In this document: positions 1 through 64,000 of the stretch, piece by piece | How positions within the stretch are numbered: the stretch's first letter is position 1 | How the letters are laid out: every line of letters starts with the position of its first letter | IMG/VR virus record: IMGVR_UViG_3300050123_000043 | Span: 1 to 64,000 of that record | Length of the DNA stretch: 64,000 nucleotides | Source of the DNA: a virus | Lineage: Duplodnaviria; Caudoviricetes | Strand: one strand, 5' to 3' | Program-made: the position numbers and the translations under genes | The notes under the pieces: generated by a model | Databases searched by the model: none | What the model saw: only the letters and a program-made list of their open reading frames with translations | What the model was told of the DNA's origin: nothing

Positions 1-207
1 CATCCCCGGAAACCCGTGCATCCCCGTAAACCCATGCATCCCCGGAAACCCGTGCATTCCCGTAAACCCGTGCATTCCCGGAAACCCATGCATCCCCGGA
101 AACCCGTGCATCCCCGGAAACCCATGCATCCCCGTAAACCTGTGCATTCCCGGAAACCCGTGCATCCCCGGAAACCCGTGCATCCCCGGAAACCCATGCA
201 TCCCCGA
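1..207. repeat. 18-bp tandem repeat (CATYCCCGKAAACCYRTG, ~11 copies) encoding A(W/R/Q)V(S/Y)G(D/N) on the minus strand
   Basis: Directly visible period-18 repeat. Confidence 0.95.
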
Positions 208-346
208 AAACATTATCCTCTTTCTCTATAAAGCCGCCTTTCTCCCCTTTTTTACCCCATTTACAATCAATGGTTAATTCAATTCTGTATAAAGTTTTAC
301 CAAATAAATCAATAATTGTTTCTTTGGTTAATTTAAAATGTTTCAT
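1..346 (-). CDS. Hexapeptide-repeat (left-handed beta-helix-like) phage protein, runs off the window edge
   Basis: Not in the ORF track. Manual translation from ATG at 346: [61 protein letters not shown]..., the common phage LYRI...GG(F/W)IEKE + A(W/R)V(S/Y)G(D/N) repeat family. Confidence 0.85.
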
Positions 347-462
347 TGTTGTTTTAATTTAAAATAATGCGTAACCTATCAAAGCAATAGCTTCTAATAA
401 TAAAAATAATCCAATTGTAAGGAATGGATGCCTCTGCCAAAAACTGTATGGATTCCTCATAA

Positions 463-1371
463 TCAATTATTTATGTATACTTGAATGTATTGAAAGTAAT
501 TAATAGTTCCATCCTTATCAACTTCTTTGAGCCTAAAGATACCACTTTTTGCGTTAATGTCAAGGGGTATCTTTTGTTCGGTCTTGGTACATGATATAGT
601 TCCCAGAGTAAAGATGAGCATTGTAGCCATTGACATGAATACTTTTCTATTCTTTCCCAAGGATAGCAGTAACCCGATAATGAACATAATCACCAACCCC
701 GAAGCGATACCGGCCTGTAGTGACCCGTTAACGTTCCCAGTGGCATAGTAGACCGTTGAGGTATATGTTCTCTGTATCTGTGTATCTCCATAAGAATCAT
801 AATGGGCAACCATCCTTTCACTATTATCAGGCATAAGCTGCAACACTTCATAGTAGCTTACATTCTGCTCCATGCTTAGGGTCCAATCAAACTCAATCTT
901 ATTTAGTGCCTGATATGTTCCAGTAAAACTTAATAGATTGATTGGGAGGGCAAGACATTGATCAATAATACCATGTTGATTATAATGATATAGTCCGCTT
1001 GCCCATACCGTATTACCATACGAATCGTTTTCCGTACCGTATAGATTAGTTATGTAAGAGGGGACATTAATTTTAAATTCTGCGTCTCCAATTGCACCAA
1101 CTGAATCATTTAATCCATATGAAGTTTTCTTACTAAGGTTAATTGTAAGACTCCAAACAACAGGATTAGTATGAGTTATACTCTGACTCCCATCCTTTGT
1201 AGCATAGATATAGGCACTATAACCTTTACCTACTGACCAATCATCCATTTCCATTGTCATTGTATGATTTGCTGAACAGTATGCAAAAGGAACAATGTAA
1301 TGGGCTTCTGCTTCTGAGCCGATTAGAGTAGTCAATATAATTAGAATGACCCCCAAGATTAATTTTTTCAT
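463..1371 (-). CDS. Exported/membrane protein with a Bacteroidota-type Ig-like module interrupted by two hydrophobic segments
   Basis: N-terminal signal peptide; LPINLLSFTG...WTLSMEQN and FRLKEVDKDG motifs; TM-like segments lie between them. Confidence 0.6.
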   Translation of the reverse strand: MKKLILGVILIILTTLIGSEAEAHYIVPFAYCSANHTMTMEMDDWSVGKGYSAYIYATKDGSQSITHTNPVVWSLTINLSKKTSYGLNDSVGAIGDAEFKINVPSYITNLYGTENDSYGNTVWASGLYHYNQHGIIDQCLALPINLLSFTGTYQALNKIEFDWTLSMEQNVSYYEVLQLMPDNSERMVAHYDSYGDTQIQRTYTSTVYYATGNVNGSLQAGIASGLVIMFIIGLLLSLGKNRKVFMSMATMLIFTLGTISCTKTEQKIPLDINAKSGIFRLKEVDKDGTINYFQYIQVYINN

Positions 1372-1390
1372 TTGTGTTTTTTAAAGTGAA

Positions 1391-1570
1391 TTAATAACCG
1401 ATAAAGTGAAAGTTTTCTGGACAGCCCATATTCCGGACTTTCATATAGTCGTGTCCCTTTTCTTCGAACTTAACGTTAGGATCATGCTTTATAACTACAC
1501 ATGATGATAATGAGAATGATACTGAAAAGAGAAGTACCAATACCCACGCTGTAATAATTACCTTTTTCAT
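1391..1570 (-). CDS. Small lipoprotein (59 aa)
   Basis: Manual translation MKKVIITAWVLVLLFSVSFSLSSC...; lipobox LSSC; below the ORF-track size cutoff. Confidence 0.65.
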   Translation of the reverse strand: MKKVIITAWVLVLLFSVSFSLSSCVVIKHDPNVKFEEKGHDYMKVRNMGCPENFHFIGY

Positions 1571-1587
1571 TTTTGTTTGTTTTATGT

Positions 1588-1899
1588 TTAAAAGTTTTTA
1601 CTGTTTGTGTCCCCTGGCTTTGCTGCAAGTACCTTGTTGAAATTGAAAATATTGGTTGAATAAATATCGTCCTTCTGTTGCCACTTAACATCCTTACCAT
1701 CCCTAGATACAAAGGAAAGATCATACCCTAACACATTAATAACCGAAATAAGAACATCAACGCTATAGTTCTTACGATCCTTCTCCATCTCTAATATCCT
1801 ACGATAGCCAACGCCAGCCTTGTCAGCTAGATCGTATTGACTTAGTTTTTGCTCAATTCGTTTTTCTCGAATGAAGGAGCCGATATTAGTTTTGTTCAT
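1588..1899 (-). CDS. XRE/Cro-family HTH transcriptional regulator
   Basis: IREKRIEQKLSQYDLADKAGVGYRRILEMEK HTH pattern. Confidence 0.85.
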   Translation of the reverse strand: MNKTNIGSFIREKRIEQKLSQYDLADKAGVGYRRILEMEKDRKNYSVDVLISVINVLGYDLSFVSRDGKDVKWQQKDDIYSTNIFNFNKVLAAKPGDTNSKNF

Positions 1900-2129
1900 A
1901 AAAACGTATTAGCGTATTTAATTTGATCTTTACGATTTGCAATCTGAGCATAGATCGTATTCTTTTCAAGCGGTGACTTGCCTTGTAACTGCTCGTTAAG
2001 TTCTACTATAGTTTCCTCCAAATCTGAAATGAGAGAATGAGCCTTTTTCTTATTTAATATAACATTGTGTTTAATGAAATAAAGAAAATGTTTCTCTTCT
2101 TCTTCACTTAAAAATTCTGCTTCAATCAT
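1896..2129 (-). CDS. Hypothetical protein
   Basis: ORF in packed minus-strand run; start trimmed to MIEAEF to avoid overlap. Confidence 0.55.
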   Translation of the reverse strand: MIEAEFLSEEEEKHFLYFIKHNVILNKKKAHSLISDLEETIVELNEQLQGKSPLEKNTIYAQIANRKDQIKYANTFL

Positions 2130-2139
2130 AAAACTGATT

Positions 2140-2352
2140 TTATTTACCATTAACAAATCCTGTCCTTTGCCATTGACTTGTAAGATCAACTTTAACGAAC
2201 TTGTCATTGATCATGAAACCCTTTAGAACTTTAGTTTCACCTCTCTTTAATTTAATTGCTTCGGCTGCTTCCTGTCCGATTGCTTCTACTGAATAAGTGT
2301 CAGGCTGTGTACCATTGTGATGATTGACCTGGAAAACTGTTTTAACTTCCAT
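2140..2352 (-). CDS. Hypothetical protein
   Basis: ORF in packed run; probable start MEVKTV. Confidence 0.55.
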   Translation of the reverse strand: MEVKTVFQVNHHNGTQPDTYSVEAIGQEAAEAIKLKRGETKVLKGFMINDKFVKVDLTSQWQRTGFVNGK

Positions 2353-2386
2353 GATTGTATGTTTATAAATACATGCATCCCGCATG

Positions 2387-2662
2387 TTAGGCTAAATCAA
2401 ATTGTTTTATGTCTTCTAATAATTCACTGAGATCCATTGGTTCTTGTATTTCTACAAATCTACCAATATAATATGCCCACTCTTTACCACATGCAGCAAG
2501 ATCATTTATTATTTCTTCCAATAATACACACTGTCTATTTCCTCTTTTATGATTAGTTCCGTATCTAATACTTCTTATTGTATATATTGCGGATTTATCA
2601 AGGGGTTTGGTGTTAGGTAAATCTGTATTATCAATACATTTAACCAGTGATCCTACTTTCAT
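2387..2662 (-). CDS. Hypothetical phage protein
   Basis: MKVGSLVKCID N-terminus typical of small SH3-like phage proteins. Confidence 0.6.
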   Translation of the reverse strand: MKVGSLVKCIDNTDLPNTKPLDKSAIYTIRSIRYGTNHKRGNRQCVLLEEIINDLAACGKEWAYYIGRFVEIQEPMDLSELLEDIKQFDLA

Positions 2663-2664
2663 TT

Positions 2665-2862
2665 TTAAGGTTTTAATTTCATTCCTAATAAATATTCTCC
2701 TATCAGTTTCTCATAGTTTCTAATGAAACATGAACCATCTTCAACATAATAAATTCCTTCCGCTGCTATAACGTTGAAGATAGTGTCAGGGAATTCTCTT
2801 GATTGCTTTGTTGCGTCAGCAATTGCAGCCTTCTTTGTTGTGTGTTTTGCCTGATAACTCAT
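2665..2862 (-). CDS. Hypothetical protein
   Basis: ORF in packed run. Confidence 0.55.
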   Translation of the reverse strand: MSYQAKHTTKKAAIADATKQSREFPDTIFNVIAAEGIYYVEDGSCFIRNYEKLIGEYLLGMKLKP

Positions 2863-3002
2863 TTTGTTGGGGTTTTAAAGATTCTGTAAAATATATACAA
2901 TCCTAATCCTATAAAGGCAATACCCAACCAAGTTAACCGTTGTAAGGTATATACTCCTATCATTATAGAAGCCATAGCGGAAAGTAATGTGAATTTTTCC
3001 AT
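2859..3002 (-). CDS. Small two-TM membrane protein
   Basis: MEKFTLL... with two hydrophobic stretches. Confidence 0.55.
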   Translation of the reverse strand: MEKFTLLSAMASIMIGVYTLQRLTWLGIAFIGLGLYIFYRIFKTPTK

Positions 3003-3010
3003 TGTAGTGG

Positions 3011-3397
3011 TTAATAGGGGTAAAGATAAACAATAGTAATGTCTCTTTTCTTTGCACAATCGTAGATGGCTATCTGTTCATTTTCGAACCCTCTGCTATA
3101 TGCTTCATCAAACTCTTTAACGTTACGTACAACGTCTATGTATAATTCGTTATCATGTTTCCAACAACCCACAAAAGTATTTTCGCTGTCAATCAATACA
3201 TCAAATGTGTTCCTATCGAATAGGAATACCCTAACGTAATTTTTAAATTCTTCGAATGTTGCAGGGATAGGAAACTTTTGTTCGTGTCCTTTAGTGGCAA
3301 CCATATAGCCGGTTGTTGGGTTAAGTTCTCCAGTATTAACGTTGTAAGACGCACCACCGGAATTCTTAAGACTTTCCCACATGTGTTTAAAATTCAT
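3011..3397 (-). CDS. Conserved hypothetical phage protein
   Basis: GG-S..GYMVA..GxW..LYIDV..QIAIYD pattern recurrent in phage early genes. Confidence 0.65.
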   Translation of the reverse strand: MNFKHMWESLKNSGGASYNVNTGELNPTTGYMVATKGHEQKFPIPATFEEFKNYVRVFLFDRNTFDVLIDSENTFVGCWKHDNELYIDVVRNVKEFDEAYSRGFENEQIAIYDCAKKRDITIVYLYPY

Positions 3398-3404
3398 TGT
3401 AGTA

Positions 3405-3680
3405 TTATTTATTGATGTCCGAAAATATTGTTAATGCGTCCACTAAACTAAGTTCATCCAGTACATAGGAATTGTTACGGCCTAATAGGTGTACTCTGAA
3501 TGCGTCTACACCTGTTACCTTCCTTCCGTTGGTGTCCTCCCATATCTTATAAGAAAACATAACCTTGCCTTTTAATTCTCTTTTAATTGAATGTACAATG
3601 TTTTGCCTTAATTCTTCCTTGTCCGAAAATGGATCATTGTATTCTAAAAATGCTTGTTCGGGGGACATTTGCTTTAACAT
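3405..3680 (-). CDS. Hypothetical protein
   Basis: ORF in packed run. Confidence 0.55.
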   Translation of the reverse strand: MLKQMSPEQAFLEYNDPFSDKEELRQNIVHSIKRELKGKVMFSYKIWEDTNGRKVTGVDAFRVHLLGRNNSYVLDELSLVDALTIFSDINK

Positions 3681-3683
3681 AGC

Positions 3684-3860
3684 TTAATTTATTGTTCTTA
3701 AAATTTTAATTGCTTCTGCTACTTTTTTCTCAACCTCCCATAATTTCTCTTGGTTTATTCGGCCTAATATTATTAGCTTATGGTTCATTGTTTGACTGTT
3801 ATGCAGATTTTCCAATACTTTAGAAAGATGATTTGCATTGCTTTTGAATAATGATGGCAT
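3684..3860 (-). CDS. Hypothetical protein
   Basis: Start trimmed to MPSLFK to avoid overlap. Confidence 0.45.
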   Translation of the reverse strand: MPSLFKSNANHLSKVLENLHNSQTMNHKLIILGRINQEKLWEVEKKVAEAIKILRTIN

Positions 3861-3870
3861 ACAATAAAAT

Positions 3871-4158
3871 TTAAAATGTGAAATGCAATGGCTTTTCAAG
3901 TCCCACCCTATTGGCAGTAGTGTTAAGAAACTTGTTTGCCTTCTTACCATATTCAAGTTGTCTGTCTTCCTTGTTACGTATCTTCAATGTAAGTAGCAAA
4001 TCTTTCTCTTCCTTAGTCTTCTTAAAGGTATTGAAATCAATATCGTAAAAGACTCCAGGTGCGGCCATGTAGCCATTCTGAATGGCTGGAACTACTTTAA
4101 AGACTCCGTTAATGAATCCGCTTTGCTCAATTTTTGTGTTCGTTCTAATTGCTTGCAT
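3871..4158 (-). CDS. Hypothetical protein
   Basis: Probable start MQAIRT. Confidence 0.55.
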   Translation of the reverse strand: MQAIRTNTKIEQSGFINGVFKVVPAIQNGYMAAPGVFYDIDFNTFKKTKEEKDLLLTLKIRNKEDRQLEYGKKANKFLNTTANRVGLEKPLHFTF

Positions 4159-4168
4159 GTTTTTTATT

Positions 4169-4426
4169 TTAATAATCAATTAATAAATTTCCATCTTTAG
4201 ATATATAACCATTCTCAATTAAATTGGTTGCAGTCCTGCCATAAAATCCCTGCAATGACCAACATAGACCCGTTTTAATTAGATATGCCCATGCCTCTAA
4301 TTGTTCCCTAGTTGTTGCTCCTTCGCCTTCATTGAAACCTTCTGCATAAGCAGAAGCAAGATAAGGAGTGAATTGAATTTGTGTTTTGATATTCTCAGGA
4401 ATGCCGTTTTCTGCTATAATTTCCAT
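4169..4426 (-). CDS. Conserved hypothetical phage protein
   Basis: AWxxLIxTGxxWxLQGxYGRTA motif recurrent in phage proteins. Confidence 0.65.
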   Translation of the reverse strand: MEIIAENGIPENIKTQIQFTPYLASAYAEGFNEGEGATTREQLEAWAYLIKTGLCWSLQGFYGRTATNLIENGYISKDGNLLIDY

Positions 4427-4436
4427 AAAATTTAAT

Positions 4437-4772
4437 TTAGAATGTAAAAGGTAATTGTGTATCGGGCTGGTAATTTCTTTTAGTGCGTGGTTCCTTTACC
4501 TTTATAGGAATGTTTAAGATTCGTATTGCCTCCCTAATATCCCTATAATCGGGTAAGGTTTGATCTTTGGAGGTTTCAGAAATTACTATTTCATTCTCAT
4601 TAGAGACGGTGAATGTAGTAATTATTTTGGATTGAAACGTATGCCCATGCCGTCCCTCTGTTCGTCCCCTCCATGTAAAAGAGCCATCCTCATTTTTGTA
4701 AAGCTTACCAATTCTGTCATGTCCTCCATATCCCCAACCTCTCATCCAGTCAGAGCAAAATATTTGTTTCAT
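4437..4772 (-). CDS. Hypothetical protein
   Basis: ORF in packed run. Confidence 0.55.
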   Translation of the reverse strand: MKQIFCSDWMRGWGYGGHDRIGKLYKNEDGSFTWRGRTEGRHGHTFQSKIITTFTVSNENEIVISETSKDQTLPDYRDIREAIRILNIPIKVKEPRTKRNYQPDTQLPFTF

Positions 4773-4773
4773 G

Positions 4774-5490
4774 TTAAAAAGGATTTTCGTTTGTAAAAGG
4801 TTTCCATTCTGTTGTTGTATCGTGTTTCCTTAAATCTCTTATCCTACGATATGTGACCCAAGTGATTGCTTGTAATTGGTGCGGTAATATGTCTAACTGT
4901 TTTGCAGCCTGTATAAAGCAGCGTTGAAAGAAGTCATATTGCGCCCTAGTTAAGTCTCCATACTTTTCATTCAAAGCATAAACGTTATCAGGGTTCTGTA
5001 TACAACATGCTATAGCATGTCTGTCTATTGTTACGTCCGTAATTATATCAGGATTAATCATATTAAGGAAAAACCCCTTAGTTTTAAATCCTGCATTCGC
5101 AATTGAAAGGGCATTATAAATATCCGGTTCCGCACTCAAGTTAAGAATTCTCTTAGCTTTGTTCGTTTGAACTAGGGATTTAATACGTCTGGTTGGATTA
5201 TAAAGGAATGACAAGGCAAAGCGTTTATTTTCGACCCAACCGGTTTGGGGGCTGAAAGCTGCAATGATCCCAGCAGCCTGTTGCAAGCTTATTCCGAACC
5301 TTGATGCAAGTTCCCTGCAATACTTGTTGGCTTCATTATACCACGTTAAACCGTCCTTTAATTCGCTAAGGGAGGCAAGGGAATAAAACCGTAGTATTGA
5401 GTTAATGCACTTGCGTTCAGTCAGCAATTGATTTTTAAACCTTTGATTTTTCATTGAATATTTGTTTTGCCCATTGGTTGAAGTCTCCAT
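4774..5490 (-). CDS. Phage protein of a putative alpha-helical DNA-glycosylase-like family
   Basis: WYxxA..AGIIAAFSPQTGWxxN, KTxxF, VTIDRHA and LQAITW motifs; start METSTN. Confidence 0.5.
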   Translation of the reverse strand: METSTNGQNKYSMKNQRFKNQLLTERKCINSILRFYSLASLSELKDGLTWYNEANKYCRELASRFGISLQQAAGIIAAFSPQTGWVENKRFALSFLYNPTRRIKSLVQTNKAKRILNLSAEPDIYNALSIANAGFKTKGFFLNMINPDIITDVTIDRHAIACCIQNPDNVYALNEKYGDLTRAQYDFFQRCFIQAAKQLDILPHQLQAITWVTYRRIRDLRKHDTTTEWKPFTNENPF

Positions 5491-5612
5491 AATCGTCTGG
5501 TACTTCAATATGGTGGATTGTTTTGTTTGGCTTAATACCCTTTGGTTGCAGATAGGGATCATAACCAAACAATCTAATTAGGATTAACCGAATAGTTTTC
5601 TTTACCATAAAA

Positions 5613-5882
5613 TTATTTTAGGGGATTAAATGTAGTTGAAATAAATATCCATTCTGTTTTCCCTTCGCCCTTGCCTATAATTTCAAAGCCTTTTTTCTGC
5701 AACCACATCTTTGCATTTTCCCATACGGAGTAATCCCAATCATGATTTATAGTTATAGATTCACGAAATCGGAATGAAGATATTTTAATCCTTTCCCCAC
5801 GCGAATTAGATTCAGGAATATATTTTGCTGTGATAAGATGGAAATTAGGAAGGGAGAGGGCCTTCATATCTTTTAAATTCAT
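5613..5882 (-). CDS. Hypothetical phage protein
   Basis: ITAKYIPESNSRGERIKI motif. Confidence 0.6.
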   Translation of the reverse strand: MNLKDMKALSLPNFHLITAKYIPESNSRGERIKISSFRFRESITINHDWDYSVWENAKMWLQKKGFEIIGKGEGKTEWIFISTTFNPLK

Positions 5883-6040
5883 GATTTTTTATTTAATTGA
5901 ATGATGTGAAATATAATGAAGGCAATGATGTTTACCATATTGAGGTAAAGGAAAGAAAAAAGTGCAAGTGAAGTAAGCTATTAAGAAACCCATTACAGCC
6001 CCTATCAATATAACAGAGACATGTAGTAATATTCTTTTAA

Positions 6041-6277
6041 TCATTTCAATTTTGTTTTAAGTGAATCTAATTCCAGCCTTGTAAGATAATCTAATCCTAC
6101 TGTATCTTTGTCTTGAACAAAAATAACAGAGGTATACCCTCTATTATCTGTGATTTGTTTTATTATCTTGTTTGGGTTAATGTTTGTTTTTATACCAGTT
6201 AAGATCAACATTAGTGAAATAATTGGTGTAAGCAAAGCAAAAAGTAAGATTGATTCGTCTCTGTAAGTTTGTTTCAT
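6041..6277 (-). CDS. Small membrane-anchored protein
   Basis: N-terminal hydrophobic segment. Confidence 0.5.
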   Translation of the reverse strand: MKQTYRDESILLFALLTPIISLMLILTGIKTNINPNKIIKQITDNRGYTSVIFVQDKDTVGLDYLTRLELDSLKTKLK

Positions 6278-6295
6278 GGTAATGGGTTTTGGTTA

Positions 6296-6526
6296 TTAAA
6301 TAAGTTCGTACCGTTCATCATTTGGAATAATATGTTCTTCAACAAAAAAGATAAGATCAGCAATGGAAATAACTTTGGAATCATCATCTAAGTTATTATC
6401 TATAATATATTCCTTATAAAGTTCTGCATACATTTCAATTCTTTTCAGGGAAATGTTTTCCTTTTTTTTACTACTGCATGAATAAAAGGCAATTGGTGTA
6501 ATTACTTGTTTGATATAACTTTCCAT
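6296..6526 (-). CDS. Hypothetical protein
   Basis: ORF with A-rich upstream region. Confidence 0.5.
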   Translation of the reverse strand: MESYIKQVITPIAFYSCSSKKKENISLKRIEMYAELYKEYIIDNNLDDDSKVISIADLIFFVEEHIIPNDERYELI

Positions 6527-6548
6527 AAAATATTATTTAAGTGATTGA

Positions 6549-6586
6549 ATAAAAAAGAAAGGGAGAAATGTAGAAACATTCCCCCC
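6549..6586 (-). terminator. Intrinsic terminator
   Basis: Minus strand GGGGGGAATG-TTTCTA-CATTTCTCCC followed by TTTCTTTTTT. Confidence 0.75.
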
Positions 6587-7351
6587 TGTGTGTTAAAGAA
6601 ACCCATTGAAAACTAAAAGAATGACCGTCCGTAATAAGATAAAGCAAAGGTACTTGTTATTGGTGAAGTAGTGGCAATCTTCATCGTTGACACTTAGGAT
6701 TGTTATCTTTTCACTCTGTATACCTAAAGGTAGGTTTACCTTTGCTTTAAAGGTCTGGAAGGTATCAATTGAGACACAATAGCTAGTTCGAACTAATAAT
6801 TCTGAATTACTCCCAGACACACTATTCCCGAAGGAATAGATTTAAAGATCTTTAATTTTTCACGCCCTTTTAAACTTCGGAATAACATAATATTCGTACT
6901 AGGTCAGCGATTAGTTAACGCTTACTACTTTCCTGCAACCTGTAAAAACTCTATGTCGTTTTCACTATCTAATTGCCCGGATTTTATTCGCGTTCAAACA
7001 TTACCCGAATGCATCCTATGCATTCATAAGGGGTGAAAGGGAAATAAAATCTTTGGTTCGTCCCTTCCTTCGCTCCGCTACCGATAAACCAGCCTATTCG
7101 GTGGAATTATTTTCAGGTAACTCAATACGGGTAAAAATGACCCGCTCGCATACGCTTACTTTCAGTTTCAGCATTTCAACCGTTCCGTTTCGTTCTAAAA
7201 ATCCAGCTTGCACCCTGGTAACTACTTAACCATATACTCAATTACTGACTTAACAAGGTCAGATGAGAACATGGCCGGAATAATGATAAGAATTTAGCGA
7301 ACACACGATTCCCAGGATGGGAAGTGGGCATGTATACCCTCAACTCATTCG
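6550..7351 (-). ncRNA. Candidate large structured ncRNA (~800 nt)
   Basis: Bounded by a promoter and a terminator; no credible ORF; many stems, with UUCG/GNRA loops in minus orientation. Confidence 0.55.
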
Positions 7352-7357
7352 CATATA

Positions 7358-7389
7358 CAATATTACAACTATGCGCTGAAACGTACAAG
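7358..7389 (-). promoter_or_regulatory. Bacteroidota-type sigma-A promoter for the ncRNA candidate
   Basis: Minus strand cTTG-N20-TAATATTG versus consensus TTTG-N19-21-TAnnTTTG. Confidence 0.55.
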
Positions 7390-8253
7390 AGTAAAAGTAC
7401 TCATTCTTAAATAATAACCAATATATAGTTATCCACAATATTTGGAAGTCTCAATATTATTTCGTATGCGCTAAAACGTACTATGCGAATATCTTTGTAT
7501 ATGTGACAGGATATTTGATTGATCCTATTAGCCCCCTTTGGGGGTTGGGGGCTGTAGACAACCAGAAGGAATAAATAATGAATTCCCCCTCCCCGCTTCA
7601 ATCCATTACCGACAACCTGTCATAATCTTATGCGCTAAAATGTATATGCGCTATAACGTACATAGTATGGAATGGTTCTTATTATGGGGGTTTGGGCCTT
7701 TTAATAGACAATATTCTCTAATAAGGACCGCATTCCCAGGACGGTCCTATCCTCCCAAAACAAACCACCACCCCCATCCCCAGACTCATTCCGGTATGTA
7801 CACTTTAACGCATATACATTATAAATCATATTGGTTATGTCAACTACTATGTATTACCATGTATGTTTTAGCGCATATTCCCAATCCCCCCCTTATTTTT
7901 AAAATTGGACAGAATCTAGGATTGGGAATTGAAAACAGAATTGGGAACGATGCCGGGGGTGGGAGGGCAGTCCCAAAGTTGGACGGCAGCCAAGTTGATG
8001 GTGGGTCTATCTGAGGACCCCCACACCCTATTTCCGTTTCAAATCGGTTCAAATCACGAAACTTTAACATTTCATTGGGGATTATATTGATTTAAAAAGC
8101 GTATCTTTGCCACCGGCCTTCCGTACTAAGGCCCTAACAGGCCGCACAAGGACGGTAAGATGGGGGATACTATATAAAAGACCCCCCCCCCTCCATATTG
8201 GACACTTTGTCCAATAACAATGTACGCTCTAGCGCATATGCGTTAAAACGTAC
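7370..8253. repeat. Eight dispersed copies of a 17-bp motif, TATGCGCTAAAACGTAC, in both orientations
   Basis: Starts at 7370, 7465, 7629, 7645, 8237 (+) and 7798, 7861, 8222 (-). Confidence 0.85.
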
Positions 8254-8390
8254 TTGGACATCGTGTCCAACATAATGTCCGAGTTATGCTTTGTAGCTGG
8301 ATAAGGACTTTAAAGACAACCGGGAGGGGGAAAATTAAATTTGGATATTAAAAAAACTCTTGTTACCTTTATTCCTAAAATCATAACAGT

Positions 8391-8879
8391 ATGAAAGGAT
8401 TGGGAAGATTATGGAAAATGAAAAAGGATACCTCTTATTCTGAGGAGTCCAAGAACTCCTTTCAGTTCCTTAAAAGACAAAAGATATACCGGGAGACCGG
8501 GGATCTTTACCTGGATAGGTTGATTATAATTCGTTGTTTTCTGGGATCAATTATGTTTCATAAGATCTATCTGACGGACAGCGATTGTATGCATGACCAT
8601 TCCTGGAGCTTCAGAACTATCATTTTAAAGGGAGGATATTTCGAGCAGATTCCCCGGTTCAAAAAAGGTTGTTCATTTTGGCATAATGAACATATTGAAA
8701 AATGGTATAAACCAGGCACAATCCTCTATCGTCCAGCAGGTTGGGTTCATAGATTAAGGATTACAAAGCCAGCTTGGACCTTGGTATTCACCGGTCCCAC
8801 CAAACGGGAGTGGGGATTCTGGACTCCGAAGGGATGGCTCAAGTCAAACAAATATAAAAATGTTGGGAATTGTCAATAA
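8391..8879 (+). CDS. Cupin-fold phage protein
   Basis: HDHSWSF..ILKGGYFE and HR cupin motifs. Confidence 0.7.
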   Translation: MKGLGRLWKMKKDTSYSEESKNSFQFLKRQKIYRETGDLYLDRLIIIRCFLGSIMFHKIYLTDSDCMHDHSWSFRTIILKGGYFEQIPRFKKGCSFWHNEHIEKWYKPGTILYRPAGWVHRLRITKPAWTLVFTGPTKREWGFWTPKGWLKSNKYKNVGNCQ

Positions 8880-8993
8880 TTAAATGTATATTCGCATTAT
8901 GCTCAATAAGAACCTTTTAAATTTTACCCTGGTTGTTTTCTCATATGGTGCTATCTTATTGACAGTCTTATACTTAAAAGATAAATCGAAGAA

Positions 8994-9197
8994 ATGAAAA
9001 AAATCCTGATTGATTTCACAACTGTTTTAAAAAAGAAAGATAGATTTACAGATCATGCCGGGGTTGAACATAAGATAAAAGAAGTAACGTATGCCCCCTC
9101 CAACGGGACGGTATATATAGAGACGACAGAAGGGAAGATGATTAACCTTACTAAAGCGTTGATTAACAAAGATATATTATGTCTACTCAAGAAATGA
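8994..9197 (+). CDS. Hypothetical protein
   Basis: ORF in plus-strand run. Confidence 0.5.
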   Translation: MKKILIDFTTVLKKKDRFTDHAGVEHKIKEVTYAPSNGTVYIETTEGKMINLTKALINKDILCLLKK

Positions 9198-9474
9198 TTC
9201 GTTGGATACCTTTAGAAGAATATAAAATAATGCAACAATCTGAAGAGGAATGGAAAAAGATAAATTATAGAATATTCATGAGTACTTTTTGGGGTATGGA
9301 AATACCTAAACCATTAATAAATAAAGAGTTATGATTAACACCCTTCTTTGTTTTTTAGGTATTCATAGATGGCATTCCGTTAGAAATGGACCTAAAATCC
9401 CTTTTTCAAGATGTAGATATATTTTTTGTACTCGTTGCGGAAAACAAAAATAACACACTGATAAATAAAGACTT

Positions 9475-9738
9475 ATGAACTTTGCAAAACTCTTCTCTAT
9501 TGATGACGATACCCAGGTGCTTGTTAGGCTCGAAGATGGGTTTGATGAAACCACCGGAGAAGAAATTACAAACGTTACTCAAACAACTGAGTACAACGGA
9601 GTTACAATGGAATGTTCTAAAGGATTCCTGGAAGTAAAAGACGCTGAAGAATATTTTAAAAAGTTCTCCCTGGCTCTTGCCATTACTTTTCATGAGGATG
9701 CCCGGAAGGTTATTTTCGATATGGTGGAGGAAGGCTGA
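9475..9738 (+). CDS. Hypothetical protein
   Basis: ORF in plus-strand run. Confidence 0.6.
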   Translation: MNFAKLFSIDDDTQVLVRLEDGFDETTGEEITNVTQTTEYNGVTMECSKGFLEVKDAEEYFKKFSLALAITFHEDARKVIFDMVEEG

Positions 9739-9788
9739 TTTGGAATTGTGAAGGTTTTGTTATAATTTTATAACAAACTTTTATACCT

Positions 9789-9980
9789 ATGCCTGAATTA
9801 ACCTATGCCTTTCAAATCCTCACTGCAACTGATCTGATGGTCCTTCAAGATGATATGAATGACTTGGGTATCTGTGGATACACAGCGGTTGGGGGAGTGA
9901 CCTATTCCTTCTTTGATCCAAGCAGCCCTAGTGGATTTACCTACGTCCAGGTTATGAAATTAATAATAAAGAACTTTTAA
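9789..9980 (+). CDS. Small hypothetical protein (DUF1737-like pattern)
   Basis: L..DMN..G...GGV...YVQVM pattern. Confidence 0.45.
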   Translation: MPELTYAFQILTATDLMVLQDDMNDLGICGYTAVGGVTYSFFDPSSPSGFTYVQVMKLIIKNF

Positions 9981-10015
9981 CTTTTTGTTAACTTTAGATT
10001 ACCTATATTCGCATT

Positions 10016-10234
10016 ATGAATACTGAGAACTTAGACCGACCCATCGGTCCCCAAACACTACCAGGCACCCTTTCACCCAAGGCTGAATGCTTCATTCAAT
10101 TTGATAAGGATAGTCCTATTAAAATCTTTGAGGGGAGAGGAGACGTAAGATTCGATATATATCCAGGAGGAGAAATAAGTTGGGAGGATGGGAAGGGGAA
10201 GACATTTAGAATTTTTTTAAAAAAGAAGACATGA
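10016..10234 (+). CDS. Hypothetical protein
   Basis: ORF coupled to the next gene by ATGA overlap. Confidence 0.55.
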   Translation: MNTENLDRPIGPQTLPGTLSPKAECFIQFDKDSPIKIFEGRGDVRFDIYPGGEISWEDGKGKTFRIFLKKKT

Positions 10235-10707
10235 CAAAAATAAAACCAGACGGCACCGAAACCAAACCCTTCGTTAGCCATCCCCCCGGATCAAATGTAA
10301 CCTTAAATATTCCAAAAGGCCCTAACGGTTCAAATACAACAAATGTTGCAAGTGATCCCTCTAATTTGAAAGCCTTATTAAAACCTGATGTGCTTTTTTC
10401 TGATGAAGCTGGACAATTTGCAATAAATAAAAAAACTCTTAACACTGTTTTTAAAGATCCAGGTGAAATATTTAGAGCAAAATTTAAAAAAGAAAACTTG
10501 TATATCCTTAAAAGATTGGGTTTTGAAGAAAGAGAGAACTCCAGGTGGTATCATCCTGTTCTTGGAGAAGACTGGCAACACAACTGGCTTTGGTTTAATA
10601 TTGAAACTACAGATCCTGAATCTATAACTGCAATGCTTTATAAGACAGGGTTTGTTACGGGACAAGGATATATTCGCAGAGGTATTAAAAAATTACTTGA
10701 TCTTTAA
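10231..10707 (+). CDS. Hypothetical protein
   Basis: 158-aa ORF. Confidence 0.6.
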   Translation: MTKIKPDGTETKPFVSHPPGSNVTLNIPKGPNGSNTTNVASDPSNLKALLKPDVLFSDEAGQFAINKKTLNTVFKDPGEIFRAKFKKENLYILKRLGFEERENSRWYHPVLGEDWQHNWLWFNIETTDPESITAMLYKTGFVTGQGYIRRGIKKLLDL

Positions 10708-10720
10708 AAACAACAATTAT

Positions 10721-11047
10721 ATGTATAATTTTTTAAAAGCAACACTTGATAGTGTTAACCAGTTGAGTCCCAAACCAGAAGAGTATTTTATAACTACTAT
10801 AAAAGGAACCGAACACCTTCCATTGGCTGTTGTAAATTCAGAAGGTAAACAAGGGGTTCAATTTAATCTTTATAATGAAAATGGAATCTATATAGGATTT
10901 AAAACATTCTTTTTTAGTACTTTAATTAGCATAGAACATTATAAATCATTTCCTGTTAAACCCGAATCTTTTTTAGCTAAGGACACTCCAACAACCCTGG
11001 AACAACTCGTTAAAGGATGCGTAGATAGAAAATCTAACGGATTATAA
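10721..11047 (+). CDS. Hypothetical protein
   Basis: Start trimmed to MYNFLK. Confidence 0.55.
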   Translation: MYNFLKATLDSVNQLSPKPEEYFITTIKGTEHLPLAVVNSEGKQGVQFNLYNENGIYIGFKTFFFSTLISIEHYKSFPVKPESFLAKDTPTTLEQLVKGCVDRKSNGL

Positions 11048-11056
11048 ATCAATTAT

Positions 11057-11272
11057 ATGGCAGCTAAAAAAGAAACTAGAAAATCATTTTGTATTACGGC
11101 TAAAATTAGTATCACCACATGTATTGAAGTTTATGCTAATACTTTTACTGAAGCTGTAGATTTATCAAGAGGTTTAAGCATAGAGAATTTTGTTGAAGTC
11201 ATTGGAGATCAGATTGATAGTGACTTCGGTATAGAAGGTATTTCTGCTTTTCCTAACACAGCAACTCTTTAA
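11057..11272 (+). CDS. Hypothetical protein
   Basis: ORF in run. Confidence 0.55.
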   Translation: MAAKKETRKSFCITAKISITTCIEVYANTFTEAVDLSRGLSIENFVEVIGDQIDSDFGIEGISAFPNTATL

Positions 11273-11437
11273 TTATGTACGAAGATTTATTAAAGGACCC
11301 TCCCGACACTGAGGAGGACATTCCAGACATTCTTCAACCCCCAGGCCCCGGAGTTCCGGTAGCCGGTCTGTGCTTTGCTGAAAGATTATAACAAAACTCA
11401 GTGATAATTATCATTGGATTTTGTGATAAAAATAAAA

Positions 11438-11459
11438 TTATAACAAAATTTTGTTATAA
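11438..11459. promoter_or_regulatory. 22-bp palindromic operator-like site TTATAACAAAATTTTGTTATAA
   Basis: Perfect palindrome; copies or variants at 11386, 19348, 20304, 20344, 26063, 26085, 40783, 42231, 42302, 56364, 56427. Confidence 0.8.
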
Positions 11460-11461
11460 AA

Positions 11462-11493
11462 TTTGGTAGATTAAAAAATTCTTCTTAGGTTTG
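11462..11493 (+). promoter_or_regulatory. Bacteroidota sigma-A promoter upstream of tRNA block 1
   Basis: TTTG-N20-TAGGTTTG. Confidence 0.75.
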
Positions 11494-11511
11494 TAGTCTA
11501 AATGATTTTTT

Positions 11512-11637
11512 ATGGTAGTAGGTATAATAATTGGTTTCGTTGCTGGCTTTGTATTGGCATTTGGAATCTTTCATAATAACAAAGCTAAAGCTGATGCGCT
11601 TGTTACAACCGTAGAAGCTGAAGCAAAAAAAGTTTAA
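11512..11637 (+). CDS. Small single-TM protein (41 aa)
   Basis: MVVGIIIGFVAGFVLAFGIFHNNKAKADALVTTVEAEAKKV. Confidence 0.55.
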   Translation: MVVGIIIGFVAGFVLAFGIFHNNKAKADALVTTVEAEAKKV

Positions 11638-11668
11638 TCAAATGGGTGGAGACGCTTAAAATATTACA

Positions 11669-11764
11669 ATGCAACAATTTACAATGATAGTGGATAATAG
11701 AATTAATGCCGGAGGCAACGAGAAATCTGCCCCAGGGAATCTATTATTTGACACTAGAGGATAA
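11669..11764 (+). CDS. Attenuator leader peptide 1 (MQQFTMIVDNRINAGGNEKSAPGNLLFDTRG)
   Basis: Codons 6-19 encode only block-1 amino acids; overlaps the antiterminator arm. Confidence 0.75.
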   Translation: MQQFTMIVDNRINAGGNEKSAPGNLLFDTRG

Positions 11765-11783
11765 AAGTACATCAAATAATTTG

Positions 11784-11820
11784 AAACCCTGGGGCCAGAA
11801 AGCTCCGGGGTTTTTTGTTT
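11784..11820 (+). terminator. Attenuator terminator 1
   Basis: AAACCCTGGGGC-CAGAAA-GCTCCGGGGTTT plus U-tract; 5' arm also pairs with GCCCCAGGG at 11729-11737. Confidence 0.85.
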
Positions 11821-11825
11821 TATAT

Positions 11826-11898
11826 ACCCTTGTAGCAAACTGGCCGTAGGCAAGAGACTTTTAATCTCTGGGGTTTGGTTCGATTCCAAACGGGGGTA
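11826..11898 (+). tRNA. tRNA-Lys(TTT)
   Basis: Cloverleaf; AGAGA-CTTTTAA-TCTCT. Confidence 0.9.
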
Positions 11899-11925
11899 CT
11901 TTTTCAGTTTATAAGCTTAAAATCC

Positions 11926-11996
11926 TCCTCTGAAGCATTAAAGTGATGCTCCAGACTCTTAATCTGGAGAACTTGGATCGGTACCAGGCAGGGGAA
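11926..11996 (+). tRNA. tRNA-Lys(CTT)
   Basis: CCAGA-CTCTTAA-TCTGG; atypical T-loop ATCGGTA. Confidence 0.85.
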
Positions 11997-12041
11997 CAAA
12001 TGATAAAGATGCGGAGATTAAACCGGTTATTCTCCGCAAAC

Positions 12042-12113
12042 ACATCCTTAGCTCATCGGTAGAGTGGGGCTTTTACACGGCTTAGGTAGAGGGTTCAATT
12101 CCTTCAGGATGTA
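12042..12113 (+). tRNA. tRNA-Val(TAC)
   Basis: Acceptor ACATCCT/AGGATGT; loop TTTACAC; G-U-rich anticodon stem. Confidence 0.8.
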
Positions 12114-12169
12114 CATAATGACCGTCATAACGAACATTTTTAGGCGACAATGTTCGTTATAACAAACAT

Positions 12170-12240
12170 TTTCTCTTCGTTTAATGGAAGGACGACTCGC
12201 TTCTAACGAGTAGGCGGGGTTTCGACTACCTCAGAGAAAA
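12170..12240 (+). tRNA. tRNA-Arg(TCT)
   Basis: ACTCG-CTTCTAA-CGAGT. Confidence 0.85.
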
Positions 12241-12245
12241 CTTAA

Positions 12246-12316
12246 GGCTTGTTAGCTCAACGGCAGAGCGTCCGGTTGTTAACCGGTTGATAATTGTTCG
12301 ATTCAATTACTGGCCT
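12246..12316 (+). tRNA. tRNA-Asn(GTT)
   Basis: CCGG-TTGTTAA-CCGG. Confidence 0.85.
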
Positions 12317-12326
12317 CAAAAATTTA

Positions 12327-12358
12327 TTTGGATTTGACACATATTTATCCTATTTTTG
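12327..12358 (+). promoter_or_regulatory. Internal sigma-A promoter for the nuclease gene
   Basis: TTTG-N20-TATTTTTG. Confidence 0.7.
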
Positions 12359-12364
12359 TGTCAA

Positions 12365-13171
12365 ATGAAACTAAAATTCACAGAAGAAGGGCATTCGTAT
12401 GAGTCAATTCCAGCCGTTTCCTGGACTTCTGTGACTAAACTAGTAGAAAGCTACTGCAATCCTTTTGACGAGAAGGATCAAGCTCTGAGGAGTTCACAGA
12501 ATACGAAATCAAAGTGGTTTGGAATGGACCCAGTGGAGATTATCAAACTCTGGAAGGCTGAAAACCTTCGTTCCACTGATGCCGGAACCTGGGTCCACAA
12601 CAAATGGGAAAAAAATGTTAGCTCTTTAAAGCACAAAGAGTGGGAAGGGAAGAAATTAAAAGTTTTTCCTGGAAAATGGGAAGGAGAAACTAAAATTGCA
12701 CCAGCCCAGGAACTTGAAGAAGGGGTTTACTCTGAACATATTATATATAATGAAAATCTTCAGGTGTGTGGACAGGCTGATATTGTTAATGTTAGGGATG
12801 GTTTTGTAGATATTATTGATTATAAGACTAGTAAGGAGATTGAGGACCACTCTTATGGATTCAAGTATGGAAATGCGAGTATGATGTTGGAACCGGTGAA
12901 CCATTTAGAGGATTGCAACCTTTCTCATTATGTTCTTCAGCTTGGTATCTATATGAGGCTCATCCTGTTAAAGAATCCGGCTCTGAAACCTGGTAAACTG
13001 ATCCTCATTCATGTAAAAATGGATATTAATGAGCTTGATCAATATGGATTTCCTATCCTAAAAAGGACAAAAGAAAACGGATATAAAATTAAAAGAACAA
13101 AAAATTATAATATAAAATACATTGAGAATGAAGTTCGTAGTGTATTAAAAGATCATTATTTAAAATTGTAG
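12365..13171 (+). CDS. PD-(D/E)XK (Cas4/RecB-like) exonuclease
   Basis: SVT, GTWVH, CGQADIV, IIDYKT and YxLQLxxY motifs. Confidence 0.85.
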   Translation: MKLKFTEEGHSYESIPAVSWTSVTKLVESYCNPFDEKDQALRSSQNTKSKWFGMDPVEIIKLWKAENLRSTDAGTWVHNKWEKNVSSLKHKEWEGKKLKVFPGKWEGETKIAPAQELEEGVYSEHIIYNENLQVCGQADIVNVRDGFVDIIDYKTSKEIEDHSYGFKYGNASMMLEPVNHLEDCNLSHYVLQLGIYMRLILLKNPALKPGKLILIHVKMDINELDQYGFPILKRTKENGYKIKRTKNYNIKYIENEVRSVLKDHYLKL

Positions 13172-13316
13172 GGTGGCGAAATTGGTAGACGCAACCGCTT
13201 GTCTCGCGGTCGTGGATAAGGAAATAGATAGTAGATAGACGGTTGACCAGCAATGAATTAACTTCTTTTGTCTACTGTTGAATCCCCACTTAATGGTTCG
13301 ACTCCATTTTCTACAG
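13167..13316 (+). ncRNA. tRNA-like RNA (GTC anticodon) with an ~80-nt structured variable-arm insertion
   Basis: Acceptor TGTAGGG/TTCTACA, class-II-type D arm, ACCGC-TTGTCTC-GCGGT, T arm AATGG-TTCGACT-CCATT. Confidence 0.75.
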
Positions 13317-13322
13317 CTATAT

Positions 13323-13396
13323 TGCGGGATAGAGAAGTGGTCTATCTCAAGGGTCTCATAAGCCCTACATCGTCAGTTCGAATCTGGCTCCCGCAA
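13323..13396 (+). tRNA. tRNA-Met(CAT), initiator-like acceptor
   Basis: TGCGGGA/TCCCGCA; AGGGT-CTCATAA-GCCCT. Confidence 0.85.
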
Positions 13397-13401
13397 CTTT
13401 T

Positions 13402-13472
13402 GCGCCATACGCATTCCGGTAGTGTGCCTGGCTTCCAACCAGGATGAGTCGGTTCGATTCCGACATGACGCA
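13402..13472 (+). tRNA. tRNA-Gly(TCC)
   Basis: CCTGG-CTTCCAA-CCAGG. Confidence 0.85.
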
Positions 13473-13476
13473 CTAA

Positions 13477-13548
13477 GGGAGAAATGCGAGTTCGATTCTC
13501 GCTCTGTCGGCTTCGGCTGACGGATAGTCCAGTGGCTAAGACGCTCCC
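13477..13548 (+). ncRNA. Circularly permuted tRNA-like RNA (acceptor closed by UUCG, no anticodon loop)
   Basis: Order: GGGAG, T arm, TCTGTCGGC-TTCG-GCTGACGGA, D arm, CTCCC. Confidence 0.8.
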
Positions 13549-13555
13549 GTTTTTT

Positions 13556-13626
13556 GACGGGTTCTTATATTGGTAGTAATCTTGGCCTTCACCCAGGAAA
13601 AGACAGTTCGATTCTGTCACTCGTTA
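13556..13626 (+). tRNA. tRNA-Glu(TTC)
   Basis: CTTGG-CCTTCAC-CCAGG (C33). Confidence 0.8.
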
Positions 13627-13632
13627 CACTTT

Positions 13633-13707
13633 CGGAGATCGGTCCGGCCAGGAACGGATGTCGCCTTGTCACGGCGAAGACCGTGGGTTCAAATCCCACA
13701 TTTCCGG
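13633..13707 (+). tRNA. tRNA-Asp(GTC)
   Basis: TCGCC-TTGTCAC-GGCGA; G73. Confidence 0.85.
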
Positions 13708-13833
13708 CAATCCAACTCTCACGCCATAATTTTATGGCGCACCAGGAGAATGAATGAAGTACGACATAGGCCCCCGTAGGTCATTCACGGTGTTTTTAAC
13801 AATTTCACAAGGTTACGAAAAATTGTTTTCTAT

Positions 13834-13911
13834 ATTGGGATAATTCAGTCTGGTCAGAATGCCTGGCTTATATCCAGGTAGTCATTGGTTCAAATCCAAT
13901 TCCCAATACCA
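13834..13911 (+). tRNA. tRNA-Ile(TAT) with encoded CCA
   Basis: CCTGG-CTTATAT-CCAGG; ATTGGGA/TCCCAAT-ACCA. Confidence 0.85.
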
Positions 13912-13979
13912 GTTCGTACAAAGGCACGAATTATTAAAAGATTCGTGCAAATACACAATTTGCAAATTGCGAATTGCAC

Positions 13980-14053
13980 TGACCTATGGCGCAGTTTGGT
14001 AGCGCAGCACTCTGATAAGGTGAAGGTCCCTGGTTCAAATCCAGGTGGGTCAA
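13980..14053 (+). tRNA. tRNA-Ile(GAT)
   Basis: Loop CTGATAA; canonical D and T arms. Confidence 0.9.
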
Positions 14054-14114
14054 CTCTGTTCATATTTTTTCTCTGTTCACGGAAACGCGAACACAGAGAA
14101 AATGTGAACAACCT

Positions 14115-14188
14115 GGGGCCGCATGTTCCGTAGTGGCGAGTCTCACTTGCAATGAGACTGTGATAGGGTGCAACTCCCTTGGGTTCCA
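14115..14188 (+). tRNA. tRNA-Ala(TGC), atypical D and T arms
   Basis: TCTCA-CTTGCAA-TGAGA; G3:U70 present. Confidence 0.75.
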
Positions 14189-14263
14189 CTTATTTTTTTC
14201 CCAAATTTGGAAATGTGAAAAATTTTCGCTATATTGAAATCTTCACATCCAAATTTAAATAAT

Positions 14264-14755
14264 ATGTTAAAGTCCCTCCTAGACAATCCAGAGAAGACCT
14301 TTTTTGGCAAGCTTAGAAACATTGGTTTTGTATTTGCACTGGAATTAATTTACTTAAGTATCATTATTTTTTTATTAAAACAGTTCGATCCTTTTGATTT
14401 AGATAATTTTATACATTCATATAGTTTGCCACATGTAATAGACGCTAATGCTATCGGAATGGTTTTCTTTGCTTGCGTTTGGGCACCCATCTGGGAAGAA
14501 GCGGCTTTCAGGTATGCTCCTATTACGATTGCCAAGAACTTTGGACCCCAATATTTGCTCCCGGTTATAATTATTAGCAGCGTTTTATTTGGTTGGGGAC
14601 ATGGAGATGGGCCTATTAGCCTTCTTATACAGGGAGTTGGGGGATTCTTGTTTTCCCTTCTTTATATCAAAAACGGGTTTAGCTATAAATCTTCAGTAGC
14701 TGCCCACTTCCTTTGGAACGCCTTTCTCATGCTTGCGCTTCCAGTAATAGTTTAA
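14264..14755 (+). CDS. CPBP (CAAX/Abi) family intramembrane metalloprotease
   Basis: APIWEEAAFR, FGWGH and AAHFLWN motifs. Confidence 0.85.
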   Translation: MLKSLLDNPEKTFFGKLRNIGFVFALELIYLSIIIFLLKQFDPFDLDNFIHSYSLPHVIDANAIGMVFFACVWAPIWEEAAFRYAPITIAKNFGPQYLLPVIIISSVLFGWGHGDGPISLLIQGVGGFLFSLLYIKNGFSYKSSVAAHFLWNAFLMLALPVIV

Positions 14756-14811
14756 AATTTATTTTGTAATATCAATTCTTTTAAGTACTTTAGGGTCATA
14801 ATTTAGTTATT

Positions 14812-15588
14812 ATGGCCCTAATTGCTATGGCGGTATATTCCACTGAGGAGAACGGAAAAAATGAATATCTGGATAGAACTCTTCAATCATTAGAAGAGAC
14901 TGTAGATTTTACAAAACATCGTTTAATTCTATCTGTTAATGCTTACACAGCAGAAACTCTTTTGATTTTCAGGAAATTTAAAGGAATGTTTACTCTTATT
15001 TTTAATGATTATAATTTAGGAACCGCTGAAGCAATTAATCTTGCCTGGAAAGATCAATGGCCGAATGAGAATCTTATCAAGATGGACGATGATGTGATTT
15101 TTCACGCTAATGGATGGGTTGATCGCATGGAAGAAGCGATTCAGAGAGATCCAACGATAGGTCAATGTGGTCTAAAAAGAAGAGATTGTACAGAAACCCC
15201 CTGGAACCCCGATCCCTTTTATAAATCAAAACTTGAAATGCTTCCTCACTCTCCCGGTGAAAAGTGGATTGTGGTAGAAGAAGTATCCCACGTTATGGGG
15301 ACTTGCGTTATGCATTCCTCCGCACTACTTGACAAAGTAGGATACCTTTATCAACCAAAACTTTATGGCTTTGATGATTCGTTCATGAGTCTTCGGTCCC
15401 GGATCGCGGGATTTAGGAATGTATTTTTGCCTGGTATAGATATTGAACATATTGATAGAGGAGATACTGGGTTCCAAAAATGGAAAGAGAAACATGCTGG
15501 AGAGTGTTGGCAAGAATATATGCAAGTGGTAAGAGATTATACATCAGGTAAAAAAAGTGTTTATTATAATCCATTCGAAAATGAATGA
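14812..15588 (+). CDS. Glycosyltransferase family 2
   Basis: NLGTAEAIN, KMDDD and YGFDD motifs (GT-A fold). Confidence 0.85.
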   Translation: MALIAMAVYSTEENGKNEYLDRTLQSLEETVDFTKHRLILSVNAYTAETLLIFRKFKGMFTLIFNDYNLGTAEAINLAWKDQWPNENLIKMDDDVIFHANGWVDRMEEAIQRDPTIGQCGLKRRDCTETPWNPDPFYKSKLEMLPHSPGEKWIVVEEVSHVMGTCVMHSSALLDKVGYLYQPKLYGFDDSFMSLRSRIAGFRNVFLPGIDIEHIDRGDTGFQKWKEKHAGECWQEYMQVVRDYTSGKKSVYYNPFENE

Positions 15589-16267
15589 TACAATAGTTCT
15601 TACTGCGATATATCATGAGTTTTGGGGAACGCATCACTTTAGAAAATCTGTTGAGAGGGTTGGTCTTGATGTCTATAATGTATTTCCTCCAGATGTTCCA
15701 TTTAAAGGAAATGGTTTTATTTATCAATACTTTTACAAAGCTTTTTTAGATCTTAAAGATAAATACAAAACAGTTATTTATTCGGATGGAGCAGATACAG
15801 TTTTTCAAAAAGCATTTGTACCACCAACCGATAGAATAATTTATTCTGTTGAAAAAGCAATATGGCCTCCTCTTCCGCATCTTAAAGATCTTTATGAAAA
15901 TTATTATAATAAACCTTGGCGTAGAAATGATTGGCCCTGGAAATATTTGAATGGTGGAAATTGGTGTGGTCCTGTTGATCTTCTAATTGAATTCTATGAA
16001 AGATACGGATTGAAAGATTTGACTGGAGATATAAATGGTCAGAAGGAACAAGCTGAAGCATTTATGAAAGCAGATGAAAATTTATTTCCTATTACCTTTG
16101 ATCTTCGTTGTGAATATTTTCAAACAACAGGTTTTGAAAACGTAGGGGATTTTAGTTTAGCAGAAGACAGAAAATCAATTATAAATAACTTAACAGGCAC
16201 CACCCCATGTGTCTTACACGGTAACGGTCGAACCGATATGGGTCCTATTTATGAACGCTGGAAATAA
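15581..16267 (+). CDS. PLOD/procollagen-glycosyltransferase-like GT domain protein
   Basis: YSDGADT, SVEKAIWP, YLNGG and HGNG motifs. Confidence 0.7.
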   Translation: MNDTIVLTAIYHEFWGTHHFRKSVERVGLDVYNVFPPDVPFKGNGFIYQYFYKAFLDLKDKYKTVIYSDGADTVFQKAFVPPTDRIIYSVEKAIWPPLPHLKDLYENYYNKPWRRNDWPWKYLNGGNWCGPVDLLIEFYERYGLKDLTGDINGQKEQAEAFMKADENLFPITFDLRCEYFQTTGFENVGDFSLAEDRKSIINNLTGTTPCVLHGNGRTDMGPIYERWK

Positions 16268-16931
16268 ACCAAACATTGTTATCATCGGTGGTGGTAATCA
16301 TGCTCAGTATTGTATTGACATTATTGAAAGAGAAGGCAAGTACAATATCATAGGGATTATTGATTCAATCAAAAACCTTGGAGATGATGTATTCGGATAT
16401 AAGGTTATTGGAAAACAAGAACACGTAAATTCTCTTTCAGATACTTATGGTTTTACGGCAGGTATAATTACAGTAGGAGATAACTGGGCAAGATATAAAA
16501 TATATTCAGATATTATTGAAACTTATCCCTCATTTACATTTGTAAACGCAATTCATCCTTCAGTAATAATAGGCAATAATGTAAAGATAGGTAAAGGAGT
16601 AATAGCAATGGCGGGTGTAATATTTAATCCTGGAGCAAATATTGGAGATTTTACTTTCTTTGCAACAGGTGCTCAAGTGGAACATGATTGTTATATTGGA
16701 GATTTCGCAAGTATATCCGCAGGATCTGTTCTTGGTGGTCATGTTCATATAGGAGACTTTGCTGCTATTACTCTAGGAGTAACAATAGTTGATCGCGTTA
16801 CCATTGGAAAAAATACAGTAATTGGATCAGGATCTCTTGTAACAAAAGATATACCAGACAATGTTTTGGCTTATGGAAGTCCTGCGAAAATAATAAGAAC
16901 AAGAGAACCAGGCGAAAGATTTTTAAAATAA
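16251..16931 (+). CDS. NeuD/PglD-family sugar acetyltransferase
   Basis: IIGGGNHA, hexapeptide repeats, VEHDC, GSPAK. Confidence 0.9.
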   Translation: MNAGNKPNIVIIGGGNHAQYCIDIIEREGKYNIIGIIDSIKNLGDDVFGYKVIGKQEHVNSLSDTYGFTAGIITVGDNWARYKIYSDIIETYPSFTFVNAIHPSVIIGNNVKIGKGVIAMAGVIFNPGANIGDFTFFATGAQVEHDCYIGDFASISAGSVLGGHVHIGDFAAITLGVTIVDRVTIGKNTVIGSGSLVTKDIPDNVLAYGSPAKIIRTREPGERFLK

Positions 16932-16935
16932 TAAC

Positions 16936-17727
16936 ATGTCACCATCCCACGCAATAGAATTAAACCATAGAGGTTATACTATTATACCAAATTTGATACC
17001 GCCTATTATTGTTGATGGATTGAGATATGCGTTGAACTTTTCATTTGATAAACACAGACAGATACAAATTGATAATAATAATGATATAGTTACGGAAGGC
17101 GTTGCTCTACATGTTTTATTAGATAATAGAAGATTTATTGAATTCTTACAATATCTTATGTTTGATATTAAGTTGTATTCCTTTCTGGAAGAAAATTATT
17201 TTAAATCAAAATTCATATTGAATTCGATGAGTGGCTTGAATAACTTACCAAACCAACCAAACTTTTCGTCCATAGTTCACCGTGATTTGAGATTTTATAC
17301 TGGCGAAATACCAGTCATGATAAATGCCCTTGTGATGGTTGACGAATTCACTGAAGATAATGGTCCCACCTTGTTATTACCATATTCTCATATTGATTTC
17401 GAAGAAAAACCAACCAATGAATACTTTCGAAGAAGTTCAGTGAAAGCTCTCGGTGAAGCCGGTAGTGTTTTATTATTTAATGCAAACGTTTGGCACGCAT
17501 CTAGCTTAAATACTTCTCGTAACGGAAGAAGAGCATTACCAATAACATTCACTAAATCACTTATAAAGCAGTTATTGGATTATCCCAGGGCTTTAGGATA
17601 CGATAGAATGGAAAGCTTTAGCGAACCAATGCAACAGCTTCTTGGGTATCATGCCCGTGTACCAGCCAACTTAGATGAATGGTATCAACCTTTTGATAAA
17701 CGATTTTATAAAAAAAACCAAGATTAA
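16936..17727 (+). CDS. Phytanoyl-CoA dioxygenase-family 2OG-Fe(II) oxygenase
   Basis: HRD, FTEDNGPT..PYSH, WH..S.N and RRA motifs. Confidence 0.85.
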   Translation: MSPSHAIELNHRGYTIIPNLIPPIIVDGLRYALNFSFDKHRQIQIDNNNDIVTEGVALHVLLDNRRFIEFLQYLMFDIKLYSFLEENYFKSKFILNSMSGLNNLPNQPNFSSIVHRDLRFYTGEIPVMINALVMVDEFTEDNGPTLLLPYSHIDFEEKPTNEYFRRSSVKALGEAGSVLLFNANVWHASSLNTSRNGRRALPITFTKSLIKQLLDYPRALGYDRMESFSEPMQQLLGYHARVPANLDEWYQPFDKRFYKKNQD

Positions 17728-17737
17728 AATAAACCAT

Positions 17738-17983
17738 ATGCCAATATTAATTTCTCGAAAACAGAATATAGTTCGATCATATACTTTTGAACTTAATCCA
17801 ATAGAAACTCAAAAATTTGAAGATGAGATTTTGAGTAATTTTTGGGATGCAACCAAAATTCCTGAAGACGAAAGAGCAGAGTTCAAAGTAACGTATACTA
17901 TAGATTTTTATAAAAAACCAGTAGAAGAAGAACCCCAACCCCAGGATGGGTCACATATTATACTAGGATTACCTTCTATCTAA
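17738..17983 (+). CDS. Hypothetical protein
   Basis: Start trimmed to MPILIS. Confidence 0.5.
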   Translation: MPILISRKQNIVRSYTFELNPIETQKFEDEILSNFWDATKIPEDERAEFKVTYTIDFYKKPVEEEPQPQDGSHIILGLPSI

Positions 17984-17985
17984 TA

Positions 17986-18017
17986 TTTGGTAATTTCAAT
18001 TATTTTACATATATTTG
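17986..18017 (+). promoter_or_regulatory. Sigma-A promoter of tRNA block 2
   Basis: TTTG-N20-TATATTTG. Confidence 0.8.
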
Positions 18018-18021
18018 TTTT

Positions 18022-18090
18022 ATGAAACATATCAATTCATATTATTCACTGAGTCTACTCTTATCGTCTTACGATACGGACCTGGGATAA
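18022..18090 (+). CDS. Attenuator leader peptide 2 (MKHINSYYSLSLLLSSYDTDLG)
   Basis: 12 consecutive Ser/Tyr/Leu codons upstream of the Leu/Ser/Tyr tRNAs. Confidence 0.8.
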   Translation: MKHINSYYSLSLLLSSYDTDLG

Positions 18091-18125
18091 TATTGAATTA
18101 ACCGAACTGATTCGGAAAAGTTATT

Positions 18126-18159
18126 ACCCTGGGATTTTTATCCTGGGGTTTTTTGTTTT
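18126..18159 (+). terminator. Attenuator terminator 2
   Basis: ACCCTGGGAT-TTTT-ATCCTGGGGT plus U-tract. Confidence 0.85.
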
Positions 18160-18233
18160 AGGGATGTGCTGCAATTGGTAGATAGCTACGCCTCAAAAGC
18201 GCATGTGTGTGGGTTCGAATCCCTCCTTCCCTA
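18160..18233 (+). tRNA. tRNA-Leu(CAA), short variable arm
   Basis: Loop CTCAAAA. Confidence 0.8.
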
Positions 18234-18262
18234 CTAAAAGCGTTACTAACGCTTTTCAGTAT

Positions 18263-18342
18263 ACCTTCGTGACTTATACGAAATGGCACAGTTACCGGTC
18301 TTAGAAACCGGGTCCTTGTGGGTTCGACTCCCACCGAAGGTA
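18263..18342 (+). tRNA. tRNA-Leu(TAG), short variable arm
   Basis: CCGGT-CTTAGAA-ACCGG. Confidence 0.85.
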
Positions 18343-18379
18343 CAATGTTTCCCTTATTAATGAGGTAAACAATTTATAA

Positions 18380-18459
18380 CCCTCTGTGGCTTATAGAAAT
18401 AGGTACACTTAACCGACTTAAAATCGGAGCTTGTCATGGTTCGAATCCATGCAGGGGGA
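18380..18459 (+). tRNA. tRNA-Leu(TAA), short variable arm
   Basis: CCGA-CTTAAAA-TCGG. Confidence 0.8.
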
Positions 18460-18464
18460 CATAC

Positions 18465-18551
18465 GGAAGGCCCCAGTTGACTGAGGTACACGGTCCTGAA
18501 CACCGCTAGGAGGCTAATACCCTTGTAAGAGTTGGACTCTCTTGCTTTCCG
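18465..18551 (+). tRNA. tRNA-Ser(TGA)
   Basis: GGAAGGC/GCTTTCC-G; loop CCTGAAC; long variable arm. Confidence 0.75.
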
Positions 18552-18669
18552 CTTTATATCTTTTAACATATAAAATCAGTAATATATTACCGATTATATC
18601 TAATAACGTATAATAAGGTAGAATATTTTGCAACAATCGGCAATTTATTACCGATTTTGCCGAAAGTTT

Positions 18670-18753
18670 GGAAAGTTAATTAGCAAGAGCTAACCCTCCC
18701 CGCTAAGGAGTGGGACCGGGAAACTGGTTGTGGTTCGTGTCCACAACTTTCCG
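18670..18753 (+). tRNA. tRNA-Ser(GCT)
   Basis: GGAAAGT/ACTTTCC-G; loop CCGCTAA; long variable arm. Confidence 0.8.
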
Positions 18754-18765
18754 CAAGAGGAAACA

Positions 18766-18797
18766 TTTGGAAGTTTCCTCTTTATTTCGTATGTTTG
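18766..18797 (+). promoter_or_regulatory. Internal sigma-A promoter for the HNH gene
   Basis: TTTG-N20-TATGTTTG. Confidence 0.7.
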
Positions 18798-18801
18798 TAA
18801 A

Positions 18802-19248
18802 ATGAAAAAGATATGTTCAAAATGCAATATTGAAAAAGAAGTACAAGATTTCAATAAACGCACAAACAGTAAAGACGGATATGATCCAAGATGTAGAACT
18901 TGTACAAAAGAACGAGATGTTTTAAGATATACTAAAAATCCCAAACTTTTTAAAGAAAGGGCAAAAGTTAAAAACACTTTTATAAGAGATAGAAACAGAC
19001 AATTTTTAATTGAATATTTAATTGATAAATCATGTATTGATTGTGGAGAAACCGATGCTGTTGTATTGGAGTTCGATCATATAGAACCTTCAACAAAAAT
19101 TGATTGTATTTCAGAAATGATTCCACGATCAAGTATTGAAAATATTAAAACTGAATTAAATAAATGTGAAATAAGATGTGCAAATTGTCATAGAAGAAAA
19201 ACAGCTAAACAATTTGGCTGGAAAAGAAAACACCTGGAATTATGTTAA
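18802..19248 (+). CDS. HNH endonuclease with N-terminal Zn-finger
   Basis: CSKC/CRTC; CIDCG..LEFDH..CANCH. Confidence 0.85.
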   Translation: MKKICSKCNIEKEVQDFNKRTNSKDGYDPRCRTCTKERDVLRYTKNPKLFKERAKVKNTFIRDRNRQFLIEYLIDKSCIDCGETDAVVLEFDHIEPSTKIDCISEMIPRSSIENIKTELNKCEIRCANCHRRKTAKQFGWKRKHLELC

Positions 19249-19272
19249 GATTAGATAAAACTTTACTCTTAT

Positions 19273-19343
19273 TGATTGAATACCAGGGCAGTAGGCACTG
19301 TCTGTAAAACAGAGGCACGTAGGTTCGAGTCCTACTCAGTCAA
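19273..19343 (+). tRNA. tRNA-Tyr(GTA), short variable arm
   Basis: CTGT-CTGTAAA-ACAG; TGATTGA/TCAGTCA. Confidence 0.8.
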
Positions 19344-19370
19344 CAAATTATAACTGAATTTTGTTATAAA

Positions 19371-19402
19371 TTTGGAAATTTGAAAAAGTATTATTAAGTT
19401 TG
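19371..19402 (+). promoter_or_regulatory. Sigma-A promoter of tRNA block 3
   Basis: TTTG-N20-TAAGTTTG, abutting a 22-bp palindrome variant at 19348-19369. Confidence 0.8.
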
Positions 19403-19413
19403 CAGTTAAGATT

Positions 19414-19506
19414 ATGAAACAGACTATCAACACGCGATTTTTTTGGCATCAACCGACCCCTCAAGGTCCAAGGGCTAAAGTTATGCGTGATACAGATATA
19501 GGTTAA
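19414..19506 (+). CDS. Attenuator leader peptide 3 (MKQTINTRFFWHQPTPQGPRAKVMRDTDIG)
   Basis: 11 consecutive Thr/Arg(CGA)/Phe/Trp/His/Gln/Pro codons upstream of those tRNAs. Confidence 0.8.
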   Translation: MKQTINTRFFWHQPTPQGPRAKVMRDTDIG

Positions 19507-19534
19507 ATAATCTCTTTTCTGCTTGCAACTTTTC

Positions 19535-19570
19535 AACCCTTGATTTTTCTAAACCGAGGGTTTTTTATTT
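19535..19570 (+). terminator. Attenuator terminator 3
   Basis: AACCCTTGATTT-TTCT-AAACCGAGGGTT plus U-tract. Confidence 0.8.
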
Positions 19571-19646
19571 CTAGTAATGGAGGAGTCCGGCCATCCTCGC
19601 GTGCCCTGGAAGCATGAGAACCCAGGTTCAAATCCTGGTTACTAGA
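19571..19646 (+). tRNA. tRNA-Pro(TGG)
   Basis: CGTGC-CCTGGAA-GCATG; C1:G72, A73. Confidence 0.85.
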
Positions 19647-19651
19647 CAAAT

Positions 19652-19723
19652 TCCTCTTAAGCTTTAATGGTGAAGCTCCAGTTTTGTAAACTGGTGAATG
19701 GGGATCGTTACCTCAAAGAGGAT
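19652..19723 (+). tRNA. tRNA-Thr(TGT)
   Basis: CCAGT-TTTGTAA-ACTGG. Confidence 0.85.
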
Positions 19724-19807
19724 CGAAGCCGGTTACCAAAATGTAAAAAAGCCGCCAGAACGTGTCTGGTTACTTGTTAAGACAAGTTGTAAAAAAGTTT
19801 GGGTTAT

Positions 19808-19882
19808 GTGTCTTGGGCAGGTCTGGTGACATTGCATCCGTTTGAAGAACGGACTAACAAGGTTCGATTCCTTGAGGATACG
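19808..19882 (+). tRNA. tRNA-Phe(GAA)
   Basis: TCCGT-TTGAAGA-ACGGA (G37). Confidence 0.8.
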
Positions 19883-19887
19883 CTTAT

Positions 19888-19959
19888 TCCTGGATCGTAT
19901 AACGTGTAGTACAGCCGTCTCTGACACGGTTAGCAATTGTTCGACTCAGTTTCCGGGAA
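19888..19959 (+). tRNA. tRNA-Gln(CTG)
   Basis: GCCGT-CTCTGAC-ACGGT. Confidence 0.85.
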
Positions 19960-19964
19960 CTTAA

Positions 19965-20035
19965 ACCCCTTTAGCATAAAGGTAATGCTGGTGGCCTTGA
20001 CCCACCAGAAGTTCGGTCGGTACGAGCAGGGGGTT
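19965..20035 (+). tRNA. tRNA-Gln(TTG)
   Basis: GGTGG-CCTTGAC-CCACC. Confidence 0.8.
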
Positions 20036-20037
20036 CT

Positions 20038-20107
20038 GTGAATCTAGTTCAATGGTAGAACGGCTGGCTGTGAACCAGGCAATTAGGGTTCGATCCCCGG
20101 TTTCACA
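20038..20107 (+). tRNA. tRNA-His(GTG)
   Basis: CTGG-CTGTGAA-CCAG; lacks the G-1:C73 pair. Confidence 0.8.
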
Positions 20108-20153
20108 CAACGCATGAATTTTTAATAAAAATTCATGCAAAATATTAACATAA

Positions 20154-20225
20154 CCTCCTTTCGTTCAACGAATAGGACCTCTGGCAACGAACCAGAAAAT
20201 AAAGGTTTGATTCCTTTAGGGAGGT
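20154..20225 (+). tRNA. tRNA-Arg(ACG)
   Basis: TCTGG-CAACGAA-CCAGA (A33). Confidence 0.8.
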
Positions 20226-20230
20226 CAATT

Positions 20231-20299
20231 ACGTGCCAGGCTAAGGCAGCCAAGCAAACTCCAAATCTGTAGGAGATAGTTCGATTCTATCGGTGCGTG
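20231..20299 (+). tRNA. tRNA-Trp(CCA)
   Basis: Loop CTCCAAA; ACGTGCC/GGTGCGT-G. Confidence 0.8.
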
Positions 20300-20791
20300 C
20301 AAATTATAACAAAAAGCAATTATAATTACTTTTTGTGATAATATTCACACAAAATTTTGTGATAAATGTTGGAAGTGTCAAAAGTATTGTTTTACTTTGC
20401 ACCCAACTTTCACCAGTAAAGGACACGCCACCACGAAAAAACAATGATATGAAGTGGCGCAACTACGTCCTGCCAATCTATGGCCCCAGTTTGGGAGGGG
20501 GGCCGGGGGGAGGGCCTCAACCCTTCATATTATTGATTTATAATACGTTAAATGATTACTGGTTAAATAGTTGGCCTGGTAAAGCTTATAAATTTGGTTA
20601 TGTGCTTTGAATTACATATATTTACAGAGGTAAAAAGCACAAAAAATATAAAAAGAGATTCAAGGAATCAATTTAAGATATTACCATCAAAAAAACACCT
20701 ATCTGGTTATAATCAAAAAACGTAATCTGCGTCCATTTAAAACGTTTAAGCAGATGGCGGTGAATTAGGTGACACCGTTTCCCGGTGGTAT

Positions 20792-20820
20792 AAAAGATGC
20801 AATTTATTGCATCTTTTTTT
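20792..20820 (+). terminator. Intrinsic terminator
   Basis: AAAAGATGCAAT-TT-ATTGCATCTTTT plus T-tract. Confidence 0.7.
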
Positions 20821-20874
20821 ATTTAACATAGTCTTAACTTGGTTTTATAATAAAAAACTGTTACATTTGCAAGT

Positions 20875-21222
20875 ATGAGAGCGTTGAAGATAGAAAAAAA
20901 GACTGATTCGAAAACTCAACAGATAAAGCTTGTATTATCAATCATTTGTCTATTAAACAATATTAATCTCTCAGAAACAGACTATATAGTTCTTGCTTTT
21001 TTTATTCAATATAAAATGAGTCACAAAACCGATGATTTGATAATAAAGAGTGGGGTTGTAAAGAACTTGGATGTTTTAAGGAATGTTAAAACCAGGTTAT
21101 GTAAGAAGGGATTTTTAAAAAGAGATCTTAAAGAATACAAAACCTATGATTTAAACATGAGTGCGGGGGAGTTCAATTGGGAAGACAATGATATTCGATT
21201 AATTATAAAACTCAATAATTGA
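20875..21222 (+). CDS. Hypothetical protein, possible winged-helix DNA-binding protein
   Basis: LSETDYIVLAF..NVKTRLCKKGFL pattern; promoter-like TTG-N20-TACATTTG upstream. Confidence 0.5.
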   Translation: MRALKIEKKTDSKTQQIKLVLSIICLLNNINLSETDYIVLAFFIQYKMSHKTDDLIIKSGVVKNLDVLRNVKTRLCKKGFLKRDLKEYKTYDLNMSAGEFNWEDNDIRLIIKLNN

Positions 21223-21572
21223 AAAATATTGACTATATAATTTTGAAGACCTCCAGGGACATGGATATTCCTAAAGAAAAGGTTAAGGTAATAGTGGATG
21301 CCTATTGGGACGGAGTGTATAAAAAACTTTTAAATTTAGATTCTACAACTGTTTTTATAAGGAATGTGGGGCTGATAACAATAAGTAAATTTAAATTAAG
21401 AAAGTTTATTTATAAATTTATTGATAAAATAAGATTTTTAAATAAAGGAGATAATTATTCTGAACAACAAAAACAAAAACTCAATCCTCTTTATATTAAA
21501 AAATTGAGGAAGGCTCTTTTTCAAAGAAATATTATTGCTAAAGACTACGCTAAAAAATTTGGAAACACATGA
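21219..21572 (+). CDS. HU/IHF-like DNA-binding protein
   Basis: Helix-helix followed by VFIRNVGLI (HU-type VxIxxFGxF); TTG start. Confidence 0.55.
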   Translation: MKNIDYIILKTSRDMDIPKEKVKVIVDAYWDGVYKKLLNLDSTTVFIRNVGLITISKFKLRKFIYKFIDKIRFLNKGDNYSEQQKQKLNPLYIKKLRKALFQRNIIAKDYAKKFGNT

Positions 21573-21961
21573 GTTTAAGAAAAACTTTTGGTGAGTATTT
21601 GGAAATGGTGAAGAATGGTTTTAAAAACAAAGATAAGATCATTGAAGCAATGCAGGTTTCTGCTATGATAAAGAATGGTCTGGTAATTGGGGATGGATTG
21701 GAAGTTACTAATGAGGCTATTGCTGAGATACTTAAAAGGATAGATATTTGTGCTGAGTGTCCTTTCAATAGTAGACATGCAAAGAAAGGATCTTACACAT
21801 CCACTTTACCTTTTGAACATTGTACTCTTTGTAAATGCAGGATAGGATATGACGATAGCAAGGAATATTGTTTGAGTTGTAATTGTGGAGCCGAAGCCTG
21901 GAATGAAATGAATCCTGATATGGAACCGATGGAAGTGAAATGGACTGCATTTAAAAATTAA
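21569..21961 (+). CDS. Cys-rich Zn-binding protein
   Basis: RIDICAECP..CTLCKC..CLSCNC. Confidence 0.65.
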   Translation: MSLRKTFGEYLEMVKNGFKNKDKIIEAMQVSAMIKNGLVIGDGLEVTNEAIAEILKRIDICAECPFNSRHAKKGSYTSTLPFEHCTLCKCRIGYDDSKEYCLSCNCGAEAWNEMNPDMEPMEVKWTAFKN

Positions 21962-21972
21962 AAATAAATATT

Positions 21973-22308
21973 ATGTGCGTAGTTAGTATGATAGGAGATC
22001 ACTACTCCGATAAATTTAGGGATGATTGGTATAAAAGGTTTATTCCTTGGACCCCTCCTATTCCAAATAATCCTTATCCCTGGAGTGGAAATTCTACTAC
22101 AACATCTGTTCCTTCGGCAACAAAAGAAGAGTTTGATGCTTTAAAGAAAGAAGTTGAAGAAATGAAAAAACTTTTAATTAGAGCAAAGATATATGATGAA
22201 AAAAACAATGAACCAGATTGCGAAATAGACGCTAAGATAGAACTTCTTAAAAAGTTTGCAGAGATAGTTGGAATAGATTTAAGTGACATTTTTAAAAAAA
22301 TAACATGA
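21973..22308 (+). CDS. Conserved hypothetical phage protein
   Basis: MCVVSMIGDHY..AKIYD..EPDCE pattern. Confidence 0.65.
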   Translation: MCVVSMIGDHYSDKFRDDWYKRFIPWTPPIPNNPYPWSGNSTTTSVPSATKEEFDALKKEVEEMKKLLIRAKIYDEKNNEPDCEIDAKIELLKKFAEIVGIDLSDIFKKIT

Positions 22309-22790
22309 AAAAAAGCACAAAGATTATTTTATTTGTATTATTCCTTGTAAGTCTCATTTCTTTTAGTATCTTTGTATCAGCACAGCAACAAAATCCAATA
22401 AAGAAATTTCATCCAGCAACGTATGAAGCTGATAGTGTTATTTATGTTCGTGATGATCAAACTATTACTATAACCGATAGTATTAATGTAGTTTTTACAG
22501 ATACTGCAAACTTAGTAAGATTTGTTAATATAACTAAAAAACAAACTCTTAGTATTGAAGTAATACAACAGGCGGGATCAAAAACACTTGAACAATATAA
22601 TGAGAAAGGAGAAAAAGAAAATTTAACTGTAGTTTGGTTTTATTGTTTAGTAAATGGCGAACATCAAGAAGTGTTTACAATGTTGTCTCTTCCAGATGGT
22701 GAAGTTGCAGCGGTTGGTATAGGTACTCAAAGTTACTTTACAGTTATATCATTAAAAAGAAAGAAACAATACGATAAAAAACTTAAATAG
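22305..22790 (+). CDS. Exported hypothetical protein
   Basis: Signal peptide ending VSA-Q. Confidence 0.6.
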   Translation: MKKSTKIILFVLFLVSLISFSIFVSAQQQNPIKKFHPATYEADSVIYVRDDQTITITDSINVVFTDTANLVRFVNITKKQTLSIEVIQQAGSKTLEQYNEKGEKENLTVVWFYCLVNGEHQEVFTMLSLPDGEVAAVGIGTQSYFTVISLKRKKQYDKKLK

Positions 22791-22795
22791 AAATT

Positions 22796-23065
22796 ATGAC
22801 CACAGAAAGAACGCTTCCGGGTAAGCCCGATAAGCAAAGAATGCAGACCACACAGCAGATTTTTCATAATCTTCTGGAGATAGTGGAACTTTATCCTCAG
22901 TTTTCTGTGGCCCAACATGTGGCTGCGATAAGTCGGAGAAAAAGTTCAAATGGTAAAGAATTGTATTTTTGGTCTGATGATGAACTTCTTAAAAAGATTG
23001 AAGCTCACAAGACAGAACTCGAAGGAGAAGACATTATGAATTATGATGATGGTGAAATTGATTAA
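22796..23065 (+). CDS. Hypothetical protein
   Basis: ORF in run. Confidence 0.6.
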   Translation: MTTERTLPGKPDKQRMQTTQQIFHNLLEIVELYPQFSVAQHVAAISRRKSSNGKELYFWSDDELLKKIEAHKTELEGEDIMNYDDGEID

Positions 23066-23073
23066 CATATTTT

Positions 23074-23430
23074 ATGACCATAAAGAAAACGTTTTATATA
23101 GACATTTATAGTTGTAATGTGCATGTAACGGCGGCTGATGATGTAAGACGATCAATAAATTATTATTTAAAAAAACACGGAGAAAAAATCATAGATTATG
23201 ATGTAGAAGGACTTTTTTTCGTTCCTATAGATCAAGTCTCTGATTATTATTTATTTTTTAATCTTAAAGGCTTAGATGTAAATACTTTGAATCATGAAAT
23301 ATCTCATCTTATTGAAGAAATTTTAATACATCGTCATATTAAAGCATCAGGAGAACAGAGAGCATACTTACACGGATCTACATGTGAAAGAATATATAAT
23401 TTCTTTAAAAAGAAAAAATGTATTAAATAA
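23074..23430 (+). CDS. Small HExxH metallopeptidase-like phage protein
   Basis: HEISH and EQRAYL motifs. Confidence 0.6.
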   Translation: MTIKKTFYIDIYSCNVHVTAADDVRRSINYYLKKHGEKIIDYDVEGLFFVPIDQVSDYYLFFNLKGLDVNTLNHEISHLIEEILIHRHIKASGEQRAYLHGSTCERIYNFFKKKKCIK

Positions 23431-23431
23431 C

Positions 23432-23507
23432 GGCCAGGTACCCAATGCTGGACGCGGGGTTAGTCTGCAAAACTTACTTAACACCAGTTCGATTCTGGTT
23501 CTGGTCT
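23432..23507 (+). tRNA. tRNA-Cys(GCA), stand-alone
   Basis: GGCCAGG/TCTGGTC-T (U73); loop CTGCAAA. Confidence 0.8.
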
Positions 23508-23519
23508 CAAAAAAATAAT

Positions 23520-23963
23520 ATGCCAGCAAAGAAAAAAACAAATTTTGTATCTTACGAACTTGCTCGTCTTGATAAATATCTAAAACAACTTACTTCTTAT
23601 CTTGATGCTCATCCTCCCGATAAAATGGAGGATAGAATAGAATGGATTGAAACCCCAAGAGGTGGAGAAATTCCAAAAGTTATTTCCTCAATAGAAACAC
23701 AACTCAAAGTGTTTATGTCTACGCTGGAAAAGCTTCCAAAACTTTTATCAGATGTTAATGCTCTTCGTAAAGAAGTAGAGGGAGGAACAAAAGAAGTTGA
23801 ATTAAGAGGAGGAGCCGAACGCCCAGGGTTTATGGATAATGATGAACAAACAGGAGACGATTTTGAAGATATTCCAAACGATAAAACCCTTCCCCCTTCC
23901 ACTACAGAAGAAATTAAGGACCCGGAGTTTGATGATGAAAATTACTGGCAGGAGGATGATTAA
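23520..23963 (+). CDS. Hypothetical protein upstream of terL (possible terminase small subunit)
   Basis: Start MPAKKK after tRNA-Cys; position; RGG motif and acidic tail. Confidence 0.45.
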   Translation: MPAKKKTNFVSYELARLDKYLKQLTSYLDAHPPDKMEDRIEWIETPRGGEIPKVISSIETQLKVFMSTLEKLPKLLSDVNALRKEVEGGTKEVELRGGAERPGFMDNDEQTGDDFEDIPNDKTLPPSTTEEIKDPEFDDENYWQEDD

Positions 23964-23965
23964 TT

Positions 23966-26068
23966 ATGAGTATAATAACCAGTCCTGAATTTTTTATTAA
24001 TATAAAAAAGATTCCAGATAAAACTTCCAAAGAATATCTGCCTTTCTTCAGGGCAGAAATGAATAAAGTAAAACAAGGTATAACCATTGCTGGAGTAAGG
24101 ATTCCGGGATGGTTATATTGGCATATAAATCACTGGGTAATTGATATAGATGTTCCAGTACAAGGCACAAATATTAATTATGTTGAGCGTAGGCCATCAC
24201 ATCCCTTTTTAAGAGACAATGATTGGATTATTGCAGAGCTTATTGAAAGAGCAGAAAGTTTAAAAAAAGGTGTATTGCTTCTTGGTACTCGTCAGCTTGG
24301 TAAAAGCGAAATAGGAGCTTCTTATAACGGGCGAAGAGGTATTGCTTTTGAAAATAGTCAAAACGTTATTGCTGGTCTTTCTGATCCGGATTTAAAACTT
24401 CTCCTTGGTAAGCTGGATAGAGGATTTACAAATCTTCATTCATACTTTAAACCAATAAAAATAATAAACGACCCCAAAAAAGAAATTATTCTTGGATATA
24501 AAGATCCCCAGGGAGAAAGAGTTAAATATTCTGAATTCCTAATTCGAAATTTAGATTCAGGAAAAAATACTGAAAACTTAGCGGGTCCTACAACTTCTTC
24601 ACTTACTTTGGATGAGTGCGGTAAAGGAGATTTCCTTGAAGCGTTCATTGCTGCTAAACCTGCTCTTGAAACCGCGTATGGTTGGAGAGGTATGCCTTTA
24701 TTTATAGGAACTTCTGGTAGCTTTGATAAGGCTGAGGATCTTCAAAGGTTCCGAGAAAATCTTGACACTTATAATTTTATTGAAGTTGAACTTAAGGATG
24801 AAAAAAAACAGGATATATATTTTATTCCAGGTTGGATGTCTTCTCGTGCAAAGAGAAAAAAGATAAGATTATCTACTTATAAAAAAGTACCCAAGGGAAG
24901 CGAGCTTGATACAATTGCTATTCATGTTGTAGAAAATCCTGAAGAAGAGATACAAAAAATTTTAGATTATAGAGAGTCATTAAAAGTTGCGGGAGAAATA
25001 ACATTGATGAAGAAAGAGACAATGTATTATCCTTTAAATGAAGAGGAGTTATTTTTAATTGACGATAGTGATAATATATTTTCTGATGTAAAAGAAATAT
25101 GTAAAGCTCATTTACTTTATTTGGAAACTATTGAAGTTAGTGAAGAATACGGATGGATGACAAGGGATGATAATGGTAAACCAAAATTCGTTCCAACTAA
25201 GAATGCTTTTCCTATTAAAGACTTTCCTGCTGGAGAACATGAAGATAAAGACGCTCCTATTATTATATGGTCTCATCCAATGGAAGGGCAGGAATTCGGG
25301 ATTTTACATGTAGGTGGAATTGACCCTTATAACCAGGATGAATCATTTTATTCTCCTTCTCTGGGAACCTTATATATCTTCAGACGAACATACGATCCTT
25401 TAAAAGGCAATCATCAAGAATCATTTGTTGCTTCATATTCTGCTCGTACAAAAATTATAAGTAAATGGAGAGAACAAGTAAGACTTCTTTTAGAATATTA
25501 TGGTGCTACCGCTTTACCGGAAAATGAAGAACCTGGTCTTATTCGTTGGTTTGATGAAAAACATATTGGGCATTATCTTGAAGATGGACTTGATCTGGCA
25601 AAGGAAATAAATCCCGGTACTACCAGTAATCGAAACAAAGGATTATCAGCAACTACGGCAAACATAAGATATGGAAATGGTCTTTTAAAATCTCATATTA
25701 ACGAAGATCTTGTTATGGGCCAGAATCCTTTAAGTGGAGAGAATATAATAAAGAAAGGAGTAATCCGGATAAAGGATAAGGTTTTATTAAAGGAGGTAAT
25801 TGCTTATAAACCAGCAATGAGTATTAAAAGTAGGGCAGGAACCTCTTCTAATGCAAGAACCAAAAAGAAGGCTACCAACGTTGACCGGATTGTAGGGGCA
25901 AGACATGCCCTGATCCTGGCAAAGTTAAAAGATAAGTATTTTCCCCTGGCTAGAATAAAGAACCCTCTCTCCACAAATAAGCCTGAAAAAAAGGCTATTA
26001 AAAGTCCTTTTACCGGTATAAATAGTCCTTTCGGATCTCGAAGATTTCCCTTCGGTGGAAAATTATAA
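23966..26068 (+). CDS. terL: Terminase large subunit
   Basis: Walker A GTRQLGKS, Walker B LTLDECG, nuclease GGIDPY and NVDRI. Confidence 0.9.
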   Translation: MSIITSPEFFINIKKIPDKTSKEYLPFFRAEMNKVKQGITIAGVRIPGWLYWHINHWVIDIDVPVQGTNINYVERRPSHPFLRDNDWIIAELIERAESLKKGVLLLGTRQLGKSEIGASYNGRRGIAFENSQNVIAGLSDPDLKLLLGKLDRGFTNLHSYFKPIKIINDPKKEIILGYKDPQGERVKYSEFLIRNLDSGKNTENLAGPTTSSLTLDECGKGDFLEAFIAAKPALETAYGWRGMPLFIGTSGSFDKAEDLQRFRENLDTYNFIEVELKDEKKQDIYFIPGWMSSRAKRKKIRLSTYKKVPKGSELDTIAIHVVENPEEEIQKILDYRESLKVAGEITLMKKETMYYPLNEEELFLIDDSDNIFSDVKEICKAHLLYLETIEVSEEYGWMTRDDNGKPKFVPTKNAFPIKDFPAGEHEDKDAPIIIWSHPMEGQEFGILHVGGIDPYNQDESFYSPSLGTLYIFRRTYDPLKGNHQESFVASYSARTKIISKWREQVRLLLEYYGATALPENEEPGLIRWFDEKHIGHYLEDGLDLAKEINPGTTSNRNKGLSATTANIRYGNGLLKSHINEDLVMGQNPLSGENIIKKGVIRIKDKVLLKEVIAYKPAMSIKSRAGTSSNARTKKKATNVDRIVGARHALILAKLKDKYFPLARIKNPLSTNKPEKKAIKSPFTGINSPFGSRRFPFGGKL

Positions 26069-26173
26069 CAAAACTTAGTGATAATTATAACAAAATTTTG
26101 TGATAATTTGTTATAATTTAAAAATAATTGGTAATTTTGTAGTTACTTTAATTATAATTTGTTATAACTCAAT

Positions 26174-28834
26174 ATGTTACCTGAAAGTACACCAATAGAC
26201 TCGTTACCGGCCCAGATGATTTCTTATAAACAGAAGGTAGCGAAGAGTAAAAAATGGGGTAAGGCTTGCATGGATGCCTTGGAAACGTTAGGTCGTAGAC
26301 AATTCTATGAAAATCTGCGTTTTGTAGAGAACTATCAGATGGTGAATGGTAAATTTATGCCCCACCATTATATTGAGGAAGAAGGCTATAAGGATATGAT
26401 TACCCAGTTGACCAGGGAGTTCGAGATTCCGTCAACATTAAGACATTACGACATTATAGGTAAAGTCATCAATAATCTCACAGAAAAGCTTAGTGAATTC
26501 CCCGATGTATTCCGGGTTGAAGAAATATTCGAATCAGACTTAACGAACGAATATGTCCGTACTCAAACGGATCTTATGCATAAGTCGGTACAGGCCGACA
26601 TTAATAACGAAATAATGGCCCGTTTAGTGGCAGAAGGAATTGATCCCAATAAACAAGATTTTAAATCTGAAGACGAAGCTATGCAGTATCAGAAAGAGAT
26701 TCAGGACCTTAAACAGTCTATGACCCCTCCTCAGATACAGAATTATATGGCTACTTCCTGGCAAAGTCAGGGAGAAATATGGGGGGAACATCAACTTACC
26801 CTGGATCGTCAAAGATATAAACTGGATGATTTGGAACGCAAAGAGTTTAGAGATATGCTCTTTACTGATCGTTGTTTTCGTCATTATTTTCTTACTGCTG
26901 ATGGTTTTGAGCAGGAGACATGGAATCCGTTAAATACTTTTGTTCATCTTTCTCCGGAAGCCGATTGGGTTCAGGACGGAGATTATGTAGGACGTATATT
27001 CTATCTTACAAAGGCAGATATTATTAAAAGATATGGGTGGAGAATGAATGATAAGGATCTGAAGGCCCTGGAATCTTTGGATGCAGATGAGGCTGATAAT
27101 TTAGATTTTAGTGGTTATCCTTATAAAACGTATGCTCCTTTCGCTGATCATAAAGCTTATGACATTATAAGAAGAACAAGCGGTTATGATCCAATTCAGA
27201 ACATACCACTTCTCGGAGATGATACTCTTTTTCAAATAACTAACAATCTTCCTTTCGTAGATCGTCAGGCTGGATTATTTAGAGTAACTGAATCATACTG
27301 GCTTAGTCAAAAGAAAATTTCAAAATGGGTTTATATTGATCAGGAAACAGGGATGTTAACAAAAGATATTGTAGATGAAAATTTTGTTTTATCAGATGGA
27401 GCCGTTGAAGTAAAAGGGGATTATGTAGATGGTAGTGATGTCAATACATTATATACTACCTGGGCAGATGAGCTTTGGTTTGGAATAAAGATTTGTTTTG
27501 CTGTTAAGGATACAGATGCTATTTATCTGGGTCTGGAACCATGCGATTTTCAAATGAGAAGTGATGAAAATCCATTCTTGGCAAAATTGCCTGTATGTGG
27601 ACGTATATTCAATAATCGTAATGCTCAATCAATGTCTTTGGTAGACATGATTAAACCGCACCAGATTGGATATAATATGTGTATGAATCAAGGTTATCAA
27701 ATTCTTGAAAAAGAAATTGGTAAGTTTATGGTTTGGGATGTAGCCTTTTTTAACACATTAAAAGATTGGGGTGGAGAAGATAGTTTCCAGAAAGTGGCAT
27801 TGCTTGCTAAGGAACTCGGTCACGTATTCGGGGATACTTCTCCTACTAATATGAAAGGGGCTAATCCAGGAAATACTTTACCGAAAATGGTAGATATGGA
27901 TCTTACTGCTCAACTTATGAGTCGTATGAAAGTAGCAGATTATTTTGAACAAAAGGCACTTTCACAATTAGGTATTAGTGAACAATTTATAGGGCAAACA
28001 AAGGCTACTGAAACGGCTGAAGGAATAAAGAGTTCCATCAGTCAGACTCAGCTTACTGTTCAGAAATATTATACAGATTTTTTCCAGTATAAACAACAGT
28101 GTCTTTCAATGAATTTAGATATTGCTCAATATGTCCAATCTAAAAATAAAGATTTTACAATTAATTATACTAAATCTGATCAGAGCCGTGTATTTATTAA
28201 GATGCTTGGTACTGATCTTTTGTTAAGAGATCTTCATGTATATGTTGTTAATTCTCAACAACTATTGCAGCAAATGCAACAGTTGAAACAGTTATTCATG
28301 AGTAGTAACACAACAGGAGCTTCACCTCTTGATCTGGCAGAGGTTATTACTGCTACCTCTCCATCAGCTATAAAGGTCAAGCTCAAAGAATCTTTTGAAA
28401 AACAACAGCAGCAACAGCAGCAGGAATTCCAGCAGAAGCAAGATCAGATTAAGGGTGAACAAGACACCGCTATGGAGAAGGAAAATCGCCAGGATAATAG
28501 AAATGATCAAAACAATACAACTAAGATCCAGGTTGCTGAGATTTTGGCTACTAAGGGTTCTACTAAAGAAGCAGCCCCTGAACGTTATGATCAGCAAAGT
28601 CAGGGAGATTATGCCCGGTTCAATGCTAAGGCTCAGATTGATAGCGATAAAACAAATTTGCAGCGTGAACAAAACGAGATTCAAAGAGAAAAGAATACAA
28701 ACGATAAAGTATTAAAAGCTAAAGAATTAGATATAAAGAGGGAAGCAATCGCTGCTAAGAATAGAGAATCTAGTGCAAAAGTTCACGTAGAAAAAATAAT
28801 TCACAATAAGCGTGACCGAAAGACGAAACGATAA
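26174..28834 (+). CDS. Portal protein (crAss-like)
   Basis: 886 aa following terL; LRHYDII, SMSLVD and coiled-coil C-terminus. Confidence 0.85.
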   Translation: MLPESTPIDSLPAQMISYKQKVAKSKKWGKACMDALETLGRRQFYENLRFVENYQMVNGKFMPHHYIEEEGYKDMITQLTREFEIPSTLRHYDIIGKVINNLTEKLSEFPDVFRVEEIFESDLTNEYVRTQTDLMHKSVQADINNEIMARLVAEGIDPNKQDFKSEDEAMQYQKEIQDLKQSMTPPQIQNYMATSWQSQGEIWGEHQLTLDRQRYKLDDLERKEFRDMLFTDRCFRHYFLTADGFEQETWNPLNTFVHLSPEADWVQDGDYVGRIFYLTKADIIKRYGWRMNDKDLKALESLDADEADNLDFSGYPYKTYAPFADHKAYDIIRRTSGYDPIQNIPLLGDDTLFQITNNLPFVDRQAGLFRVTESYWLSQKKISKWVYIDQETGMLTKDIVDENFVLSDGAVEVKGDYVDGSDVNTLYTTWADELWFGIKICFAVKDTDAIYLGLEPCDFQMRSDENPFLAKLPVCGRIFNNRNAQSMSLVDMIKPHQIGYNMCMNQGYQILEKEIGKFMVWDVAFFNTLKDWGGEDSFQKVALLAKELGHVFGDTSPTNMKGANPGNTLPKMVDMDLTAQLMSRMKVADYFEQKALSQLGISEQFIGQTKATETAEGIKSSISQTQLTVQKYYTDFFQYKQQCLSMNLDIAQYVQSKNKDFTINYTKSDQSRVFIKMLGTDLLLRDLHVYVVNSQQLLQQMQQLKQLFMSSNTTGASPLDLAEVITATSPSAIKVKLKESFEKQQQQQQQEFQQKQDQIKGEQDTAMEKENRQDNRNDQNNTTKIQVAEILATKGSTKEAAPERYDQQSQGDYARFNAKAQIDSDKTNLQREQNEIQREKNTNDKVLKAKELDIKREAIAAKNRESSAKVHVEKIIHNKRDRKTKR

Positions 28835-28928
28835 TGCGAGTATATGTCAAAATATAGACTTGCTTTTATAATTTCAAAAACATTATATACTTTTACGATC
28901 TGCTCAACAAATTAAACCAACAAAGAAT

Positions 28929-30272
28929 ATGTTTGACAATTTATCAACTGCGGTAATACCCGCAACCGAAGAAGACATATTATCAGCCTTTGGTGATGAC
29001 CCAAAGGACAAAAAAGATAAGAAACCTGCTGATAAAAATCAAGACCCGAAGGATTCTAAAACAAAGAATCAACCTTCAGGTAAAACCAAAGATAAGAAAA
29101 CCGCATCTTTACCAGAAAATACTGATCTAGTAACAAAGAAAAATACTCTTACTGATTTTTCTGAAAAAGATGACAAAGATGTTTTTGAATCTCAGGATGA
29201 CGATGATGATGATGATGAACCAGAAGAGGATACAACTAAAAAGAAAGTTGTAAAAAAGAAAGACGATGAGGAAGAAACTTCTAATGACGATGATGAGGAT
29301 AATGAAGATAATGAGGATGCAGAAGACGATACTGAAAATAAAATTAATGATGACGATGAGGAAGAAGGTGCTGATGCCGTAGATGAGGAAGCTCAGATAA
29401 AGAATTTTTTGAAGACAAGGGCTGAATTTCTTATAAAGAATGGAGAATGGGTTGATTTTGAAGGTAGTGAAGACGTTGATTGGACTGAAGAAGAATTTGC
29501 TAAGATCGAAATTGATCAAAGAAATTATCAGAAACAACAAATGTCTGATGAAATCCTGGATAGCTTTGGACCAATCGGAAGAGACATTGCTACTTATGCT
29601 CAAAATGGTGGGGACCCTGATAAGCTCATTGATATTTTTAAAGAACAGCAGCGCGTTGAAAATCTTTCAGTTGAAACTGAAGATGGACAAAAAGCTGTAG
29701 TACTTAAGTACCAAACTGAATTCCTTAATCAGAAATCAGAACGTGTAAAAAAATATATTGATTCTCTGATTGCTGATAAAGATCTTGCTGCTGCTGCAAA
29801 AGAAGCTAAAGAAGAAATGGAAGGCATTTTGACTCAACAATCTGATGAATTACAGAAACAACAGGATGCTAAAATAAAATCTCAAAGAGATAACCAGAAA
29901 GCAAGTATTCAAAAGTTTTCAACAGACGTTACTAAACTCATAACAGAGGATGCTAACATTCCTGAAGATGAAAAGAAACAACTGATAAAAGTTCTTACAA
30001 AATACGATAAGAGACTTCCAAATGGAACTCCTGTAAATGAATTTTATCAAATATTTTCAGATTTAAAAAAAGATTTACCTGGTTATATAAAGTTTGTACG
30101 TTTCGCAATAAATCCTGCAAAGTATGAAAAGGCTTTGAAAACAAAAGGTAATAATGAAGCAACCGATAAAGATTTTAAATTGATTCGGACTGCAAATAAG
30201 ATAAAGAAAATTAAATCGAAAGACACCGCTCCTAAAAGCGGAAAGATTGGAACTAAATTCCAGTTATTATAA
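28929..30272 (+). CDS. Acidic scaffold-like protein
   Basis: D/E-rich low-complexity and coiled-coil sequence between portal and MCP. Confidence 0.55.
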   Translation: MFDNLSTAVIPATEEDILSAFGDDPKDKKDKKPADKNQDPKDSKTKNQPSGKTKDKKTASLPENTDLVTKKNTLTDFSEKDDKDVFESQDDDDDDDEPEEDTTKKKVVKKKDDEEETSNDDDEDNEDNEDAEDDTENKINDDDEEEGADAVDEEAQIKNFLKTRAEFLIKNGEWVDFEGSEDVDWTEEEFAKIEIDQRNYQKQQMSDEILDSFGPIGRDIATYAQNGGDPDKLIDIFKEQQRVENLSVETEDGQKAVVLKYQTEFLNQKSERVKKYIDSLIADKDLAAAAKEAKEEMEGILTQQSDELQKQQDAKIKSQRDNQKASIQKFSTDVTKLITEDANIPEDEKKQLIKVLTKYDKRLPNGTPVNEFYQIFSDLKKDLPGYIKFVRFAINPAKYEKALKTKGNNEATDKDFKLIRTANKIKKIKSKDTAPKSGKIGTKFQLL

Positions 30273-30291
30273 AAAGTAAAAGCAGAATAAT

Positions 30292-31944
30292 ATGTCAACT
30301 TTCTCTCTCCCAAGTTTCGCCTCACAGAATGGCTATACCGTCATTGCTCGCCATAAAATGGATTGGGGCAAATTTACAGACAGTAATCACATCTATCAGG
30401 CTCTTGGACAGCAAGCGTTCATTGATAACCTGGGGTTAGTAACTCCTTTTAATCAGTATGGTTTGGTGAATACACCAATTCTTAATCTGATTAATGTTAA
30501 GAAATCCGCATTATATCTGGATAATGTTGAAGGTAAATTTCGCTTCCAGATGCCGTATAAGCGCGGTCTTCCTTATGTTGTTGACACGTTTTATACAAGT
30601 ACTATTGAAAGACCAGGATTAGACGGTGCTCGTTTTATCATTAAATTGAGCGAACCATATACTAATGGTGATGTAATAAGCACAGATCTTCGTAATTCTC
30701 CTTCCTTGGTTGTAACTGAAGAAGAAGTTGTTTACGAACAAGATGGTTGGTTACATACTGTAGAAGTTGCTTCTCAGAATCGTAAGAATACTTACTACTC
30801 TAAGAAATGGCTTAAACCTGGATCACAGTTCATTAAAATTGATCACGCTATTGACGAATATTCTTCTCAAGGATCTTCTGTAACTTCTCAACGTTTAGGT
30901 TGGTTAGAAATGGAAGCAAATCTTGGTTCTGGAGAACGTAAAGTTGAACACTGGATTACTTTGCAAGGTGCTATCATGGCCCTGGCTGCTGACGATAAAT
31001 TGAAATCAAAAATCAATGGTCAGTATGACTTAACAAGTCTTGGTTCTATCCTGGCATTCTTTAATAAAGATAAGAAAGGTAAAAATATTCCTGGCTCTGG
31101 TTCATGGCTGGCTACTATTGATGCAATGGTACTTGCCGAACTTATGGCAATGCAGGAAATGAGTTTCATGTGGGGTAAAGGTGGTGAAGTAAGAGTTTCT
31201 GGTCGTAAGACTGTTAAACTTGGACTTGGTATCTACGAACAGTTGCGTACCGGTAACAGAATCACTTATTCTCGTGGACGTTTGAATTTGGATTTGATTG
31301 ATGCTGCAATTGCGAATTTGTACCGTGGTACAGGTATTCCAGTTGAAGATCGTAGAACAACTTTGGAAGTTGGTAGTGGTTTCTTAACTGAAATCTCTAA
31401 GCTTATCCAGTTGGAAGCTACAAGTAAAAATATTGGTATTATCAACTCTGATCAGTTGGGTATCGTTTCTGGTAAGGACCCGATGAATTTAACTTTTGGT
31501 TTCAGATTTACCTCATTGAGGTTCCCGAATGCCGGTCTAGTTGAATTCCGTTTGAACCAGGCTTTTGATACTGAATATGGACTTCGTAACACTGATCGTC
31601 TGTATGGTGAATTCCCTGACTATTCTTATTCAGCGGCTATTCTGGACGTAACTGATGCAAGGGCTTCAAACTCTGCAAAGAAATTTGAAAAGAATGACAT
31701 CCGTAACGCTACAGATTTTAACAAAGAAAGTAATTTCTATCTTGTTAAGCCACGCGCTGCATCTGAAGATTATTGGGGTTATATAGCTGGATCTGTTTCT
31801 CCTTATGGTCTATCAAGAACTAAGGGTGCTCTTCACGCTTCTAATAGACCTGGTTATGGTATGTTTGCTTACAACTTTGGTAACGTTTGGGTTAAAGATC
31901 CATCACGTACACTGTTGATTGAAATTGACGAACCTACGTTCTAA
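30292..31944 (+). CDS. Major capsid protein (crAss-like)
   Basis: 550 aa, biased codon usage, GLGIYEQL and WVKDPSR motifs, position, downstream hairpin. Confidence 0.85.
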   Translation: MSTFSLPSFASQNGYTVIARHKMDWGKFTDSNHIYQALGQQAFIDNLGLVTPFNQYGLVNTPILNLINVKKSALYLDNVEGKFRFQMPYKRGLPYVVDTFYTSTIERPGLDGARFIIKLSEPYTNGDVISTDLRNSPSLVVTEEEVVYEQDGWLHTVEVASQNRKNTYYSKKWLKPGSQFIKIDHAIDEYSSQGSSVTSQRLGWLEMEANLGSGERKVEHWITLQGAIMALAADDKLKSKINGQYDLTSLGSILAFFNKDKKGKNIPGSGSWLATIDAMVLAELMAMQEMSFMWGKGGEVRVSGRKTVKLGLGIYEQLRTGNRITYSRGRLNLDLIDAAIANLYRGTGIPVEDRRTTLEVGSGFLTEISKLIQLEATSKNIGIINSDQLGIVSGKDPMNLTFGFRFTSLRFPNAGLVEFRLNQAFDTEYGLRNTDRLYGEFPDYSYSAAILDVTDARASNSAKKFEKNDIRNATDFNKESNFYLVKPRAASEDYWGYIAGSVSPYGLSRTKGALHASNRPGYGMFAYNFGNVWVKDPSRTLLIEIDEPTF

Positions 31945-31952
31945 TAAAGAGA

Positions 31953-31981
31953 AGGAGGGTATCCGGATAGGTAACCCTCCT
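31953..31981 (+). terminator. Hairpin after the MCP gene
   Basis: AGGAGGGT...ACCCTCCT; weak U-tract. Confidence 0.5.
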
Positions 31982-32017
31982 GTACACTCTTTCATATAAT
32001 AAAAAAACAACAACAAA

Positions 32018-32884
32018 ATGGAATCTAAGATTATCATTAAACAAGTGGCTAATCCTGATAACCCACAGTTATCAGCAAAGTATGTTGGAGCAAAAGAATA
32101 TGCTACTCCAAAAACAGGTAAGGATGGAAAAATAATTACAGGGTTTGATGAAAACTCTTATGAAATTTTAAGTAATCCTGATGATGATACTAAAAAGAAA
32201 CAATCTGTTATAAAAAAGCAGAGAGAGGAACTTGAAAGACTTTTAAATGTTTCATTGACTACGGATTCGTCTTTTTGGAATGAGTTCTTTATAGTTCTTG
32301 AAGATGAAAGGACTCTTGATCCTTTGAATCCAAGGGATATTCTTCATGAGAAGTTTTTACTAGCCAATAAATATGTGGCTCCTTCTTTTGAAGCTGTTAG
32401 GACTGATCCTGAATATTTTAATTGTTTATTCTATATTTATAGAGAAAAAGAAGAGACAGCAAAGAAAGCCCAGGATCAACGTAAAGTTGATAAAGCGACT
32501 GCAATTCTTTCTAATCTTAGTGAGGAAAATCCGAATAAATTACAACAAGTTAGTGCTGATATATTTGGTTATGATGCTCATGAGATTTCGCCTGATGCTG
32601 CTTATATTAAACTTAAAGAGTATTTAGAAGCTTCTGATGAAACACTTCAGAAATTAAATATAGCTCGTTTCTTACTAACAGTCCAAAAGACTCCAGAAGA
32701 AATAGCAATAAAAAAGATTTTGGATAAAGGTTTAAAAAAGAGATTTGTTACTTCCAAAGGTAATGTATACCGTAGAGGGGATCTTATTTATGGAAATAAT
32801 TATGACGAAGCTCTGGAGTTTTTAGGATCACCGGAAAACTCTGGTGAATTGATTTCCTTGCAAAAGCAAACGGATAGAGCCTAA
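32018..32884 (+). CDS. Conserved crAss-like protein following MCP
   Basis: FWNEF..LDPLNPRD; synteny. Confidence 0.6.
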   Translation: MESKIIIKQVANPDNPQLSAKYVGAKEYATPKTGKDGKIITGFDENSYEILSNPDDDTKKKQSVIKKQREELERLLNVSLTTDSSFWNEFFIVLEDERTLDPLNPRDILHEKFLLANKYVAPSFEAVRTDPEYFNCLFYIYREKEETAKKAQDQRKVDKATAILSNLSEENPNKLQQVSADIFGYDAHEISPDAAYIKLKEYLEASDETLQKLNIARFLLTVQKTPEEIAIKKILDKGLKKRFVTSKGNVYRRGDLIYGNNYDEALEFLGSPENSGELISLQKQTDRA

Positions 32885-32887
32885 AAA

Positions 32888-33568
32888 ATGACAGTACAAG
32901 AATTATATAAGAGATTTTTATTAATGCTTAATAAAAATGATACCAATGAAGGTATCAATATTGCACCAGGGGTGTTTGTTCTTTTATATAATTCTGAAAT
33001 GTTGAGATGGTTAGATGAGGAATTAAAGAAGGATGAGGATAACATAGATGTAAATAAGATTGAATTTTTATATCAAGGTGATTTTCCTGTAGTTCCGTCT
33101 GGCCCTCCAGATAAAAGAAAAAAGTTCATTGAATTTACACTACCGGTTGATTTCTTCCAACTTTATGGATCTTATTCTTATGCTGATAAGGGAGATTGTA
33201 AAGGTGTTATAATTTGGAATTGGGAAAAGAAACCAGGTGAAAATATTGCTGCTCGTTCTGATGAAAATAGTAAACCTTCATTTGATTATCAAGAAGCACC
33301 ATTCGTGGTTGGTGCTGATAAGATGAAGATTTATTTTGATGATTATATTGTTAAAGATACATTCATAAATTATTACAGAACAGCAAGAAAGATTGATATA
33401 AAAGGATATATACATTTTGATGGAACTGCATCAGTGAATATTGATCCAGAATTAGATGATGATCTAACAATGGAGATACTTGAAAGAACGGTTTTGGAAG
33501 TAACTAGAGAGATTGTAGATGCAGAAGGGTTTCAACTTGCAAAAGACCGTAAAGACGAAAAATATTAA
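32888..33568 (+). CDS. Putative ring/head-tail adaptor protein
   Basis: MTVQEL..LNK, LPVDF, KPSF and YYR motifs; synteny. Confidence 0.6.
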   Translation: MTVQELYKRFLLMLNKNDTNEGINIAPGVFVLLYNSEMLRWLDEELKKDEDNIDVNKIEFLYQGDFPVVPSGPPDKRKKFIEFTLPVDFFQLYGSYSYADKGDCKGVIIWNWEKKPGENIAARSDENSKPSFDYQEAPFVVGADKMKIYFDDYIVKDTFINYYRTARKIDIKGYIHFDGTASVNIDPELDDDLTMEILERTVLEVTREIVDAEGFQLAKDRKDEKY

Positions 33569-33596
33569 GAATTTTAATAATTAAATTTAGATTAAC

Positions 33597-35540
33597 ATGG
33601 GAAACGCTAAATCGTTTAGAGACGTATTTGTTGTAAACAACCCCGCTCTCTTAGGATCAGGTGCAAGTTCAGACTCATTGGCAATTAGCCAAATCGGTAT
33701 TTTTAACTATGACGTTAAAAAGGATCGTTTGTCAACAAGTGCTCCGAATTATAATGTGGATAAAGCTATTCAGCTTATTGTTGGTACTCCTGAAGTACCT
33801 ACCAACTTGCTTGGTGCAATAGCTGATCAAAGTAAAGTTTCTAAACCTATTAAAGGTAAGAAAATTACAAGTTGGAGTGGTCGTGCTGCTCAACGTGGTC
33901 AAACTCAGATATTAACCGTTGGTTATGATGGTTTTGATACGTTTAAGACGATTCGTTCTCATTGTAATGAACATAAAACCGTGTTTTTGAAATTGTCTGG
34001 TGGACCAATTGACCAGGGATTCCATACTGAAGGTCGTGGCCTGGTACGTGAATATTCTATCTTCAGTGGTTGCTGTGATGATTGCGGAACTGATTGTGAT
34101 GATGTATCTGCTGAACGTATGGCTGAAGATTTAGTTCGCCAAATTAATACTGACCCTATTTTATCTTTGGGTTCAGCTACAAATCATCCCTATTCTCAAA
34201 AGAGCTTTACTAATAGATTAGTAAGAGCTAAAAAGATAACTGCCTCTGCTCCTCCAACTCCAATTTCAACATGTACTGGATATTTATTGCCAGTTTGTGA
34301 TAATGGTGATGATACTTCTCTCGGTGCAGTCCAGGCTCAATATCCTGGTGTACACATTAAAAGGCTAAGTAGACTTGGTTCTACCTCTACATATGGACAG
34401 GTAATTCCATCTACATCTCCGGCTCCGGCTGCTTTTAATGATTCTGGTATTCCTATCATTACTGATTGTCCTACATGTCCTTCTGGATATACTGAAGTAA
34501 ACGGACAATATGTTACTGAAGTTACTCGTGTGGATGCTGGTAATTCTGCTGCTTTGATTGCAGTAACTAACGCTTATGGTGCCACAGGTACAACTGCTGT
34601 TGTTTCTCGTATAATTTATCAATTCGGTACTTCTACTTATATTTTGGTTACTCCTTTTGAGATAACTTCTCCAATCGGAAGTGATAGTATATTAGAACTT
34701 GGTCTTACTCGTAATAGTTGCGTGTTGACTACTCCGATTACTATTCCTTGGAATGTTGGTGCCACCTTCAATGTATTTGGTAGAACATATTCTATAACTT
34801 TAGAAGATAATGTTTGCGGAGTAAGTCGTTTGGCTGAACTGCAAACTGCTTATCCTGATCTCGTGATCATAGATAATGGCCCTGGTACTGGTGGTGGTGT
34901 ATGCGTACACAATTTCTCTACCGTTGTATCTTCTAACTGTGTAGAACCTGGATGTCCAGCAGATGCTCCAATTTTTATTGCTCCGGATGCTTATCTGGGA
35001 ATTTCTTGGAAAAGAGCATTTGATGCTGATACCGCTACAGTAGTTGGTGTTGTTGTCGAAGCTGCATATGTTGACTTAATCGCCAGCGAGTGTGCATTCA
35101 TTTTCTGGAGATATGATGCTGAACCTGTGTTCATTGAAATTTCTCAACATAGCCAGAATTATAATGACAATCCAACAACTTGTCATGATGAATGGCCTAC
35201 AACTGAAATTCAGCCTGTTAAGTTACCAATAGGTGTTGGTAGCCAGGTTCGTGAAGAAGAAGCTTACTTCAAAGGATACGAAAGAAAGTACTGGGATATT
35301 AATCCTATCGTTCGTCAATATCAGGATTCTCTGTTACAGGCCGATCCGTTGAGATATTACGATCAGTACACAATTGGATTTGAATTTGATTACCACGAAT
35401 TCTGGTTCTCTGAAAAGTTTACTGACAGCTATCGTGTTGAAGTATATTTCCCAGAAGGAACCGGTGGTGAATTCCAGAACGCAATTAATTCATACGTTGC
35501 GAGTGTTGGAATTGACCTGGACCCTGTGGTTATTGTATAA
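33597..35540 (+). CDS. Virion structural protein (auxiliary capsid-like)
   Basis: 647 aa, Cys-rich, high-expression codon bias, GVGSQV..E..YDQY C-terminal motif. Confidence 0.55.
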   Translation: MGNAKSFRDVFVVNNPALLGSGASSDSLAISQIGIFNYDVKKDRLSTSAPNYNVDKAIQLIVGTPEVPTNLLGAIADQSKVSKPIKGKKITSWSGRAAQRGQTQILTVGYDGFDTFKTIRSHCNEHKTVFLKLSGGPIDQGFHTEGRGLVREYSIFSGCCDDCGTDCDDVSAERMAEDLVRQINTDPILSLGSATNHPYSQKSFTNRLVRAKKITASAPPTPISTCTGYLLPVCDNGDDTSLGAVQAQYPGVHIKRLSRLGSTSTYGQVIPSTSPAPAAFNDSGIPIITDCPTCPSGYTEVNGQYVTEVTRVDAGNSAALIAVTNAYGATGTTAVVSRIIYQFGTSTYILVTPFEITSPIGSDSILELGLTRNSCVLTTPITIPWNVGATFNVFGRTYSITLEDNVCGVSRLAELQTAYPDLVIIDNGPGTGGGVCVHNFSTVVSSNCVEPGCPADAPIFIAPDAYLGISWKRAFDADTATVVGVVVEAAYVDLIASECAFIFWRYDAEPVFIEISQHSQNYNDNPTTCHDEWPTTEIQPVKLPIGVGSQVREEEAYFKGYERKYWDINPIVRQYQDSLLQADPLRYYDQYTIGFEFDYHEFWFSEKFTDSYRVEVYFPEGTGGEFQNAINSYVASVGIDLDPVVIV

Positions 35541-35562
35541 TAATTTTATGATTTAGTTTTTG

Positions 35563-35609
35563 AGGCACTGTGGAAGTGGTATTTAACCTGACCACAGTGC
35601 CTTTATTTT
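35563..35609 (+). terminator. Intrinsic terminator
   Basis: AGGCACTGTGG...CCACAGTGCCT followed by TTATTTTT. Confidence 0.7.
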
Positions 35610-35662
35610 TAATATTATTTATTCATATTAAATTTTATCAGTTTTTTAAAACTGTTCTAGTT

Positions 35663-36367
35663 ATGCCAAAGATTTTAGATTTTCCATCTCAGTTGCATTT
35701 TCATACAGATTCAAGAAAATCTGTATTTTTAAGAGAACTTAAAAAGATTTTTATTTTTCTTGGAGTTCCTTTTTCTGATCCGTGTTGTGATAACAATCCC
35801 ACACCTCCGTCATATCCGGTTTGTACAGATGGTACTACAATACTAGGAAACGGTCTTGCTGGAAACTGTCTTCGTGTTGGTACTCCACCTCCTTCTTTTG
35901 GTGGACCATTTACTAATTTTTATGGTTTGACAGCAGGAACCGGTAATGGTGGTCCAACTGATTATGCTGCAACAGTTGCAGTTAAAACTTCAGTTGGAAC
36001 AGGTAGAGTTCCGTTTCCAAGAAGCGGTCCAACTACAGGTGCTGCAACTAATATTGATGGTTCAAGTTTTAATTTACCTAATATAGGAATATATGAAGTT
36101 ACTTTTGATGTACAAACTACTGAACCGGGTCAGTTAGAACTTGAGCTTAATGGTGCTGATTTACCAGCAACTGCTACAGGTAATCAGAACCCAACTTCTG
36201 GTGGACATCTATTCAGTGCTACATTTATTATTACAACTACTGTAATCAATTCAGTATTGGCTGTAATTAATCCTGAAGGTAACTCACCAGCGTTGACAAT
36301 TGTTCCTGCTGATGGATCAAGCACTCACGCAAATGCTCAGAATTTGATCATTAAACAGATTGGATAA
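35663..36367 (+). CDS. Fibre-like protein with BclA-CTD/C1q-like C-terminal domain
   Basis: VPFPR..FNLPNIGIYEVTF..GQLELELNG; paralogous to 37495-38529. Confidence 0.6.
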   Translation: MPKILDFPSQLHFHTDSRKSVFLRELKKIFIFLGVPFSDPCCDNNPTPPSYPVCTDGTTILGNGLAGNCLRVGTPPPSFGGPFTNFYGLTAGTGNGGPTDYAATVAVKTSVGTGRVPFPRSGPTTGAATNIDGSSFNLPNIGIYEVTFDVQTTEPGQLELELNGADLPATATGNQNPTSGGHLFSATFIITTTVINSVLAVINPEGNSPALTIVPADGSSTHANAQNLIIKQIG

Positions 36368-36448
36368 TAATATTTTTAAGCAGAAGATGTATGGTTTGAG
36401 AATCCGTTTAACTTCTTCTCCAAACTATACAAAGCAAAAATAATTAAT

Positions 36449-37033
36449 ATGCCATTAGGATTATATCGTAATAATTTAGATTTTGAGATATTAGAAACTG
36501 GAAATCCATCAACATTAGTTTTTGTAGATTCTTCACAATATATCGAACCTCCTGATAAACCTCTGCTTGAGGTTTTTATCCCAGGGTATTCTAAATACCT
36601 ACTCGTTAATATAATACCTAATCAGGTAAATACATTCAATTCTAGCACACTTAGATTATCAGAATCTTTAAGTATAAGTCATTTAACTATTCTTCCAGAT
36701 GGAGTTTGGAATTTTAAATATAAGATTTGTCCTTATGCCTATGTCTTTATTGAAAAGAGCACAATGAGAACAACTCTTATAAATAAAAAATTAGATAGAG
36801 CATATAATGAAATTGATCTTGAAAGATGTACTGATAAAACAAGTACATTTATTTTAGATCAATTAACAAGAGTTCAAATTTTAATTAGAGGATCAAAAGC
36901 AGTTGTGGAAAAGGATCAAAAAAGAGCGTCTGAATATTATAACCTGGCTGATAGATTATTGGATCAGGTATTAGATAAATTTTGTAAAAATTGTAGTCAA
37001 TGGGGTGCTCAACTTGCGGGAAACAGGGAGTAA
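36449..37033 (+). CDS. Putative tail hub/structural protein
   Basis: LPDGVWNFKY motif; synteny. Confidence 0.5.
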   Translation: MPLGLYRNNLDFEILETGNPSTLVFVDSSQYIEPPDKPLLEVFIPGYSKYLLVNIIPNQVNTFNSSTLRLSESLSISHLTILPDGVWNFKYKICPYAYVFIEKSTMRTTLINKKLDRAYNEIDLERCTDKTSTFILDQLTRVQILIRGSKAVVEKDQKRASEYYNLADRLLDQVLDKFCKNCSQWGAQLAGNRE

Positions 37034-37329
37034 GTCCTCAACCTTATCAGTTTAAATATGTCCCTAATAATCGGATACAGATAGAGCCTCAAGTTGATGA
37101 AAATTGTGAATACACAACAAGTCAACTTAATATATGGCTTTCTAAGTTAATTTGTTGTAAGGATACAGGTCTTTATGTAACATTAAAGATCAAGGCTTCA
37201 AATTTAAACAAATATTTGGGTATTGTAGGGTCGGCAATAAATTATAAATCCCATCCTTGTTGGTTTAAAAAAGAATTAGATAATATTGCGAATATAATAA
37301 TTATTATTGAAAATAGTGGGAAATGTTAG
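37000..37329 (+). CDS. Cys-rich structural/hypothetical protein
   Basis: MGCSTCG start. Confidence 0.55.
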   Translation: MGCSTCGKQGVSPQPYQFKYVPNNRIQIEPQVDENCEYTTSQLNIWLSKLICCKDTGLYVTLKIKASNLNKYLGIVGSAINYKSHPCWFKKELDNIANIIIIIENSGKC

Positions 37330-37508
37330 ATTTGAATCAAAAATTTATTTCATTAGCGGAAAGTGTGAGGGCAGAAGCTCTTTATGATATGGCTTTTATT
37401 ATTAGCGCGAATGAATTTCATTCATTAGACTTTTTTAAAGAACTATCTGATCAACGTAATTTAAACTTTAACATCTATACAAATCATATACAGAATGCTC
37501 CTTTGTGA
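37323..37508 (+). CDS. Hypothetical protein
   Basis: Small ORF coupled to both neighbours. Confidence 0.4.
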   Translation: MLDLNQKFISLAESVRAEALYDMAFIISANEFHSLDFFKELSDQRNLNFNIYTNHIQNAPL

Positions 37509-38529
37509 TAAATCGAAATATAATTGTGGATTAATAATTACTTCATCTTGTGTTCCTTATACGGGACATGATTTGACCGTATTAAGAGATCCTTCCTTAT
37601 TACCTTGTAATGCAAACATTAATGAGGTTATAGGAGTTTTTGATTTTGTTTTAAAAGAGGTTATAGATGGTAATGATCTTACAAATTTAAATGCAAGATG
37701 TTTAGCTTTTACTCCTTCTATTGTAAAAATAAATCAACTTCATCAAATTGAAATTGATCAGATTTGTGCTAATAGCGCGTCCTTAGCTTCGTTACAAACG
37801 CAATTTAATGACTTAAATATTGGTACAGAACCTATACAAATAAATTTGTTGTGTTTGACTCCAGCCGCTGCTGCTTGTTTGACACCGCCTAATACTTATC
37901 CATTAATTGCTGTATTAAATACATTTGTTAATGAAATTTGTACATTAATAACAGACGTTGCAAACATTTCAATACCTCAAATTTGTACAGACGGTGTTAC
38001 AATACTGGGAAATGGTACACTAGGTAACTGTCTTCGTACAGGAACCGTTCCTCCTTCTTCTCTGCCGTTTGCTGATTTCTTTGGATTAACAGCAGGAACG
38101 GGGAATGTTGGACCGACTGATTATCCGTCAACTATTCCGGTTAAAACGTCTGTTGGCACTGGTAGGGTTCCATTTCCAAGAAATGGAGCAACGATTGCTG
38201 GTGCGGCTACAAGAATTGATTCGTCAAGTTTTACGTTACCTAATGTTGGAACTTACGAAATTATATTCTCAGTTCATACAACAGAACCGGGTCAGTTGCA
38301 AGTTGAATTGAATGGTGTTGATATATCAGAATCGGTTACTCCGAACATGAATCCGACTGCGGGGGGACATCCTATCTTTGGTTATATTATTGTTACGACT
38401 ACTTTACCAAATGAAATAGTGGCAATAGTTAATGCTGACGGTAATTCAACAGCATTGACAATTACTCCTCCTAATGGGGCAAACACTCATGCGAACGCAC
38501 AAAGATTAATAATTAAACAAATTGCCTAA
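37495..38529 (+). CDS. Fibre protein with BclA-CTD/C1q-like C-terminal domain
   Basis: SSCVPYTG fibre motif, coiled coil, duplicated C-terminal domain. Confidence 0.6.
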   Translation: MLLCDKSKYNCGLIITSSCVPYTGHDLTVLRDPSLLPCNANINEVIGVFDFVLKEVIDGNDLTNLNARCLAFTPSIVKINQLHQIEIDQICANSASLASLQTQFNDLNIGTEPIQINLLCLTPAAAACLTPPNTYPLIAVLNTFVNEICTLITDVANISIPQICTDGVTILGNGTLGNCLRTGTVPPSSLPFADFFGLTAGTGNVGPTDYPSTIPVKTSVGTGRVPFPRNGATIAGAATRIDSSSFTLPNVGTYEIIFSVHTTEPGQLQVELNGVDISESVTPNMNPTAGGHPIFGYIIVTTTLPNEIVAIVNADGNSTALTITPPNGANTHANAQRLIIKQIA

Positions 38530-38544
38530 TTAAAGTTATATACT

Positions 38545-39315
38545 ATGTGGAACAATAATAATGGATTTTTACATTGCGACTCTTGTGGTGGAAGAGGCTG
38601 TGATCGTTGCCGTGGAAGTTATCCCTTTCCTGCTGAACCGTGTAGTCCACGTTTTTTATCATGTGGTAATGATGGATGTCCAATTTTATTAGATACTTCT
38701 TGTTCTATTTATCATAAAAATAAGAATCAAATTTCAGGTTTAATTAATTTGAATTTACCAAACGGATCTACTCTTCAATTAATACTTGAAACTATTGATG
38801 CTCAGTTAGGAAGCCTAAATGTTAATAATTGGAATATTCCTTTCTTAAGATCTGTTCCCTATACTATAAATAATTTGCCACAATTTGCTGGTGCCGTGGA
38901 TAGTGAATTTTCATTAATCGCTGGACAGATCGCTACTTTACAAGCTGATGTAAATATACCAAATACTTCTACAGATACTTCTACTGTTCATTTTGTTTTA
39001 ACGGGAACACTAAGTAGAAATATAAGTGCAGATGTAAAAGTATCGGCTGTAGCAGGTAATCAATTATCTATTCAACCGGATGGATTGTTCTCCCAGGCTC
39101 AAAATCTATCAATAGACTACATAGCCAAGACCTTGACCATTACAGACGGCAATACAGTAGACTTTTCATCTATTGTTAATGGTAATGCTGGCTTCTTAGG
39201 AAACTTTACGGGATCTGATCCAACGGCTACTGACGGACAATATTGGTATAGAACAGATACTACTCAATTGAAAATAAAAGTAGGTGGAGTTGTGAAAATA
39301 ATAACCATAAGCTAA
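38545..39315 (+). CDS. Tail fibre-like protein
   Basis: GCPILLDTSC, GNQLSIQPDGL and DGQYWYRTD fibre motifs. Confidence 0.6.
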   Translation: MWNNNNGFLHCDSCGGRGCDRCRGSYPFPAEPCSPRFLSCGNDGCPILLDTSCSIYHKNKNQISGLINLNLPNGSTLQLILETIDAQLGSLNVNNWNIPFLRSVPYTINNLPQFAGAVDSEFSLIAGQIATLQADVNIPNTSTDTSTVHFVLTGTLSRNISADVKVSAVAGNQLSIQPDGLFSQAQNLSIDYIAKTLTITDGNTVDFSSIVNGNAGFLGNFTGSDPTATDGQYWYRTDTTQLKIKVGGVVKIITIS

Positions 39316-39328
39316 ATTAATTAAAGAT

Positions 39329-40708
39329 ATGTGCTCAATTTGTGGACGGCCTGATTATGTAAGATGTGATTGTCAAAGCGCACAGCCTTTTTGTGACCAG
39401 TGTGCTGAGGATAGTGTATGTCTTGATAAATTAGATTCAGCATGTCTTATATATCATTTTGGTAATCCTGCTTTACCTACTCGTCTTATTAATTTAGATT
39501 TACCTAACGGATCATCTGCTCAAACAATATTTGAAGCTATAGATGCAGCACTCGGTAGATCTGGAAGTGGCCCATTATCATCAACCGATACTAATGCGAT
39601 TCATCTATTATTAGACGGCCCAGGTAATCGTCATATAACTGCTACTTTAATTCTTTCTGCACAATCAGGAAATACCGCTGTAATAAACAGTGATGGTTTA
39701 TTTGTTCCTCTCCCAAATAATTTATATAAGGTTCAAGTTGATGGAAGTCACATTCCATATTATCTTGAAGATGCTCTTATTGGAGGAACTGATGGAATTG
39801 TATCTCTTAGTTTTGAACCATCAAACGGAATATTGTTTGGATTACCGTCAATAAATATGACGGCTGTTGTAGATGCTATAACAGGAAATCAGGCATTGAT
39901 AGATTCTTTGTCGGGTTCTATACTAAATGATCTATTAAATAATCCTTCATATTTCTCTCAATTACTGGGTGCAATTGAAACTGGTATATTAAATGATCCT
40001 AATTTCATTACTGCTCTTACTCAGGCTATCTTGAATAACCCGGCAGCTAAAGCACTGCTTTGTAGCGAACTTGAAGCTTGTCTTAATCCAACAGGAAGCA
40101 CTTGTAATGCCCCTATAATTACTGATGCAACAACAATGATTTCAAGTACCGGAGGTACTGTTGTATTGACTATTACTTACACAGATGCTTCTCCATTACC
40201 TGATGACGGATACTTAGTATTCTATAGAAAGTTTGGAAGCTTGGGTGCATATACATCTGCTGGACCATTCCCTAATAGTTCAAGCCCGATTATAATACCT
40301 GGACTTTCTCCTTCCGATTATGAAGGTTATGTGGAATCTGATTGTGATGGATCATTCAGTAGTGGTGCAACATTTGTAACAAATGATTATTATAATGTTG
40401 ATATAACAAATGATCTTCCAAATCTGGTTATAACAAACGTCACTGGAATAGGAGGCTTCACATTTAGTGGACCGGTTCCAGTAGGTGGAAGAGATACAGG
40501 AGTTCATACAGCATTTACAGCAATTATTCAGGTTACTACAACAGGAATTGCGGCAATAACTGGAAATCTGGCACTCGTTAGAAACGGTATAGTTATAGAT
40601 TGTATAAATATACCTTCATCTACTACTCCAGGAGTATTAACCTTTACTTCACAAACCTTTGTTGGTACCGATCTTATACAGATTGAGCTTAATACAGGAA
40701 CTTGTTAA
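39329..40708 (+). CDS. Tail fibre-like protein with FN3-like domain
   Basis: GNTAVINSDGLFV; YLVFYRK..GLSPSDYEGYVESDC. Confidence 0.6.
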   Translation: MCSICGRPDYVRCDCQSAQPFCDQCAEDSVCLDKLDSACLIYHFGNPALPTRLINLDLPNGSSAQTIFEAIDAALGRSGSGPLSSTDTNAIHLLLDGPGNRHITATLILSAQSGNTAVINSDGLFVPLPNNLYKVQVDGSHIPYYLEDALIGGTDGIVSLSFEPSNGILFGLPSINMTAVVDAITGNQALIDSLSGSILNDLLNNPSYFSQLLGAIETGILNDPNFITALTQAILNNPAAKALLCSELEACLNPTGSTCNAPIITDATTMISSTGGTVVLTITYTDASPLPDDGYLVFYRKFGSLGAYTSAGPFPNSSSPIIIPGLSPSDYEGYVESDCDGSFSSGATFVTNDYYNVDITNDLPNLVITNVTGIGGFTFSGPVPVGGRDTGVHTAFTAIIQVTTTGIAAITGNLALVRNGIVIDCINIPSSTTPGVLTFTSQTFVGTDLIQIELNTGTC

Positions 40709-40758
40709 TAAATTAAAAGGACTGAGTTTTGTTGGTTTTTTCTCAGCACTCTTTATAT

Positions 40759-40784
40759 CCCCCGTTTCTACGGGGGTTTTTTTT
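40759..40784 (+). terminator. Intrinsic terminator
   Basis: CCCCCGT-TTCT-ACGGGGG plus T-tract. Confidence 0.85.
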
Positions 40785-40855
40785 ATAACACTTTTTTGTT
40801 ATAATTTCTTTGTTTTACCGATAATTGTATTATCTTTGTACAAAATGTGTTCATT

Positions 40856-42199
40856 ATGGGTAATAAGGAAACTTTACGTCAACAAGTTAATGAGTTTATT
40901 AAACAAAATCCTATAAAGTACAGAGAAAGAGGATGTTATAATGAATGTGCTGAGAAGTTTGGATTGACTGCTGAACAGGTTAGGAGAATATATAGAACTT
41001 TGAGGAAAAGAGCGTCTGTTAATTATTATCATGTGGAAATTCCAGAAAGTACTTTAACAACAGCTTCAAATAGTTTTAAAGAAAACGTTAAAACCGGAGA
41101 AGCTGATCTTATAACTGTCACTAATAAGCGTATCAAGACCCTGGGTGATCTTATAGCAATTTGCGAGATAGATCTTGAAATCTGGGACATAATTACATGG
41201 GAATGTAACAAATGGGAGGTCGGTGCCAAGAACGCAGCTAAAGAAATCGTTGTATCGCCCCTTTTCCAGGTCAAGGCGAAGTTATCTCGTAGGAAGATAG
41301 ATACTGACCTTCGTTTACAGAAAGAGGCCCTCCTTGAGGAGCTAAAGGGCTTTAAACCCAATTACGATCTGGATGTCATTAATCGTATACATACCGGGAT
41401 TCTGAGACCGGATAATCAAAGGCTCCTGGAGATCTGTATTTTTGATCCTCACTTTGGTAAGCTGTCCTGGAGAGAAGAAGCCGGGGAGGATTATGACATC
41501 AAGATCGCAGAAAAGAGGGTTAAGGACGCAATTAAAGATTTACTGAGCGAAGTTAACCTATCTACAGTTGAAAGAATCCTGTTACCCCTTGGTAATGATC
41601 TCATTAACGTAGACAGCAGCAATAATATGACTTTCGCTGGTACCCCACAGAGCACCGATGTAAGGTATCCTAAAATAATCAAGGTCGTTCGTAGAGTCCT
41701 GACCCAGATCATTTTAGATCTTTCCCTAATCGCTCCTGTGGATGTGGTAATTGTACCAGGGAACCACGATACGATCTCCTCCTTCATGATGGGAGAGATC
41801 CTGGACGCTACATTTTCCAGTAACCCGCGTGTAAACGTGGATAACGGTCCAAAATTAAGAAAATACTACAGATACGGTCTAAATTCTTTTCAATTTTCTC
41901 ACGGAAATGAAGAGAGGCATGAGGCTCTTGGATTAATCTTTGCTACAGAAGAAAAGAACCTTTGGGCGGCAACAAAGTTCAGATTCTCGCAACTCGGTCA
42001 TTATCATAAGAATAAGAAGATCAATTATGTTAGCGTGGATGAACACCAGGGATTCCAGATTCAGATTTTGCCCAGTTTATCGGGAGTAGATGCATGGCAC
42101 TACAAGAAGGGATACAAATCTCTTCATCAGGCCAAGGCATTACTTTACGATAAAGATAAGGGGCCAGTCGGTGAATTTACCACAACCTCAACCCTTTAG
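40856..42199 (+). CDS. Calcineurin-like metallophosphoesterase
   Basis: DPHFG, GND, PGNHD, HG and GHYH motifs. Confidence 0.85.
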   Translation: MGNKETLRQQVNEFIKQNPIKYRERGCYNECAEKFGLTAEQVRRIYRTLRKRASVNYYHVEIPESTLTTASNSFKENVKTGEADLITVTNKRIKTLGDLIAICEIDLEIWDIITWECNKWEVGAKNAAKEIVVSPLFQVKAKLSRRKIDTDLRLQKEALLEELKGFKPNYDLDVINRIHTGILRPDNQRLLEICIFDPHFGKLSWREEAGEDYDIKIAEKRVKDAIKDLLSEVNLSTVERILLPLGNDLINVDSSNNMTFAGTPQSTDVRYPKIIKVVRRVLTQIILDLSLIAPVDVVIVPGNHDTISSFMMGEILDATFSSNPRVNVDNGPKLRKYYRYGLNSFQFSHGNEERHEALGLIFATEEKNLWAATKFRFSQLGHYHKNKKINYVSVDEHQGFQIQILPSLSGVDAWHYKKGYKSLHQAKALLYDKDKGPVGEFTTTSTL

Positions 42200-42202
42200 A
42201 TA

Positions 42203-42232
42203 TAACCCCCTTTTAGGGGGTTTTTTATTTTT
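42203..42232 (+). terminator. Intrinsic terminator
   Basis: AACCCCCT-TTT-AGGGGGTT plus T-tract. Confidence 0.85.
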
Positions 42233-42331
42233 ATAACAAAATTTTGTGATAATTTTCCTAAATAAGAAAATATTCCATAATTTTGATCATTCTGATCAAA
42301 TTTATCACAAAATTTTGTTATAATTTTTATT

Positions 42332-43024
42332 ATGCCTACCGTTTCTCAAGTAATATCCGATGTAAGACAAGAATTAAATGCCGTAAGTCTGGATGGTTAT
42401 ATACCGGCTAAGTTCATACATTCCAAGCTGTTAGACGCTGCTAAACTATTTATTAAAAGAGAAGCCGATGATCGTAGGCTTTATTTATACCCAAATGTTT
42501 GGGTAACAATTGACGATCTTGAATTGGCCGAAACCGAACTCATAGGATGTGCCGATATTGCAGTTCCCTACTGCACCAAGATAATGAAGTCCACAGTTAG
42601 GCTTCCTGAGATCTATACTACCCGGTATGGTTATCTTTTAAATATTAGTTCAGTAGACTATACAAGGAACTATATTCAGACTACTCCCAAACAATACAAT
42701 TCCATAAAAAATAGAAAATATCAAGATCCTAATCTTAGATATTTTTGGATTTATAATAATCACCTGGTCATTCCGGAGGCAATGGTTAAGTCTGTTACTC
42801 TGAGGGCAATGTTCTGCGATAAGGCTCAAGGTCTTAGAATTGAAGGTTGTAAGGACCCAGGTTGTATTAAGACACTGGAACAGGAATTTACGGTACCCGG
42901 TCATCTTCTTGATAATGTTAAAGATTATACCGTACAAAAAATTGCAGGTGTTAAATTAAAAATACCTAAAGACGAATACCCTAATTTAAACGAAGGTAGA
43001 AAACAAGGGGACGAAACCAAATAA
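42332..43024 (+). CDS. Putative tail ring protein
   Basis: KIMKS..LP, YFWIYNNHL motifs; crAss-like synteny. Confidence 0.55.
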   Translation: MPTVSQVISDVRQELNAVSLDGYIPAKFIHSKLLDAAKLFIKREADDRRLYLYPNVWVTIDDLELAETELIGCADIAVPYCTKIMKSTVRLPEIYTTRYGYLLNISSVDYTRNYIQTTPKQYNSIKNRKYQDPNLRYFWIYNNHLVIPEAMVKSVTLRAMFCDKAQGLRIEGCKDPGCIKTLEQEFTVPGHLLDNVKDYTVQKIAGVKLKIPKDEYPNLNEGRKQGDETK

Positions 43025-43026
43025 TA

Positions 43027-43551
43027 ATGCCAGCCAAAGGATCAGTTCTAAAATACGGGAATAGAGATTACGTGGTTAATAAAGATTTCTATAATAAACT
43101 TATAGAAAAAAACGATATTGGCCTTTCCTATTCAGAGGTATCAAACGTTATAAAAGAACATACAAAAAACATAGCCGAAGTGGTCGAAGATGAGCTTGAT
43201 GGTTTTAAATTACCAAAGGGTCTTGGCTATATCTGTGTAGTCAAATACAAATCTACAAAGCTATCAATAAACTTTAGAAAGACAAAAGAGATTGGTAAAA
43301 AAGTATATTTTACTAATCTTGATACAATGGGTTTTTGCGTATCTGTAAAGTTATTTAGAGTAGGGAGACCAGGTAATAATTCTTTTTATGATCTCTTTAT
43401 GTTTAAGCCTTGTAAAAAGATAATGCAATCTGTTGTAAGAAAATTTAAATTGGGAAAAGTTTATTCAGATTATACTATTTCCGATTTTATGGAAAAAAGC
43501 CGATTAGAAAATTTATATTCTAAAAGGTATAGAAAAGATTTAAAGAAATAA
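43027..43551 (+). CDS. IHF/HU-like protein of the crAss-like tail module
   Basis: GFKLPKGLGYI, INFRKTKE..VYFTN. Confidence 0.6.
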   Translation: MPAKGSVLKYGNRDYVVNKDFYNKLIEKNDIGLSYSEVSNVIKEHTKNIAEVVEDELDGFKLPKGLGYICVVKYKSTKLSINFRKTKEIGKKVYFTNLDTMGFCVSVKLFRVGRPGNNSFYDLFMFKPCKKIMQSVVRKFKLGKVYSDYTISDFMEKSRLENLYSKRYRKDLKK

Positions 43552-43552
43552 T

Positions 43553-44503
43553 ATGGGAGTTATTAATCCAGAAAATACGCTTCAGTTTAGATCCACTGCA
43601 CAACTTTTCAGTAGGGTTAAAGATAAGCTGAAGTCATTTGATTCTCAAAACATGATTGATGAAGGAACCTTCTTTGATCATGTTGCTTATATATTGGGTC
43701 AATTGGGTGCTGCTGTTTATAAGGAATGTGAAGCTGTTATTGAGGTTAGAGATCACAGAGCGGCATTACCTTGTAATTTTAAATTGTGGTATGCAGCATA
43801 CAAATGTCATCGTGGTCATGAGGGACAAGGTGCTCCAGATATAAATGAACAAAACAATTTTGGTCAACCTTTTATATTTATACAACAGATAGAAGAATCT
43901 GTTATTTGTCCTGAAAATTGTTGTATAAGCTGCGATAGAGGTAATGAAAAATCAAGAATAGTTGTAAGAAACTTTGTAAACGGACATAGATTTGAAAATC
44001 ATTTTCATGAACCTATGCCTCTTATTCTTAGTCCAAACGTAAAAGATAAATGTGCTCCTGAGTGTATGAAAGTTGTTCATGCTGGATGGAATGAGGTTAC
44101 AATAGCTGATGGATTTATAAGAACGAAGTTTGACAAAGATTGTATTTATATGCAATACTTCGGTATACCGATTGATAAGGATTATCTTCCTATGATCCCA
44201 GATGAAGAAAGTATTGAAAAAGCAATCGAATATTATATTTACAAAATGCTTTTTGAAGAGTGGTATTTAAATTCAGCCGTTCAGAATATTGTTCAACAAC
44301 TACAATACGCTTCTGCTGAATATGATAAATATCTTACCCAGGCAAGATATTGGTGTAGACTTCCATCATTCCAGAAATGTTTACAGATGGTTAGAATTCA
44401 GAGACAGAATAACAAATTTTATCAATTCAATGTTGATAAAACAGTAGTAGGTTCAAATTATTTTGGATGGGGTGGTGAGCATGGAGGTTATCGTAGATTT
44501 TAA
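43553..44503 (+). CDS. Tail tubular/ring protein (P22 gp4-like)
   Basis: HRAALPCNF, PMIPD..KAIEYYI; directly before the muzzle gene. Confidence 0.65.
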   Translation: MGVINPENTLQFRSTAQLFSRVKDKLKSFDSQNMIDEGTFFDHVAYILGQLGAAVYKECEAVIEVRDHRAALPCNFKLWYAAYKCHRGHEGQGAPDINEQNNFGQPFIFIQQIEESVICPENCCISCDRGNEKSRIVVRNFVNGHRFENHFHEPMPLILSPNVKDKCAPECMKVVHAGWNEVTIADGFIRTKFDKDCIYMQYFGIPIDKDYLPMIPDEESIEKAIEYYIYKMLFEEWYLNSAVQNIVQQLQYASAEYDKYLTQARYWCRLPSFQKCLQMVRIQRQNNKFYQFNVDKTVVGSNYFGWGGEHGGYRRF

Positions 44504-44514
44504 AATAACAATTA

Positions 44515-47500
44515 GTGGCAAATCGTTCTAAAAGTATATCACAGACAATAAAGGGTATGATCTGGGACCTGCATCCAATGCACTTCTCAGACGGCATGTA
44601 TGCTTTTGCTCAGAATGCTGTTGTAGAGGGTATTGATGGTAATGGTTTTCCGGTTTTGCAGAACGAACCAAGTAATACGCTTGGTGTCAATTTTCCTTCC
44701 GGCTCTACTGTAGTAGGGTTTACTGTTGTTCCCGAACAAAGTCGTATTATTTGGATGTTAGCCTTTCCTGAAACAGGAATGTCTGAAATAGGAGAAACCC
44801 TAAATCCTGATATTTGTCGTCAGTTTGCTAAGAACGCCCTGGGAAGCTGTGATGATTGCTCTTTGAATTTATTGGAAACAACTCCTTTGGAAAGCGGTCC
44901 ACAAACCCCTTGTGCTAATTATACTACAATACAACCAGACGCATGTCTTAATTTTACTACTGCATTTCCTGTAACATCCAGTACATATAGGTTAACAGAC
45001 TGTACTTTACAATTGGTGTTTACTGATGCTAATAATGCAAGAAGATATTTGGAATTTAATTACGTAAATGATGATCCTACGCAAGGATTGGTTATAAGAA
45101 ACATTTTTTATCAAATAATTGGTTTTGCAAACCCTCCTTGTGATAATCCTATATATGGTCCTAATTTAGATTGTAATGCTTTAAACATACAGCCTAATTT
45201 TGAAACACCTTGTATTCAGTTTGACGGTTTAACGGGGGGAGGATCTAACCTGGCCGGGGTATATCAGTTCTTTATTGCAATGTCTGATATTAACGGAGTT
45301 ACCCTTTCTTCTTATTTATCGGCTACAAACCCAATACCTATTTTTACTAAGGCGGTTACTGTTGCTACAAATTATCCTACAGACCGGTCAATAAAGTTGA
45401 CGATTGAGAATTTGGACCCAACTGGAGCATTTCAATATTATACTCTTGCTGTTGCAAAAACTATTGATGGAGTAACTTCATTCTTTTTAGTGGGGAACTT
45501 CCCTGTTACTCAAACACTATATACCTACACAGGAAACAACCCATCTGAAATACCTTTAACAGCAGAGGTTATTTTTGCTTTATACCCATATTATGAAACT
45601 GCTGGAACAGTAGGGCAATCAAATGGTATATTGTTTTTTGGAAATGTTAAAGAATATCCTAGACCAAATCTTCAAAGGGTTGCAAATGAAATTATCCTTC
45701 AATGGCAAACAATTGCCATACCTGAAGAAGTTTATTATGACCCAAACAACGTTGTAGAGTTTAGGAGTGCCATGAGAGATGAGGTTTACCCTTATGGTAT
45801 TCAATTTATCTGGGCGTGGGGTGATGAATCAAACGCATATCATATACCGGGTCGTGTAGCAATAGCTTCTGATTTGGAAATAATAACTAATGATGACGTT
45901 GTATCCCCAGATAATTGTTCAGGAACCCCTTTAGATCAAAGATGGCAGGTATATAATACGGCTACTATTTTAGGTGGAGATCTTTCTATTTATAATGGTT
46001 GTATAGAATCTTGTTATCAATATGGAGATTTCTCTTATTGGGAATCAACCGAAACTTATCCAAACCTTCCTTTAATTTGGGGAGAACTTTGTGGTTTCCC
46101 TATTCGTCATCATAAATTTCCTGATTCATTAGTTACCCATATTCATAATCGTCAGAACGGGACTGTTGATGCATCTGGGGCAACTTTTCATCAGAATAAT
46201 ATTGTATATCCTATTGGGGTTAAGGTAGATCATGATAGTGTTAGAGCGGCAATAGCAAACGCGGTTACCCTGGGGTTAATAACGGCTACTGATGCTGCAA
46301 ATATAGTCGGTTACAGAATTTTGAGGGGGAACAGGGTTGGTAATAAATCGGTAATTGCAAAAGGTTTACTATATGATGTTAACCAATATCAAAGAGTTGA
46401 TATGGGGAATGGTAATAATTCTGTTGTTGACCTGGAACCTATTTTCTTTGCTAATTATCCATATAATGATTTAAGGTCAAATCCTTTTTTGACAAATAAC
46501 TTTGAGAACTATGCGTTAAATAATATACCAGAGGGTCCTGATTTACCTTTTACCTTTTCTAATAGATACACCTTCCATTCCCCTGACACTCATTTTAATC
46601 AACCTGGGCTTGGTACAGAGTTAAAATTGGAGACTGTAGAATACGGACAGTCACAAGGATTTTATAATAAATGTCAAAAACAACCTAAAGAAAAATTATT
46701 ATCTGAGTTTTCTTATGGTCTTGCTTTTACTGGCGGTACCGCTCTTGCGATAGCGAAATTGGCTCCTCCAAGAACCTCTTCATATACGGTAAAAGGAACT
46801 ATTGAAACAACAGGTACTATACCAGAGATGCAGTTTGCAGATGGTACTTCTTCTACCACCCTTCCATCAACTCCGGCAGATTATGATTTAATGGCAAAAC
46901 ATTTACCTCTTGCTGATAATACAATTTTGGATAGAGGGTTTGGTACTAAAACATATGATCCGTTAATTGCCGATGAGTATACTATTGTAAATACACCTTC
47001 TGCTGTGTTTCAAAATCTTAGCCCAACTGCGGCAGATGCTATTGGACAGGGTTCAGATAACCCTGATATGGCTGCTCTTGGGGTATTTGCTTCTGCACTG
47101 GGTATTATAGGTTTATTAGGAGGATTAGTATTTATACTTAGTCAGATATTATCTGAAATGACTGTGATACTTGATCTTATAGATGCTCTTGTTCCTTATA
47201 AAGATTGGGCGATTCAATATAATTCGATTGGAAAATATAATGAATATACAACAGTCGCAAACGATAATGGAGTTAAAAGAAGAGTTATTTCAGCTTGGGA
47301 TTATTTAGATGATACAAATCAATTTGTAAATGAACCAGTAGATCCAATAACAGGATTATTTGATGCTATTAAATTTAATAACCTATATAGAGAAGACTCT
47401 GTTTATTTAAAATACGCAGGAGACGCTTTTCCAGATGCGGGAACATCTTCTGGAATTGTAGATACAAGTAGGACGAGATTATCTGATTTCCCTTTTAATT

Positions 47501-49584
47501 GTACACTAAATGTTCCAAAGTATGAACCAATTTCTTCTTATTATGCGTCTATTAAAAATTATATTCCCGATCAATATGGGACGATTTATAATATTCAATA
47601 TTTAAGAACAGGTTCTTGTGCGTTCGATATGAATGTTCCGAATAGTTTATGTCGCGGAGTGTATGGTGGGGATACTTTTATAAGTAGATTTGCGCTTAAA
47701 ATAAAAGTTCCTTATTTTTTATCAACTGCTTTTGAGCTTCCTGATGGAACAGATTTTGATTATTCTCAGATAACAAATCTTGCTTATCCAAGATATTATT
47801 TTAATAATACACCAACCGTAGGATCTGGTATAGCTGGTTTATCTATTGCTACTTTTACAAGTATTATTTCCAGTATAGCGTCTATTTATGAAGCATTAGG
47901 AGGCCCAAGTAGTATAAGAGATTGTGCAAGTTCGAATTTATTTGAACAGATTGGATATATTTATCTATATCATTATGGTATTCCATTCTTTTTTGCTGAA
48001 TCCGATTATGATGTTGATTATAGATATGCGATAGATAATTTAGCAGGGGACTTTTACCCTCATCAGGGAGATCTTGATTTTTGGTTACAGGAAATAAACG
48101 TTCCTATAACTGAACCAAATCAGTATCATTATAATAATACTTATTCTAAACAGAATACAGAAACTTCAATTGCCATAGACGCTCCTAACTTTATGCCTGG
48201 TAGAGCGTGTACTGTGAATTTTCCAAATAGAATTATTTCATCGGATAATCAAAATTGGTTTACATTTCCGGCAAATGATTTCTTTGATAATCCTTTAACC
48301 GATGGTACTATTATTTCCATAGACGGTATAGAAAACCAAACAGTGCTTGTTCGTAGTTTAAATAAAACAAGTATTTTTAAATCAATTTTAAGAACAGTAG
48401 TAGATGGGCAGACGGTCCAGATTGGAAACGGGGGAGTATTCGCCAACCCTCCACAAGACTTTGGTACAACAACGCTAGGTTATATTGGAACTCAAAACAG
48501 AGGAATCTTACATACTGAATATGGTCATATTTGGGCAGATGCAAAAAGAGGCCAGGTATTTAATATGGCAACTGGAGCATCAGGGGTAGATGAAATTTCT
48601 AAAGATGGAATGAAAAACTGGTTTAAAGAGAATTTACCGTTTCGTTTGCTTAGAGACTTCGCTAACATGCCTGAAACCGATATAGATAATAACTTTGTAG
48701 GAGTCGGATTAATTTATTCTTTTGATAAAAGAAATAATAAATTCGCAATGACAAAGCGTGATTGGAGTGTTACTAATCCAAATGTATTCTATGATTCTAC
48801 CTTAAAACAATTTTATATTTTATCAGGTAATACCCACATACCGGTAGCGTTAGGAGATCCAAAATTCTTTAAGGACTGTTCGTGGACGGTCTCTTATAAC
48901 TTCTTTACTAAGTCTTGGGTATCGTTCCATTCATATAAACCAGATTACTATATTGACTTTATTGACTTCTTTAGTTCAGGTATAAACACACCTACCGGTA
49001 GCAGTTATTGGATACATGATTTATTTAATGGAAGTTACCAGGTGTTTTATGGAAAACTGTTTCCTTTTATTGTGGAACCTGTGGCTAAGTTTGAAGAACA
49101 ACTGAAAATGCTTGGTAGCCAAGAGTTTGATACAGAAGTGAGACGTTATTCAAATGAATTTGATTATACACTTAAAAAGGACATTCCTGGATTCAATAAA
49201 GCTATTGTATATAATGATTTTTATAATAGTGGTTTAAACCACTTAGTAAAGGTAGATAAAAACGACTTTAGTAAATCAGGATCATATCCGATAAAAGGAT
49301 TTAATCACTGGGATATTGAAGTTGCTGCCGCAAATTATAAATGGAGATTTAACCAGTTTTATGCTTTAAATAAAGATAACACCGAAATTCCATTCTGGCT
49401 ATATGCTGGCAATAATGAAGAAAAGACATTAAATCATTTAGCGTTTAACTATCTTAAAAACGATTATGATCTTTCCCGGTTAAGAGGACAGTGGTTTAAG
49501 ACAAGACTTATAAATGATTCATTGAGTAATTATAAGATCATTTTTAAATTTAATAAAAACGATCAAACCTTACAATTTAGATAA
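44515..49584 (+). CDS. Tail stabilization/muzzle protein (P22 gp10-like)
   Basis: 1689 aa; NEPSN, MRDEVY, IRHHKFP, GGDTFI and WVSFHSY motifs; GTG start. Confidence 0.75.
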   Translation: MANRSKSISQTIKGMIWDLHPMHFSDGMYAFAQNAVVEGIDGNGFPVLQNEPSNTLGVNFPSGSTVVGFTVVPEQSRIIWMLAFPETGMSEIGETLNPDICRQFAKNALGSCDDCSLNLLETTPLESGPQTPCANYTTIQPDACLNFTTAFPVTSSTYRLTDCTLQLVFTDANNARRYLEFNYVNDDPTQGLVIRNIFYQIIGFANPPCDNPIYGPNLDCNALNIQPNFETPCIQFDGLTGGGSNLAGVYQFFIAMSDINGVTLSSYLSATNPIPIFTKAVTVATNYPTDRSIKLTIENLDPTGAFQYYTLAVAKTIDGVTSFFLVGNFPVTQTLYTYTGNNPSEIPLTAEVIFALYPYYETAGTVGQSNGILFFGNVKEYPRPNLQRVANEIILQWQTIAIPEEVYYDPNNVVEFRSAMRDEVYPYGIQFIWAWGDESNAYHIPGRVAIASDLEIITNDDVVSPDNCSGTPLDQRWQVYNTATILGGDLSIYNGCIESCYQYGDFSYWESTETYPNLPLIWGELCGFPIRHHKFPDSLVTHIHNRQNGTVDASGATFHQNNIVYPIGVKVDHDSVRAAIANAVTLGLITATDAANIVGYRILRGNRVGNKSVIAKGLLYDVNQYQRVDMGNGNNSVVDLEPIFFANYPYNDLRSNPFLTNNFENYALNNIPEGPDLPFTFSNRYTFHSPDTHFNQPGLGTELKLETVEYGQSQGFYNKCQKQPKEKLLSEFSYGLAFTGGTALAIAKLAPPRTSSYTVKGTIETTGTIPEMQFADGTSSTTLPSTPADYDLMAKHLPLADNTILDRGFGTKTYDPLIADEYTIVNTPSAVFQNLSPTAADAIGQGSDNPDMAALGVFASALGIIGLLGGLVFILSQILSEMTVILDLIDALVPYKDWAIQYNSIGKYNEYTTVANDNGVKRRVISAWDYLDDTNQFVNEPVDPITGLFDAIKFNNLYREDSVYLKYAGDAFPDAGTSSGIVDTSRTRLSDFPFNCTLNVPKYEPISSYYASIKNYIPDQYGTIYNIQYLRTGSCAFDMNVPNSLCRGVYGGDTFISRFALKIKVPYFLSTAFELPDGTDFDYSQITNLAYPRYYFNNTPTVGSGIAGLSIATFTSIISSIASIYEALGGPSSIRDCASSNLFEQIGYIYLYHYGIPFFFAESDYDVDYRYAIDNLAGDFYPHQGDLDFWLQEINVPITEPNQYHYNNTYSKQNTETSIAIDAPNFMPGRACTVNFPNRIISSDNQNWFTFPANDFFDNPLTDGTIISIDGIENQTVLVRSLNKTSIFKSILRTVVDGQTVQIGNGGVFANPPQDFGTTTLGYIGTQNRGILHTEYGHIWADAKRGQVFNMATGASGVDEISKDGMKNWFKENLPFRLLRDFANMPETDIDNNFVGVGLIYSFDKRNNKFAMTKRDWSVTNPNVFYDSTLKQFYILSGNTHIPVALGDPKFFKDCSWTVSYNFFTKSWVSFHSYKPDYYIDFIDFFSSGINTPTGSSYWIHDLFNGSYQVFYGKLFPFIVEPVAKFEEQLKMLGSQEFDTEVRRYSNEFDYTLKKDIPGFNKAIVYNDFYNSGLNHLVKVDKNDFSKSGSYPIKGFNHWDIEVAAANYKWRFNQFYALNKDNTEIPFWLYAGNNEEKTLNHLAFNYLKNDYDLSRLRGQWFKTRLINDSLSNYKIIFKFNKNDQTLQFR

Positions 49585-49585
49585 G

Positions 49586-50665
49586 ATGCCAGATACTAGC
49601 GGAACAAATTATAGTTTTTTAAATGATTATATTTCTAAAATAATTGGAGACTCTGATAAAGTTGACAACAATGTTTCAGAAGAGGATGATGATCATTTTT
49701 ATGATGTTCCTGATGAGGATGACACCTCTGATGAGAATAATGATATTCAGTATAGTATGAATTCTAATGAGGATGACAATTCTGATGAAGGCGCAAGATT
49801 AGCTAATGATTATCTTCATGAAACTGGTGATCCGGATACTACCGATAGTGACTATGACACTGAAGATGATACTGATCAGGATTCTATTTATGGGCAAGGC
49901 GATACGGGAAGTTATTCTGATAGTGCTCCTTCAAACCCTGACTATTCATACGTTAGTAGAAATGAAGATCCTGAAAACAGCGATTTAGGCTCTAAGATAG
50001 CGTCTAAAGAAAGTCAAGGGAAATATGCAGCGTTTAATTCAGCCGGTGGTGGGGCAGGGGCCGTTGGTAAGTATCAGTTTAGATGGAATATTTGGAAAGA
50101 TTCTATCCAAAAGGTAACCGGAGTAAAAAGTAAAGATGAGTTTTTAAATAACCCTAAAGCCCAGGAAAAATATTACGGTTGGTATGAAAAGAATTATTTA
50201 ATACCTGTTGCAAGGAAGTTACAACCTTATAATAAGAAAGGATTATCTGAAGACCAGATGGCTGAATTAGTTCATTTTAGAGGTGAAGACGGTGCCAAGA
50301 AGTATTTACAAGGAACTGCTTCAGATAAGCCAGAGAGGTATAATATGTCAACCTCCAAGTACATAGCTACTAAGCAACATGGTGGTGGGGGTGGAGGAGG
50401 AATGGGGGGAGGAGGCGGTGGACACGCAGGAGGTGGGGGAGGAATGGGCGTAGCAATGAGTGCTTCGGCTCAACATACTGGTTTAAACAATCCATCCTTT
50501 GATCATATGCTGTTTCCAATGCATGGTGAAAATGAATTTAGGGGATTGGATGATGGATCAGAAGTATACTTGGAGGATGAGTATGGGAAGAAGAAAAAGC
50601 TGAAAGGAAAGCATCATAAAACAACGATGAGAGGTCACGTATTTGAAACTCGTTTAAATAGATAA
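49586..50665 (+). CDS. Cargo protein with lysozyme-like domain
   Basis: IASKES.G.Y..N..GAVGKYQF..FLNNPKAQE; acidic N-terminus; poly-Gly linker. Confidence 0.7.
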   Translation: MPDTSGTNYSFLNDYISKIIGDSDKVDNNVSEEDDDHFYDVPDEDDTSDENNDIQYSMNSNEDDNSDEGARLANDYLHETGDPDTTDSDYDTEDDTDQDSIYGQGDTGSYSDSAPSNPDYSYVSRNEDPENSDLGSKIASKESQGKYAAFNSAGGGAGAVGKYQFRWNIWKDSIQKVTGVKSKDEFLNNPKAQEKYYGWYEKNYLIPVARKLQPYNKKGLSEDQMAELVHFRGEDGAKKYLQGTASDKPERYNMSTSKYIATKQHGGGGGGGMGGGGGGHAGGGGGMGVAMSASAQHTGLNNPSFDHMLFPMHGENEFRGLDDGSEVYLEDEYGKKKKLKGKHHKTTMRGHVFETRLNR

Positions 50666-50667
50666 TT

Positions 50668-52149
50668 ATGGCAAAGAAATGGAAACGTCAAACAGGCGGT
50701 AATAAAAGAGATGTACATTTTATAAAAATGAGCATATCTCAGGCACAACAGGGGGGTTTTGTACCTAAAGAAGATCCTAATAATCCAGGGTTTGATCTGC
50801 AAGGTAATCCTATTACCCGTTCTTCTCAAGATTATCCAGAATTAGAACAAAATCCAGATGCCAATATAGATGTTACAGGTAATCTTGCAGCACAACAAAG
50901 ACAACAAAGACAACAGCAGGGGAATGCTCCTAATCAGCCTCCTAAAAAAATAGCTTTTCTTGATAGTCCTCAAGGTAAGACCCTTAATCAAGGTATTAGA
51001 GGAATTACTGATGTGTCTAATTCTATTCAAAATAACAAATTACAACATCAGGAAAAACTTCAGTTAAATGAAAGCATGACTCCTAGATTCATGCCTAATC
51101 CTAACTCCCAGGGGGCTAATAACGCTCCTGCCTATACGAAGTATGGTGGGGAAATGAAGATGGGAGGTCCGATTTCACACGGTTCACCAATAGGGGTTGT
51201 TGATTCTAATTCAGGCGGTCCTGGACTAGATGAATCAATGTACGAAGGTATTAATCATGATAGTTTTTATGGACAGGATATGATTTATAGTGGAGAAATG
51301 CCAAGATACCGGGCAGGTGGTACTGTTTCTGCTGATAAAGCTAAAGAAATCCTTCGTGACGGTACAGCCCAGGGACATCCTTTGACTGATAAACAGAAAA
51401 GATATTTTGGATGGATTGCGGGTGGTTCTAAACAAGCAGGTGGATATTACGCTCAAAACGGAACTCAGGCACCGCCTCCAGCAAATGTCCCAGGAGGACA
51501 AGACGTTGTTGATCCTTCTAAACTTACTGATGAATATTATATTCAAAATCAACTACTTCAACAGGATAAAGAGATGCTTAATAATAAATTAAAAGCAAAA
51601 AATCCTCAAGGATACGCTAAATATTTTTCAGGAATGCAAGCCTCTGAAAAAGCGGGTCATAGTCGTGAAGATTATGTTCAAGGTTCTGATTACAATGATT
51701 ATTTATCCCCTGAAGAGGTAAAAAGCGCATTTCCTAATCCTAATGATTATAATAAATATATTAATAGTTTAAAGTCTGTAAATAGTTTCAATGTACAACA
51801 GGGACAAAAACCCCTGTATGGTAATATTGAAGGTGAACAACAAGATCCCACTAAGATTAATTATGGAAGAAGGGCTGCAAGTGTTCAAACCTCTCATCAA
51901 TATGCTCAAAAGATTGGAAATTATAATAGAGATTATAAATATAATCCTCAAACACAAGGGGTTGATATTAGCGAAAGCGGTGATCTTTCTAAAAGACCTT
52001 CACAGTTTAAACCTATACAGCAACCTCAGCAACAGCAACAAGTTGCATCAAGACAAACCGGAGGATACTCTGTTGGAGATGAAGTTGAATTAAGTGCTCA
52101 GGAAATTAAGGAGTTGAAGAAACAAGGATACAAAATAGAAAACATATAA
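50668..52149 (+). CDS. Putative cargo/ejection protein
   Basis: Q/N-rich, repeated xxGG motifs; position. Confidence 0.55.
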   Translation: MAKKWKRQTGGNKRDVHFIKMSISQAQQGGFVPKEDPNNPGFDLQGNPITRSSQDYPELEQNPDANIDVTGNLAAQQRQQRQQQGNAPNQPPKKIAFLDSPQGKTLNQGIRGITDVSNSIQNNKLQHQEKLQLNESMTPRFMPNPNSQGANNAPAYTKYGGEMKMGGPISHGSPIGVVDSNSGGPGLDESMYEGINHDSFYGQDMIYSGEMPRYRAGGTVSADKAKEILRDGTAQGHPLTDKQKRYFGWIAGGSKQAGGYYAQNGTQAPPPANVPGGQDVVDPSKLTDEYYIQNQLLQQDKEMLNNKLKAKNPQGYAKYFSGMQASEKAGHSREDYVQGSDYNDYLSPEEVKSAFPNPNDYNKYINSLKSVNSFNVQQGQKPLYGNIEGEQQDPTKINYGRRAASVQTSHQYAQKIGNYNRDYKYNPQTQGVDISESGDLSKRPSQFKPIQQPQQQQQVASRQTGGYSVGDEVELSAQEIKELKKQGYKIENI

Positions 52150-52153
52150 CATA

Positions 52154-52558
52154 ATGAAAAAACAAAAAACCATAATAGAAATTGTTCCTTTAAATAAACA
52201 ACGTTATGAAACTTTGGGGGATTATTTTTATGATAAACAAGGTGTTAGACATTTTAAAATAACAGATACTGGCAATGAATTCTATAATGATCTAATTCTT
52301 GTGCATGAATTAATCGAAGAAATTCTTACAAGAGCAAAAGGTATAAGCGAGAAGACAATTTTAAGACATGACTTGGAATTTGAGAAACTTTTGAAAGACG
52401 GAAAAGTTGGTCCAGATGAAGAACCAGGAGAACATAAAAATTCTCCTTATAGACAAGAACATTTATTAGCAGAAATTGTTGAGAAGTTAATGTTGAATCA
52501 TTTGAATAGAGAAACATTTAAAGAGTATAACAGCAAACTTTATAAAATATTTGAATAA
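52154..52558 (+). CDS. HExxE metal-binding/peptidase-like protein
   Basis: RYETLGDY, VHELIE, EPG..SPY..H motifs. Confidence 0.55.
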   Translation: MKKQKTIIEIVPLNKQRYETLGDYFYDKQGVRHFKITDTGNEFYNDLILVHELIEEILTRAKGISEKTILRHDLEFEKLLKDGKVGPDEEPGEHKNSPYRQEHLLAEIVEKLMLNHLNRETFKEYNSKLYKIFE

Positions 52559-53847
52559 TGGGAACAGTTGAAATGATACCAGAGGGACTTAAAATTGACT
52601 TAAAAGAAAAAGTTGCTTTGGTTTATGACAATGGCTTGTTTGTGGAAATTGCTAAAACCCTTTCAAAGTCTTTTAAGAAAGTTTATTATTATATGCCCTG
52701 GAAGAACGGTTTCCCAAAATCAAATCAATATATAGTTGGTCAAGGTATTGAAGGGATAGAAAGAATTCATGACTTTTGGGATTATGTTGATAAAGCAGAT
52801 ATTTTTATTTTTCCTGATATTTACGATGGGGATCTTCAATTGGAGTTAGTAAGACAAGGTAAGAATGTATGGGGTGGTAGAAAGGGAGAAGACATGGAGC
52901 TTTATAGAGATCGTATGAAACGTTATATGAAAAGTGTTGGACTTTATGTAACTCCCTGGGTTTCTATAAAAGGTCTTACTAATTTAAGAGAATATTTAAA
53001 AGACAACCCTGATGTTTGGATAAAACAAAATGTAACGAGAGGGGATTTTGAAACAGCCCAGTCTAAATCATATGAAGAATTCGAACCTGTTCTTGATGAA
53101 TGGGAACACATGTTGGGAAAGGTAAAGGAGAATAAAGTATTTATTGTAGAAAAGAATTTAGAAGCTGTGGAAACAGGTCTTGACTGTTATACAATAGATG
53201 GGCAATATCCGAGTCAGACGTTATGTGGTATAGAAGTAAAAGATTTAGGTTATGTTGGCAAAGTTATGCCGTATGATGAAATCTCTGATAAGATTACGGA
53301 TTTTAATGATAAAATTATTGGTGCATTTAAAGCTTATAATTACAGAGGGTTTTTTAGTACTGAAATAAGAGTTAGCGAAAACAAACCCCCTTATATGGTT
53401 GACTTTTGTGCTCGTGCGGGTTCTCCTCCAAGTGAACTTTATCAGCTTATGTATAAAAATCTTGCTGAAATTATTTGGTACGGTGCTCAAGGTTTTATGA
53501 TTGATCCTATTGTTAAACACGCTTATGGCGTTGAGGCTCTTATTCATTCTTCCTGGGCAGATAAGAACTGGCAGAAAATTACTTTTCCACCGGAATATAG
53601 AAACAATATTAAATTAAGAAATGCTTGCGTTATTGATGGATGTTATTATGCGGTTCCGCAATCTGTGGGTCTTCCTGAGATTGGTGCCGTTGTTGGGGAA
53701 GGGGATACTATGGAAGAGGCTATTGAGCAGGTTAAGAAAATTGCTCAGACTATTTCTGGTCATTACGTAGAAATAAAAATTGAATCAATAGATAAAGCAC
53801 TTGAACAGTTTAATGAATTAAAAAAGTTTGATATTAAAATTATATAA
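52558..53847 (+). CDS. PurD-like ATP-grasp ligase
   Basis: ELYR..MK, FIVEK, YRGFFSTEIR, DFCARAGSPP motifs. Confidence 0.7.
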   Translation: MGTVEMIPEGLKIDLKEKVALVYDNGLFVEIAKTLSKSFKKVYYYMPWKNGFPKSNQYIVGQGIEGIERIHDFWDYVDKADIFIFPDIYDGDLQLELVRQGKNVWGGRKGEDMELYRDRMKRYMKSVGLYVTPWVSIKGLTNLREYLKDNPDVWIKQNVTRGDFETAQSKSYEEFEPVLDEWEHMLGKVKENKVFIVEKNLEAVETGLDCYTIDGQYPSQTLCGIEVKDLGYVGKVMPYDEISDKITDFNDKIIGAFKAYNYRGFFSTEIRVSENKPPYMVDFCARAGSPPSELYQLMYKNLAEIIWYGAQGFMIDPIVKHAYGVEALIHSSWADKNWQKITFPPEYRNNIKLRNACVIDGCYYAVPQSVGLPEIGAVVGEGDTMEEAIEQVKKIAQTISGHYVEIKIESIDKALEQFNELKKFDIKII

Positions 53848-53888
53848 TATGCAATAAATTTGTTATATTGTGACAAACTTTAAATATT

Positions 53889-54389
53889 ATGGGTAAAACT
53901 AAAAATACAACAGTTAAATGTAAAGAATGTAATAAAAAGTTTAGAAAACATTCTTGGACTAATCAAAGATTTTGTTCTCAACGTTGTTATTTTAAATATA
54001 TTAAAAAGAAAAAAAGAGTTGTTACTAATTGTGAAGTTTGTAATAAAGAATTAAGTCTTCATCGTTCTTTGATTAAGAGAAATAATTTGAATTATTGTAG
54101 CAGAGAATGTTATGACAATAGAAGAAAAGAAAATCTTAAAAGATTAAAAAGAGGAACAAAATATTATGATGATTTATTATCACTTTCTAAATGTAAATGT
54201 GGGGAGAATAAAAAATATTTATTACAAATACATCATGTAAATGGTAACCATAATGATAATTCTCCTATAAATTTAGAAATAGTTTGTGGGAATTGTCATA
54301 TAAAAAAACATTTAAAGAAAAATAAAAATAATGAGTGGTGTTATCATCCTAAATCATTAACTCCTTTAAAAGAGTTAAAAAATGTATAA
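53889..54389 (+). CDS. HNH endonuclease with Zn-ribbons
   Basis: CKEC/FCSQRC; IHHVNGNHNDN..NLEIVCGNCH. Confidence 0.85.
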   Translation: MGKTKNTTVKCKECNKKFRKHSWTNQRFCSQRCYFKYIKKKKRVVTNCEVCNKELSLHRSLIKRNNLNYCSRECYDNRRKENLKRLKRGTKYYDDLLSLSKCKCGENKKYLLQIHHVNGNHNDNSPINLEIVCGNCHIKKHLKKNKNNEWCYHPKSLTPLKELKNV

Positions 54390-54391
54390 TC

Positions 54392-56362
54392 ATGAAAGTA
54401 AGAATTGCGGGGATTCCTAAAATTGTAAATGCTACAAAAAAAGTTAGAATAACAAAGGTTCCCAAAGCTAAAACAGGGAATTGGATAAAAGGCGCGGTTA
54501 ACCCCGCCCACCGTGGATATTGCACACCTATGACTAAGGCGACTTGCACTCCCGCAAGAAAAGCATTTGCTAAAAGAGCTAAAGCGCACAAACTTCAATC
54601 AGGTGGTGATACTCCTATTACACACGGTCTTCCAGAAGATCAGCATCATTTAGCTAATATCGAAGCTGAAGGTGGGGAAGTTTATCAGAATCAGCAAGGT
54701 GGATTTAGGAAGATAGCAGATAGTGCTCCAGATCATGAACAAGGGGGTGTAATGATTCCTGATGCTGAACGTGTTTTAGAAGATACAAGTACTTCAAGGA
54801 AAGATAAATATTCTAAGAAATTAAAAATGTCTCCGACTGAGGTTGACACAATTTTTGGATTTAAACCAAAGAGACCGTTATCTCATGCTGAAGCTTTTGA
54901 TTCTGTAAATGAACATTACGATAAAGAAGTTGATAAATATAATGGTAAATTAAAAAACACCAATGATGAAGAAACTTTGGATAAACTTAGTGCAAACACG
55001 GTAAGATTGAATATGCTCAATAGAGATATTGTTCCTGGAAAACAGGATGTGTTTAATACTCTATTTGAACATCAAGAAGCTATAAAAGCAGTTCATCAAA
55101 TTCCAGATGATGGTAAACAAAAATATGGTGGGTTTAAACCAAGAATCAAAGTTCAAACAGGCGGTGACGCAACCGATAATCCTGATCTTGGGCTTTATAG
55201 AGGTCCTAAGAATCCTGCTAATAGATTTACTCCGACCGGAAAAACTTCTGAAGCGAAGTTAACTGATAAGCAAATTGTAGATTCCTACAAAGCAGCCGGT
55301 GTTGATTTTGGTACTGCAAGAGGATCAGATTTACAGGACAAGATATATAATTATCTTATAGAAAATCAGCCCGAAGTTCTCAAGGCATCCCTGAAGGAAT
55401 ACGGTGCAAACAAAAAAGCTTTACAGGCCGGTAAGGGTAAGATTAAGGCTTTTAGTGATCCTGATAATGCTACAAAAGAAGATTTAAAAGCTGCATTACC
55501 GTATCTTAAGGATTCTATGCTTGGGGCCAGAATTCCTATACCTACTACAGAATCATCTCAAACTCCGGGTCCGGGTGGTAACGCTGCTCCTCCGGCAGCG
55601 GATCGTCCGTTTGTTCCAAAAACAGGAACTCCTGATGCTACTGGGAACCCTCAATCTGTTAAAGAACCTGAAAATAAGTTCCATGAAGGAACTCATTGGT
55701 ATGATATTGCTCCGGCTGCTGCTGAACTTGCAGATTCGCTTAGAAGGGACCCTGAGCTTTTTAACCCAGTTCAGTATCATCAATTAAAGTATAAGCTACT
55801 GAATCCATCTGCTGCTCTGTACGCTAACCAGGCTGACTATGAGGCGGGTTTACATTCCCTAGAGGGTCAAAACCTTGGTTCGGGGGTAAATGCCGCTAAT
55901 GTGTCTAATTTGACCGCACAGAAGTATAAGGCAAATAACCAAGTTTTAGGACAGTATGAAAATCAGAATACAGAGATCCAAAATAAGGAAACTGAGTACA
56001 ATACCCAGGTAAGAGACAAGCAATCAATGTCCGATGCCGCAACAAGGGCTAATTTTTACAGTAATGTATTGAAATCCAGAGATAATCAGAGAATACAGAA
56101 GCTTCAGGCTATCCAAGATCTTAGCCGTGTACAGCAATTAAAGGCTCGTCAGAACACTAGTGGGAATTTAGTATCCAAGTTAAGCCCTGCTTTCGATCAG
56201 AGCGGTGAATACAATGGTTATCAATACGTTCCAGTAATTGACCCTGAGACAGGGGAAACCCAATCATACATGAAGAAACCAGGTAAGTCCAAAACTACGA
56301 CTACGACTAGTTATAAGATTGGAAACCGTAATATAAGAAGCGCAACTACAGATTCTCAGTAA
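54392..56362 (+). CDS. Putative cargo/ejection protein
   Basis: WIKGAV..H, ANIEAEGGEV..HEQGGV motifs; helical Q/N-rich C-terminus. Confidence 0.6.
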   Translation: MKVRIAGIPKIVNATKKVRITKVPKAKTGNWIKGAVNPAHRGYCTPMTKATCTPARKAFAKRAKAHKLQSGGDTPITHGLPEDQHHLANIEAEGGEVYQNQQGGFRKIADSAPDHEQGGVMIPDAERVLEDTSTSRKDKYSKKLKMSPTEVDTIFGFKPKRPLSHAEAFDSVNEHYDKEVDKYNGKLKNTNDEETLDKLSANTVRLNMLNRDIVPGKQDVFNTLFEHQEAIKAVHQIPDDGKQKYGGFKPRIKVQTGGDATDNPDLGLYRGPKNPANRFTPTGKTSEAKLTDKQIVDSYKAAGVDFGTARGSDLQDKIYNYLIENQPEVLKASLKEYGANKKALQAGKGKIKAFSDPDNATKEDLKAALPYLKDSMLGARIPIPTTESSQTPGPGGNAAPPAADRPFVPKTGTPDATGNPQSVKEPENKFHEGTHWYDIAPAAAELADSLRRDPELFNPVQYHQLKYKLLNPSAALYANQADYEAGLHSLEGQNLGSGVNAANVSNLTAQKYKANNQVLGQYENQNTEIQNKETEYNTQVRDKQSMSDAATRANFYSNVLKSRDNQRIQKLQAIQDLSRVQQLKARQNTSGNLVSKLSPAFDQSGEYNGYQYVPVIDPETGETQSYMKKPGKSKTTTTTSYKIGNRNIRSATTDSQ

Positions 56363-56449
56363 TTTATAACAAAATTTTGTTATAAATTTCGGATTTACAG
56401 GAAATTATAATAAATTTGTGTGATAAATCTCACAGAATTTTGTTATAAA

Positions 56450-57175
56450 ATGATAGGTATTTATAAAATAACGTCTCCGAGTGGAAAAGTCTATATTGGA
56501 CAGAGTTGGACTATTGAACTTAGGTTGTCTAAATATAAGCAGACTAAATGGGACAAACAACGGAAATTATACTGTTCTTTTAAAAAATATGGTCTTGAAA
56601 ATCATAAATTTGAAGTTGTTCATGAATTACCGGTAGATGTGGAACAAGAAGTGCTTGATAGGTATGAGCAATTGTATATGGATCTTTATAGGGATTGTGG
56701 AATCGAATTATTGAATTTGAGGGAGGGTGGAAGTAGAGGAAAACTTAGTGAAGAAAGTAAAAAATTAATGTCTGATTCTCGAAAGGGTACAAATTTAGGA
56801 CATACTTTTAATAATGGCAGAAAGCATTCTTATGAAACTAAACAAAAACATAGTGAAATTTCCAAAATAATTAATTCTACTATTGAATATAAGGAAAACA
56901 TGAGAAAGTCTATTATAAATAGCGAAGCTCATAAAAAATATAGAGAACGATTAAAAGAAGAAGGAAGATTAGGAATACATAAAACATACGATAGGAATGG
57001 ATATACTAAACCTGTTTTACAATTTAGTAAAAATGGAAATTTTATAAAAGAATGGACTTCTGCATCTGAATTTCAAAAACATAATAATATTATAGGAAAA
57101 GGTAATATAGGAAGTTGTTGTAAAGGAAAATTGAAAACAGCTTATGGTTTTACCTGGAAATTTAAAAATAATTAA
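56450..57175 (+). CDS. GIY-YIG homing endonuclease with NUMOD domains
   Basis: GIYKIT..VYIGQS; HSYETKQK; C-terminal CC.GK..TAYGFTW. Confidence 0.9.
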   Translation: MIGIYKITSPSGKVYIGQSWTIELRLSKYKQTKWDKQRKLYCSFKKYGLENHKFEVVHELPVDVEQEVLDRYEQLYMDLYRDCGIELLNLREGGSRGKLSEESKKLMSDSRKGTNLGHTFNNGRKHSYETKQKHSEISKIINSTIEYKENMRKSIINSEAHKKYRERLKEEGRLGIHKTYDRNGYTKPVLQFSKNGNFIKEWTSASEFQKHNNIIGKGNIGSCCKGKLKTAYGFTWKFKNN

Positions 57176-57177
57176 TA

Positions 57178-59877
57178 ATGGCTATTTCAAGTGCGAGTAC
57201 GAGACAATTTATTGCCGCTGATCCGGTTATGGAAACCGACTTACAATTATTGGCCAAGGTCAATACTTACCAGCAAGATAAATTCGACCAGGGTGAAAAA
57301 TCACTTCAGGATGAGGTGAATAATTGGAGTATGCTTGGGAACGTAGCAAAAGATCAGGATAAGCAATATATAAATCAGAAATTGAATTCTGTTGTTGGTA
57401 AAATAAGGAATATGGGAGGGGTAAACCTTGCAGATCCTAACAATGTCAATACTCTAAAAAGCCTGGGATATAATATGTATGGTGATGACAATGTTATGAA
57501 GCCGGTTATAACAAGTAGAGCAAGACAACAACTTATTCAAAATATACAGACAAACACAACGGGTAAAAATGCTAAGGATTACGATTCCGTTTATGGTGAA
57601 TATTTATTGCATCAATATGATGACTGGTTAAATGATGGTAAGCAGGGAACTGGTTTTAATGGACCCACTTCTCTTCCTCAAGGTTCTTTTGATGGTTATA
57701 CTAAAAAAATAAATGATTATGTTTCTAAATTGAAACCTGATGCGAATGATGCTCCTTTAGATAGTAAGGATGCAGATTTAAATTATTATCAAGTTGGAGA
57801 TAAATTTATAAAGAAAGAACGTATTAATGCAGCTATTGACGCTAATACAAGTTCTCAAGATAGAGATATTCTTTCAGCACATGCTTGGAAAAGTACACTA
57901 GGTAGATCTGATGCTGATCTTATTCATTTACAAGCTAGTGATTATGATAGTAAGATAAAAGACATGCAGGATAATGTAAACACTCTTCAATATGACAAGT
58001 CTTTAACAGGAGATTTTAAGCAGAAACAATTATTTGGATCTCAAATAGAACAATATAACAACGCTATAAAGGCCACTAATGATAAAAAAGCAGGTCTTTT
58101 ATCCCAGGGTCCTAACCTAGATAAAGATAGTAGACAACAACTTGCTGATAATTTATTTTATAATTCTTTTAAGGATCAATTTTCTGCTTCAGCCGCTTAT
58201 GATCAGAAAAAAGTTGAACTAAAATCAAATACTGCTAAGATTGAAAATCTAAGGATTGCTAAGGAAGACTTTTGGCATGGTAAGAATTATGATCTTCAAA
58301 TAAAGAAAGATAAGGACGAATTAGCTATAAAACAAGGTGATTTAGATATAAAAAAGAGAGCAGAAGATTTTAAGGAAGACACAGCATTTATGAAATATTA
58401 TGGAATATCTAATGGTTCATATGGTCCTCTTAATGGTCCTGCTCAAAAAGCACCCCTTAGTCTTGTTACTGATTTAGGAAAAGAAGGTACTGTTAAATTA
58501 GACAATAATACAATTACTCAGGCAGATGCAAATTATACTTCTGCATCTAAGAATTTTTATGAACAAGGGTATAATTATTTAATGGGTAAAGATCCTACTA
58601 TCTATGGAAATTATTTAACTCAGGATGCTGATGGGAACTGGGTTCCTAAAGATGACAAATCTGCTAATATTGTTAATAAAGGGTTACAATCTTTTATTCA
58701 AATGTATGGTAATATTGCAAACATGTCAATAAAAGAAAGAGCCGGTTTAAAATTTGATGATGATAGTCAGCAACTTTTTCAAAAATCAAAAGATTTAGAA
58801 GAAGCAGGTCTTTATAAAGGCCAGATTAAAGATATTACAGCAGATGTGTTTAGACAAGCTGGTAAAGATGATCCGAATACTAAAAATATAAATATATCCT
58901 TTGGTAAAGGAAGTAAATTTGGTGATCATGTTACTTTAAGTTATTCTAAATTAAAAGAGATGATTGATAAAAAAGATCCTCTTTTAGATGAATGGAGAAA
59001 GAATGCTAATGTTGATATACCTTCTTTCCCTGGTGGATCAATGACTCCGGGATCTTTTAATGCACCTACACAATATAACGGTGTAGCGACTGCTATTAAT
59101 ACAGTAAGTGATTATTATGCTGATCCTGCTATTGATAAGGCATGGACTGACGTAAGTAAAAGAGTTAACCCATATGGAAGAGTAGTTTCTTTACCGCACT
59201 TAAAGAATGGAAAACTTCCTGATGAACAACAAAAGATTTTATCAGACGCTATTACAGATACTAGAATTAAAGCAGATGTAACTATTGATGATGTTGATAT
59301 AGCTAAGGCATGGGCAGTATATGATCCTAAAACATTAGAAGCTAAATATATGGCCCAGGTAAGATATAAGAAAGCGTCTAAAGGAAAAGATACTAAACTA
59401 GATAAGGGAGATAAATATACTATAGTAGATCTTACAAAGGATGTAAACTCACAATATGAAAATGGAGGAGGGTGGATTAGTAATCTTTATTCTCCTGATA
59501 ATGCTGCTGTTGTTTATGGGCTTGCTTTGCAAAATCAAGGCAAAACACCATTTGATCCTAAGACAAATTATGAAGGAGCACTTCAGACACATGGAGAACT
59601 TACTCATAAATATCAAATAGTAGCGGTTAAAGATCCAAAAACAAAGGGAACGACCGGATATAAAGTGTTCGTAGCAATTCCTCTTGGTAAAGATGATTCA
59701 GGAAATCCTAAATTTCAAACTATACCTGTTCCTAATTTCCATAGTGATCCTTCTGGTGCAACAACAACTTTCCCTGCTAGTTTTGATGGTGTAAGAGTGT
59801 ATATGGAAGGTGCATTTCAAGATACAGCGTCAACCAAAGACTTTTATCAAAGAATGGGAATTCCTTGGAATGAATAA
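57178..59877 (+). CDS. Large cargo/ejection protein
   Basis: 899 aa helical protein before the giant ORF; crAss-like synteny. Confidence 0.6.
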   Translation: MAISSASTRQFIAADPVMETDLQLLAKVNTYQQDKFDQGEKSLQDEVNNWSMLGNVAKDQDKQYINQKLNSVVGKIRNMGGVNLADPNNVNTLKSLGYNMYGDDNVMKPVITSRARQQLIQNIQTNTTGKNAKDYDSVYGEYLLHQYDDWLNDGKQGTGFNGPTSLPQGSFDGYTKKINDYVSKLKPDANDAPLDSKDADLNYYQVGDKFIKKERINAAIDANTSSQDRDILSAHAWKSTLGRSDADLIHLQASDYDSKIKDMQDNVNTLQYDKSLTGDFKQKQLFGSQIEQYNNAIKATNDKKAGLLSQGPNLDKDSRQQLADNLFYNSFKDQFSASAAYDQKKVELKSNTAKIENLRIAKEDFWHGKNYDLQIKKDKDELAIKQGDLDIKKRAEDFKEDTAFMKYYGISNGSYGPLNGPAQKAPLSLVTDLGKEGTVKLDNNTITQADANYTSASKNFYEQGYNYLMGKDPTIYGNYLTQDADGNWVPKDDKSANIVNKGLQSFIQMYGNIANMSIKERAGLKFDDDSQQLFQKSKDLEEAGLYKGQIKDITADVFRQAGKDDPNTKNINISFGKGSKFGDHVTLSYSKLKEMIDKKDPLLDEWRKNANVDIPSFPGGSMTPGSFNAPTQYNGVATAINTVSDYYADPAIDKAWTDVSKRVNPYGRVVSLPHLKNGKLPDEQQKILSDAITDTRIKADVTIDDVDIAKAWAVYDPKTLEAKYMAQVRYKKASKGKDTKLDKGDKYTIVDLTKDVNSQYENGGGWISNLYSPDNAAVVYGLALQNQGKTPFDPKTNYEGALQTHGELTHKYQIVAVKDPKTKGTTGYKVFVAIPLGKDDSGNPKFQTIPVPNFHSDPSGATTTFPASFDGVRVYMEGAFQDTASTKDFYQRMGIPWNE

Positions 59878-59887
59878 AAATTATTAA

Positions 59888-62800
59888 ATGCCTGATTTCA
59901 ATAAATATGCGGCAGACGTTCCGAACGTAAGACCGGAACAAGTTATCGGATTGTCACAAATCGTACAACCTAAATACGATTATGTAAATACATTTCCTCC
60001 AACTGCCGATCTTAATAGCGGTGCTTCTCCAGAAGCCGCACAACAGAATACAAAAGGATTTTGGGAAAAGGATTCAAAAAAATTGAATCAACTGTTTGGA
60101 GGTGTTCCAACCTCCCCTGGTGCGGTTACGCCATATAATGAAGCAAAGAGATATAATAGTGATACACTTGGTTTTTTACCTGATCGTGATAATGAAGATT
60201 TATATGCTGAGAAGCAGGGATTCTTTAATAGTGTTGGTTCTGGTCTTGGAAGACTAGTGGGGCTTACAGTTACCAAAACGGGAACTGGCTTAGGTTATCT
60301 TGCTGGTCTTGTAGGTGTTGGAAATGATTCTGAAAAATATGGCAGTGGGTTTGGAGCATGGATTGCAGGAGCCGGGGATAATGGTATTTCAAAATGGTTT
60401 CAAAGTATTGAAGATGATAAGATAAAAACTGATTGGTTGCCAATTTATCAAAAAGCTTCTGAAAAAGATCATGGTCTTTTTCGTTCTCTGGGAGATTTAG
60501 ATACTTGGACAGATAAACTTGTTGATGGGGCAGCATTTATGGTGGGTGCATTTGTTCCAGGTATGGCAATTTCTAAATTGAAACTGGGAGCTAATGTTAT
60601 TGAAGGATTAAGTGCTCTACAAGGCATAGGACGTACTGAAGAAGCTGCTGCTTTAGCCACAGAAGGTGTAAGTGGTACTGTTGCATCTAAGGCTCTGGAA
60701 ACCGAAGGACTTGGTGCTACTATTGAGACTCCAGAAACTGCTGGAACCATTCGTCCGGAAAAGGGTGCCACATTCAAGATGAATGGTGGTGTTCCGACTG
60801 GTGCCGATGCTCTTCAACATATTCCAAGAGCCTTAAAATGGATTAATAATGCAAAACTTGCTCGTAGTATAGATGTTGGAGCAACTAGTATTATAAATAC
60901 AGCGTCTCAAGCAATGTATTCAGCAAATGATTCTAAGAATAATGCTTATCAGTCTCTTATAAATCAAAAAGATCAAAACGGAAATAATAAATATTCCGTT
61001 GAACAAGCAAATCAAATCTCTGCAAAGGTTGCAAGGGATAATTATTTAATGAATCTTGGTGCTTTGTCTTTGATGAATTTATGGGAAGCTAATTTTATGT
61101 TTAAAAAACCAAATCTTTCTAATACATTTGGTAAACAAGAATTTGGTATTAATGGACTTTTTGGAGATGCTACTCTTGCAAAACAGACTTTTGGTGAAAG
61201 AGCGTATAGTGTGATAAAAGGGCCAGCCAAAGGCGTTCTTACTACTGGTGTTTGGCTTGGTAACATGCAACTTGCAATTGACAGACTTAATAATAATCCA
61301 GATAATTTTAATTTAGATTTTGGTGATAAATTGAAAGCAGTTGGTAGACAATATGTAACACAATTGGGGAATGCTATTGTTGGAGATGATCCCGAAGCAG
61401 CTAAATCTATAGGTATTGGTGGTCTTCTTGGGGGAATTGCTGGTAAACTTTTGGGTCATAATGAAAATAAAGAAGTTAAAAAAAACCTTTCAGAACTAAA
61501 TAAACAAGTTAGTGCTTTTAGAGAAATTGGAAACATATATAAGACAGACGATGCTGGTAAATTAATTCTTGAAGACGGAAACCCTGCTTTAGATCAGGAT
61601 AAGGTAAAGTCATGGGTTGCCTCTTTTAATAAGATTTTAAGCTTAAACCAGGTTGGAAAAAGTTTTGAAAAGCGCGGAGTTAATGAAATGGCTAAATTAT
61701 ACGGAGATGAAGTTTTTTCAAGATTTGCGAAAGCTCATTTTGATTCTGGTATGGGGGATCTTCTTTATCAGAAATTAAGAGATGTATCTGGTATAAGCAA
61801 GGAAGATTTAGCTTTACTTGGTTTTGATCCGGACAGCAAAAATAAAGAAACAACTGAACTTCTAAATAATTATACAAAGAAAGCTCAAAATTTAGAAGAA
61901 TTATATAATAATATTCATGGAAATTATGTATCTACGGATATACCTAATACAAAAGCAGGACAAAAAAAGCAGTTTGATATAACTGATAAAATGTTTTATC
62001 TTTCTGCTCGTAGTCAAACTCTTTCTGAAATTATTAAAAATTCAAAGGATACCTATGAACGTGTAAAAGCGAATGCTGATACTTTTAATCAGTCATTTAA
62101 TTCATTGACCGATGGAGTTGTTGATCAATATAATGAACTCTTCGAGAACACTTACTCTGCTGGTAAACAACCGCCTATTCATCCCGATTTATATGAAGCT
62201 GAAGCAGATTATACTAAAATAAATCAAACAAGGGATGAATCAAAAGATAAACTTGATGATTTTGTTAAAAATAATAAGGAGGTTTTAGAAAAGCTTAAAA
62301 AAGATTCTCGTGGTCGTTATATGTACGAGATTGCAAATAAGAATCTTTTACCTTCTGCTAAAGAAATGGAACGTCAGCAGATTGTTCAGGCTGAAACAAC
62401 TCTTGCCAGAAATGCTACTATGAATGTTCTTAGTAGACTTGCTGATCCTAAATTTGGAGTTAAATATTATGATCAGGTTTATTCTAAGGAACTCGAACGT
62501 CATGCTCAGGAATCAGGAACATATGATGACATAACTAAAGAGGATGACGTTGCTACAAAACAAACAAAGGAATTTTATGCTGATCCCAAAAAGGATTTGA
62601 CTAAATTAAGTTCTACGGTTACTCCCGAAGAAGTAAATGATGCATATGCTCAAGCGGTTGATGAAAATAAAATTGATAATAAAGAACAAATAGCAGACTA
62701 TATCGCAGAAAAGATTTCAAAAGGACAGAAGCTTACTGATCAGGAAGAAGTTATTCGTAAATCATTAGGTCAAGAGGTTGAAGACAACCTTCAAAAAAGA

Positions 62801-64000
62801 GCTAAAAAATCTGATTTAAATGAGTTGGGTAGCCAAATGGATGACTTGATTAGACAGCGTGATGCTTTGGAAGGTAAAGAAGATCGCAGTGCTGATGAAG
62901 AAACAGATCTTGAAAATTTAAATAATCAAATTGAGGCATTACAGGATCAACGGGATGCTAAGTTTGATGAAATGGATGTTCAGGATAAAGTTGCAAGTAG
63001 TCCGAATATAAAACCGGAAGATCGTGAAAAATATAACGATGTTCTGAATAAAATAAATCGTGAAAAGAAAAGAGTCGTAAAATTTGATGATCGTTATCAG
63101 GTGGATGGTCAGGACTATAGAAAGGTTACCGATCTTATTGGGGATACTATTTCTGATGAACAACGTCAGGACCCCAGAACCCAGGCCGCTGTAAGTATAG
63201 GTAATACTATTGATAGTGTTACAAAGGCATATTTTGCCAATGGTTTAACCCAGGAATTTAAAGATTCTGTTTCTGATAAAATGACTCCAGAGACATTTAC
63301 TGGTATAGTTAAATCACTGGATAAACTTAAAGCCGATCTTGAAAGAAAAGGAATCAACATTGTATCAAGTAACGTTTTTGTTACCGATCCTACTTTAAAG
63401 GTTGCTGGTGAAATTGATTTACTTGGTGTTGACAAAAACGGTAATTTCAAGATATATGAAATCCAGGCCAGAAGAGGGGACGTTTACAGACAATATGGTA
63501 AGAGGGGATTGGGGGTAAAACTTCGTGATATTGATGGAAAGAGGCTTAGTATGTACCGCAATATGTTTGCTAATCAGTACGGGTCTATCCCTGATGAGAT
63601 TGCGGTTAAATTTCCATTCGAAGTAAAATATGACAAGACAAACCCTAACGGGTTTATCGAAAATGCCAAGATCAGAGAAGAGATTCGTTTTAATCCTCTT
63701 AAGAATGTTGAGATTAAAATGAAAAACGCGGAACCTTTGAGAATTGGTTCTAAATACAGCAGTGTAGACATGAACCGGATCTTTCTGGATACATTCTTAC
63801 CTACAAAGGAAAGCGGTGATAAACTTAAGTTCCTTTTTAGAAACATATCATTAAAAGAGTTGACAAACGGAATGAAGTTGACTGTAAGAGAAGCCCTGCC
63901 CGAATTTAAAGCAAAATATGAGCTTCAGCGTAAGGCCCTGGCAAAAGAACCCGTTGACTTTAACATTAGAAAATTCAGAGATTACAAAAACAAAGACGAA
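59888..64000 (+). CDS. Giant virion cargo protein, runs off the window edge
   Basis: Not in the ORF track because it has no stop. Starts MPDFNKY; the same frame reads as protein at 63362; TM-like Gly-rich segments and a degenerate PD-(D/E)XK motif. Confidence 0.75.
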   Translation, partial: MPDFNKYAADVPNVRPEQVIGLSQIVQPKYDYVNTFPPTADLNSGASPEAAQQNTKGFWEKDSKKLNQLFGGVPTSPGAVTPYNEAKRYNSDTLGFLPDRDNEDLYAEKQGFFNSVGSGLGRLVGLTVTKTGTGLGYLAGLVGVGNDSEKYGSGFGAWIAGAGDNGISKWFQSIEDDKIKTDWLPIYQKASEKDHGLFRSLGDLDTWTDKLVDGAAFMVGAFVPGMAISKLKLGANVIEGLSALQGIGRTEEAAALATEGVSGTVASKALETEGLGATIETPETAGTIRPEKGATFKMNGGVPTGADALQHIPRALKWINNAKLARSIDVGATSIINTASQAMYSANDSKNNAYQSLINQKDQNGNNKYSVEQANQISAKVARDNYLMNLGALSLMNLWEANFMFKKPNLSNTFGKQEFGINGLFGDATLAKQTFGERAYSVIKGPAKGVLTTGVWLGNMQLAIDRLNNNPDNFNLDFGDKLKAVGRQYVTQLGNAIVGDDPEAAKSIGIGGLLGGIAGKLLGHNENKEVKKNLSELNKQVSAFREIGNIYKTDDAGKLILEDGNPALDQDKVKSWVASFNKILSLNQVGKSFEKRGVNEMAKLYGDEVFSRFAKAHFDSGMGDLLYQKLRDVSGISKEDLALLGFDPDSKNKETTELLNNYTKKAQNLEELYNNIHGNYVSTDIPNTKAGQKKQFDITDKMFYLSARSQTLSEIIKNSKDTYERVKANADTFNQSFNSLTDGVVDQYNELFENTYSAGKQPPIHPDLYEAEADYTKINQTRDESKDKLDDFVKNNKEVLEKLKKDSRGRYMYEIANKNLLPSAKEMERQQIVQAETTLARNATMNVLSRLADPKFGVKYYDQVYSKELERHAQESGTYDDITKEDDVATKQTKEFYADPKKDLTKLSSTVTPEEVNDAYAQAVDENKIDNKEQIADYIAEKISKGQKLTDQEEVIRKSLGQEVEDNLQKRAKKSDLNELGSQMDDLIRQRDALEGKEDRSADEETDLENLNNQIEALQDQRDAKFDEMDVQDKVASSPNIKPEDREKYNDVLNKINREKKRVVKFDDRYQVDGQDYRKVTDLIGDTISDEQRQDPRTQAAVSIGNTIDSVTKAYFANGLTQEFKDSVSDKMTPETFTGIVKSLDKLKADLERKGINIVSSNVFVTDPTLKVAGEIDLLGVDKNGNFKIYEIQARRGDVYRQYGKRGLGVKLRDIDGKRLSMYRNMFANQYGSIPDEIAVKFPFEVKYDKTNPNGFIENAKIREEIRFNPLKNVEIKMKNAEPLRIGSKYSSVDMNRIFLDTFLPTKESGDKLKFLFRNISLKELTNGMKLTVREALPEFKAKYELQRKALAKEPVDFNIRKFRDYKNKDE

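What the first reader, a model, noticed from the sequence alone, without database searches (positions are those of the whole stretch)
6550..7351. Candidate ~800-nt ornate ncRNA heading the leftward arm
An 800-bp stretch without a credible ORF, in an otherwise dense genome, lies between a minus-strand promoter (7358-7389) and a terminator (6549-6586). In minus orientation it has CTATTCC-TTCG-GGAATAG (6822-6839) and GCAA/GAAA-capped stems. Long-range helices include 6641-6652/6737-6748 (12 bp perfect), 6753-6761/6810-6818 and 6980-6988/7043-7051, plus several local hairpins. Size and phage context recall large RNAs such as GOLLD or ROOL, but I cannot assign it to either.
Basis: partly seen in the sequence, partly recalled or inferred. 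Interest (0 to 1): 0.78.

Follow-up and report, generated by a model that had tools for sequence, protein, structure and literature searches.

The report
Untranslated 800-base leader in phage
A peat-soil phage has an 800-base stretch that codes for no protein, lies between a promoter-like site and a strong transcription stop just ahead of its leftward genes, and is probably copied into a long untranslated RNA, but nothing shows it to be an elaborately folded RNA.

Summary
The sequence features are real. 6550-7351 has no credible gene and is part of a larger gene-free gap, 6527-8390, between the two diverging gene arms of a ~100-kb crAss-related phage record from peat. A strong leftward-only intrinsic terminator (6587-6550) ends 24 nt before the first leftward ATG. 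A near-consensus Bacteroidota promoter (TTG-N20-TAATATTG, 7388-7358) lies 800 nt upstream.

Non-coding status is well supported by codon statistics, absence of any family or homologue match, and 1-nt indels between strains.

The "ornate RNA" reading is not supported:
- No Rfam family matches, including GOLLD and ROOL.
- Folding z is about -2.5 on both strands, which is within the range of coding controls.
- 9-bp helices occur as often as in shuffled sequence. Only the 13-bp inverted repeat, the terminator and one UUCG hairpin stand out.
- In related strains the region is a mosaic of conserved and replaced blocks and diverges faster than the neighbouring genes.

No homologue beyond near-identical strains could be fetched, and no RNA run holds the sequence.

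Best reading (0.4): an operator-controlled untranslated early transcript or leader that ends at a gate terminator. The closest precedent is the unexplained early long non-coding RNAs of crAss-like phage phi14:2. This scan had not noted the same thing on other DNA.

The parts
7358..7388 (-). Promoter-like site: -33 TTG (7388-7386), 20-nt spacer, -7 box TAATATTG (7365-7358). The predicted RNA start is about 7352 +/- 5.
   Evidence: The geometry equals this phage's canonical TTG-N17-21-TAnnTTTG promoters. Matches of this relaxed class occur about 0.8 per kb per strand, so the site is not significant on its own.
7370..7386 (-). One copy of the 17-mer (plus-strand consensus TATGCGCTAAAACGTAC), lying in the promoter spacer. 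It is a candidate operator.
   Evidence: 8 copies with at most 3 mismatches, all within 7370-8253 of the 97.8-kb record. A second copy, 7465-7481, is also followed by TAATATTG 5 nt later (read).
6550..7352 (-). Body of the putative untranslated transcript, about 800 nt.
   Evidence: Non-coding by several tests: all 11 open frames tested in the wider gap (10 of them in or overlapping 6550-7351, one at 7541-8014) have negative codon log-odds; 10 frames give no Pfam or PHROG hit below E 0.08; the 82-aa frame has no homologue; strains differ by 1-nt indels. GC is 0.36-0.42 against 0.28-0.29 in the adjacent genes.
6799..7076 (-). The block best conserved among the strains that could be laid.
   Evidence: the run X8 contig covering 6820-7076 shows 3 substitutions and 2 one-nt indels in 257 nt. 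Run X5 shows the same differences.
7077..7218 (-). Replaced module: 142 nt here against 139 unalignable nt in related strains.
   Evidence: joint 7076->7219, seen in runs X5 and X8.
6665..6712 (-). Replaced module inside the 13-bp inverted repeat: 48 nt here against 66 nt in relatives.
   Evidence: joint 6664->6713, seen in runs X5 and X14, with loose ends in X8 and X17.
6765..6798 (-). Hypervariable patch with 12 substitutions and 3 one-nt indels in run X5. It includes the palindrome UAGUUCGAACUA.
   Evidence: Four of the substitutions break predicted pairs.
6640..6749 (.). 13-bp perfect inverted repeat (6640-6652 and 6737-6749) enclosing 84 nt. Each arm carries the octamer TACCTTTG, which matches the -7 consensus.
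   Evidence: 0 of 300 shuffles reach 13 bp. The 13-mer occurs nowhere else in the window without mismatch. Pairing probability is 0.93 in the minus-strand fold.
6822..6839 (-). 7-bp hairpin capped by UUCG.
   Evidence: In the MFE fold its 3' half pairs instead with 7065-7072 (P = 0.56).
6550..6587 (-). Intrinsic terminator: 12-pair stem, 4-nt loop, T-rich tail.
   Evidence: pairing probability 0.97. It remains aligned in related strains although the gene downstream of 6552 is replaced.
6527..6549 (-). Spacer between the terminator tail and the first leftward ATG (6526). It has no canonical promoter.
   Evidence: A 30-nt loose end from runs X8 and X17 keeps the start codon at the same offset.

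Best explanation
6550-7352 is an untranslated leftward transcription unit at the head of the phage's early, leftward arm.

Proposed mechanism:
1. RNA polymerase starts near 7352 from a near-consensus Bacteroidota-type promoter. Its spacer holds one of eight 17-mer sites, so a phage DNA-binding protein can probably switch it.
2. The polymerase crosses about 800 nt that no ribosome reads.
3. It meets a strong intrinsic terminator 24 nt before the first leftward gene.
4. Most transcripts end there as an ~800-nt RNA. The fraction that reads through feeds the small leftward genes, which have no canonical promoter of their own.

On this reading the unit works as a long leader plus gate. Any function of the released RNA in trans is open.

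Shown: the stretch is non-coding; the terminator and the promoter-like site are present and correctly oriented; the stretch is a mosaic between strains.
Inferred: transcription itself, the 5' end, read-through, and the operator role of the 17-mer.
For: Non-coding:
- Codon log-odds are negative for all 11 frames tested in the wider gap 6505-8014 (-0.018 to -0.54), 10 of them in or overlapping 6550-7351. 12 of 14 flanking small genes are positive. The wrong-frame null has mean -0.135.
- No family hit and no homologue.
- 1-nt indels between strains at 6595, 6782, 6788, 6797, 7002 and 7030.

Terminator:
- It is strand-specific and the strongest of 6 terminator-like sites in 5500-9500.
- It is kept in strains whose downstream gene cassette is replaced (272 nt by 435 nt).
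- A terminator with no gene upstream of it makes sense only if leftward transcripts arise within the gap.

Promoter:
- Its geometry matches this phage's canonical class.
- Canonical promoters elsewhere sit 4-17 nt before an ATG. No such promoter precedes 6526.

Composition:
- GC skew across 6600-8200 has the sign of minus-sense genes.

Strain substitutions against the minus-strand fold:
- Outside the hypervariable patch, 7 of 7 visible substitutions are compatible with the minus-strand MFE fold: 5 unpaired and 2 changed to G.U.
- On the plus-strand fold 5 of 7 are compatible.
- Background compatibility is 0.71 for transitions and 0.36 for transversions.

Precedent:
- Two long intergenic regions of crAss-like phage phi14:2 are transcribed from the earliest time point, at higher levels than most genes, and their function is unknown (passages of bioRxiv 10.1101/2020.03.07.982082).
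- The nearest named relative, Leptolyngbya phage Lbo-JY46, has about 990 gene-free nt at the syntenic junction.
Against: - There is no transcript evidence of any kind.
- The promoter match is of a class expected about 1.5 times per strand in a gap of this size. Early genes of crAss-like phages may be read by a virion polymerase for which no promoter motif is known.
- Folding z is about the same on both strands and lies within the coding range.
- The stretch diverges faster than the neighbouring genes: 19 differences in 312 nt and 5 in 113 nt, against 2 in 680 nt. Blocks are replaced, and in run X14 nothing aligns between 6772 and 7219.
- Two of the 4 indels outside the hypervariable patch fall in predicted helices (6586 del5, 7030 del1).
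- Only 7 of roughly 16-20 differences outside that patch were visible, because hides 28 rows. The substitution test is therefore partial.
- 800 nt is far longer than known leaders.
Confidence: 0.4

Rival explanations
1. One reading: a large, intricately folded, trans-acting RNA of a new class, comparable in kind to GOLLD or ROOL, made as a discrete 800-nt product.
For: - The unit is bounded by a promoter-like site and a terminator.
- GC is raised in an AT-rich genome.
- The 13-bp helix, the UUCG hairpin and a multi-branch domain between 7038-7028 and 6869-6858 have pairing probabilities of 0.8-0.9.
- The replaced blocks keep their length (142 against 139 nt, 48 against 66 nt) and sit inside helices that remain aligned.
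- 7 of 7 visible substitutions are compatible with the minus-strand fold.
Against: - No Rfam match at E <= 10; the best score is 23 bits against a 49-bit threshold.
- Folding z is about -2.5 on both strands, and 2 of 11 coding controls equal it.
- 150-nt windows are unremarkable, with minus-strand z from +0.90 to -1.89.
- Long stems occur at chance frequency, and stems valid on the plus strand (47) and the minus strand (53) are equally common.
- Turnover between near-identical strains is fast.
- There is no detectable relative in 113 loci, 12 virus records, the phage collection, or 401 Bacteroidota genomes, where 4 genomes gave only 27-36-nt matches.
Confidence: 0.15
2. The stretch acts as DNA rather than RNA. 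It is part of the control, replication-origin or packaging region at the point where the two arms diverge, and the terminator merely insulates the leftward genes.
For: - It adjoins eight 17-mer sites found nowhere else in the 97.8-kb record and a strongly folding dyad at 8150-8299 (z -5.4 and -8.4).
- The only above-chance helix is a perfect Watson-Crick inverted repeat with no G.U pair.
- Folding is symmetric between strands.
- The cumulative GC-skew minimum lies at about 8000-8400.
- In run X5 a second, otherwise unalignable contig carries 17-mer-bearing segments. This suggests those sites, not the 800 nt, are what is conserved.
Against: - The terminator is strand-specific and kept across strains, which implies real leftward transcription.
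- The stretch is richer in GC than its surroundings, unlike an unwinding element.
- The 17-mers stop at 7370, outside the body of the stretch.
Confidence: 0.2
3. Only the last ~110 nt matter. A promoter whose -7 box is TACCTTTG (6652-6645) drives the leftward genes through a short leader with a terminator-type attenuator, possibly opened by ribosomes reading the 34-codon frame 6606-6502 that runs through the hairpin. The rest (6750-7351) is variable spacer or decayed sequence.
For: - This is the only exact TAnnTTTG on the minus strand of the gap.
- The small frame spans the terminator and overlaps the first gene's start.
- The two deletions in relatives (5 nt + 1 nt) sum to 6 nt, so the frame is restored.
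- Earlier notes of this scan, which I did not check, report leader-peptide attenuators elsewhere in this phage.
- The upstream part turns over quickly.
Against: - There is no -33 TTG at 19-21 nt; the nearest is at 22 nt.
- The -33 area lies in a block that is replaced in relatives.
- The frame's codon score is -0.024, which is not gene-like.
- A net indel that is a multiple of 3 arises by chance one time in three.
- The same octamer sits in the other arm of the inverted repeat, so it may be there for pairing.
Confidence: 0.15
4. The stretch encodes one or more small proteins that ORF rules miss.
For: Neighbouring early genes are small (51-89 aa), and this phage uses almost no Shine-Dalgarno sites (1 of 49 and 0 of 14 genes), so start sites are hard to judge.
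Against: - All frames tested have negative codon scores.
- No family hit.
- No homologue of the 82-aa frame among 5.8 billion proteins, not even a called gene from this record.
- 1-nt indels between strains fall inside the frames.
Confidence: 0.03

Closest known systems
Early long non-coding RNAs of crAss-like Cellulophaga phage phi14:2 (g004-g005 and g005-g006 intergenic regions)
   Same: - Both are long gene-free stretches: about 690 and 580 nt within a 1.7-kb gap in phi14:2, and 800 nt within a 1.86-kb gap here.
- Both lie among small early genes of a phage related to crAss-like phages.
- The phi14:2 regions are reported as highly transcribed from the first time point, with function unknown (passages).
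   Different: - No sequence similarity.
- The phi14:2 regions lie inside a single-direction early block, not at a divergence point.
- One of them is a tmRNA by my own scan, whereas no tmRNA is found here.
- Transcription is measured there and only inferred here.
- This phage is only distantly related: its large terminase subunit (TerL) is 25-31% identical to those of crAss-like phages.
GOLLD and ROOL large RNAs (names and properties recalled; both are Rfam families)
   Same: Similar size range, phage context, and a genome that also carries many tRNA genes.
   Different: - Neither model matches, even at E <= 10.
- The stretch is not next to the tRNA blocks, which begin at 11826.
- There is no sign of conservation beyond near-identical strains.
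Leader-plus-terminator gates of phage early operons: lambda nut/N and HK022 put antitermination (recalled from established knowledge)
   Same: - Divergent early promoters with multiple operator sites.
- An untranslated leader.
- A terminator that must be passed to reach the downstream early genes.
   Different: - Those leaders are tens to a few hundred nt long, not 800.
- No nut- or put-like element, and no antiterminator pairing with the terminator arms, was found by eye.
- No antitermination protein has been identified here.
pyrBI-type attenuators, in which a leader frame runs through the terminator (recalled)
   Same: A 34-codon frame (6606-6502) spans the terminator hairpin.
   Different: The frame's codon score is not gene-like, and it ends inside the next gene. 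Nothing on this was tested.

Membership tests
GOLLD RNA (Rfam) | Match to the Rfam covariance model at or near its gathering score | tested here: not met
   cmscan of the whole window at gathering thresholds gave 14 matches, all tRNA. cmscan of 6200-8600 at E <= 10 gave 10 weak matches, none to GOLLD.
ROOL RNA (Rfam) | Match to the Rfam covariance model | tested here: not met
   no match at E <= 10.
Any other curated RNA family (tmRNA, RNase P, 6S, OLE, HEARO, raiA, riboswitches, group I/II introns and so on) | Match to one of the 4227 Rfam models; for tmRNA and tRNA, also detection by ARAGORN | tested here: not met
   the best E-values are 0.33 (CsrB, 14.4 bits against a 71-bit threshold) and 0.5 (Ref66, 20.9 against 92). 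ARAGORN finds nothing in 6400-8500.
Intrinsic (factor-independent) terminator | GC-rich stem-loop directly followed by a U-tract on the transcribed strand | tested here: met
   12 pairs (5 G-C), 4-nt loop, tail TTCTTTTTTA, minus strand only. Pairing probability is 0.97.
Bacteroidota primary-sigma promoter (consensus recalled: -33 TTG, -7 TAnnTTTG, about 19-21 nt apart) | Both elements present with the right spacing | tested here: inconclusive
   TTG-N20-TAATATTG matches 5 of 6 fixed -7 positions. The exact class occurs 15 times per strand in the record. The relaxed class occurs about 78 times per strand.
Bacteroidota primary-sigma promoter | Start of transcription shown by experiment | not testable with these tools
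   No RNA run holds the stretch.
phi14:2-type early long non-coding RNA | Abundant early transcription of a gene-free stretch in the early region | not testable with these tools
   No RNA holder is listed. The layout is analogous.
phi14:2-type early long non-coding RNA | Sequence or structural homology to the phi14:2 regions | tested here: not met
   blastn and nhmmer give no match below E 0.19.
Structured RNA in general | Folding energy clearly below shuffles and below coding controls, on one strand | tested here: not met
   z is -2.53 (minus) and -2.39 (plus). The 11 coding controls range from +1.15 to -2.86.
Structured RNA in general | Covarying base pairs among homologues | not testable with these tools
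   Only difference tables from near-identical strains were available. A partial substitution test gave 7 of 7 compatible changes.
Protein-coding gene(s) | Gene-like codon usage, family or homologue match, and a frame kept open among strains | tested here: not met

The most novel reading that the evidence does not exclude
The 800-nt unit is the first member of a new class of large phage RNAs. On this reading it is an immediate-early, operator-switched, terminator-bounded RNA with a conserved core (6799-7076) and exchangeable domains. It would be carried at the arm-divergence point by a family of ~112-kb soil and peat Bacteroidota phages, and would act in trans on the host (takeover or counter-defence) or on the polymerase (processive antitermination).
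Probability: 0.12. Interest if true: 0.75.

Novelty: new member of a known kind. Interest (0 to 1): 0.36.

Why it matters
Phage genomes are packed tightly, so 0.8 kb (1.86 kb counting the whole gap) without a gene is paid for by some function. Long early non-coding RNAs have been seen in one crAss-like phage and remain unexplained. A second, unrelated example, with clear boundaries, an operator in its promoter, and natural domain swaps between strains, would give a tractable case for asking what such RNAs do.

If instead the stretch is only a leader and gate, it shows how a Bacteroidota phage that lacks canonical promoters on its early arm controls entry into that arm.

In either case the related ~112-kb contigs in public peat runs should allow a proper covariation test.

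Tried and rejected
HOMOLOGUE HUNTS THAT GAVE NOTHING USABLE
- blastn of 6400-8400 against 50,697 phage records: no match.
- Single-protein scans of viral contigs with the 264-aa, 162-aa and portal proteins: no relatives.
- Alignment-based scans:
  - Viral contigs gave 21 loci, all at or below 41% identity.
  - Metagenome contigs gave 184 relatives, of which 80 were kept, best 72%. These are short contigs, and the upstream parts I inspected (L035, L046, L040) hold more genes rather than the gap.
  - Genome contigs gave 2 loci at 36-40%.
- blastn and nhmmer of the gap against the 113 loci then held: no hit.
- The 802 nt against 12 virus records: 0 of 12.
- The gap against 401 Bacteroidota genomes: 4 of 401 with 27-36-nt matches at E 1e-4 to 8e-4, which I take as chance.
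- Exact-pattern scans of viral contigs:
  - The 16-mer gave 12 single-copy contigs, each with 1 site against 6 in this phage under the degenerate pattern.
  - The 22-nt hairpin pattern gave 0.
  - The 18-nt UUCG hairpin gave 4 contigs with no similarity beyond 20 nt. One match lies inside a 210-aa ORF of a phage whose portal is only 25% identical.
- Our-findings look-ups by sequence and by relatives: nothing to show.

EXPRESSION
- No RNA holder is listed among the 23 runs. This is no evidence either way.
- Parts of the stretch without cover in runs X14 and X17 are not evidence either.

IDEAS CONSIDERED AND DROPPED
- Stop-codon reassignment: there is no suppressor tRNA among the 21 tRNAs, and the arms read well under code 11.
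- An invertible DNA segment between the 13-bp arms: the relatives' replacement sequence is not the reverse complement of this one (loose end, compared by eye).
- A tmRNA-like gene as in phi14:2.
- A pseudogene remnant.
- Host-derived sequence.
- Homology of the 1689-aa virion protein to solved structures: no hit. I therefore do not claim a virion RNA polymerase.

LITERATURE
- A term search of PMC7886860 for non-coding, intergenic and origin terms found 0 passages.
- The search listing added nothing beyond the phi14:2 preprint.
- Of that preprint I read only the passages returned by 'find'. Its supplementary tables, which hold transcript coordinates, were not consulted.
Full report
CONTEXT

The window is the first 64 kb of a 97.8-kb linear virus record with estimated completeness of 75%. 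All public runs that hold the stretch are peat or permafrost metagenomes.

- Genes run leftward from 6526 to 1, and again from 97.5 kb down to 82.7 kb at the other end of the record. They run rightward from 8391 to about 82 kb.
- A related strain assembles as a 112,720-nt contig that closes on itself.
- The large terminase is 40.8% identical to that of Leptolyngbya phage Lbo-JY46, 29.5% to Cellulophaga phages phi17:2 and phi4:1, and 25-31% to crAss-like gut phages. The 1689-aa virion protein shows the same order of relatives.
- Only 1 of 49 rightward and 0 of 14 leftward genes have a Shine-Dalgarno-like core.
- A clear promoter class, TTG(G)-N19/20-TAnnTTTG, sits 4-17 nt before many ATGs. This matches the Bacteroidota promoter consensus as I recall it, so I infer a Bacteroidota host.

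THE OBSERVATION

The gene-free stretch is real and larger than reported: 6527-8390. Within 6550-7351:
- The terminator is found by the scan: minus strand 6587-6560, 12 pairs, T-rich tail.
- The promoter-like site is TTG-N20-TAATATTG at 7388-7358.
- The UUCG hairpin (6839-6822) and the named helices exist.

Against chance, the picture is thin:
- Stems of 9 or more pairs are as frequent as in shuffles: 21 against 21.8, P = 0.58.
- Tetraloop-capped stems number 1 against 0.97 expected, and the GCAA/GAAA-capped stems have fewer than 4 pairs.
- Stems valid on the plus strand (47) and on the minus strand (53) are equally common.
- Only the 13-bp perfect inverted repeat exceeds every one of 300 shuffles.
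- Whole-region folding gives z = -2.53 (minus) and -2.39 (plus). The tool itself gave -2.74 and -1.97.
- Eleven coding windows of equal length gave -1.07, -2.86, -0.32, -0.81, -1.50, -1.26, -0.08, +0.08, -2.52, -0.11 and +1.15. The target is at the low end but is not distinct.
- In 150-nt windows the target is ordinary. The one strongly folding window of the gap is 8150-8299, which lies outside this finding.

IT IS NOT CODING

- All 11 frames tested in the wider gap 6505-8014 (10 of them in or overlapping 6550-7351) have negative codon log-odds (-0.018 to -0.54). This resembles wrong-frame open stretches (mean -0.135, n = 2092). By contrast, 12 of 14 neighbouring small genes are positive.
- Ten stop-to-stop frames hit no Pfam or PHROG family below E 0.08.
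- The 82-aa frame has no homologue among 5.8 billion proteins.
- Related strains differ by 1-nt indels at six places in the stretch.

IT IS NOT A KNOWN RNA

- At Rfam gathering thresholds the window has only tRNAs.
- At E <= 10 the gap gives ten weak matches, all far under their thresholds.
- ARAGORN finds nothing.
- GOLLD and ROOL membership is therefore tested and not met.

WHAT RELATED STRAINS SHOW

Contigs from four runs were laid at 80% likeness or better.
- The leftward genes 5600-6279 are almost identical: 2 differences in 680 nt.
- The next 272 nt, which hold the 76-aa first gene, are replaced by 435 other letters. The replacement begins exactly at the end of the terminator tail (6552).
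- A 30-nt loose end keeps the start codon at the same offset.
- Within the finding, 6552-6664 aligns with 5 differences and 6 gap letters.
- 6665-6712 is replaced (48 nt by 66 nt).
- 6713-7024 aligns with 19 differences. Twelve of them, plus three 1-nt indels, are crowded into 6765-6798.
- 6820-7076 has only 3 substitutions and 2 single-nt indels.
- 7077-7218 is replaced (142 nt by 139 nt).
- 7219-8010 aligns with 24 differences and no gaps.
- In run X14 nothing aligns between 6772 and 7219, even though the flanking contigs have high depth.

The stretch is therefore a mosaic that changes faster than the genes beside it. This is hard to square with a tightly constrained tertiary fold. The near-equal lengths of the replaced blocks, and their position inside helices that stay aligned, would fit exchangeable RNA domains, but would equally fit ordinary phage mosaicism.

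A small structure test is mildly favourable to a minus-sense RNA:
- Outside the hypervariable patch, 7 of 7 visible substitutions are either unpaired (5) or change a pair to G.U (2) in the minus-strand MFE fold. The same two break pairs on the plus strand.
- Background compatibility is 0.71 for transitions and 0.36 for transversions.
- Against this, 2 of the 4 indels outside the patch fall in predicted helices.
- hid 28 further difference rows, so only about 7 of 16-20 relevant changes were seen.

NO MORE DISTANT HOMOLOGUE WAS OBTAINED

The neighbouring 264-aa protein (PF23802) has 153 relatives, some on contigs of 66-123 kb. The open collections gave only distant or short loci that do not reach the gap. 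Direct DNA and pattern searches were empty or returned chance hits. Covariation, the decisive test, remains undone.

CONTEXT THAT BEARS ON MECHANISM

- A 17-mer occurs eight times, in both orientations, only in 7370-8253 of the whole record.
- One copy fills the spacer of the promoter-like site. A second copy (7465-7481) is also followed by TAATATTG.
- The leftward small genes have no canonical promoter. None lies between the terminator and 6526, and the exact class is absent from 1-6526 on the minus strand.
- A strong leftward-only terminator with no gene upstream implies leftward transcripts that begin within the gap. I put that inference at about 0.75, and a start near 7352 at about 0.4.

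PRECEDENT

- In crAss-like phage phi14:2, two long intergenic regions among the early genes are transcribed from the earliest time point, above the level of most genes, with function unknown (passages of bioRxiv 10.1101/2020.03.07.982082). The record has a 1.7-kb gap there.
- By my own scan the second of those regions is a tmRNA: Rfam 46 bits against a threshold of 47, E = 1.4e-16. ARAGORN gives the tag peptide GSSVQKLAMVA. The first region matches nothing.
- Neither resembles the present stretch.
- Lbo-JY46, which is syntenic with this phage around its tRNA blocks and terminase, has about 990 gene-free nt at the same junction. That stretch has no Rfam match and no similarity to this one.

A long untranslated region at or near the start of the early genes thus recurs in this broad group, while its sequence does not.

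VERDICT

The most likely reading (0.4) is an untranslated early transcript that works as a long leader ending at a gate terminator. Its promoter would be under control of the 17-mer-binding factor.

Rivals:
- A DNA-level control or origin region (0.2).
- A short attenuator leader with the rest as variable spacer (0.15).
- Small proteins (0.03).

The finding is a sound candidate but an unproven one. Its ornate character is not supported by any test I could run.

Noticed in passing
window 7370-8253: Eight copies of a 17-mer (consensus TATGCGCTAAAACGTAC, at most 3 mismatches), five in one orientation and three in the other, occur only here in the 97.8-kb record. An overlapping inverted pair at 8222-8253 lies in the most strongly folding 150-nt window (8150-8299, z -5.4 and -8.4). 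In run X5 a separate 2,175-nt contig carries 17-mer-bearing segments but nothing else alignable.
   Followed up: partly
window 7400-8390: The right half of the gap alternates runs of C and runs of G (for example 7533-7555, 7586-7596, 7768-7786, 7953-7968, 8183-8196, 8321-8330). It folds further below shuffles than the finding does (z -4.40 minus, -3.30 plus for 7400-8201). Its 158-aa TTG frame (7538-8014) has a non-coding codon score of -0.106.
   Followed up: partly
window 6502-6606 (minus strand): A 34-codon ATG frame runs through the terminator hairpin and ends 22 nt inside the first leftward gene. The relatives' two deletions there (5 nt + 1 nt) sum to 6 nt. This could be a ribosome-opened attenuator of the pyrBI kind, or chance.
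   Followed up: no
window 6279-6552 and 8010-8059: These look like gene-cassette swap points. In related strains the first leftward gene (76 aa) is replaced by 435 other nt starting exactly at the terminator tail, and 48 nt at 8010-8059 are replaced by 502 nt.
   Followed up: no
L115 (NC_021806, Cellulophaga phage phi14:2) 4031-4502: One of the two 'long non-coding RNAs of unknown function' in the phi14:2 preprint appears to be a tmRNA. Rfam scores it 46 bits (threshold 47, E = 1.4e-16), and ARAGORN calls a tmRNA with tag peptide GSSVQKLAMVA.
   Followed up: partly
window, e.g. 12328-12358, 17987-18017, 18767-18797, 20839-20869; record 87277-87307: A sharp promoter class, TTGG-N19-TAnnTTTG, ends 4-17 nt before ATGs. 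Together with the near absence of Shine-Dalgarno cores, this points to a Bacteroidota host and very short leaders. The small leftward genes 1-6526 lack this class.
   Followed up: partly
L121 12324-13313 (PP438436, Leptolyngbya phage Lbo-JY46, 124323-125312): The nearest named relative has about 990 gene-free nt at the syntenic arm junction, next to similarly ordered tRNA blocks. That stretch has no Rfam match and no similarity to this gap.
   Followed up: partly
record G000 and run X5: A related strain assembles as a self-closing contig of 112,720 nt, so the 97.8-kb record lacks roughly 15 kb. The record's minus-strand genes at 82.7-97.5 kb continue the leftward arm.
   Followed up: no

What the first reader, a model, noticed from the sequence alone, without database searches (positions are those of the whole stretch)
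11669..20299. Three codon-matched leader-peptide attenuators gate three phage tRNA blocks
Seen: the tRNA genes form three blocks with the same layout: promoter, 22-31 codon leader ORF, GC hairpin with U-tract, then the first tRNA starting at the end of the U-tract. Each leader has an unbroken run of 11-14 codons whose amino acids are exactly those of its own block: (1) M,I,V,D,N,R,A,G,E,K; (2) S,Y,L; (3) T,R,F,W,H,Q,P. Arg is split at codon level, with AGA ahead of tRNA-Arg(TCT) and CGA in the run ahead of tRNA-Arg(ACG). The 3' part of each leader can pair with the terminator's 5' arm. Established: this is the logic of trp/his/thr-type ribosome-mediated attenuation, normally used for amino-acid biosynthesis operons. 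Inference: the phage senses shortage of any tRNA in a block, from starvation or host anticodon nucleases, and transcribes replacements on demand. I do not know of this being described for phage tRNA arrays, but I could not search the literature.
Basis: partly seen in the sequence, partly recalled or inferred. Interest (0 to 1): 0.96.

Follow-up and report, generated by a model that had tools for sequence, protein, structure and literature searches.

The report
Leader-peptide attenuators gating phage tRNA blocks
Ahead of each of its three blocks of tRNA genes this peat-soil phage carries a tiny test gene spelled in the amino acids those tRNAs carry, followed by a switchable transcription stop, so it probably makes a tRNA block only when ribosomes read those codons slowly.

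Summary
Three short ORFs (11669-11764, 18022-18090, 19414-19506) each precede a strong hairpin plus U-tract that ends 2-4 bases before the first tRNA of a block. Each holds an unbroken run of 14, 12 or 11 codons drawn only from, and covering all of, the amino acids of its own block. Among 1341 small ORFs of the 97.8-kb genome, leaders 2 and 3 rank first for their sets and leader 1 second.

The decisive evidence is comparative. In 9 related phage contigs (TerL 37-67% identical), including cultured Leptolyngbya phage Lbo-JY46, the same units recur. When a tRNA sits in another block (Cys, Asp, Asn, Arg-ACG, Thr, Gly), its codons appear in that block's leader. A segment just after each run pairs with its own terminator's 5' arm better than with other units' arms.

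This fits trp/thr-type attenuation applied to tRNA genes. It is unproven: no RNA data, and static folding does not give the clean switch that four E. coli attenuators give. Nine literature searches found no published account. This scan found the same arrangement before on other DNA.

The parts
11462..11493 (+). Promoter-like motif (TTTG, 20 bases, TAnnTTTG) serving the small ORF and leader 1
   Evidence: Only 8 such motifs on the + strand of the 97.8-kb genome, 3 of them ahead of the leaders. Reading it as a Bacteroidota-type promoter is recalled, not tested.
11512..11637 (+). 41-aa hydrophobic ORF lying between the promoter and leader 1
   Evidence: no Pfam match. A positional analogue lies upstream of leader 1 in L012.
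11669..11764 (+). Leader ORF 1 (31 codons + stop). Regulatory run 11684-11725 (14 codons: M I V D N R I N A G G N E K).
11728..11752 (+). Segment 2 of unit 1 (antiterminator strand). Core GCCCCAGGG 11729-11737 pairs with CCCTGGGGC 11787-11795.
   Evidence: E -28.9 kcal/mol, z -6.1; own arm ranks 1 of 23; the full-length fold takes this pairing
11783..11822 (+). Intrinsic terminator 1 (13-bp stem 11783-11814, then U-tract)
11826..14189 (+). tRNA block 1: Lys(ttt), Lys(ctt), Val(tac), Arg(tct), Asn(gtt); PD-(D/E)XK nuclease gene 12365-13171 with its own promoter-like motif at 12327; then Met(cat), Gly(tcc), Glu(ttc), Asp(gtc), Ile(tat), Ile(gat), Ala(tgc)
   Evidence: (Ala only at the relaxed threshold)
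17986..18017 (+). Promoter-like motif of unit 2. Its -7 box ends 4 bases before the ATG.
18022..18090 (+). Leader ORF 2 (22 codons + stop). Run 18037-18072 (12 codons of Ser, Tyr, Leu). Segment 2 at 18080-18093.
18126..18158 (+). Intrinsic terminator 2 (10-bp stem, then U-tract)
18160..19344 (+). tRNA block 2: Leu(caa), Leu(tag), Leu(taa), probable Ser(tga), Ser(gct); Cys-rich 148-aa ORF 18802-19248 behind a promoter-like motif at 18766; Tyr(gta)
19371..19402 (+). Promoter-like motif of unit 3, 11 bases before the ATG, preceded by a palindrome at 19347-19369
19414..19506 (+). Leader ORF 3 (30 codons + stop). Run 19432-19464 (11 codons: T R F F W H Q P T P Q). Segment 2 at 19468-19475 (CCAAGGGC).
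19535..19569 (+). Intrinsic terminator 3 (stem about 19535-19562, U-run 19561-19566)
19571..20300 (+). tRNA block 3: Pro(tgg), Thr(tgt), Phe(gaa), Gln(ctg), Gln(ttg), His(gtg), Arg(acg), Trp(cca)
   Evidence: Trp only at the relaxed threshold and by hand scan

Best explanation
Each tRNA block is a transcription unit headed by a ribosome-mediated attenuator. A promoter drives a short leader ORF, often with almost no 5' UTR. The leader's early codons form an inventory of the amino acids, and for Arg the codon family, served by the tRNAs downstream.

Right after this run lies a G-rich segment 2 that can pair with the C-rich 5' arm (segment 3) of an intrinsic terminator, and the terminator ends just before the first tRNA. 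If any codon of the run is read slowly because charged cognate tRNA (host plus phage) is short, the ribosome stalls on the run and segment 2 stays free. Segment 2 then captures segment 3 as it emerges, the terminator cannot form, and RNA polymerase reads into the tRNA block. If the run is read quickly, the ribosome passes over segment 2 and the terminator forms.

The result would be an OR-gated negative feedback that tops up a whole block when any member is limiting.

Shown: ORFs, runs, terminators, 2:3 complementarity, and co-variation across phages. Inferred: translation of the leaders, the direction of the switch, and its physiological trigger.
For: (1) Codon-to-block match in the window. 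Runs of 14, 12 and 11 codons cover 10/10, 3/3 and 7/7 block amino-acid types. P = 1.4e-4 and 5e-6 for all-type runs of leaders 1 and 3, and 1.6e-8 for the run length of leader 2. Among 1341 small ATG ORFs of the whole genome, leaders 2 and 3 rank first (12 against next 7; 11 against next 7). Leader 1 ranks second by length and is the only listed run with 10 types.

(2) Relatives. In 23 units from 9 contigs, window included, the own-block run was the longest among that phage's blocks in 22 of 22 units that have another block to compare. 19 of 23 runs hold every block type. Over 26 units, with Lbo-JY46 added, 146 of 151 block amino acids occur in codons 2-20 of the own leader, against 131 of 369 non-block ones (not corrected for shared ancestry).

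(3) Co-variation.
- Cys is in block 1 of L005 and Lbo-JY46, and their leader-1 runs hold Cys.
- Asp and Asn are in block 3 of L006. Its leader 3, MINNWHNTFTFTPNQPDRARVYCAN, holds them, and the run of its leader 1 lacks them.
- Arg(acg) is in block 1 of L006, and leader 1 holds both AGA and CGC.
- L025 has a fourth block (Cys, Asn, Thr, Gly) with a fourth leader, MQSRSINTTNNTCGGYNNVGSRVCCIC. The run of its leader 1 then lacks Asn and Gly.

(4) Arg split. AGA sits in the run of 6 of 6 block-1 leaders, and CGN in 8 of 8 block-3 leaders whose block has Arg(acg).

(5) Structure. All 24 units have a hairpin plus T-run just before the first tRNA. The duplex between the leader and the terminator's 5' arm has mean z -3.1 and p <= 0.05 in 16 of 23, and starts -4 to +24 bases after the run's end. 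Own arms bind better than other units' arms: -13.7 against -9.0 kcal/mol, 0 of 20,000 permutations as good, own arm first in 8 and within the top 5 in 18 of 23. With a ribosome masked mid-run, 21 of 23 nascent transcripts sequester the arm.

(6) A promoter-like motif precedes 22 of 26 leaders.
Against: No expression data of any kind bear on it.

Static folding does not separate the states well. The 5' arm is also sequestered with no ribosome in 15 of 23 units and with a ribosome at the stop in 16 of 23. The same script on E. coli thrL, hisL, leuL and trpL gives 0 of 4, 4 of 4 (stalled) and 0 of 4. The 1:2 protector pairing is weak (mean z -1.1; z < -2 in 4 of 23). For the window's leaders 2 and 3 alone, the 2:3 pairing is marginal.

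Promoter-like motifs inside blocks 1 and 2 (12327, 18766) could bypass the gate for distal tRNAs.

Mismatches:
- Thr codons in the leaders of L025 unit 3 and L008 unit 3 with no Thr tRNA found in the block.
- Tyr codons in Lbo-JY46 leader 2 with no Tyr tRNA found.
- His codons in L016 and L004 leader 3 with no His tRNA detected.
- Val codons in L012 leader 1 with no Val tRNA detected, and in Lbo-JY46 leader 1, where the only candidate has an ambiguous anticodon.

Several tRNAs rest on relaxed ARAGORN calls or my hand scan. The phages share ancestry, so counts over units are not independent. Eight dispersed single tRNAs of the related genome G004 have no such leader. Whether the unknown host couples transcription and translation cannot be told.
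Confidence: 0.8

Rival explanations
1. The leaders are translated sensors of tRNA supply, but the read-out is not the 2:3 antiterminator. For example, a stalled or absent ribosome could alter Rho loading, RNase access or polymerase pausing, with the hairpin acting as a fixed partial terminator.
For: Static folding gives no clean three-state switch in most units, unlike the four E. coli controls. The 1:2 pairing is weak.
Against: Segment 2 matches its own terminator arm far better than other units' arms and sits at a constant place just after the run. A fixed terminator would not need this.
Confidence: 0.1
2. Inverse logic: smooth translation of the leader promotes read-through, so the blocks are transcribed only while their codons are read well. 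This would be licensing or positive feedback rather than supply on demand.
For: The direction of the switch was not measured. In 16 of 23 units the antiterminator can still form with a ribosome at the stop codon.
Against: The stop codons lie 19-31 bases upstream of the core stems in most units, so a terminating ribosome cannot melt the hairpin. A ribosome stalled in the run leaves segment 2 free in 21 of 23 units. The layout is that of the E. coli attenuators, where stalling gives read-through.
Confidence: 0.05
3. The hairpins are plain insulating terminators or processing signals ahead of tRNA arrays, and the upstream ORFs are untranslated chance frames or encode small peptides with a role of their own.
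For: No proof of translation. Several leaders have little or no 5' UTR.
Against: Run statistics and the genome-wide ranking. Composition follows block content while residue order drifts. The Arg codon-family split. A promoter sits directly in front of a terminator, which makes no sense for an insulator.
Confidence: 0.02

Closest known systems
Multivalent leader-peptide attenuators of enterobacterial amino-acid operons (thrL for Thr and Ile; ilvL for Ile, Val and Leu recalled, not fetched). thrL, hisL, leuL and trpL of E. coli K-12 were fetched as controls.
   Same: A short ORF with a run of regulatory codons for more than one amino acid, then an intrinsic terminator whose 5' arm can pair instead with a segment just downstream of the run. 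thrL scores like the phage units in my pipeline (2:3 z -4.6; segment 2 starts 7 bases after the run).
   Different: The cargo is tRNA genes, not biosynthetic enzymes. The run inventories 3 to 12 tRNA species and splits Arg by codon family. The stop codon lies further beyond segment 2, and static folding gives a less clean switch. The units are in phages, often with near-leaderless transcripts. No Rfam leader family is matched at threshold.
pheST (pheM leader) attenuator of phenylalanyl-tRNA synthetase (recalled, not checked here)
   Same: Leader-peptide attenuation applied to a component of the translation apparatus that serves the sensed codons.
   Different: It controls a synthetase gene and senses one amino acid. 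It does not control tRNA genes.
T-box riboswitches
   Same: They sense tRNA charging and switch a terminator/antiterminator ahead of translation-related genes.
   Different: They bind uncharged tRNA directly and use no ribosome or ORF. No T-box match appeared at E <= 1.
Anabaena sp. PCC 7120 trn operon, an extra tRNA array induced under translational stress (PMC8421152, passages seen; PMC10272220, abstract and outline seen)
   Same: A supernumerary, horizontally spread tRNA array kept off and switched on when translation is impaired.
   Different: Control is at the promoter, by direct repeats and the repressor TrcR. The words attenuat-, leader peptide and terminator do not occur in the main text of PMC8421152.

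Membership tests
Ribosome-mediated (leader-peptide) transcription attenuators | Short ORF in the 5' part of the regulated transcript | tested here: met
   ORFs of 22-31 codons. A promoter-like motif lies upstream of 22 of 26 units. Usually one candidate ATG ORF next to the terminator.
Ribosome-mediated (leader-peptide) transcription attenuators | Run of codons cognate to what the operon supplies | tested here: met
   Runs of 14, 12 and 11 codons cover all block amino-acid types. Genome-wide ranking. Co-variation in relatives. Here the supply is tRNAs, not amino acids.
Ribosome-mediated (leader-peptide) transcription attenuators | Intrinsic terminator between the leader and the first regulated gene | tested here: met
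   hairpins of -10.5 to -20.9 kcal/mol plus U-tract, ending 2-4 bases before the tRNA in the window.
Ribosome-mediated (leader-peptide) transcription attenuators | Antiterminator pairing (2:3) that excludes the terminator | tested here: met
   mean z -3.1; 16 of 23 at p <= 0.05; own against cross arms, 0 of 20,000 permutations.
Ribosome-mediated (leader-peptide) transcription attenuators | Protector pairing (1:2), and a switch in which only a ribosome stalled on the run frees segment 2 | tested here: inconclusive
   1:2 z < -2 in 4 of 23 units. Arm sequestered with none/stalled/at-stop ribosome in 15/21/16 of 23, against 0/4/0 of 4 E. coli controls.
Ribosome-mediated (leader-peptide) transcription attenuators | Leader is translated and read-through rises when cognate charged tRNA falls | not testable with these tools
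   Needs reporters, Term-seq and Ribo-seq.
Rfam leader families (Trp_leader, His_leader, Thr_leader, Phe_leader) | Match at the family's gathering score | tested here: not met
   Only sub-threshold hits: L020 unit 3 to Trp_leader, 33.9 bits (cut-off 41); Lbo-JY46 units to Thr, Phe and His leaders, 23-25 bits (cut-offs 49-55); none in the window.
T-box riboswitch | Match to the T-box covariance model (specifier loop, T-box sequence) | tested here: not met
   No T-box match at E <= 1.
Repressor-controlled tRNA array (Anabaena trn / TrcR type) | Tandem direct repeats over the -10 box and start site, bound by an RHH repressor | not tested
   I did not search for TrcR or its repeats. A different palindrome lies upstream of 2 of the 3 leader promoters.

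The most novel reading that the evidence does not exclude
A family of phages, and by earlier notes of this scan several unrelated phage lineages, runs its own codon-resolved monitor of the cell's translation capacity. Each leader is a multiplexed OR-gate that reads the charged pool of up to a dozen tRNA species. It switches on the matching tRNA block only when one of them runs short. The phage thereby gains autonomous tRNA homeostasis and an automatic answer to host tRNA depletion or cleavage. This would be the first case of leader-peptide attenuation controlling tRNA genes.
Probability: 0.7. Interest if true: 0.9.

Novelty: new variant of a known kind. Interest (0 to 1): 0.85.

Why it matters
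Leader-peptide attenuation is textbook for amino-acid operons. I found no account of it for tRNA genes in nine full-text searches (for the nearest case).

If it works as read, three things follow:
- It explains why phage tRNA genes are sorted into fixed blocks.
- It shows that phages measure decoding speed codon by codon and supply tRNAs on demand rather than constitutively.
- It links phage tRNA arrays to the contest over host tRNA pools.

It also offers compact natural sensors for the supply of many tRNAs at once. A cultured relative with the same units, Leptolyngbya phage Lbo-JY46 (PP438436.1), makes it directly testable.

Tried and rejected
Close relatives in GenBank phages by DNA: only single tRNAs matched.

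The nuclease gene inside block 1 as a handle: 2 loci (L001, L002), neither with tRNAs.

TerL as a single protein in IMG/VR: no relatives. The TerL alignment A1 then gave 8 loci in IMG/VR and 23 in metagenomes. Many were too short or lacked the upstream flank.

Loci with nothing to score:
- L009 and L017: no tRNAs.
- L019: cut in block 3.
- L029 and L014: one tRNA each.
- L013 duplicates L004, and L010 duplicates L006.

L021 holds a Leu/Ser/Tyr-rich leader (MKHNFSLLSLLLSYSLNYDRDIIV) and a terminator before a Leu-like tRNA. Its block content stayed unresolved, so I dropped it from all counts: 24 units are listed and 23 were scored.

The block-1 leaders of L004 and L020 lie beyond the contig end or the locus.

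Expression: no RNA holder listed. Contigs of four DNA runs were laid, but the table of differences was cut before the leaders, so no within-population test of the leader codons was possible.

Chance explanation: rejected.

Functional small peptide: rejected, because composition tracks block content while order drifts.

T-box: rejected (no match). Rfam leader families: only sub-threshold hits.

Dispersed tRNAs of G004: 0 of 8 have such a leader.

Supplementary files of the two Anabaena papers were not opened.

Slips: wrong frame, corrected; script bugs, rerun; sequence 4 bases too long, resent as 66.

Full report
WHAT IS THERE. The window is the first 64 kb of a 97.8-kb IMG/VR virus record. Its terminase, portal and major head proteins match families from tailed phages. 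Its DNA occurs in peat and permafrost metagenomes.

ARAGORN finds 20 tRNA genes between 11826 and 20226, plus Cys at 23432, and Rfam confirms most of them. Relaxed ARAGORN adds Ala(tgc) 14116, Leu(tag) 18272, Ser(gct) 18670 and Trp(cca) 20231. A structural scan reads 18380-18460 as Leu(taa). A Ser(tga) at 18465-18552 is probable by position only.

The tRNAs fall into three blocks:
- Block 1: Lys, Lys, Val, Arg(tct), Asn, then a PD-(D/E)XK nuclease gene, then Met, Gly, Glu, Asp, Ile, Ile, Ala.
- Block 2: Leu x3, Ser, Ser, then a 148-aa ORF, then Tyr.
- Block 3: Pro, Thr, Phe, Gln, Gln, His, Arg(acg), Trp.

THE THREE UNITS.
- MQQFTMIVDNRINAGGNEKSAPGNLLFDTRG, run = residues 6-19.
- MKHINSYYSLSLLLSSYDTDLG, run = residues 6-17.
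- MKQTINTRFFWHQPTPQGPRAKVMRDTDIG, run = residues 7-17.

Each is followed by a hairpin plus U-tract: -20.9, -14.4 and -10.5 kcal/mol, z about -3.5 to -3.8. The U-tract ends 2-4 bases before the first tRNA. The motif TTTG-N17-23-TAnnTTTG is, as I recall, the Bacteroidota promoter consensus. It lies 4 and 11 bases before the ATG of leaders 2 and 3. For leader 1 it lies 175 bases upstream, with a 41-aa hydrophobic ORF in between. The genome has only 8 such motifs on the + strand. Two more lie inside blocks 1 and 2, at 12327 and 18766.

IS IT MORE THAN CHANCE?
- Background: I took amino-acid frequencies from 18 long ORFs of the window. The chance of an own-block run this long is 3.4e-3, 1.6e-8 and 6.2e-6.
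- All-type runs: the chance of an unbroken in-set run holding every block type is 1.4e-4 for leader 1 and 5e-6 for leader 3.
- Other blocks: runs scored against the other two blocks are 0-7 codons and unremarkable.
- Look-elsewhere control: I scored all 1341 ATG ORFs of 12-70 codons on both strands of the whole genome. Leader 2 ranks first for the Leu/Ser/Tyr set (12, next 7) and leader 3 first for its set (11, next 7). Leader 1 ranks second by length (14; a nested frame at 7859-8014 has 16 but only 8 types).
- Arg split: it is split as claimed, AGA with Arg(tct) and CGA with Arg(acg).

RELATIVES.
- Sources: no close relative is in GenBank by DNA. A protein search with TerL found 182 relatives. 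An alignment of 30 of them pulled 8 IMG/VR loci and 23 metagenome loci. A tblastn search found the cultured Leptolyngbya phage Lbo-JY46, PP438436.1, with TerL 41% identical.
- Layout: nine contigs keep the same layout upstream of TerL: L012, L016, L004, L025, L005, L020, L006, L008 and L035. Every block start that lies within a locus carries a small ORF plus a hairpin and T-run.
- Annotation: blocks were annotated from ARAGORN at graded thresholds, Infernal hits and a hand scan.
- Counts: in 23 scored units the own-block run has P between 1.6e-8 and 1.6e-2. It is the longest among that phage's blocks in 22 of 22 comparable units, and it holds all block types in 19 of 23. Over 26 units, 146 of 151 block amino acids appear in codons 2-20 of the own leader, against 131 of 369 non-block ones (odds ratio 53; not corrected for ancestry).

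CO-VARIATION. This is the strongest evidence.
- L005 and Lbo-JY46 carry tRNA-Cys in block 1. Their leaders 1, MNSRTVIDNIRNAEGCKKALVGNVCFYDGGCGCN and MINSIDIRNIDIVCAEGVNKCSCGLSFMCDGGCGCN, hold Cys in the run.
- L006 has Arg(acg) in block 1 and Asp and Asn in block 3. Its leader 1, MQSTIIIVGRGAERTIKCGSGVSMYYDDI, has AGA and CGC and no Asp or Asn in the run. Its leader 3, MINNWHNTFTFTPNQPDRARVYCAN, has a 15-codon run with Asn and Asp and no Arg.
- L025 has a fourth block (Cys, Asn, Thr, Gly) behind a fourth leader, MQSRSINTTNNTCGGYNNVGSRVCCIC. The run of its leader 1, DRMEDVIIADEKR, holds all 8 types of its block (Asp, Arg, Met, Glu, Val, Ile, Ala, Lys) and no Asn or Gly; the final Arg is CGT, which the block's Arg(tct) does not read. 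The run of its leader 3, HRPFQWFQPF, lacks Thr.
- AGA sits in the run of 6 of 6 block-1 leaders, and CGN in 8 of 8 block-3 leaders whose block has Arg(acg).

Mismatches exist:
- Thr codons outside the run in L025 leader 3 and in L008 leader 3, with no Thr tRNA found in the block.
- Tyr codons in Lbo-JY46 leader 2 with no Tyr tRNA found.
- His codons in L016 and L004 leader 3 with no His tRNA detected.
- Val codons in L012 leader 1 with no Val tRNA detected, and in Lbo-JY46 leader 1, where the tRNA at 2168-2241 has an ambiguous anticodon loop.

STRUCTURE.
- 2:3 pairing: for each unit I took the terminator's 5' arm and sought the best duplex with the leader. The energy beats dinucleotide shuffles (mean z -3.1; p <= 0.05 in 16 of 23). 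The partner, segment 2, starts -4 to +24 bases after the run's end.
- Own against cross arms: pairing each leader with the arms of all 23 units shows that own arms fit best. The means are -13.7 against -9.0 kcal/mol, and 0 of 20,000 permutations were as good. The own arm ranks first in 8 units and within the top 5 in 18 of 23. So segment 2 co-evolves with its own terminator.
- The window: the pairing is GCCCCAGGG (11729-11737) with CCCTGGGGC (11787-11795) in unit 1. It is weaker in units 2 and 3.
- 1:2 pairing: a protector pairing of the run with segment 2 is clear in some units. The fold of unit 2 shows it. It is weak overall (z < -2 in 4 of 23).

A TEST IT DOES NOT PASS CLEANLY. I masked a ribosome footprint at three places and folded the nascent transcript. 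The 5' arm is sequestered in 21 of 23 units with the ribosome mid-run. It is also sequestered in 15 of 23 with no ribosome and in 16 of 23 with the ribosome at the stop codon.

The same script on E. coli thrL, hisL, leuL and trpL gives 4 of 4, 0 of 4 and 0 of 4. The phage stop codons lie 3-38 bases beyond segment 2 in 21 of 23 units, and within it in the other two. The decision must therefore be kinetic, with the ribosome over segment 2 while the arm emerges, or it differs in detail from the trp model. The 2:3 z-scores of the E. coli controls (-4.6, -1.2, -1.8, -0.9) are no better than those of the phage units.

MECHANISM. The best reading is stall-dependent antitermination, as set out under Best explanation. 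The direction, translation of the leaders and the trigger are inferred. Because host tRNAs read the same codons, the sensor would report the total charged pool. Any one slow codon would open the whole block.

The internal promoter-like motifs mean that the distal tRNAs of blocks 1 and 2 may have a second route. Yet the leaders still list those tRNAs, which argues that read-through matters for them.

KNOWN OR NEW. Nine full-text searches found no description of leader-peptide attenuation of tRNA genes. For all but two papers I saw only the search listings.

The nearest case in function is the Anabaena trn array, which is induced under translational stress. It is controlled at its promoter by repeats and the repressor TrcR (PMC8421152, passages; PMC10272220, abstract and outline).

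Earlier notes of this scan report the same arrangement on other phage genomes and likewise found no paper. I used one as the lead to the Anabaena papers. Otherwise I relied on my own tests.

The mechanism class is textbook. The cargo, the multi-tRNA inventory leaders and the phage setting are new, so I rate it a new variant of a known kind, of high interest.

Noticed in passing
window 11437-11459, 19347-19369, 26062-26106, 40783-40805, 42230-42252, 42301-42323, 56363-56385: A 23-base palindrome (TTATAAC-AAAATTTT-GTTATAA type) occurs at 8 sites, against 0 expected in shuffles. Several sit just upstream of promoter-like motifs, including those of leaders 1 and 3 but not leader 2. It looks like an operator for a DNA-binding regulator, a second layer of control.
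   Followed up: partly
window 11512-11637; L012 about 1059-1290: A small ORF with one hydrophobic helix and an Ala/Lys-rich tail lies between the promoter and leader 1. L012 has a positional analogue without detectable sequence similarity.
   Followed up: partly
window 13167-13320; L006 6195-6289: A conserved stretch starting like a tRNA (D-arm-like GGTAGAC) lies just before tRNA-Met. ARAGORN in intron mode calls it a tRNA with a 70-base intron. Rfam finds nothing.
   Followed up: no
window 11716-12048: Contigs of three DNA runs (X5, X9, X11) join across this stretch with 98 other letters in place of 331. In those strains the 3' part of leader 1, its terminator and both Lys tRNAs are replaced (table 5). 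I could not read the replacing letters.
   Followed up: no
window 12327-12358 and 18766-18797: Promoter-like motifs lie inside blocks 1 and 2, ahead of a PD-(D/E)XK nuclease gene (12365-13171; Pfam PF12705) and a Cys-rich 148-aa ORF (18802-19248; no Pfam match) that interrupt the tRNA arrays.
   Followed up: partly
window 18160-19344 and block 2 of all relatives: Block 2 holds only Leu, Ser and Tyr tRNAs. As I recall, these are the bacterial tRNAs with a long variable arm. Yet several of the phage's Leu and Tyr genes are only 72-75 bases long.
   Followed up: no
G004 (genome of L008): L040-L047: In this complete 126-kb relative most tRNAs are scattered as single genes. None of the 8 examined has a leader-terminator unit. 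Only its Pro-Asp-Phe-Gln block has one.
   Followed up: yes
L020 7036-7122; L035 1949-2009, 5466-5526, 6131-6251: Sub-threshold Rfam hits of the phage leaders to Trp, Thr, Phe and His operon leader models: 23-34 bits against cut-offs of 41-55. Suggestive of shape only.
   Followed up: no
L035 (PP438436.1) 5776-6060: In Lbo-JY46 the place of Ser(gct) and Tyr in block 2 is taken by a promoter-like motif and an annotated 74-aa CDS. The record gives a cyanobacterial host although its promoters carry the same TTTG / TAnnTTTG motif.
   Followed up: partly

What the first reader, a model, noticed from the sequence alone, without database searches (positions are those of the whole stretch)
11669..11820. 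Attenuator 1: 14 consecutive purine-starting codons cover all ten amino acids of block 1
Codons 6-19 (11684-11725) are ATG ATA GTG GAT AAT AGA ATT AAT GCC GGA GGC AAC GAG AAA. The downstream tRNAs are Lys x2, Val, Arg(TCT), Asn, Met, Gly, Glu, Asp, Ile(TAT), Ile(GAT) and Ala. ATA and ATT match the two Ile tRNAs. Antiterminator: GCCCCAGGG (11729-11737) is the perfect complement of terminator arm CCCTGGGGC (11787-11795), supported by an inner ATTATTTGA/TCAAATAAT pair. Caveats: a ribosome stalled on the last codons would cover part of the antiterminator, and an internal promoter at 12327 may feed the distal tRNAs independently.
Basis: partly seen in the sequence, partly recalled or inferred. Interest (0 to 1): 0.85.

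Follow-up and report, generated by a model that had tools for sequence, protein, structure and literature searches.

The report
Phage tRNA genes gated by codon-list leaders
A phage places, in front of each cluster of its tRNA genes, a tiny gene whose codons list exactly the amino acids served by those tRNAs, followed by a stop signal for transcription, so it probably switches its tRNA genes on only when decoding runs short.

Summary
The window is part of a 97.8-kb crAss-like phage from peat metagenomes.

Leader ORF 11669-11764 holds a 14-codon run (11684-11725). It is the only run in all six frames of the genome that is made solely of the ten amino acids of the downstream tRNA block and contains all ten.

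Two sister units sit at 18022 and 19414. Their leaders list Leu/Ser/Tyr and Pro/Thr/Phe/Gln/His/Arg/Trp, matching their own tRNA blocks.

I found 24 such leaders in 13 phage genomes or contigs, plus one more in L087 that was not part of the counts. The cultured Cellulophaga phage phi17:2 and Leptolyngbya phage Lbo-JY46 are among them.
- The partition of tRNAs into blocks differs between phages, and each leader tracks its own block: 18 of 19 with strict tRNA calls, 19 of 19 with relaxed calls.
- Each leader ends 18-36 nt before a hairpin plus T-run that abuts the first tRNA.
- The leader's tail is complementary to its own terminator's 5' arm; 0 of 20000 permutations match this.

Best reading: ribosome-mediated transcription attenuators that control tRNA genes. 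Nothing here is experimental. Eight literature searches found no prior description. I file it as a new variant of a known kind, of high interest.

The parts
11438..11459 (.). Palindrome TTATAAC-N8-GTTATAA just upstream of the promoter; operator-like, role unknown
   Evidence: 4 copies in the window, 0 expected from shuffles. 3 of the 4 abut a promoter pattern.
11462..11493 (+). Promoter-like site TTTG-N20-TAGGTTTG of unit 1
   Evidence: Only 8 matches to this pattern on the + strand of the 97.8-kb genome; 5 of them lie in the tRNA region. The same pattern lies upstream of 19 of 24 leaders.
11512..11637 (+). 41-aa ORF between promoter and leader 1 (apparently a single membrane helix)
   Evidence: ORF list. 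Look-alike small ORFs sit in the same position in L087 and in L010 and L011.
11669..11764 (+). Leader ORF 1, MQQFTMIVDNRINAGGNEKSAPGNLLFDTRG*
   Evidence: Homologous leader in L087, MQTLIMIVDNGINGRANEKHGSGDSMYYDDL.
11684..11725 (+). Regulatory codon run: 14 codons, 10 amino-acid kinds, equal to the amino acids of tRNA block 1
   Evidence: The only one of 99 such runs in six frames that has all ten kinds. 14 of 14 codons are readable by a tRNA of the block if U34 reads all four bases of a family box.
11729..11752 (+). Antiterminator 5' strand (segment 2): GCCCCAGGG core plus ATTATTTGA
   Evidence: Duplex of -21.5 kcal/mol with the terminator 5' arm; 0 of 300 codon shuffles reach it. Present in the MFE fold.
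11772..11795 (+). Segment 3: TCAAATAAT plus CCCTGGGGC. It pairs either with segment 2 (antiterminator) or with segment 4 (terminator)
11802..11821 (+). Terminator 3' arm GCTCCGGGG (11802-11810) and T-run T6GT4 (11811-11821)
   Evidence: Local hairpin of -21.3 kcal/mol. The tRNA-Lys starts at 11826.
11826..14189 (+). tRNA block 1: Lys, Lys, Val, Arg(tct), Asn, [nuclease ORF 12365-13171], Met, Gly, Glu, Asp, Ile(tat), Ile(gat), Ala(tgc)
12327..12358 (+). Internal promoter pattern before the PD-(D/E)XK nuclease ORF; it may feed the distal tRNAs of block 1
17986..18159 (+). Sister unit 2: promoter 17986-18017; leader 18022-18090, MKHINSYYSLSLLLSSYDTDLG*; terminator arms 18127-18135 and 18140-18148; T-run to 18159
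18160..19344 (+). tRNA block 2: Leu(caa), Leu(tag), Leu(taa), degenerate Ser(tga), Ser(gct), [HNH ORF with its own promoter at 18766], Tyr(gta)
19371..19570 (+). Sister unit 3: promoter 19371-19402; leader 19414-19506, MKQTINTRFFWHQPTPQGPRAKVMRDTDIG*; terminator arms 19537-19542 and 19555-19560; T-run from 19561
19571..20300 (+). tRNA block 3: Pro, Thr, Phe, Gln(ctg), Gln(ttg), His, Arg(acg), Trp(cca)
   Evidence: Trp is called only at the relaxed threshold.

Best explanation
Region 11669-11821 is one of three ribosome-mediated (leader-peptide) transcription attenuators in this phage. Each one gates a block of tRNA genes.

Proposed mechanism (inferred, not shown):
- Transcription starts at a promoter upstream of the leader. 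No promoter pattern lies between the terminator and the first tRNA, a gap of about 5-15 nt, so tRNA transcription from that promoter needs read-through.
- A ribosome translates the leader, whose early codons are a catalogue of the codons read by the tRNAs encoded downstream.
- If every one of these codons is decoded quickly, the ribosome runs over the G-rich segment 2 and on to the stop codon. Segment 3 is then left free to pair with segment 4. The hairpin plus T-run ends transcription a few bases before the first tRNA.
- If decoding of any listed codon is slow, the ribosome stalls on the list. This happens when the tRNA is scarce, uncharged or destroyed. Segment 2 stays free and pairs with segment 3, the terminator cannot form, and the tRNA block is transcribed.
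- The products (tRNAs) relieve the stall, so each block would regulate itself by negative feedback.

Shown here: the anatomy, its recurrence, the co-variation of the leader list with tRNA content, and the co-variation of segment 2 with segment 3. Inferred: that the leader is translated, that termination is regulated, and what signal is sensed.
For: (a) Uniqueness. The run at 11684 is the only one of 99 six-frame runs that contains all ten amino acids of block 1, with 0.07 expected. The longest {L,S,Y}-only run in the genome is leader 2: 12 residues, tied with one antisense low-complexity run. The longest {P,T,F,Q,H,R,W}-only run is leader 3: 11 residues with all 7 kinds, next best 9.

(b) Recurrence. 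There are 24 counted leaders in the window plus 12 other phage genomes or contigs. These are L003 (Lbo-JY46), L004 (Cellulophaga phi17:2), L007 (L008 carries the same leader), L009, L010, L011, L012, L019 (L020 likewise), L027, L054 and L060. L087 adds one more homologous leader that was not part of these counts.

(c) Specificity. In genomes with two or more leaders, the leader scores best on its own block in 18 of 19 cases with strict tRNA calls. With relaxed calls it is 19 of 19, against a chance expectation of 7.0. Over 24 leaders x 20 amino acids, the amino acid occurs in codons 2-18 in 131 of 155 cases where its tRNA is in the block. Where the tRNA is not in the block the figure is 104 of 325 (odds ratio 11.6, Fisher p = 2e-28). 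The cells are not independent, because some loci are related.

(d) Composition is kept, not order. Compare TRFFWHQPTPQ (window), TRQHTQFWFPT (Lbo-JY46), TRTHTQQFWFPT (L009) and FQHTRFWFTQPT (L010).

(e) Prediction. Leaders listed amino acids whose tRNAs default ARAGORN had missed and relaxed calls then found in that very block. These were Ala and Trp in the window, Ser in Lbo-JY46, Ser and Ala in L012, two Ser in L019, and Tyr in L010.

(f) Codon level. 284 of 298 in-set codons are readable by a tRNA of the block if U34 reads four ways; 236 are readable by standard wobble. The codon box matches for Arg in 16 of 18 cases, Ser in 30 of 35 and Leu in 31 of 32.

(g) Terminators. All 23 ATG-start leaders examined have a hairpin plus T-run abutting the first tRNA. 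The distance from the stop codon to the 5' arm is 18-36 nt, median 28.

(h) Antiterminator. The duplex of the leader ORF with its own terminator's 5' arm averages -12.8 kcal/mol. The mismatched leader/terminator pairs average -8.4. 0 of 20000 permutations reach the observed mean. In 16 of 23 instances at most 5% of codon shuffles do as well. Window versus L087 shows a compensatory change: GCCCCAGGG/CCCTGGGGC becomes GGCTCCGGAG/CCCGGAGCC.

(i) Ribosome-mask folding. The 5' arm is more sequestered with the ribosome on codons 4-12 than with it over segment 2 in 23 of 23 instances (means 0.78 vs 0.35). This is partly by construction, because segment 2 was defined by its pairing with that arm. For the window's unit 1, P(terminator) is 0.00 on the run and 0.55 over segment 2.

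(j) Controls. No such leaders were found by the same rule in the tRNA clusters of T5, Vibrio phage phi-ST2, crAss001 or L094.
Against: - There is no experimental or RNA evidence. Translation of the leader, termination at the T-run and regulated read-through are all inferred.
- In unit 1 the Glu and Lys codons (18, 19) lie so close to segment 2 that a ribosome stalled there would mask the antiterminator.
- Unit 1 has no evident 1:2 anti-antiterminator. Without any ribosome the antiterminator wins (P(terminator) 0.03), so the element is predicted ON when untranslated. Only 6 of 23 instances show a clear 1:2 effect.
- In several instances equilibrium folding favours the terminator at every ribosome position (phi17_a, L054_1, L010_2, Lbo_C, L009_3). 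A switch there would have to be kinetic.
- Promoter patterns at 12327 and 18766 could transcribe the distal tRNAs of blocks 1 and 2 without passing the attenuators.
- Coverage is imperfect. 17 of 165 tRNA kinds (relaxed calls) are missing from the best segments; for example, Glu is missing from L019 leader 1. The L054 leader does not match its block.
- Each amino acid is represented by only one to three codons, so sensitivity is uncertain.
- Leader 1 is the second cistron, 175 nt from the promoter pattern.
- Whether transcription and translation are coupled in the unknown host is unknown.
Confidence: 0.78

Rival explanations
1. The leaders are translated codon lists, but the output is not regulated termination. 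Ribosome position could instead control processing or stability of the tRNA precursor, for example access of RNase P or RNase E to the first tRNA. Alternatively, the short terminated RNA or the peptide could act in trans.
For: The first tRNA begins only about 5-15 nt after the T-run, so the leader structure could affect 5' processing. In several instances the terminator is favoured at every modelled ribosome position.
Against: The tail of each leader co-varies with its own terminator's 5' arm. That is the signature of an antiterminator and is not needed for a processing model. Peptide order is scrambled between homologues while composition is kept, which argues against a peptide with a fold or a binding function.
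Confidence: 0.1
2. The hairpins are ordinary, constitutive terminators or leaky insulators of a small upstream gene. The tRNAs are made by leaky read-through or from promoters not recognised here. The amino-acid match has another cause, such as the leader serving as a translational test piece without feedback on transcription.
For: Internal promoter patterns exist inside blocks 1 and 2. No RNA data are available.
Against: There is no room for a promoter between the T-run and the first tRNA, and no promoter pattern there. This reading does not explain why the list tracks block content across genomes, why segment 2 matches segment 3, or why the stop-to-terminator spacing is held at 18-36 nt.
Confidence: 0.07
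3. Chance: an AT-rich phage has many small ORFs, and one happened to resemble the tRNA list.
For: For the large ten-amino-acid set, 4 of 975 small ORFs in the genome (counting the leader) score at least as high as leader 1 on a simple segment score.
Against: Leader 1 holds the only run with all ten kinds, with 0.07 expected. The design is replicated three times in the window and in 12 other genomes or contigs. Own-block matching has a chance probability of about 4e-9 if the cases were independent.
Confidence: 0.01

Closest known systems
Leader-peptide (ribosome-mediated) transcription attenuators of amino-acid operons (trp, his, leu, thr, ilv, pheA); named from established knowledge
   Same: A short leader ORF with regulatory codons, an intrinsic terminator before the regulated genes, and an antiterminator that shares a strand with the terminator. 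The read-out depends on where the ribosome sits. Multivalent leaders that mix several amino acids are known (thr: Thr and Ile; ilv: Leu, Val and Ile).
   Different: - The regulated genes are tRNA genes, not enzymes, so the product itself is the thing sensed.
- The leader is a catalogue of 3 to 13 different amino acids with one to three codons each, not a run of one or two.
- It is phage-encoded, with up to three units per genome that partition the tRNA set.
- Many leaders start 4-22 nt after the -7 box, so they are nearly leaderless.
- No Rfam leader family matches. The best hit was L10_leader at 27.3 bits against a gathering score of 44, E = 0.42.
pheST attenuator of E. coli, in which a leader peptide controls an aminoacyl-tRNA synthetase operon (recalled, not checked in a paper here)
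   Same: Leader-peptide attenuation applied to a component of the translation apparatus.
   Different: It has a single amino acid (Phe), protein-coding targets, and is cellular rather than viral.
T-box riboswitches
   Same: Both work like a sensor of tRNA status that decides between a terminator and an antiterminator.
   Different: A T-box binds one uncharged tRNA directly through a specifier codon and the T-box sequence, without translation. It regulates synthetase and amino-acid genes. Here the list lies in an ORF with start and stop codons. RF00230 gave no match at E up to 1.
Polycysteine leaderless short ORFs acting as Cys-responsive attenuators in mycobacteria (bioRxiv 10.1101/834739; title and start of abstract seen in the search listing)
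   Same: Leaderless or nearly leaderless small ORFs whose codon content senses supply and controls downstream genes.
   Different: They have one amino acid, protein-coding targets and a cellular setting. I did not read how that mechanism works.

Membership tests
Ribosome-mediated (leader-peptide) transcription attenuator | Short ORF with start and stop codons upstream of the regulated genes, in the same transcription unit | tested here: met
   ORF 11669-11764. The promoter pattern at 11462 is the only one upstream, and none lies between the terminator and the tRNA. 24 homologous or analogous ORFs.
Ribosome-mediated (leader-peptide) transcription attenuator | Regulatory codons cognate to what the regulated genes supply | tested here: met
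   The codons list the amino acids, and mostly the exact codon boxes, of the downstream tRNAs.
Ribosome-mediated (leader-peptide) transcription attenuator | Intrinsic terminator (GC-rich hairpin plus U-run) between the leader and the regulated genes | tested here: met
   Hairpin of -21.3 kcal/mol plus T6GT4 ending 5 nt before tRNA-Lys. The same holds in all 23 ATG-start leaders examined.
Ribosome-mediated (leader-peptide) transcription attenuator | Antiterminator that competes for the terminator's 5' arm and is exposed or hidden according to ribosome position | tested here: met
   Segment 2:3 duplex of -21.5 kcal/mol. Own versus swapped terminators: -12.8 vs -8.4 kcal/mol, with 0 of 20000 permutations reaching the observed mean. 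Mask folding is a model only.
Ribosome-mediated (leader-peptide) transcription attenuator | Anti-antiterminator (1:2) that gives termination when the leader is not translated | tested here: inconclusive
   Not seen in unit 1 (P(terminator) 0.03 without a ribosome). A clear effect appears in 6 of 23 instances.
Ribosome-mediated (leader-peptide) transcription attenuator | Read-through rises when the cognate charged tRNA is limiting | not testable with these tools
   This needs term-seq, reporter assays or coupled in vitro transcription-translation.
Ribosome-mediated (leader-peptide) transcription attenuator | Regulated genes are amino-acid biosynthesis, transport or synthetase genes (as in all members I know of; recalled) | tested here: not met
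   The regulated genes are tRNA genes. This is the point of novelty. It works like the class, with a different target.
T-box riboswitch (RF00230) | Match to the covariance model (specifier loop, T-box sequence) | tested here: not met
   No RF00230 match at E up to 1 in 11000-24000.
Curated Rfam leader families (His, Leu, Thr, Trp and Phe leaders, Bacteroid-trp and others) | Match to any curated model | tested here: not met
   Apart from tRNA, only sub-threshold chance hits.

The most novel reading that the evidence does not exclude
These are on-demand tRNA supply switches. Each phage tRNA block is autoregulated by a codon-by-codon test of the cell's decoding capacity. The phage would turn on exactly the block that contains a tRNA species that has become limiting. 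The limitation could come from a codon-usage mismatch with the host, from host shut-off, or from host anticodon nucleases that cleave particular tRNAs as a defence. The leader would then be a logical OR gate over up to 13 tRNA species, and it would be the first case of tRNA genes controlled by translation of their own cognate codons.
Probability: 0.5. Interest if true: 0.93.

Novelty: new variant of a known kind. Interest (0 to 1): 0.88.

Why it matters
How phages time and dose their own tRNA genes is largely unknown, and leader-peptide attenuation has been tied to amino-acid and synthetase genes. If this reading holds, the classic trp/his logic has been re-used to sense the supply of many tRNA species at once and to feed back on the tRNA genes themselves.

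- It would give a direct, testable link between phage tRNAs and tRNA depletion during infection, including tRNA-cleaving defence systems.
- It would give an annotation rule. The leader predicts which tRNAs follow, and here it pointed to tRNAs that the default search had missed.
- It could serve as a compact natural part for synthetic circuits that report decoding capacity.
- Two carriers are cultured phages (Cellulophaga phi17:2, Leptolyngbya Lbo-JY46), so experiments are feasible.

Tried and rejected
- blastn (distant mode) of 11400-14300 against the phage collection gave only tRNA-sized hits.
- The nuclease ORF inside block 1, used as a query, gave two IMG/VR loci without tRNAs. They were of no use.
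- The window terminase alone found no IMG/VR relative. An alignment of four terminases did.
- The Rfam scan found no leader family.
- crAss001 (L006), csAssE-Sib (L005), T5 (L099), Vibrio phi-ST2 (L100) and metagenome locus L094 have tRNA clusters but no hairpin+T-run+list leader by my rule. The design is therefore not a general property of phage tRNA clusters. My rule requires an ATG start and a T5 run, so it can miss variants.
- L017's block is cut by the contig end.
- Sequencing runs: no RNA holder was listed.
- Read laying showed only DNA contigs. A strain variant replaces 11717-12047 by 98 other letters, but the letters are not given, so I could not test whether the leader tail changed with the tRNA-Lys genes.
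- The metagenome scan with the PhyH-like protein did not return that near strain. It did return L087, which carries a homologous leader 1.
- Equilibrium folding with a ribosome at the stop codon lets segment 2 pair across the ribosome. This is sterically doubtful, so I do not rely on those values.
- Literature: eight full-text searches found no paper that describes leader peptides or attenuators before phage tRNA genes, and none that mentions Lbo-JY46. I saw listings and abstract starts only and read no paper in full. Supplements were closed and not consulted. Papers outside the held library could still describe this.
Full report
**What the window is.** The window is the first 64 kb of a single 97,828-bp contig with 35.5% G+C. 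Its terminase and portal match crAss-like phage families phrog_6681 and phrog_6547. The nearest named relative by terminase is Leptolyngbya phage Lbo-JY46 at 40.8% identity. Cellulophaga phages phi17:2 and phi4:1 follow at about 29%, then human-gut crAss-like phages. DNA runs that hold the stretch are peat and permafrost metagenomes, and no RNA holder was listed.

**Checking the observation.** Eleven of the twelve tRNAs named are default ARAGORN calls and are confirmed by Rfam's tRNA model. Ala(tgc) at 14116-14189 needs a relaxed threshold, but an Ala(tgc) tRNA closes the same block in relatives. The genome has 99 six-frame runs of at least 10 residues built only from the ten amino acids. The run at 11684 is the only one that contains all ten, and about 0.07 such runs are expected in the whole six-frame space.

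**The decisive internal replicate.** Reading on, I found the same design twice more.
- Unit 2: leader 18022-18090, MKHINSYYSLSLLLSSYDTDLG. It is followed by a hairpin plus T-run and then by Leu(caa), Leu(tag), Leu(taa), a degenerate Ser(tga), Ser(gct) and Tyr.
- Unit 3: leader 19414-19506, MKQTINTRFFWHQPTPQGPRAKVMRDTDIG. It is followed by a hairpin plus T-run and then by Pro, Thr, Phe, Gln, Gln, His, Arg(acg) and Trp.

Genome-wide, the longest run made only of L/S/Y is leader 2 (12 residues, tied with one antisense low-complexity run). The longest run made only of P/T/F/Q/H/R/W is leader 3 (11 residues with all 7 kinds; next best 9). Arg is listed as AGA in leader 1, whose block has Arg(tct). 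It is listed as CGA in leader 3, whose block has Arg(acg).

**Relatives.**
- Lbo-JY46 (L003) has a syntenic tRNA region with three leaders. Its block-1 leader is rich in Cys codons, and its block holds two tRNA-Cys genes. In the window, tRNA-Cys lies elsewhere (23432) and leader 1 has no Cys.
- Cellulophaga phage phi17:2 (L004) partitions its tRNAs differently, and its three leaders follow. QRLHLQELEQP precedes Pro, Glu, Gln, His, Leu, Leu, Arg. TKTGITVIDKTKGARA precedes Ala, Lys, Ile, Gly, Met, Asp, Thr, Val, Arg(tct), Met. NYCTYNNSNWSFSY precedes Tyr, Ser, Ser, Asn, Trp, Phe.
- A terminase alignment brought 80 IMG/VR loci. 13 of them carry at least 3 tRNAs in the fetched flanks.
- A simple rule found listing leaders in 12 of these 13 loci (all but L017). 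The rule asks for a tRNA with more than 90 nt of free upstream sequence, a T5 run within 45 nt, and an ATG ORF of 10-60 aa ending 5-140 nt before the T-run. L017's block is cut by the contig end.
- A metagenome scan added L087, whose leader MQTLIMIVDNGINGRANEK is the closest homologue of leader 1.

**Statistics on 24 leaders.**
- In genomes with two or more leaders, the leader scores best against its own block in 18 of 19 cases with strict tRNA calls. With relaxed calls it is 19 of 19. Chance expectation is 7.0, and the probability would be about 4e-9 if the cases were independent, which related loci are not.
- In the best-scoring segments, 293 of 316 residues belong to the block's set, and 140 of 155 tRNA kinds are covered (strict calls). 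With relaxed calls the figures are 317 of 334 and 148 of 165.
- With a fixed window of codons 2-18 and no tuning, an amino acid is present in the leader in 131 of 155 cases when its tRNA is in the block. When it is not in the block the figure is 104 of 325 (odds ratio 11.6). Much of the background is the common MK start: Lys at codon 2 in 13 of 23.
- 284 of 298 in-set codons can be read by a tRNA of the block if U34 reads four ways; 236 can be read by standard wobble. Most of the remaining misses are ATA codons in blocks with a second CAT-anticodon tRNA, which I take (from general knowledge) to be tRNA-Ile2.
- The leader is the single top-scoring small ORF of its locus in 18 of 24 cases. The exceptions include leader 1 (4 of 975 at least as high, the leader among them) and leader 3 (2 of 975, likewise).
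- Homologous leaders keep composition but scramble order. This is what selection on codon content predicts, and it is not what selection on a peptide predicts.

**Anatomy of the switch.**
- All 23 ATG-start leaders examined are followed by a hairpin plus T-run that ends within about 15 nt of the first tRNA.
- The stop codon lies 18-36 nt (median 28) before the 5' arm. That spacing is far enough that a terminating ribosome should not itself block the hairpin. A paper seen only as a listing (PMC4824070) reports that a terminator placed a few base pairs after a gene is repressed and gains efficiency with distance.
- A segment at about codons 16-23, directly after the list, is complementary to the terminator's 5' arm. 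Own pairs average -12.8 kcal/mol and the mismatched pairs average -8.4. 0 of 20000 permutations reach the observed mean. In 16 of 23 instances at most 5% of codon shuffles do as well.
- Between the window and L087 both strands changed together.
- The G-rich strand explains the Gly-rich tails of the peptides.

For unit 1, equilibrium P(terminator) takes these values:

| Ribosome position | P(terminator) |
|---|---|
| No ribosome | 0.03 |
| A site on codons 4-12 | 0.00 |
| Ribosome covering segment 2 | 0.55 |
| Ribosome at the stop codon | 0.51 |

The stated refutation (terminator favoured at every stall position) therefore does not hold. Across instances I also folded transcripts cut just before the terminator's 3' arm. 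In these, the 5' arm is more sequestered with the ribosome on the list than over segment 2 in 23 of 23 (0.78 vs 0.35). This contrast is partly built in, because segment 2 was defined by that pairing. Equilibrium P(terminator) rises by at least 0.25 in 12 of 23.

Weak points:
- From A-site codon 17 on, the footprint reaches segment 2, so the Glu and Lys codons of leader 1 are badly placed.
- Unit 1 lacks a 1:2 helix.
- Five instances favour the terminator at all positions.

**Transcription units.** The pattern TTTG-N17-23-TAnnTTTG resembles the -33/-7 promoter consensus that I recall for Bacteroidota. It occurs 8 times on the + strand of the genome. Five of these are at 11462, 12327, 17986, 18766 and 19371. 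They lie before unit 1, the nuclease ORF, unit 2, the HNH ORF and unit 3 respectively. The pattern precedes 19 of 24 leaders. In 13 of them the start codon is only 4-22 nt after the -7 box, so they are nearly leaderless. Leader 1 is the exception: a 41-aa membrane-type ORF lies between promoter and leader, as it does in L087, L010 and L011. The two nuclease genes inside blocks 1 and 2 carry their own promoter patterns and look like later insertions. Relatives without them have contiguous blocks under one leader.

**Comparison with what is known.** The element works like the leader-peptide attenuators of amino-acid operons and meets their structural criteria. It differs in three ways: it gates tRNA genes, it uses a catalogue of 3-13 amino acids, and it is a phage device. 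It is not a T-box and matches no Rfam family. Eight literature searches found nothing on leader peptides before tRNA genes. I saw listings only, and the library is incomplete.

**Verdict.** The mechanism is still inferred. I rate it a new variant of a known kind, with confidence 0.78 and interest 0.88.

Noticed in passing
window 11438-11459, 19348-19369, 40783-40804, 56364-56385: The palindrome TTATAAC-N8-GTTATAA occurs 4 times, with 0 expected from shuffles. Three copies sit just upstream of a TTTG..TAnnTTTG promoter pattern, at 11462, 19371 and 40809. It looks like the operator of a dimeric regulator acting on a subset of promoters, including those of attenuators 1 and 3 but not 2.
   Followed up: partly
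window 11512-11637: A 41-aa ORF, apparently a single membrane helix, lies between the promoter and leader 1. Similar small ORFs occupy the same position in L087, L010 and L011. Its function is unknown. Its translation could be coupled to that of the leader.
   Followed up: partly
window 12365-13171 and 18802-19248: A PD-(D/E)XK nuclease and an HNH endonuclease lie inside tRNA blocks 1 and 2. Each has its own promoter pattern, at 12327 and 18766. They are probably mobile insertions that partly uncouple the distal tRNAs from the attenuators.
   Followed up: partly
window 13171-13320, 13474-13555, 18463-18555: These are tRNA-like stretches that default ARAGORN and Rfam do not call. The last aligns best with Ser(tga) tRNAs of relatives but has C at positions 33 and 38 of the anticodon loop. 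The first looks like a tRNA with an insert of about 70 nt. They may be decaying or unusual tRNAs.
   Followed up: partly
window 11717-12047: In contigs of three other peat or permafrost runs, this stretch is replaced by 98 other letters. It covers the tail of leader 1, the terminator and both tRNA-Lys genes. The letters were not shown.
   Followed up: no
L054 6224-8047: The leader lists Leu, Arg, Pro, Ser, Tyr, Gln and His, but only Pro, Val, Gly and Cys tRNAs follow. Compared with L019, this looks like a recent deletion that removed most of one block, the next leader and part of the next block.
   Followed up: no
L003 (Leptolyngbya phage Lbo-JY46) 1780-6120: This phage is filed as infecting a cyanobacterium, yet it carries the same Bacteroidota-looking -33/-7 promoter pattern before its three leaders. 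Either that polymerase reads such promoters or the host assignment deserves a second look.
   Followed up: no
L004 (Cellulophaga phage phi17:2), annotated gp077 and gp078: gp077 is the leader ORF of the second tRNA block, annotated with a TTG start that lies inside the promoter pattern. gp078 overlaps what ARAGORN calls tRNA-Ser(tga). Both are annotated as hypothetical proteins.
   Followed up: partly
window 14264-17727: A cluster lies between tRNA blocks 1 and 2. It holds a CAAX-protease-like membrane protein, two glycosyltransferases, a hexapeptide acetyltransferase and a PhyH-type dioxygenase. These look like auxiliary sugar-modification genes in a phage.
   Followed up: no
window 11826-23508: With the relaxed calls accepted, the phage encodes tRNAs for all 20 amino acids. 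Block 2 holds the long-arm tRNAs (Leu, Ser, Tyr).
   Followed up: partly
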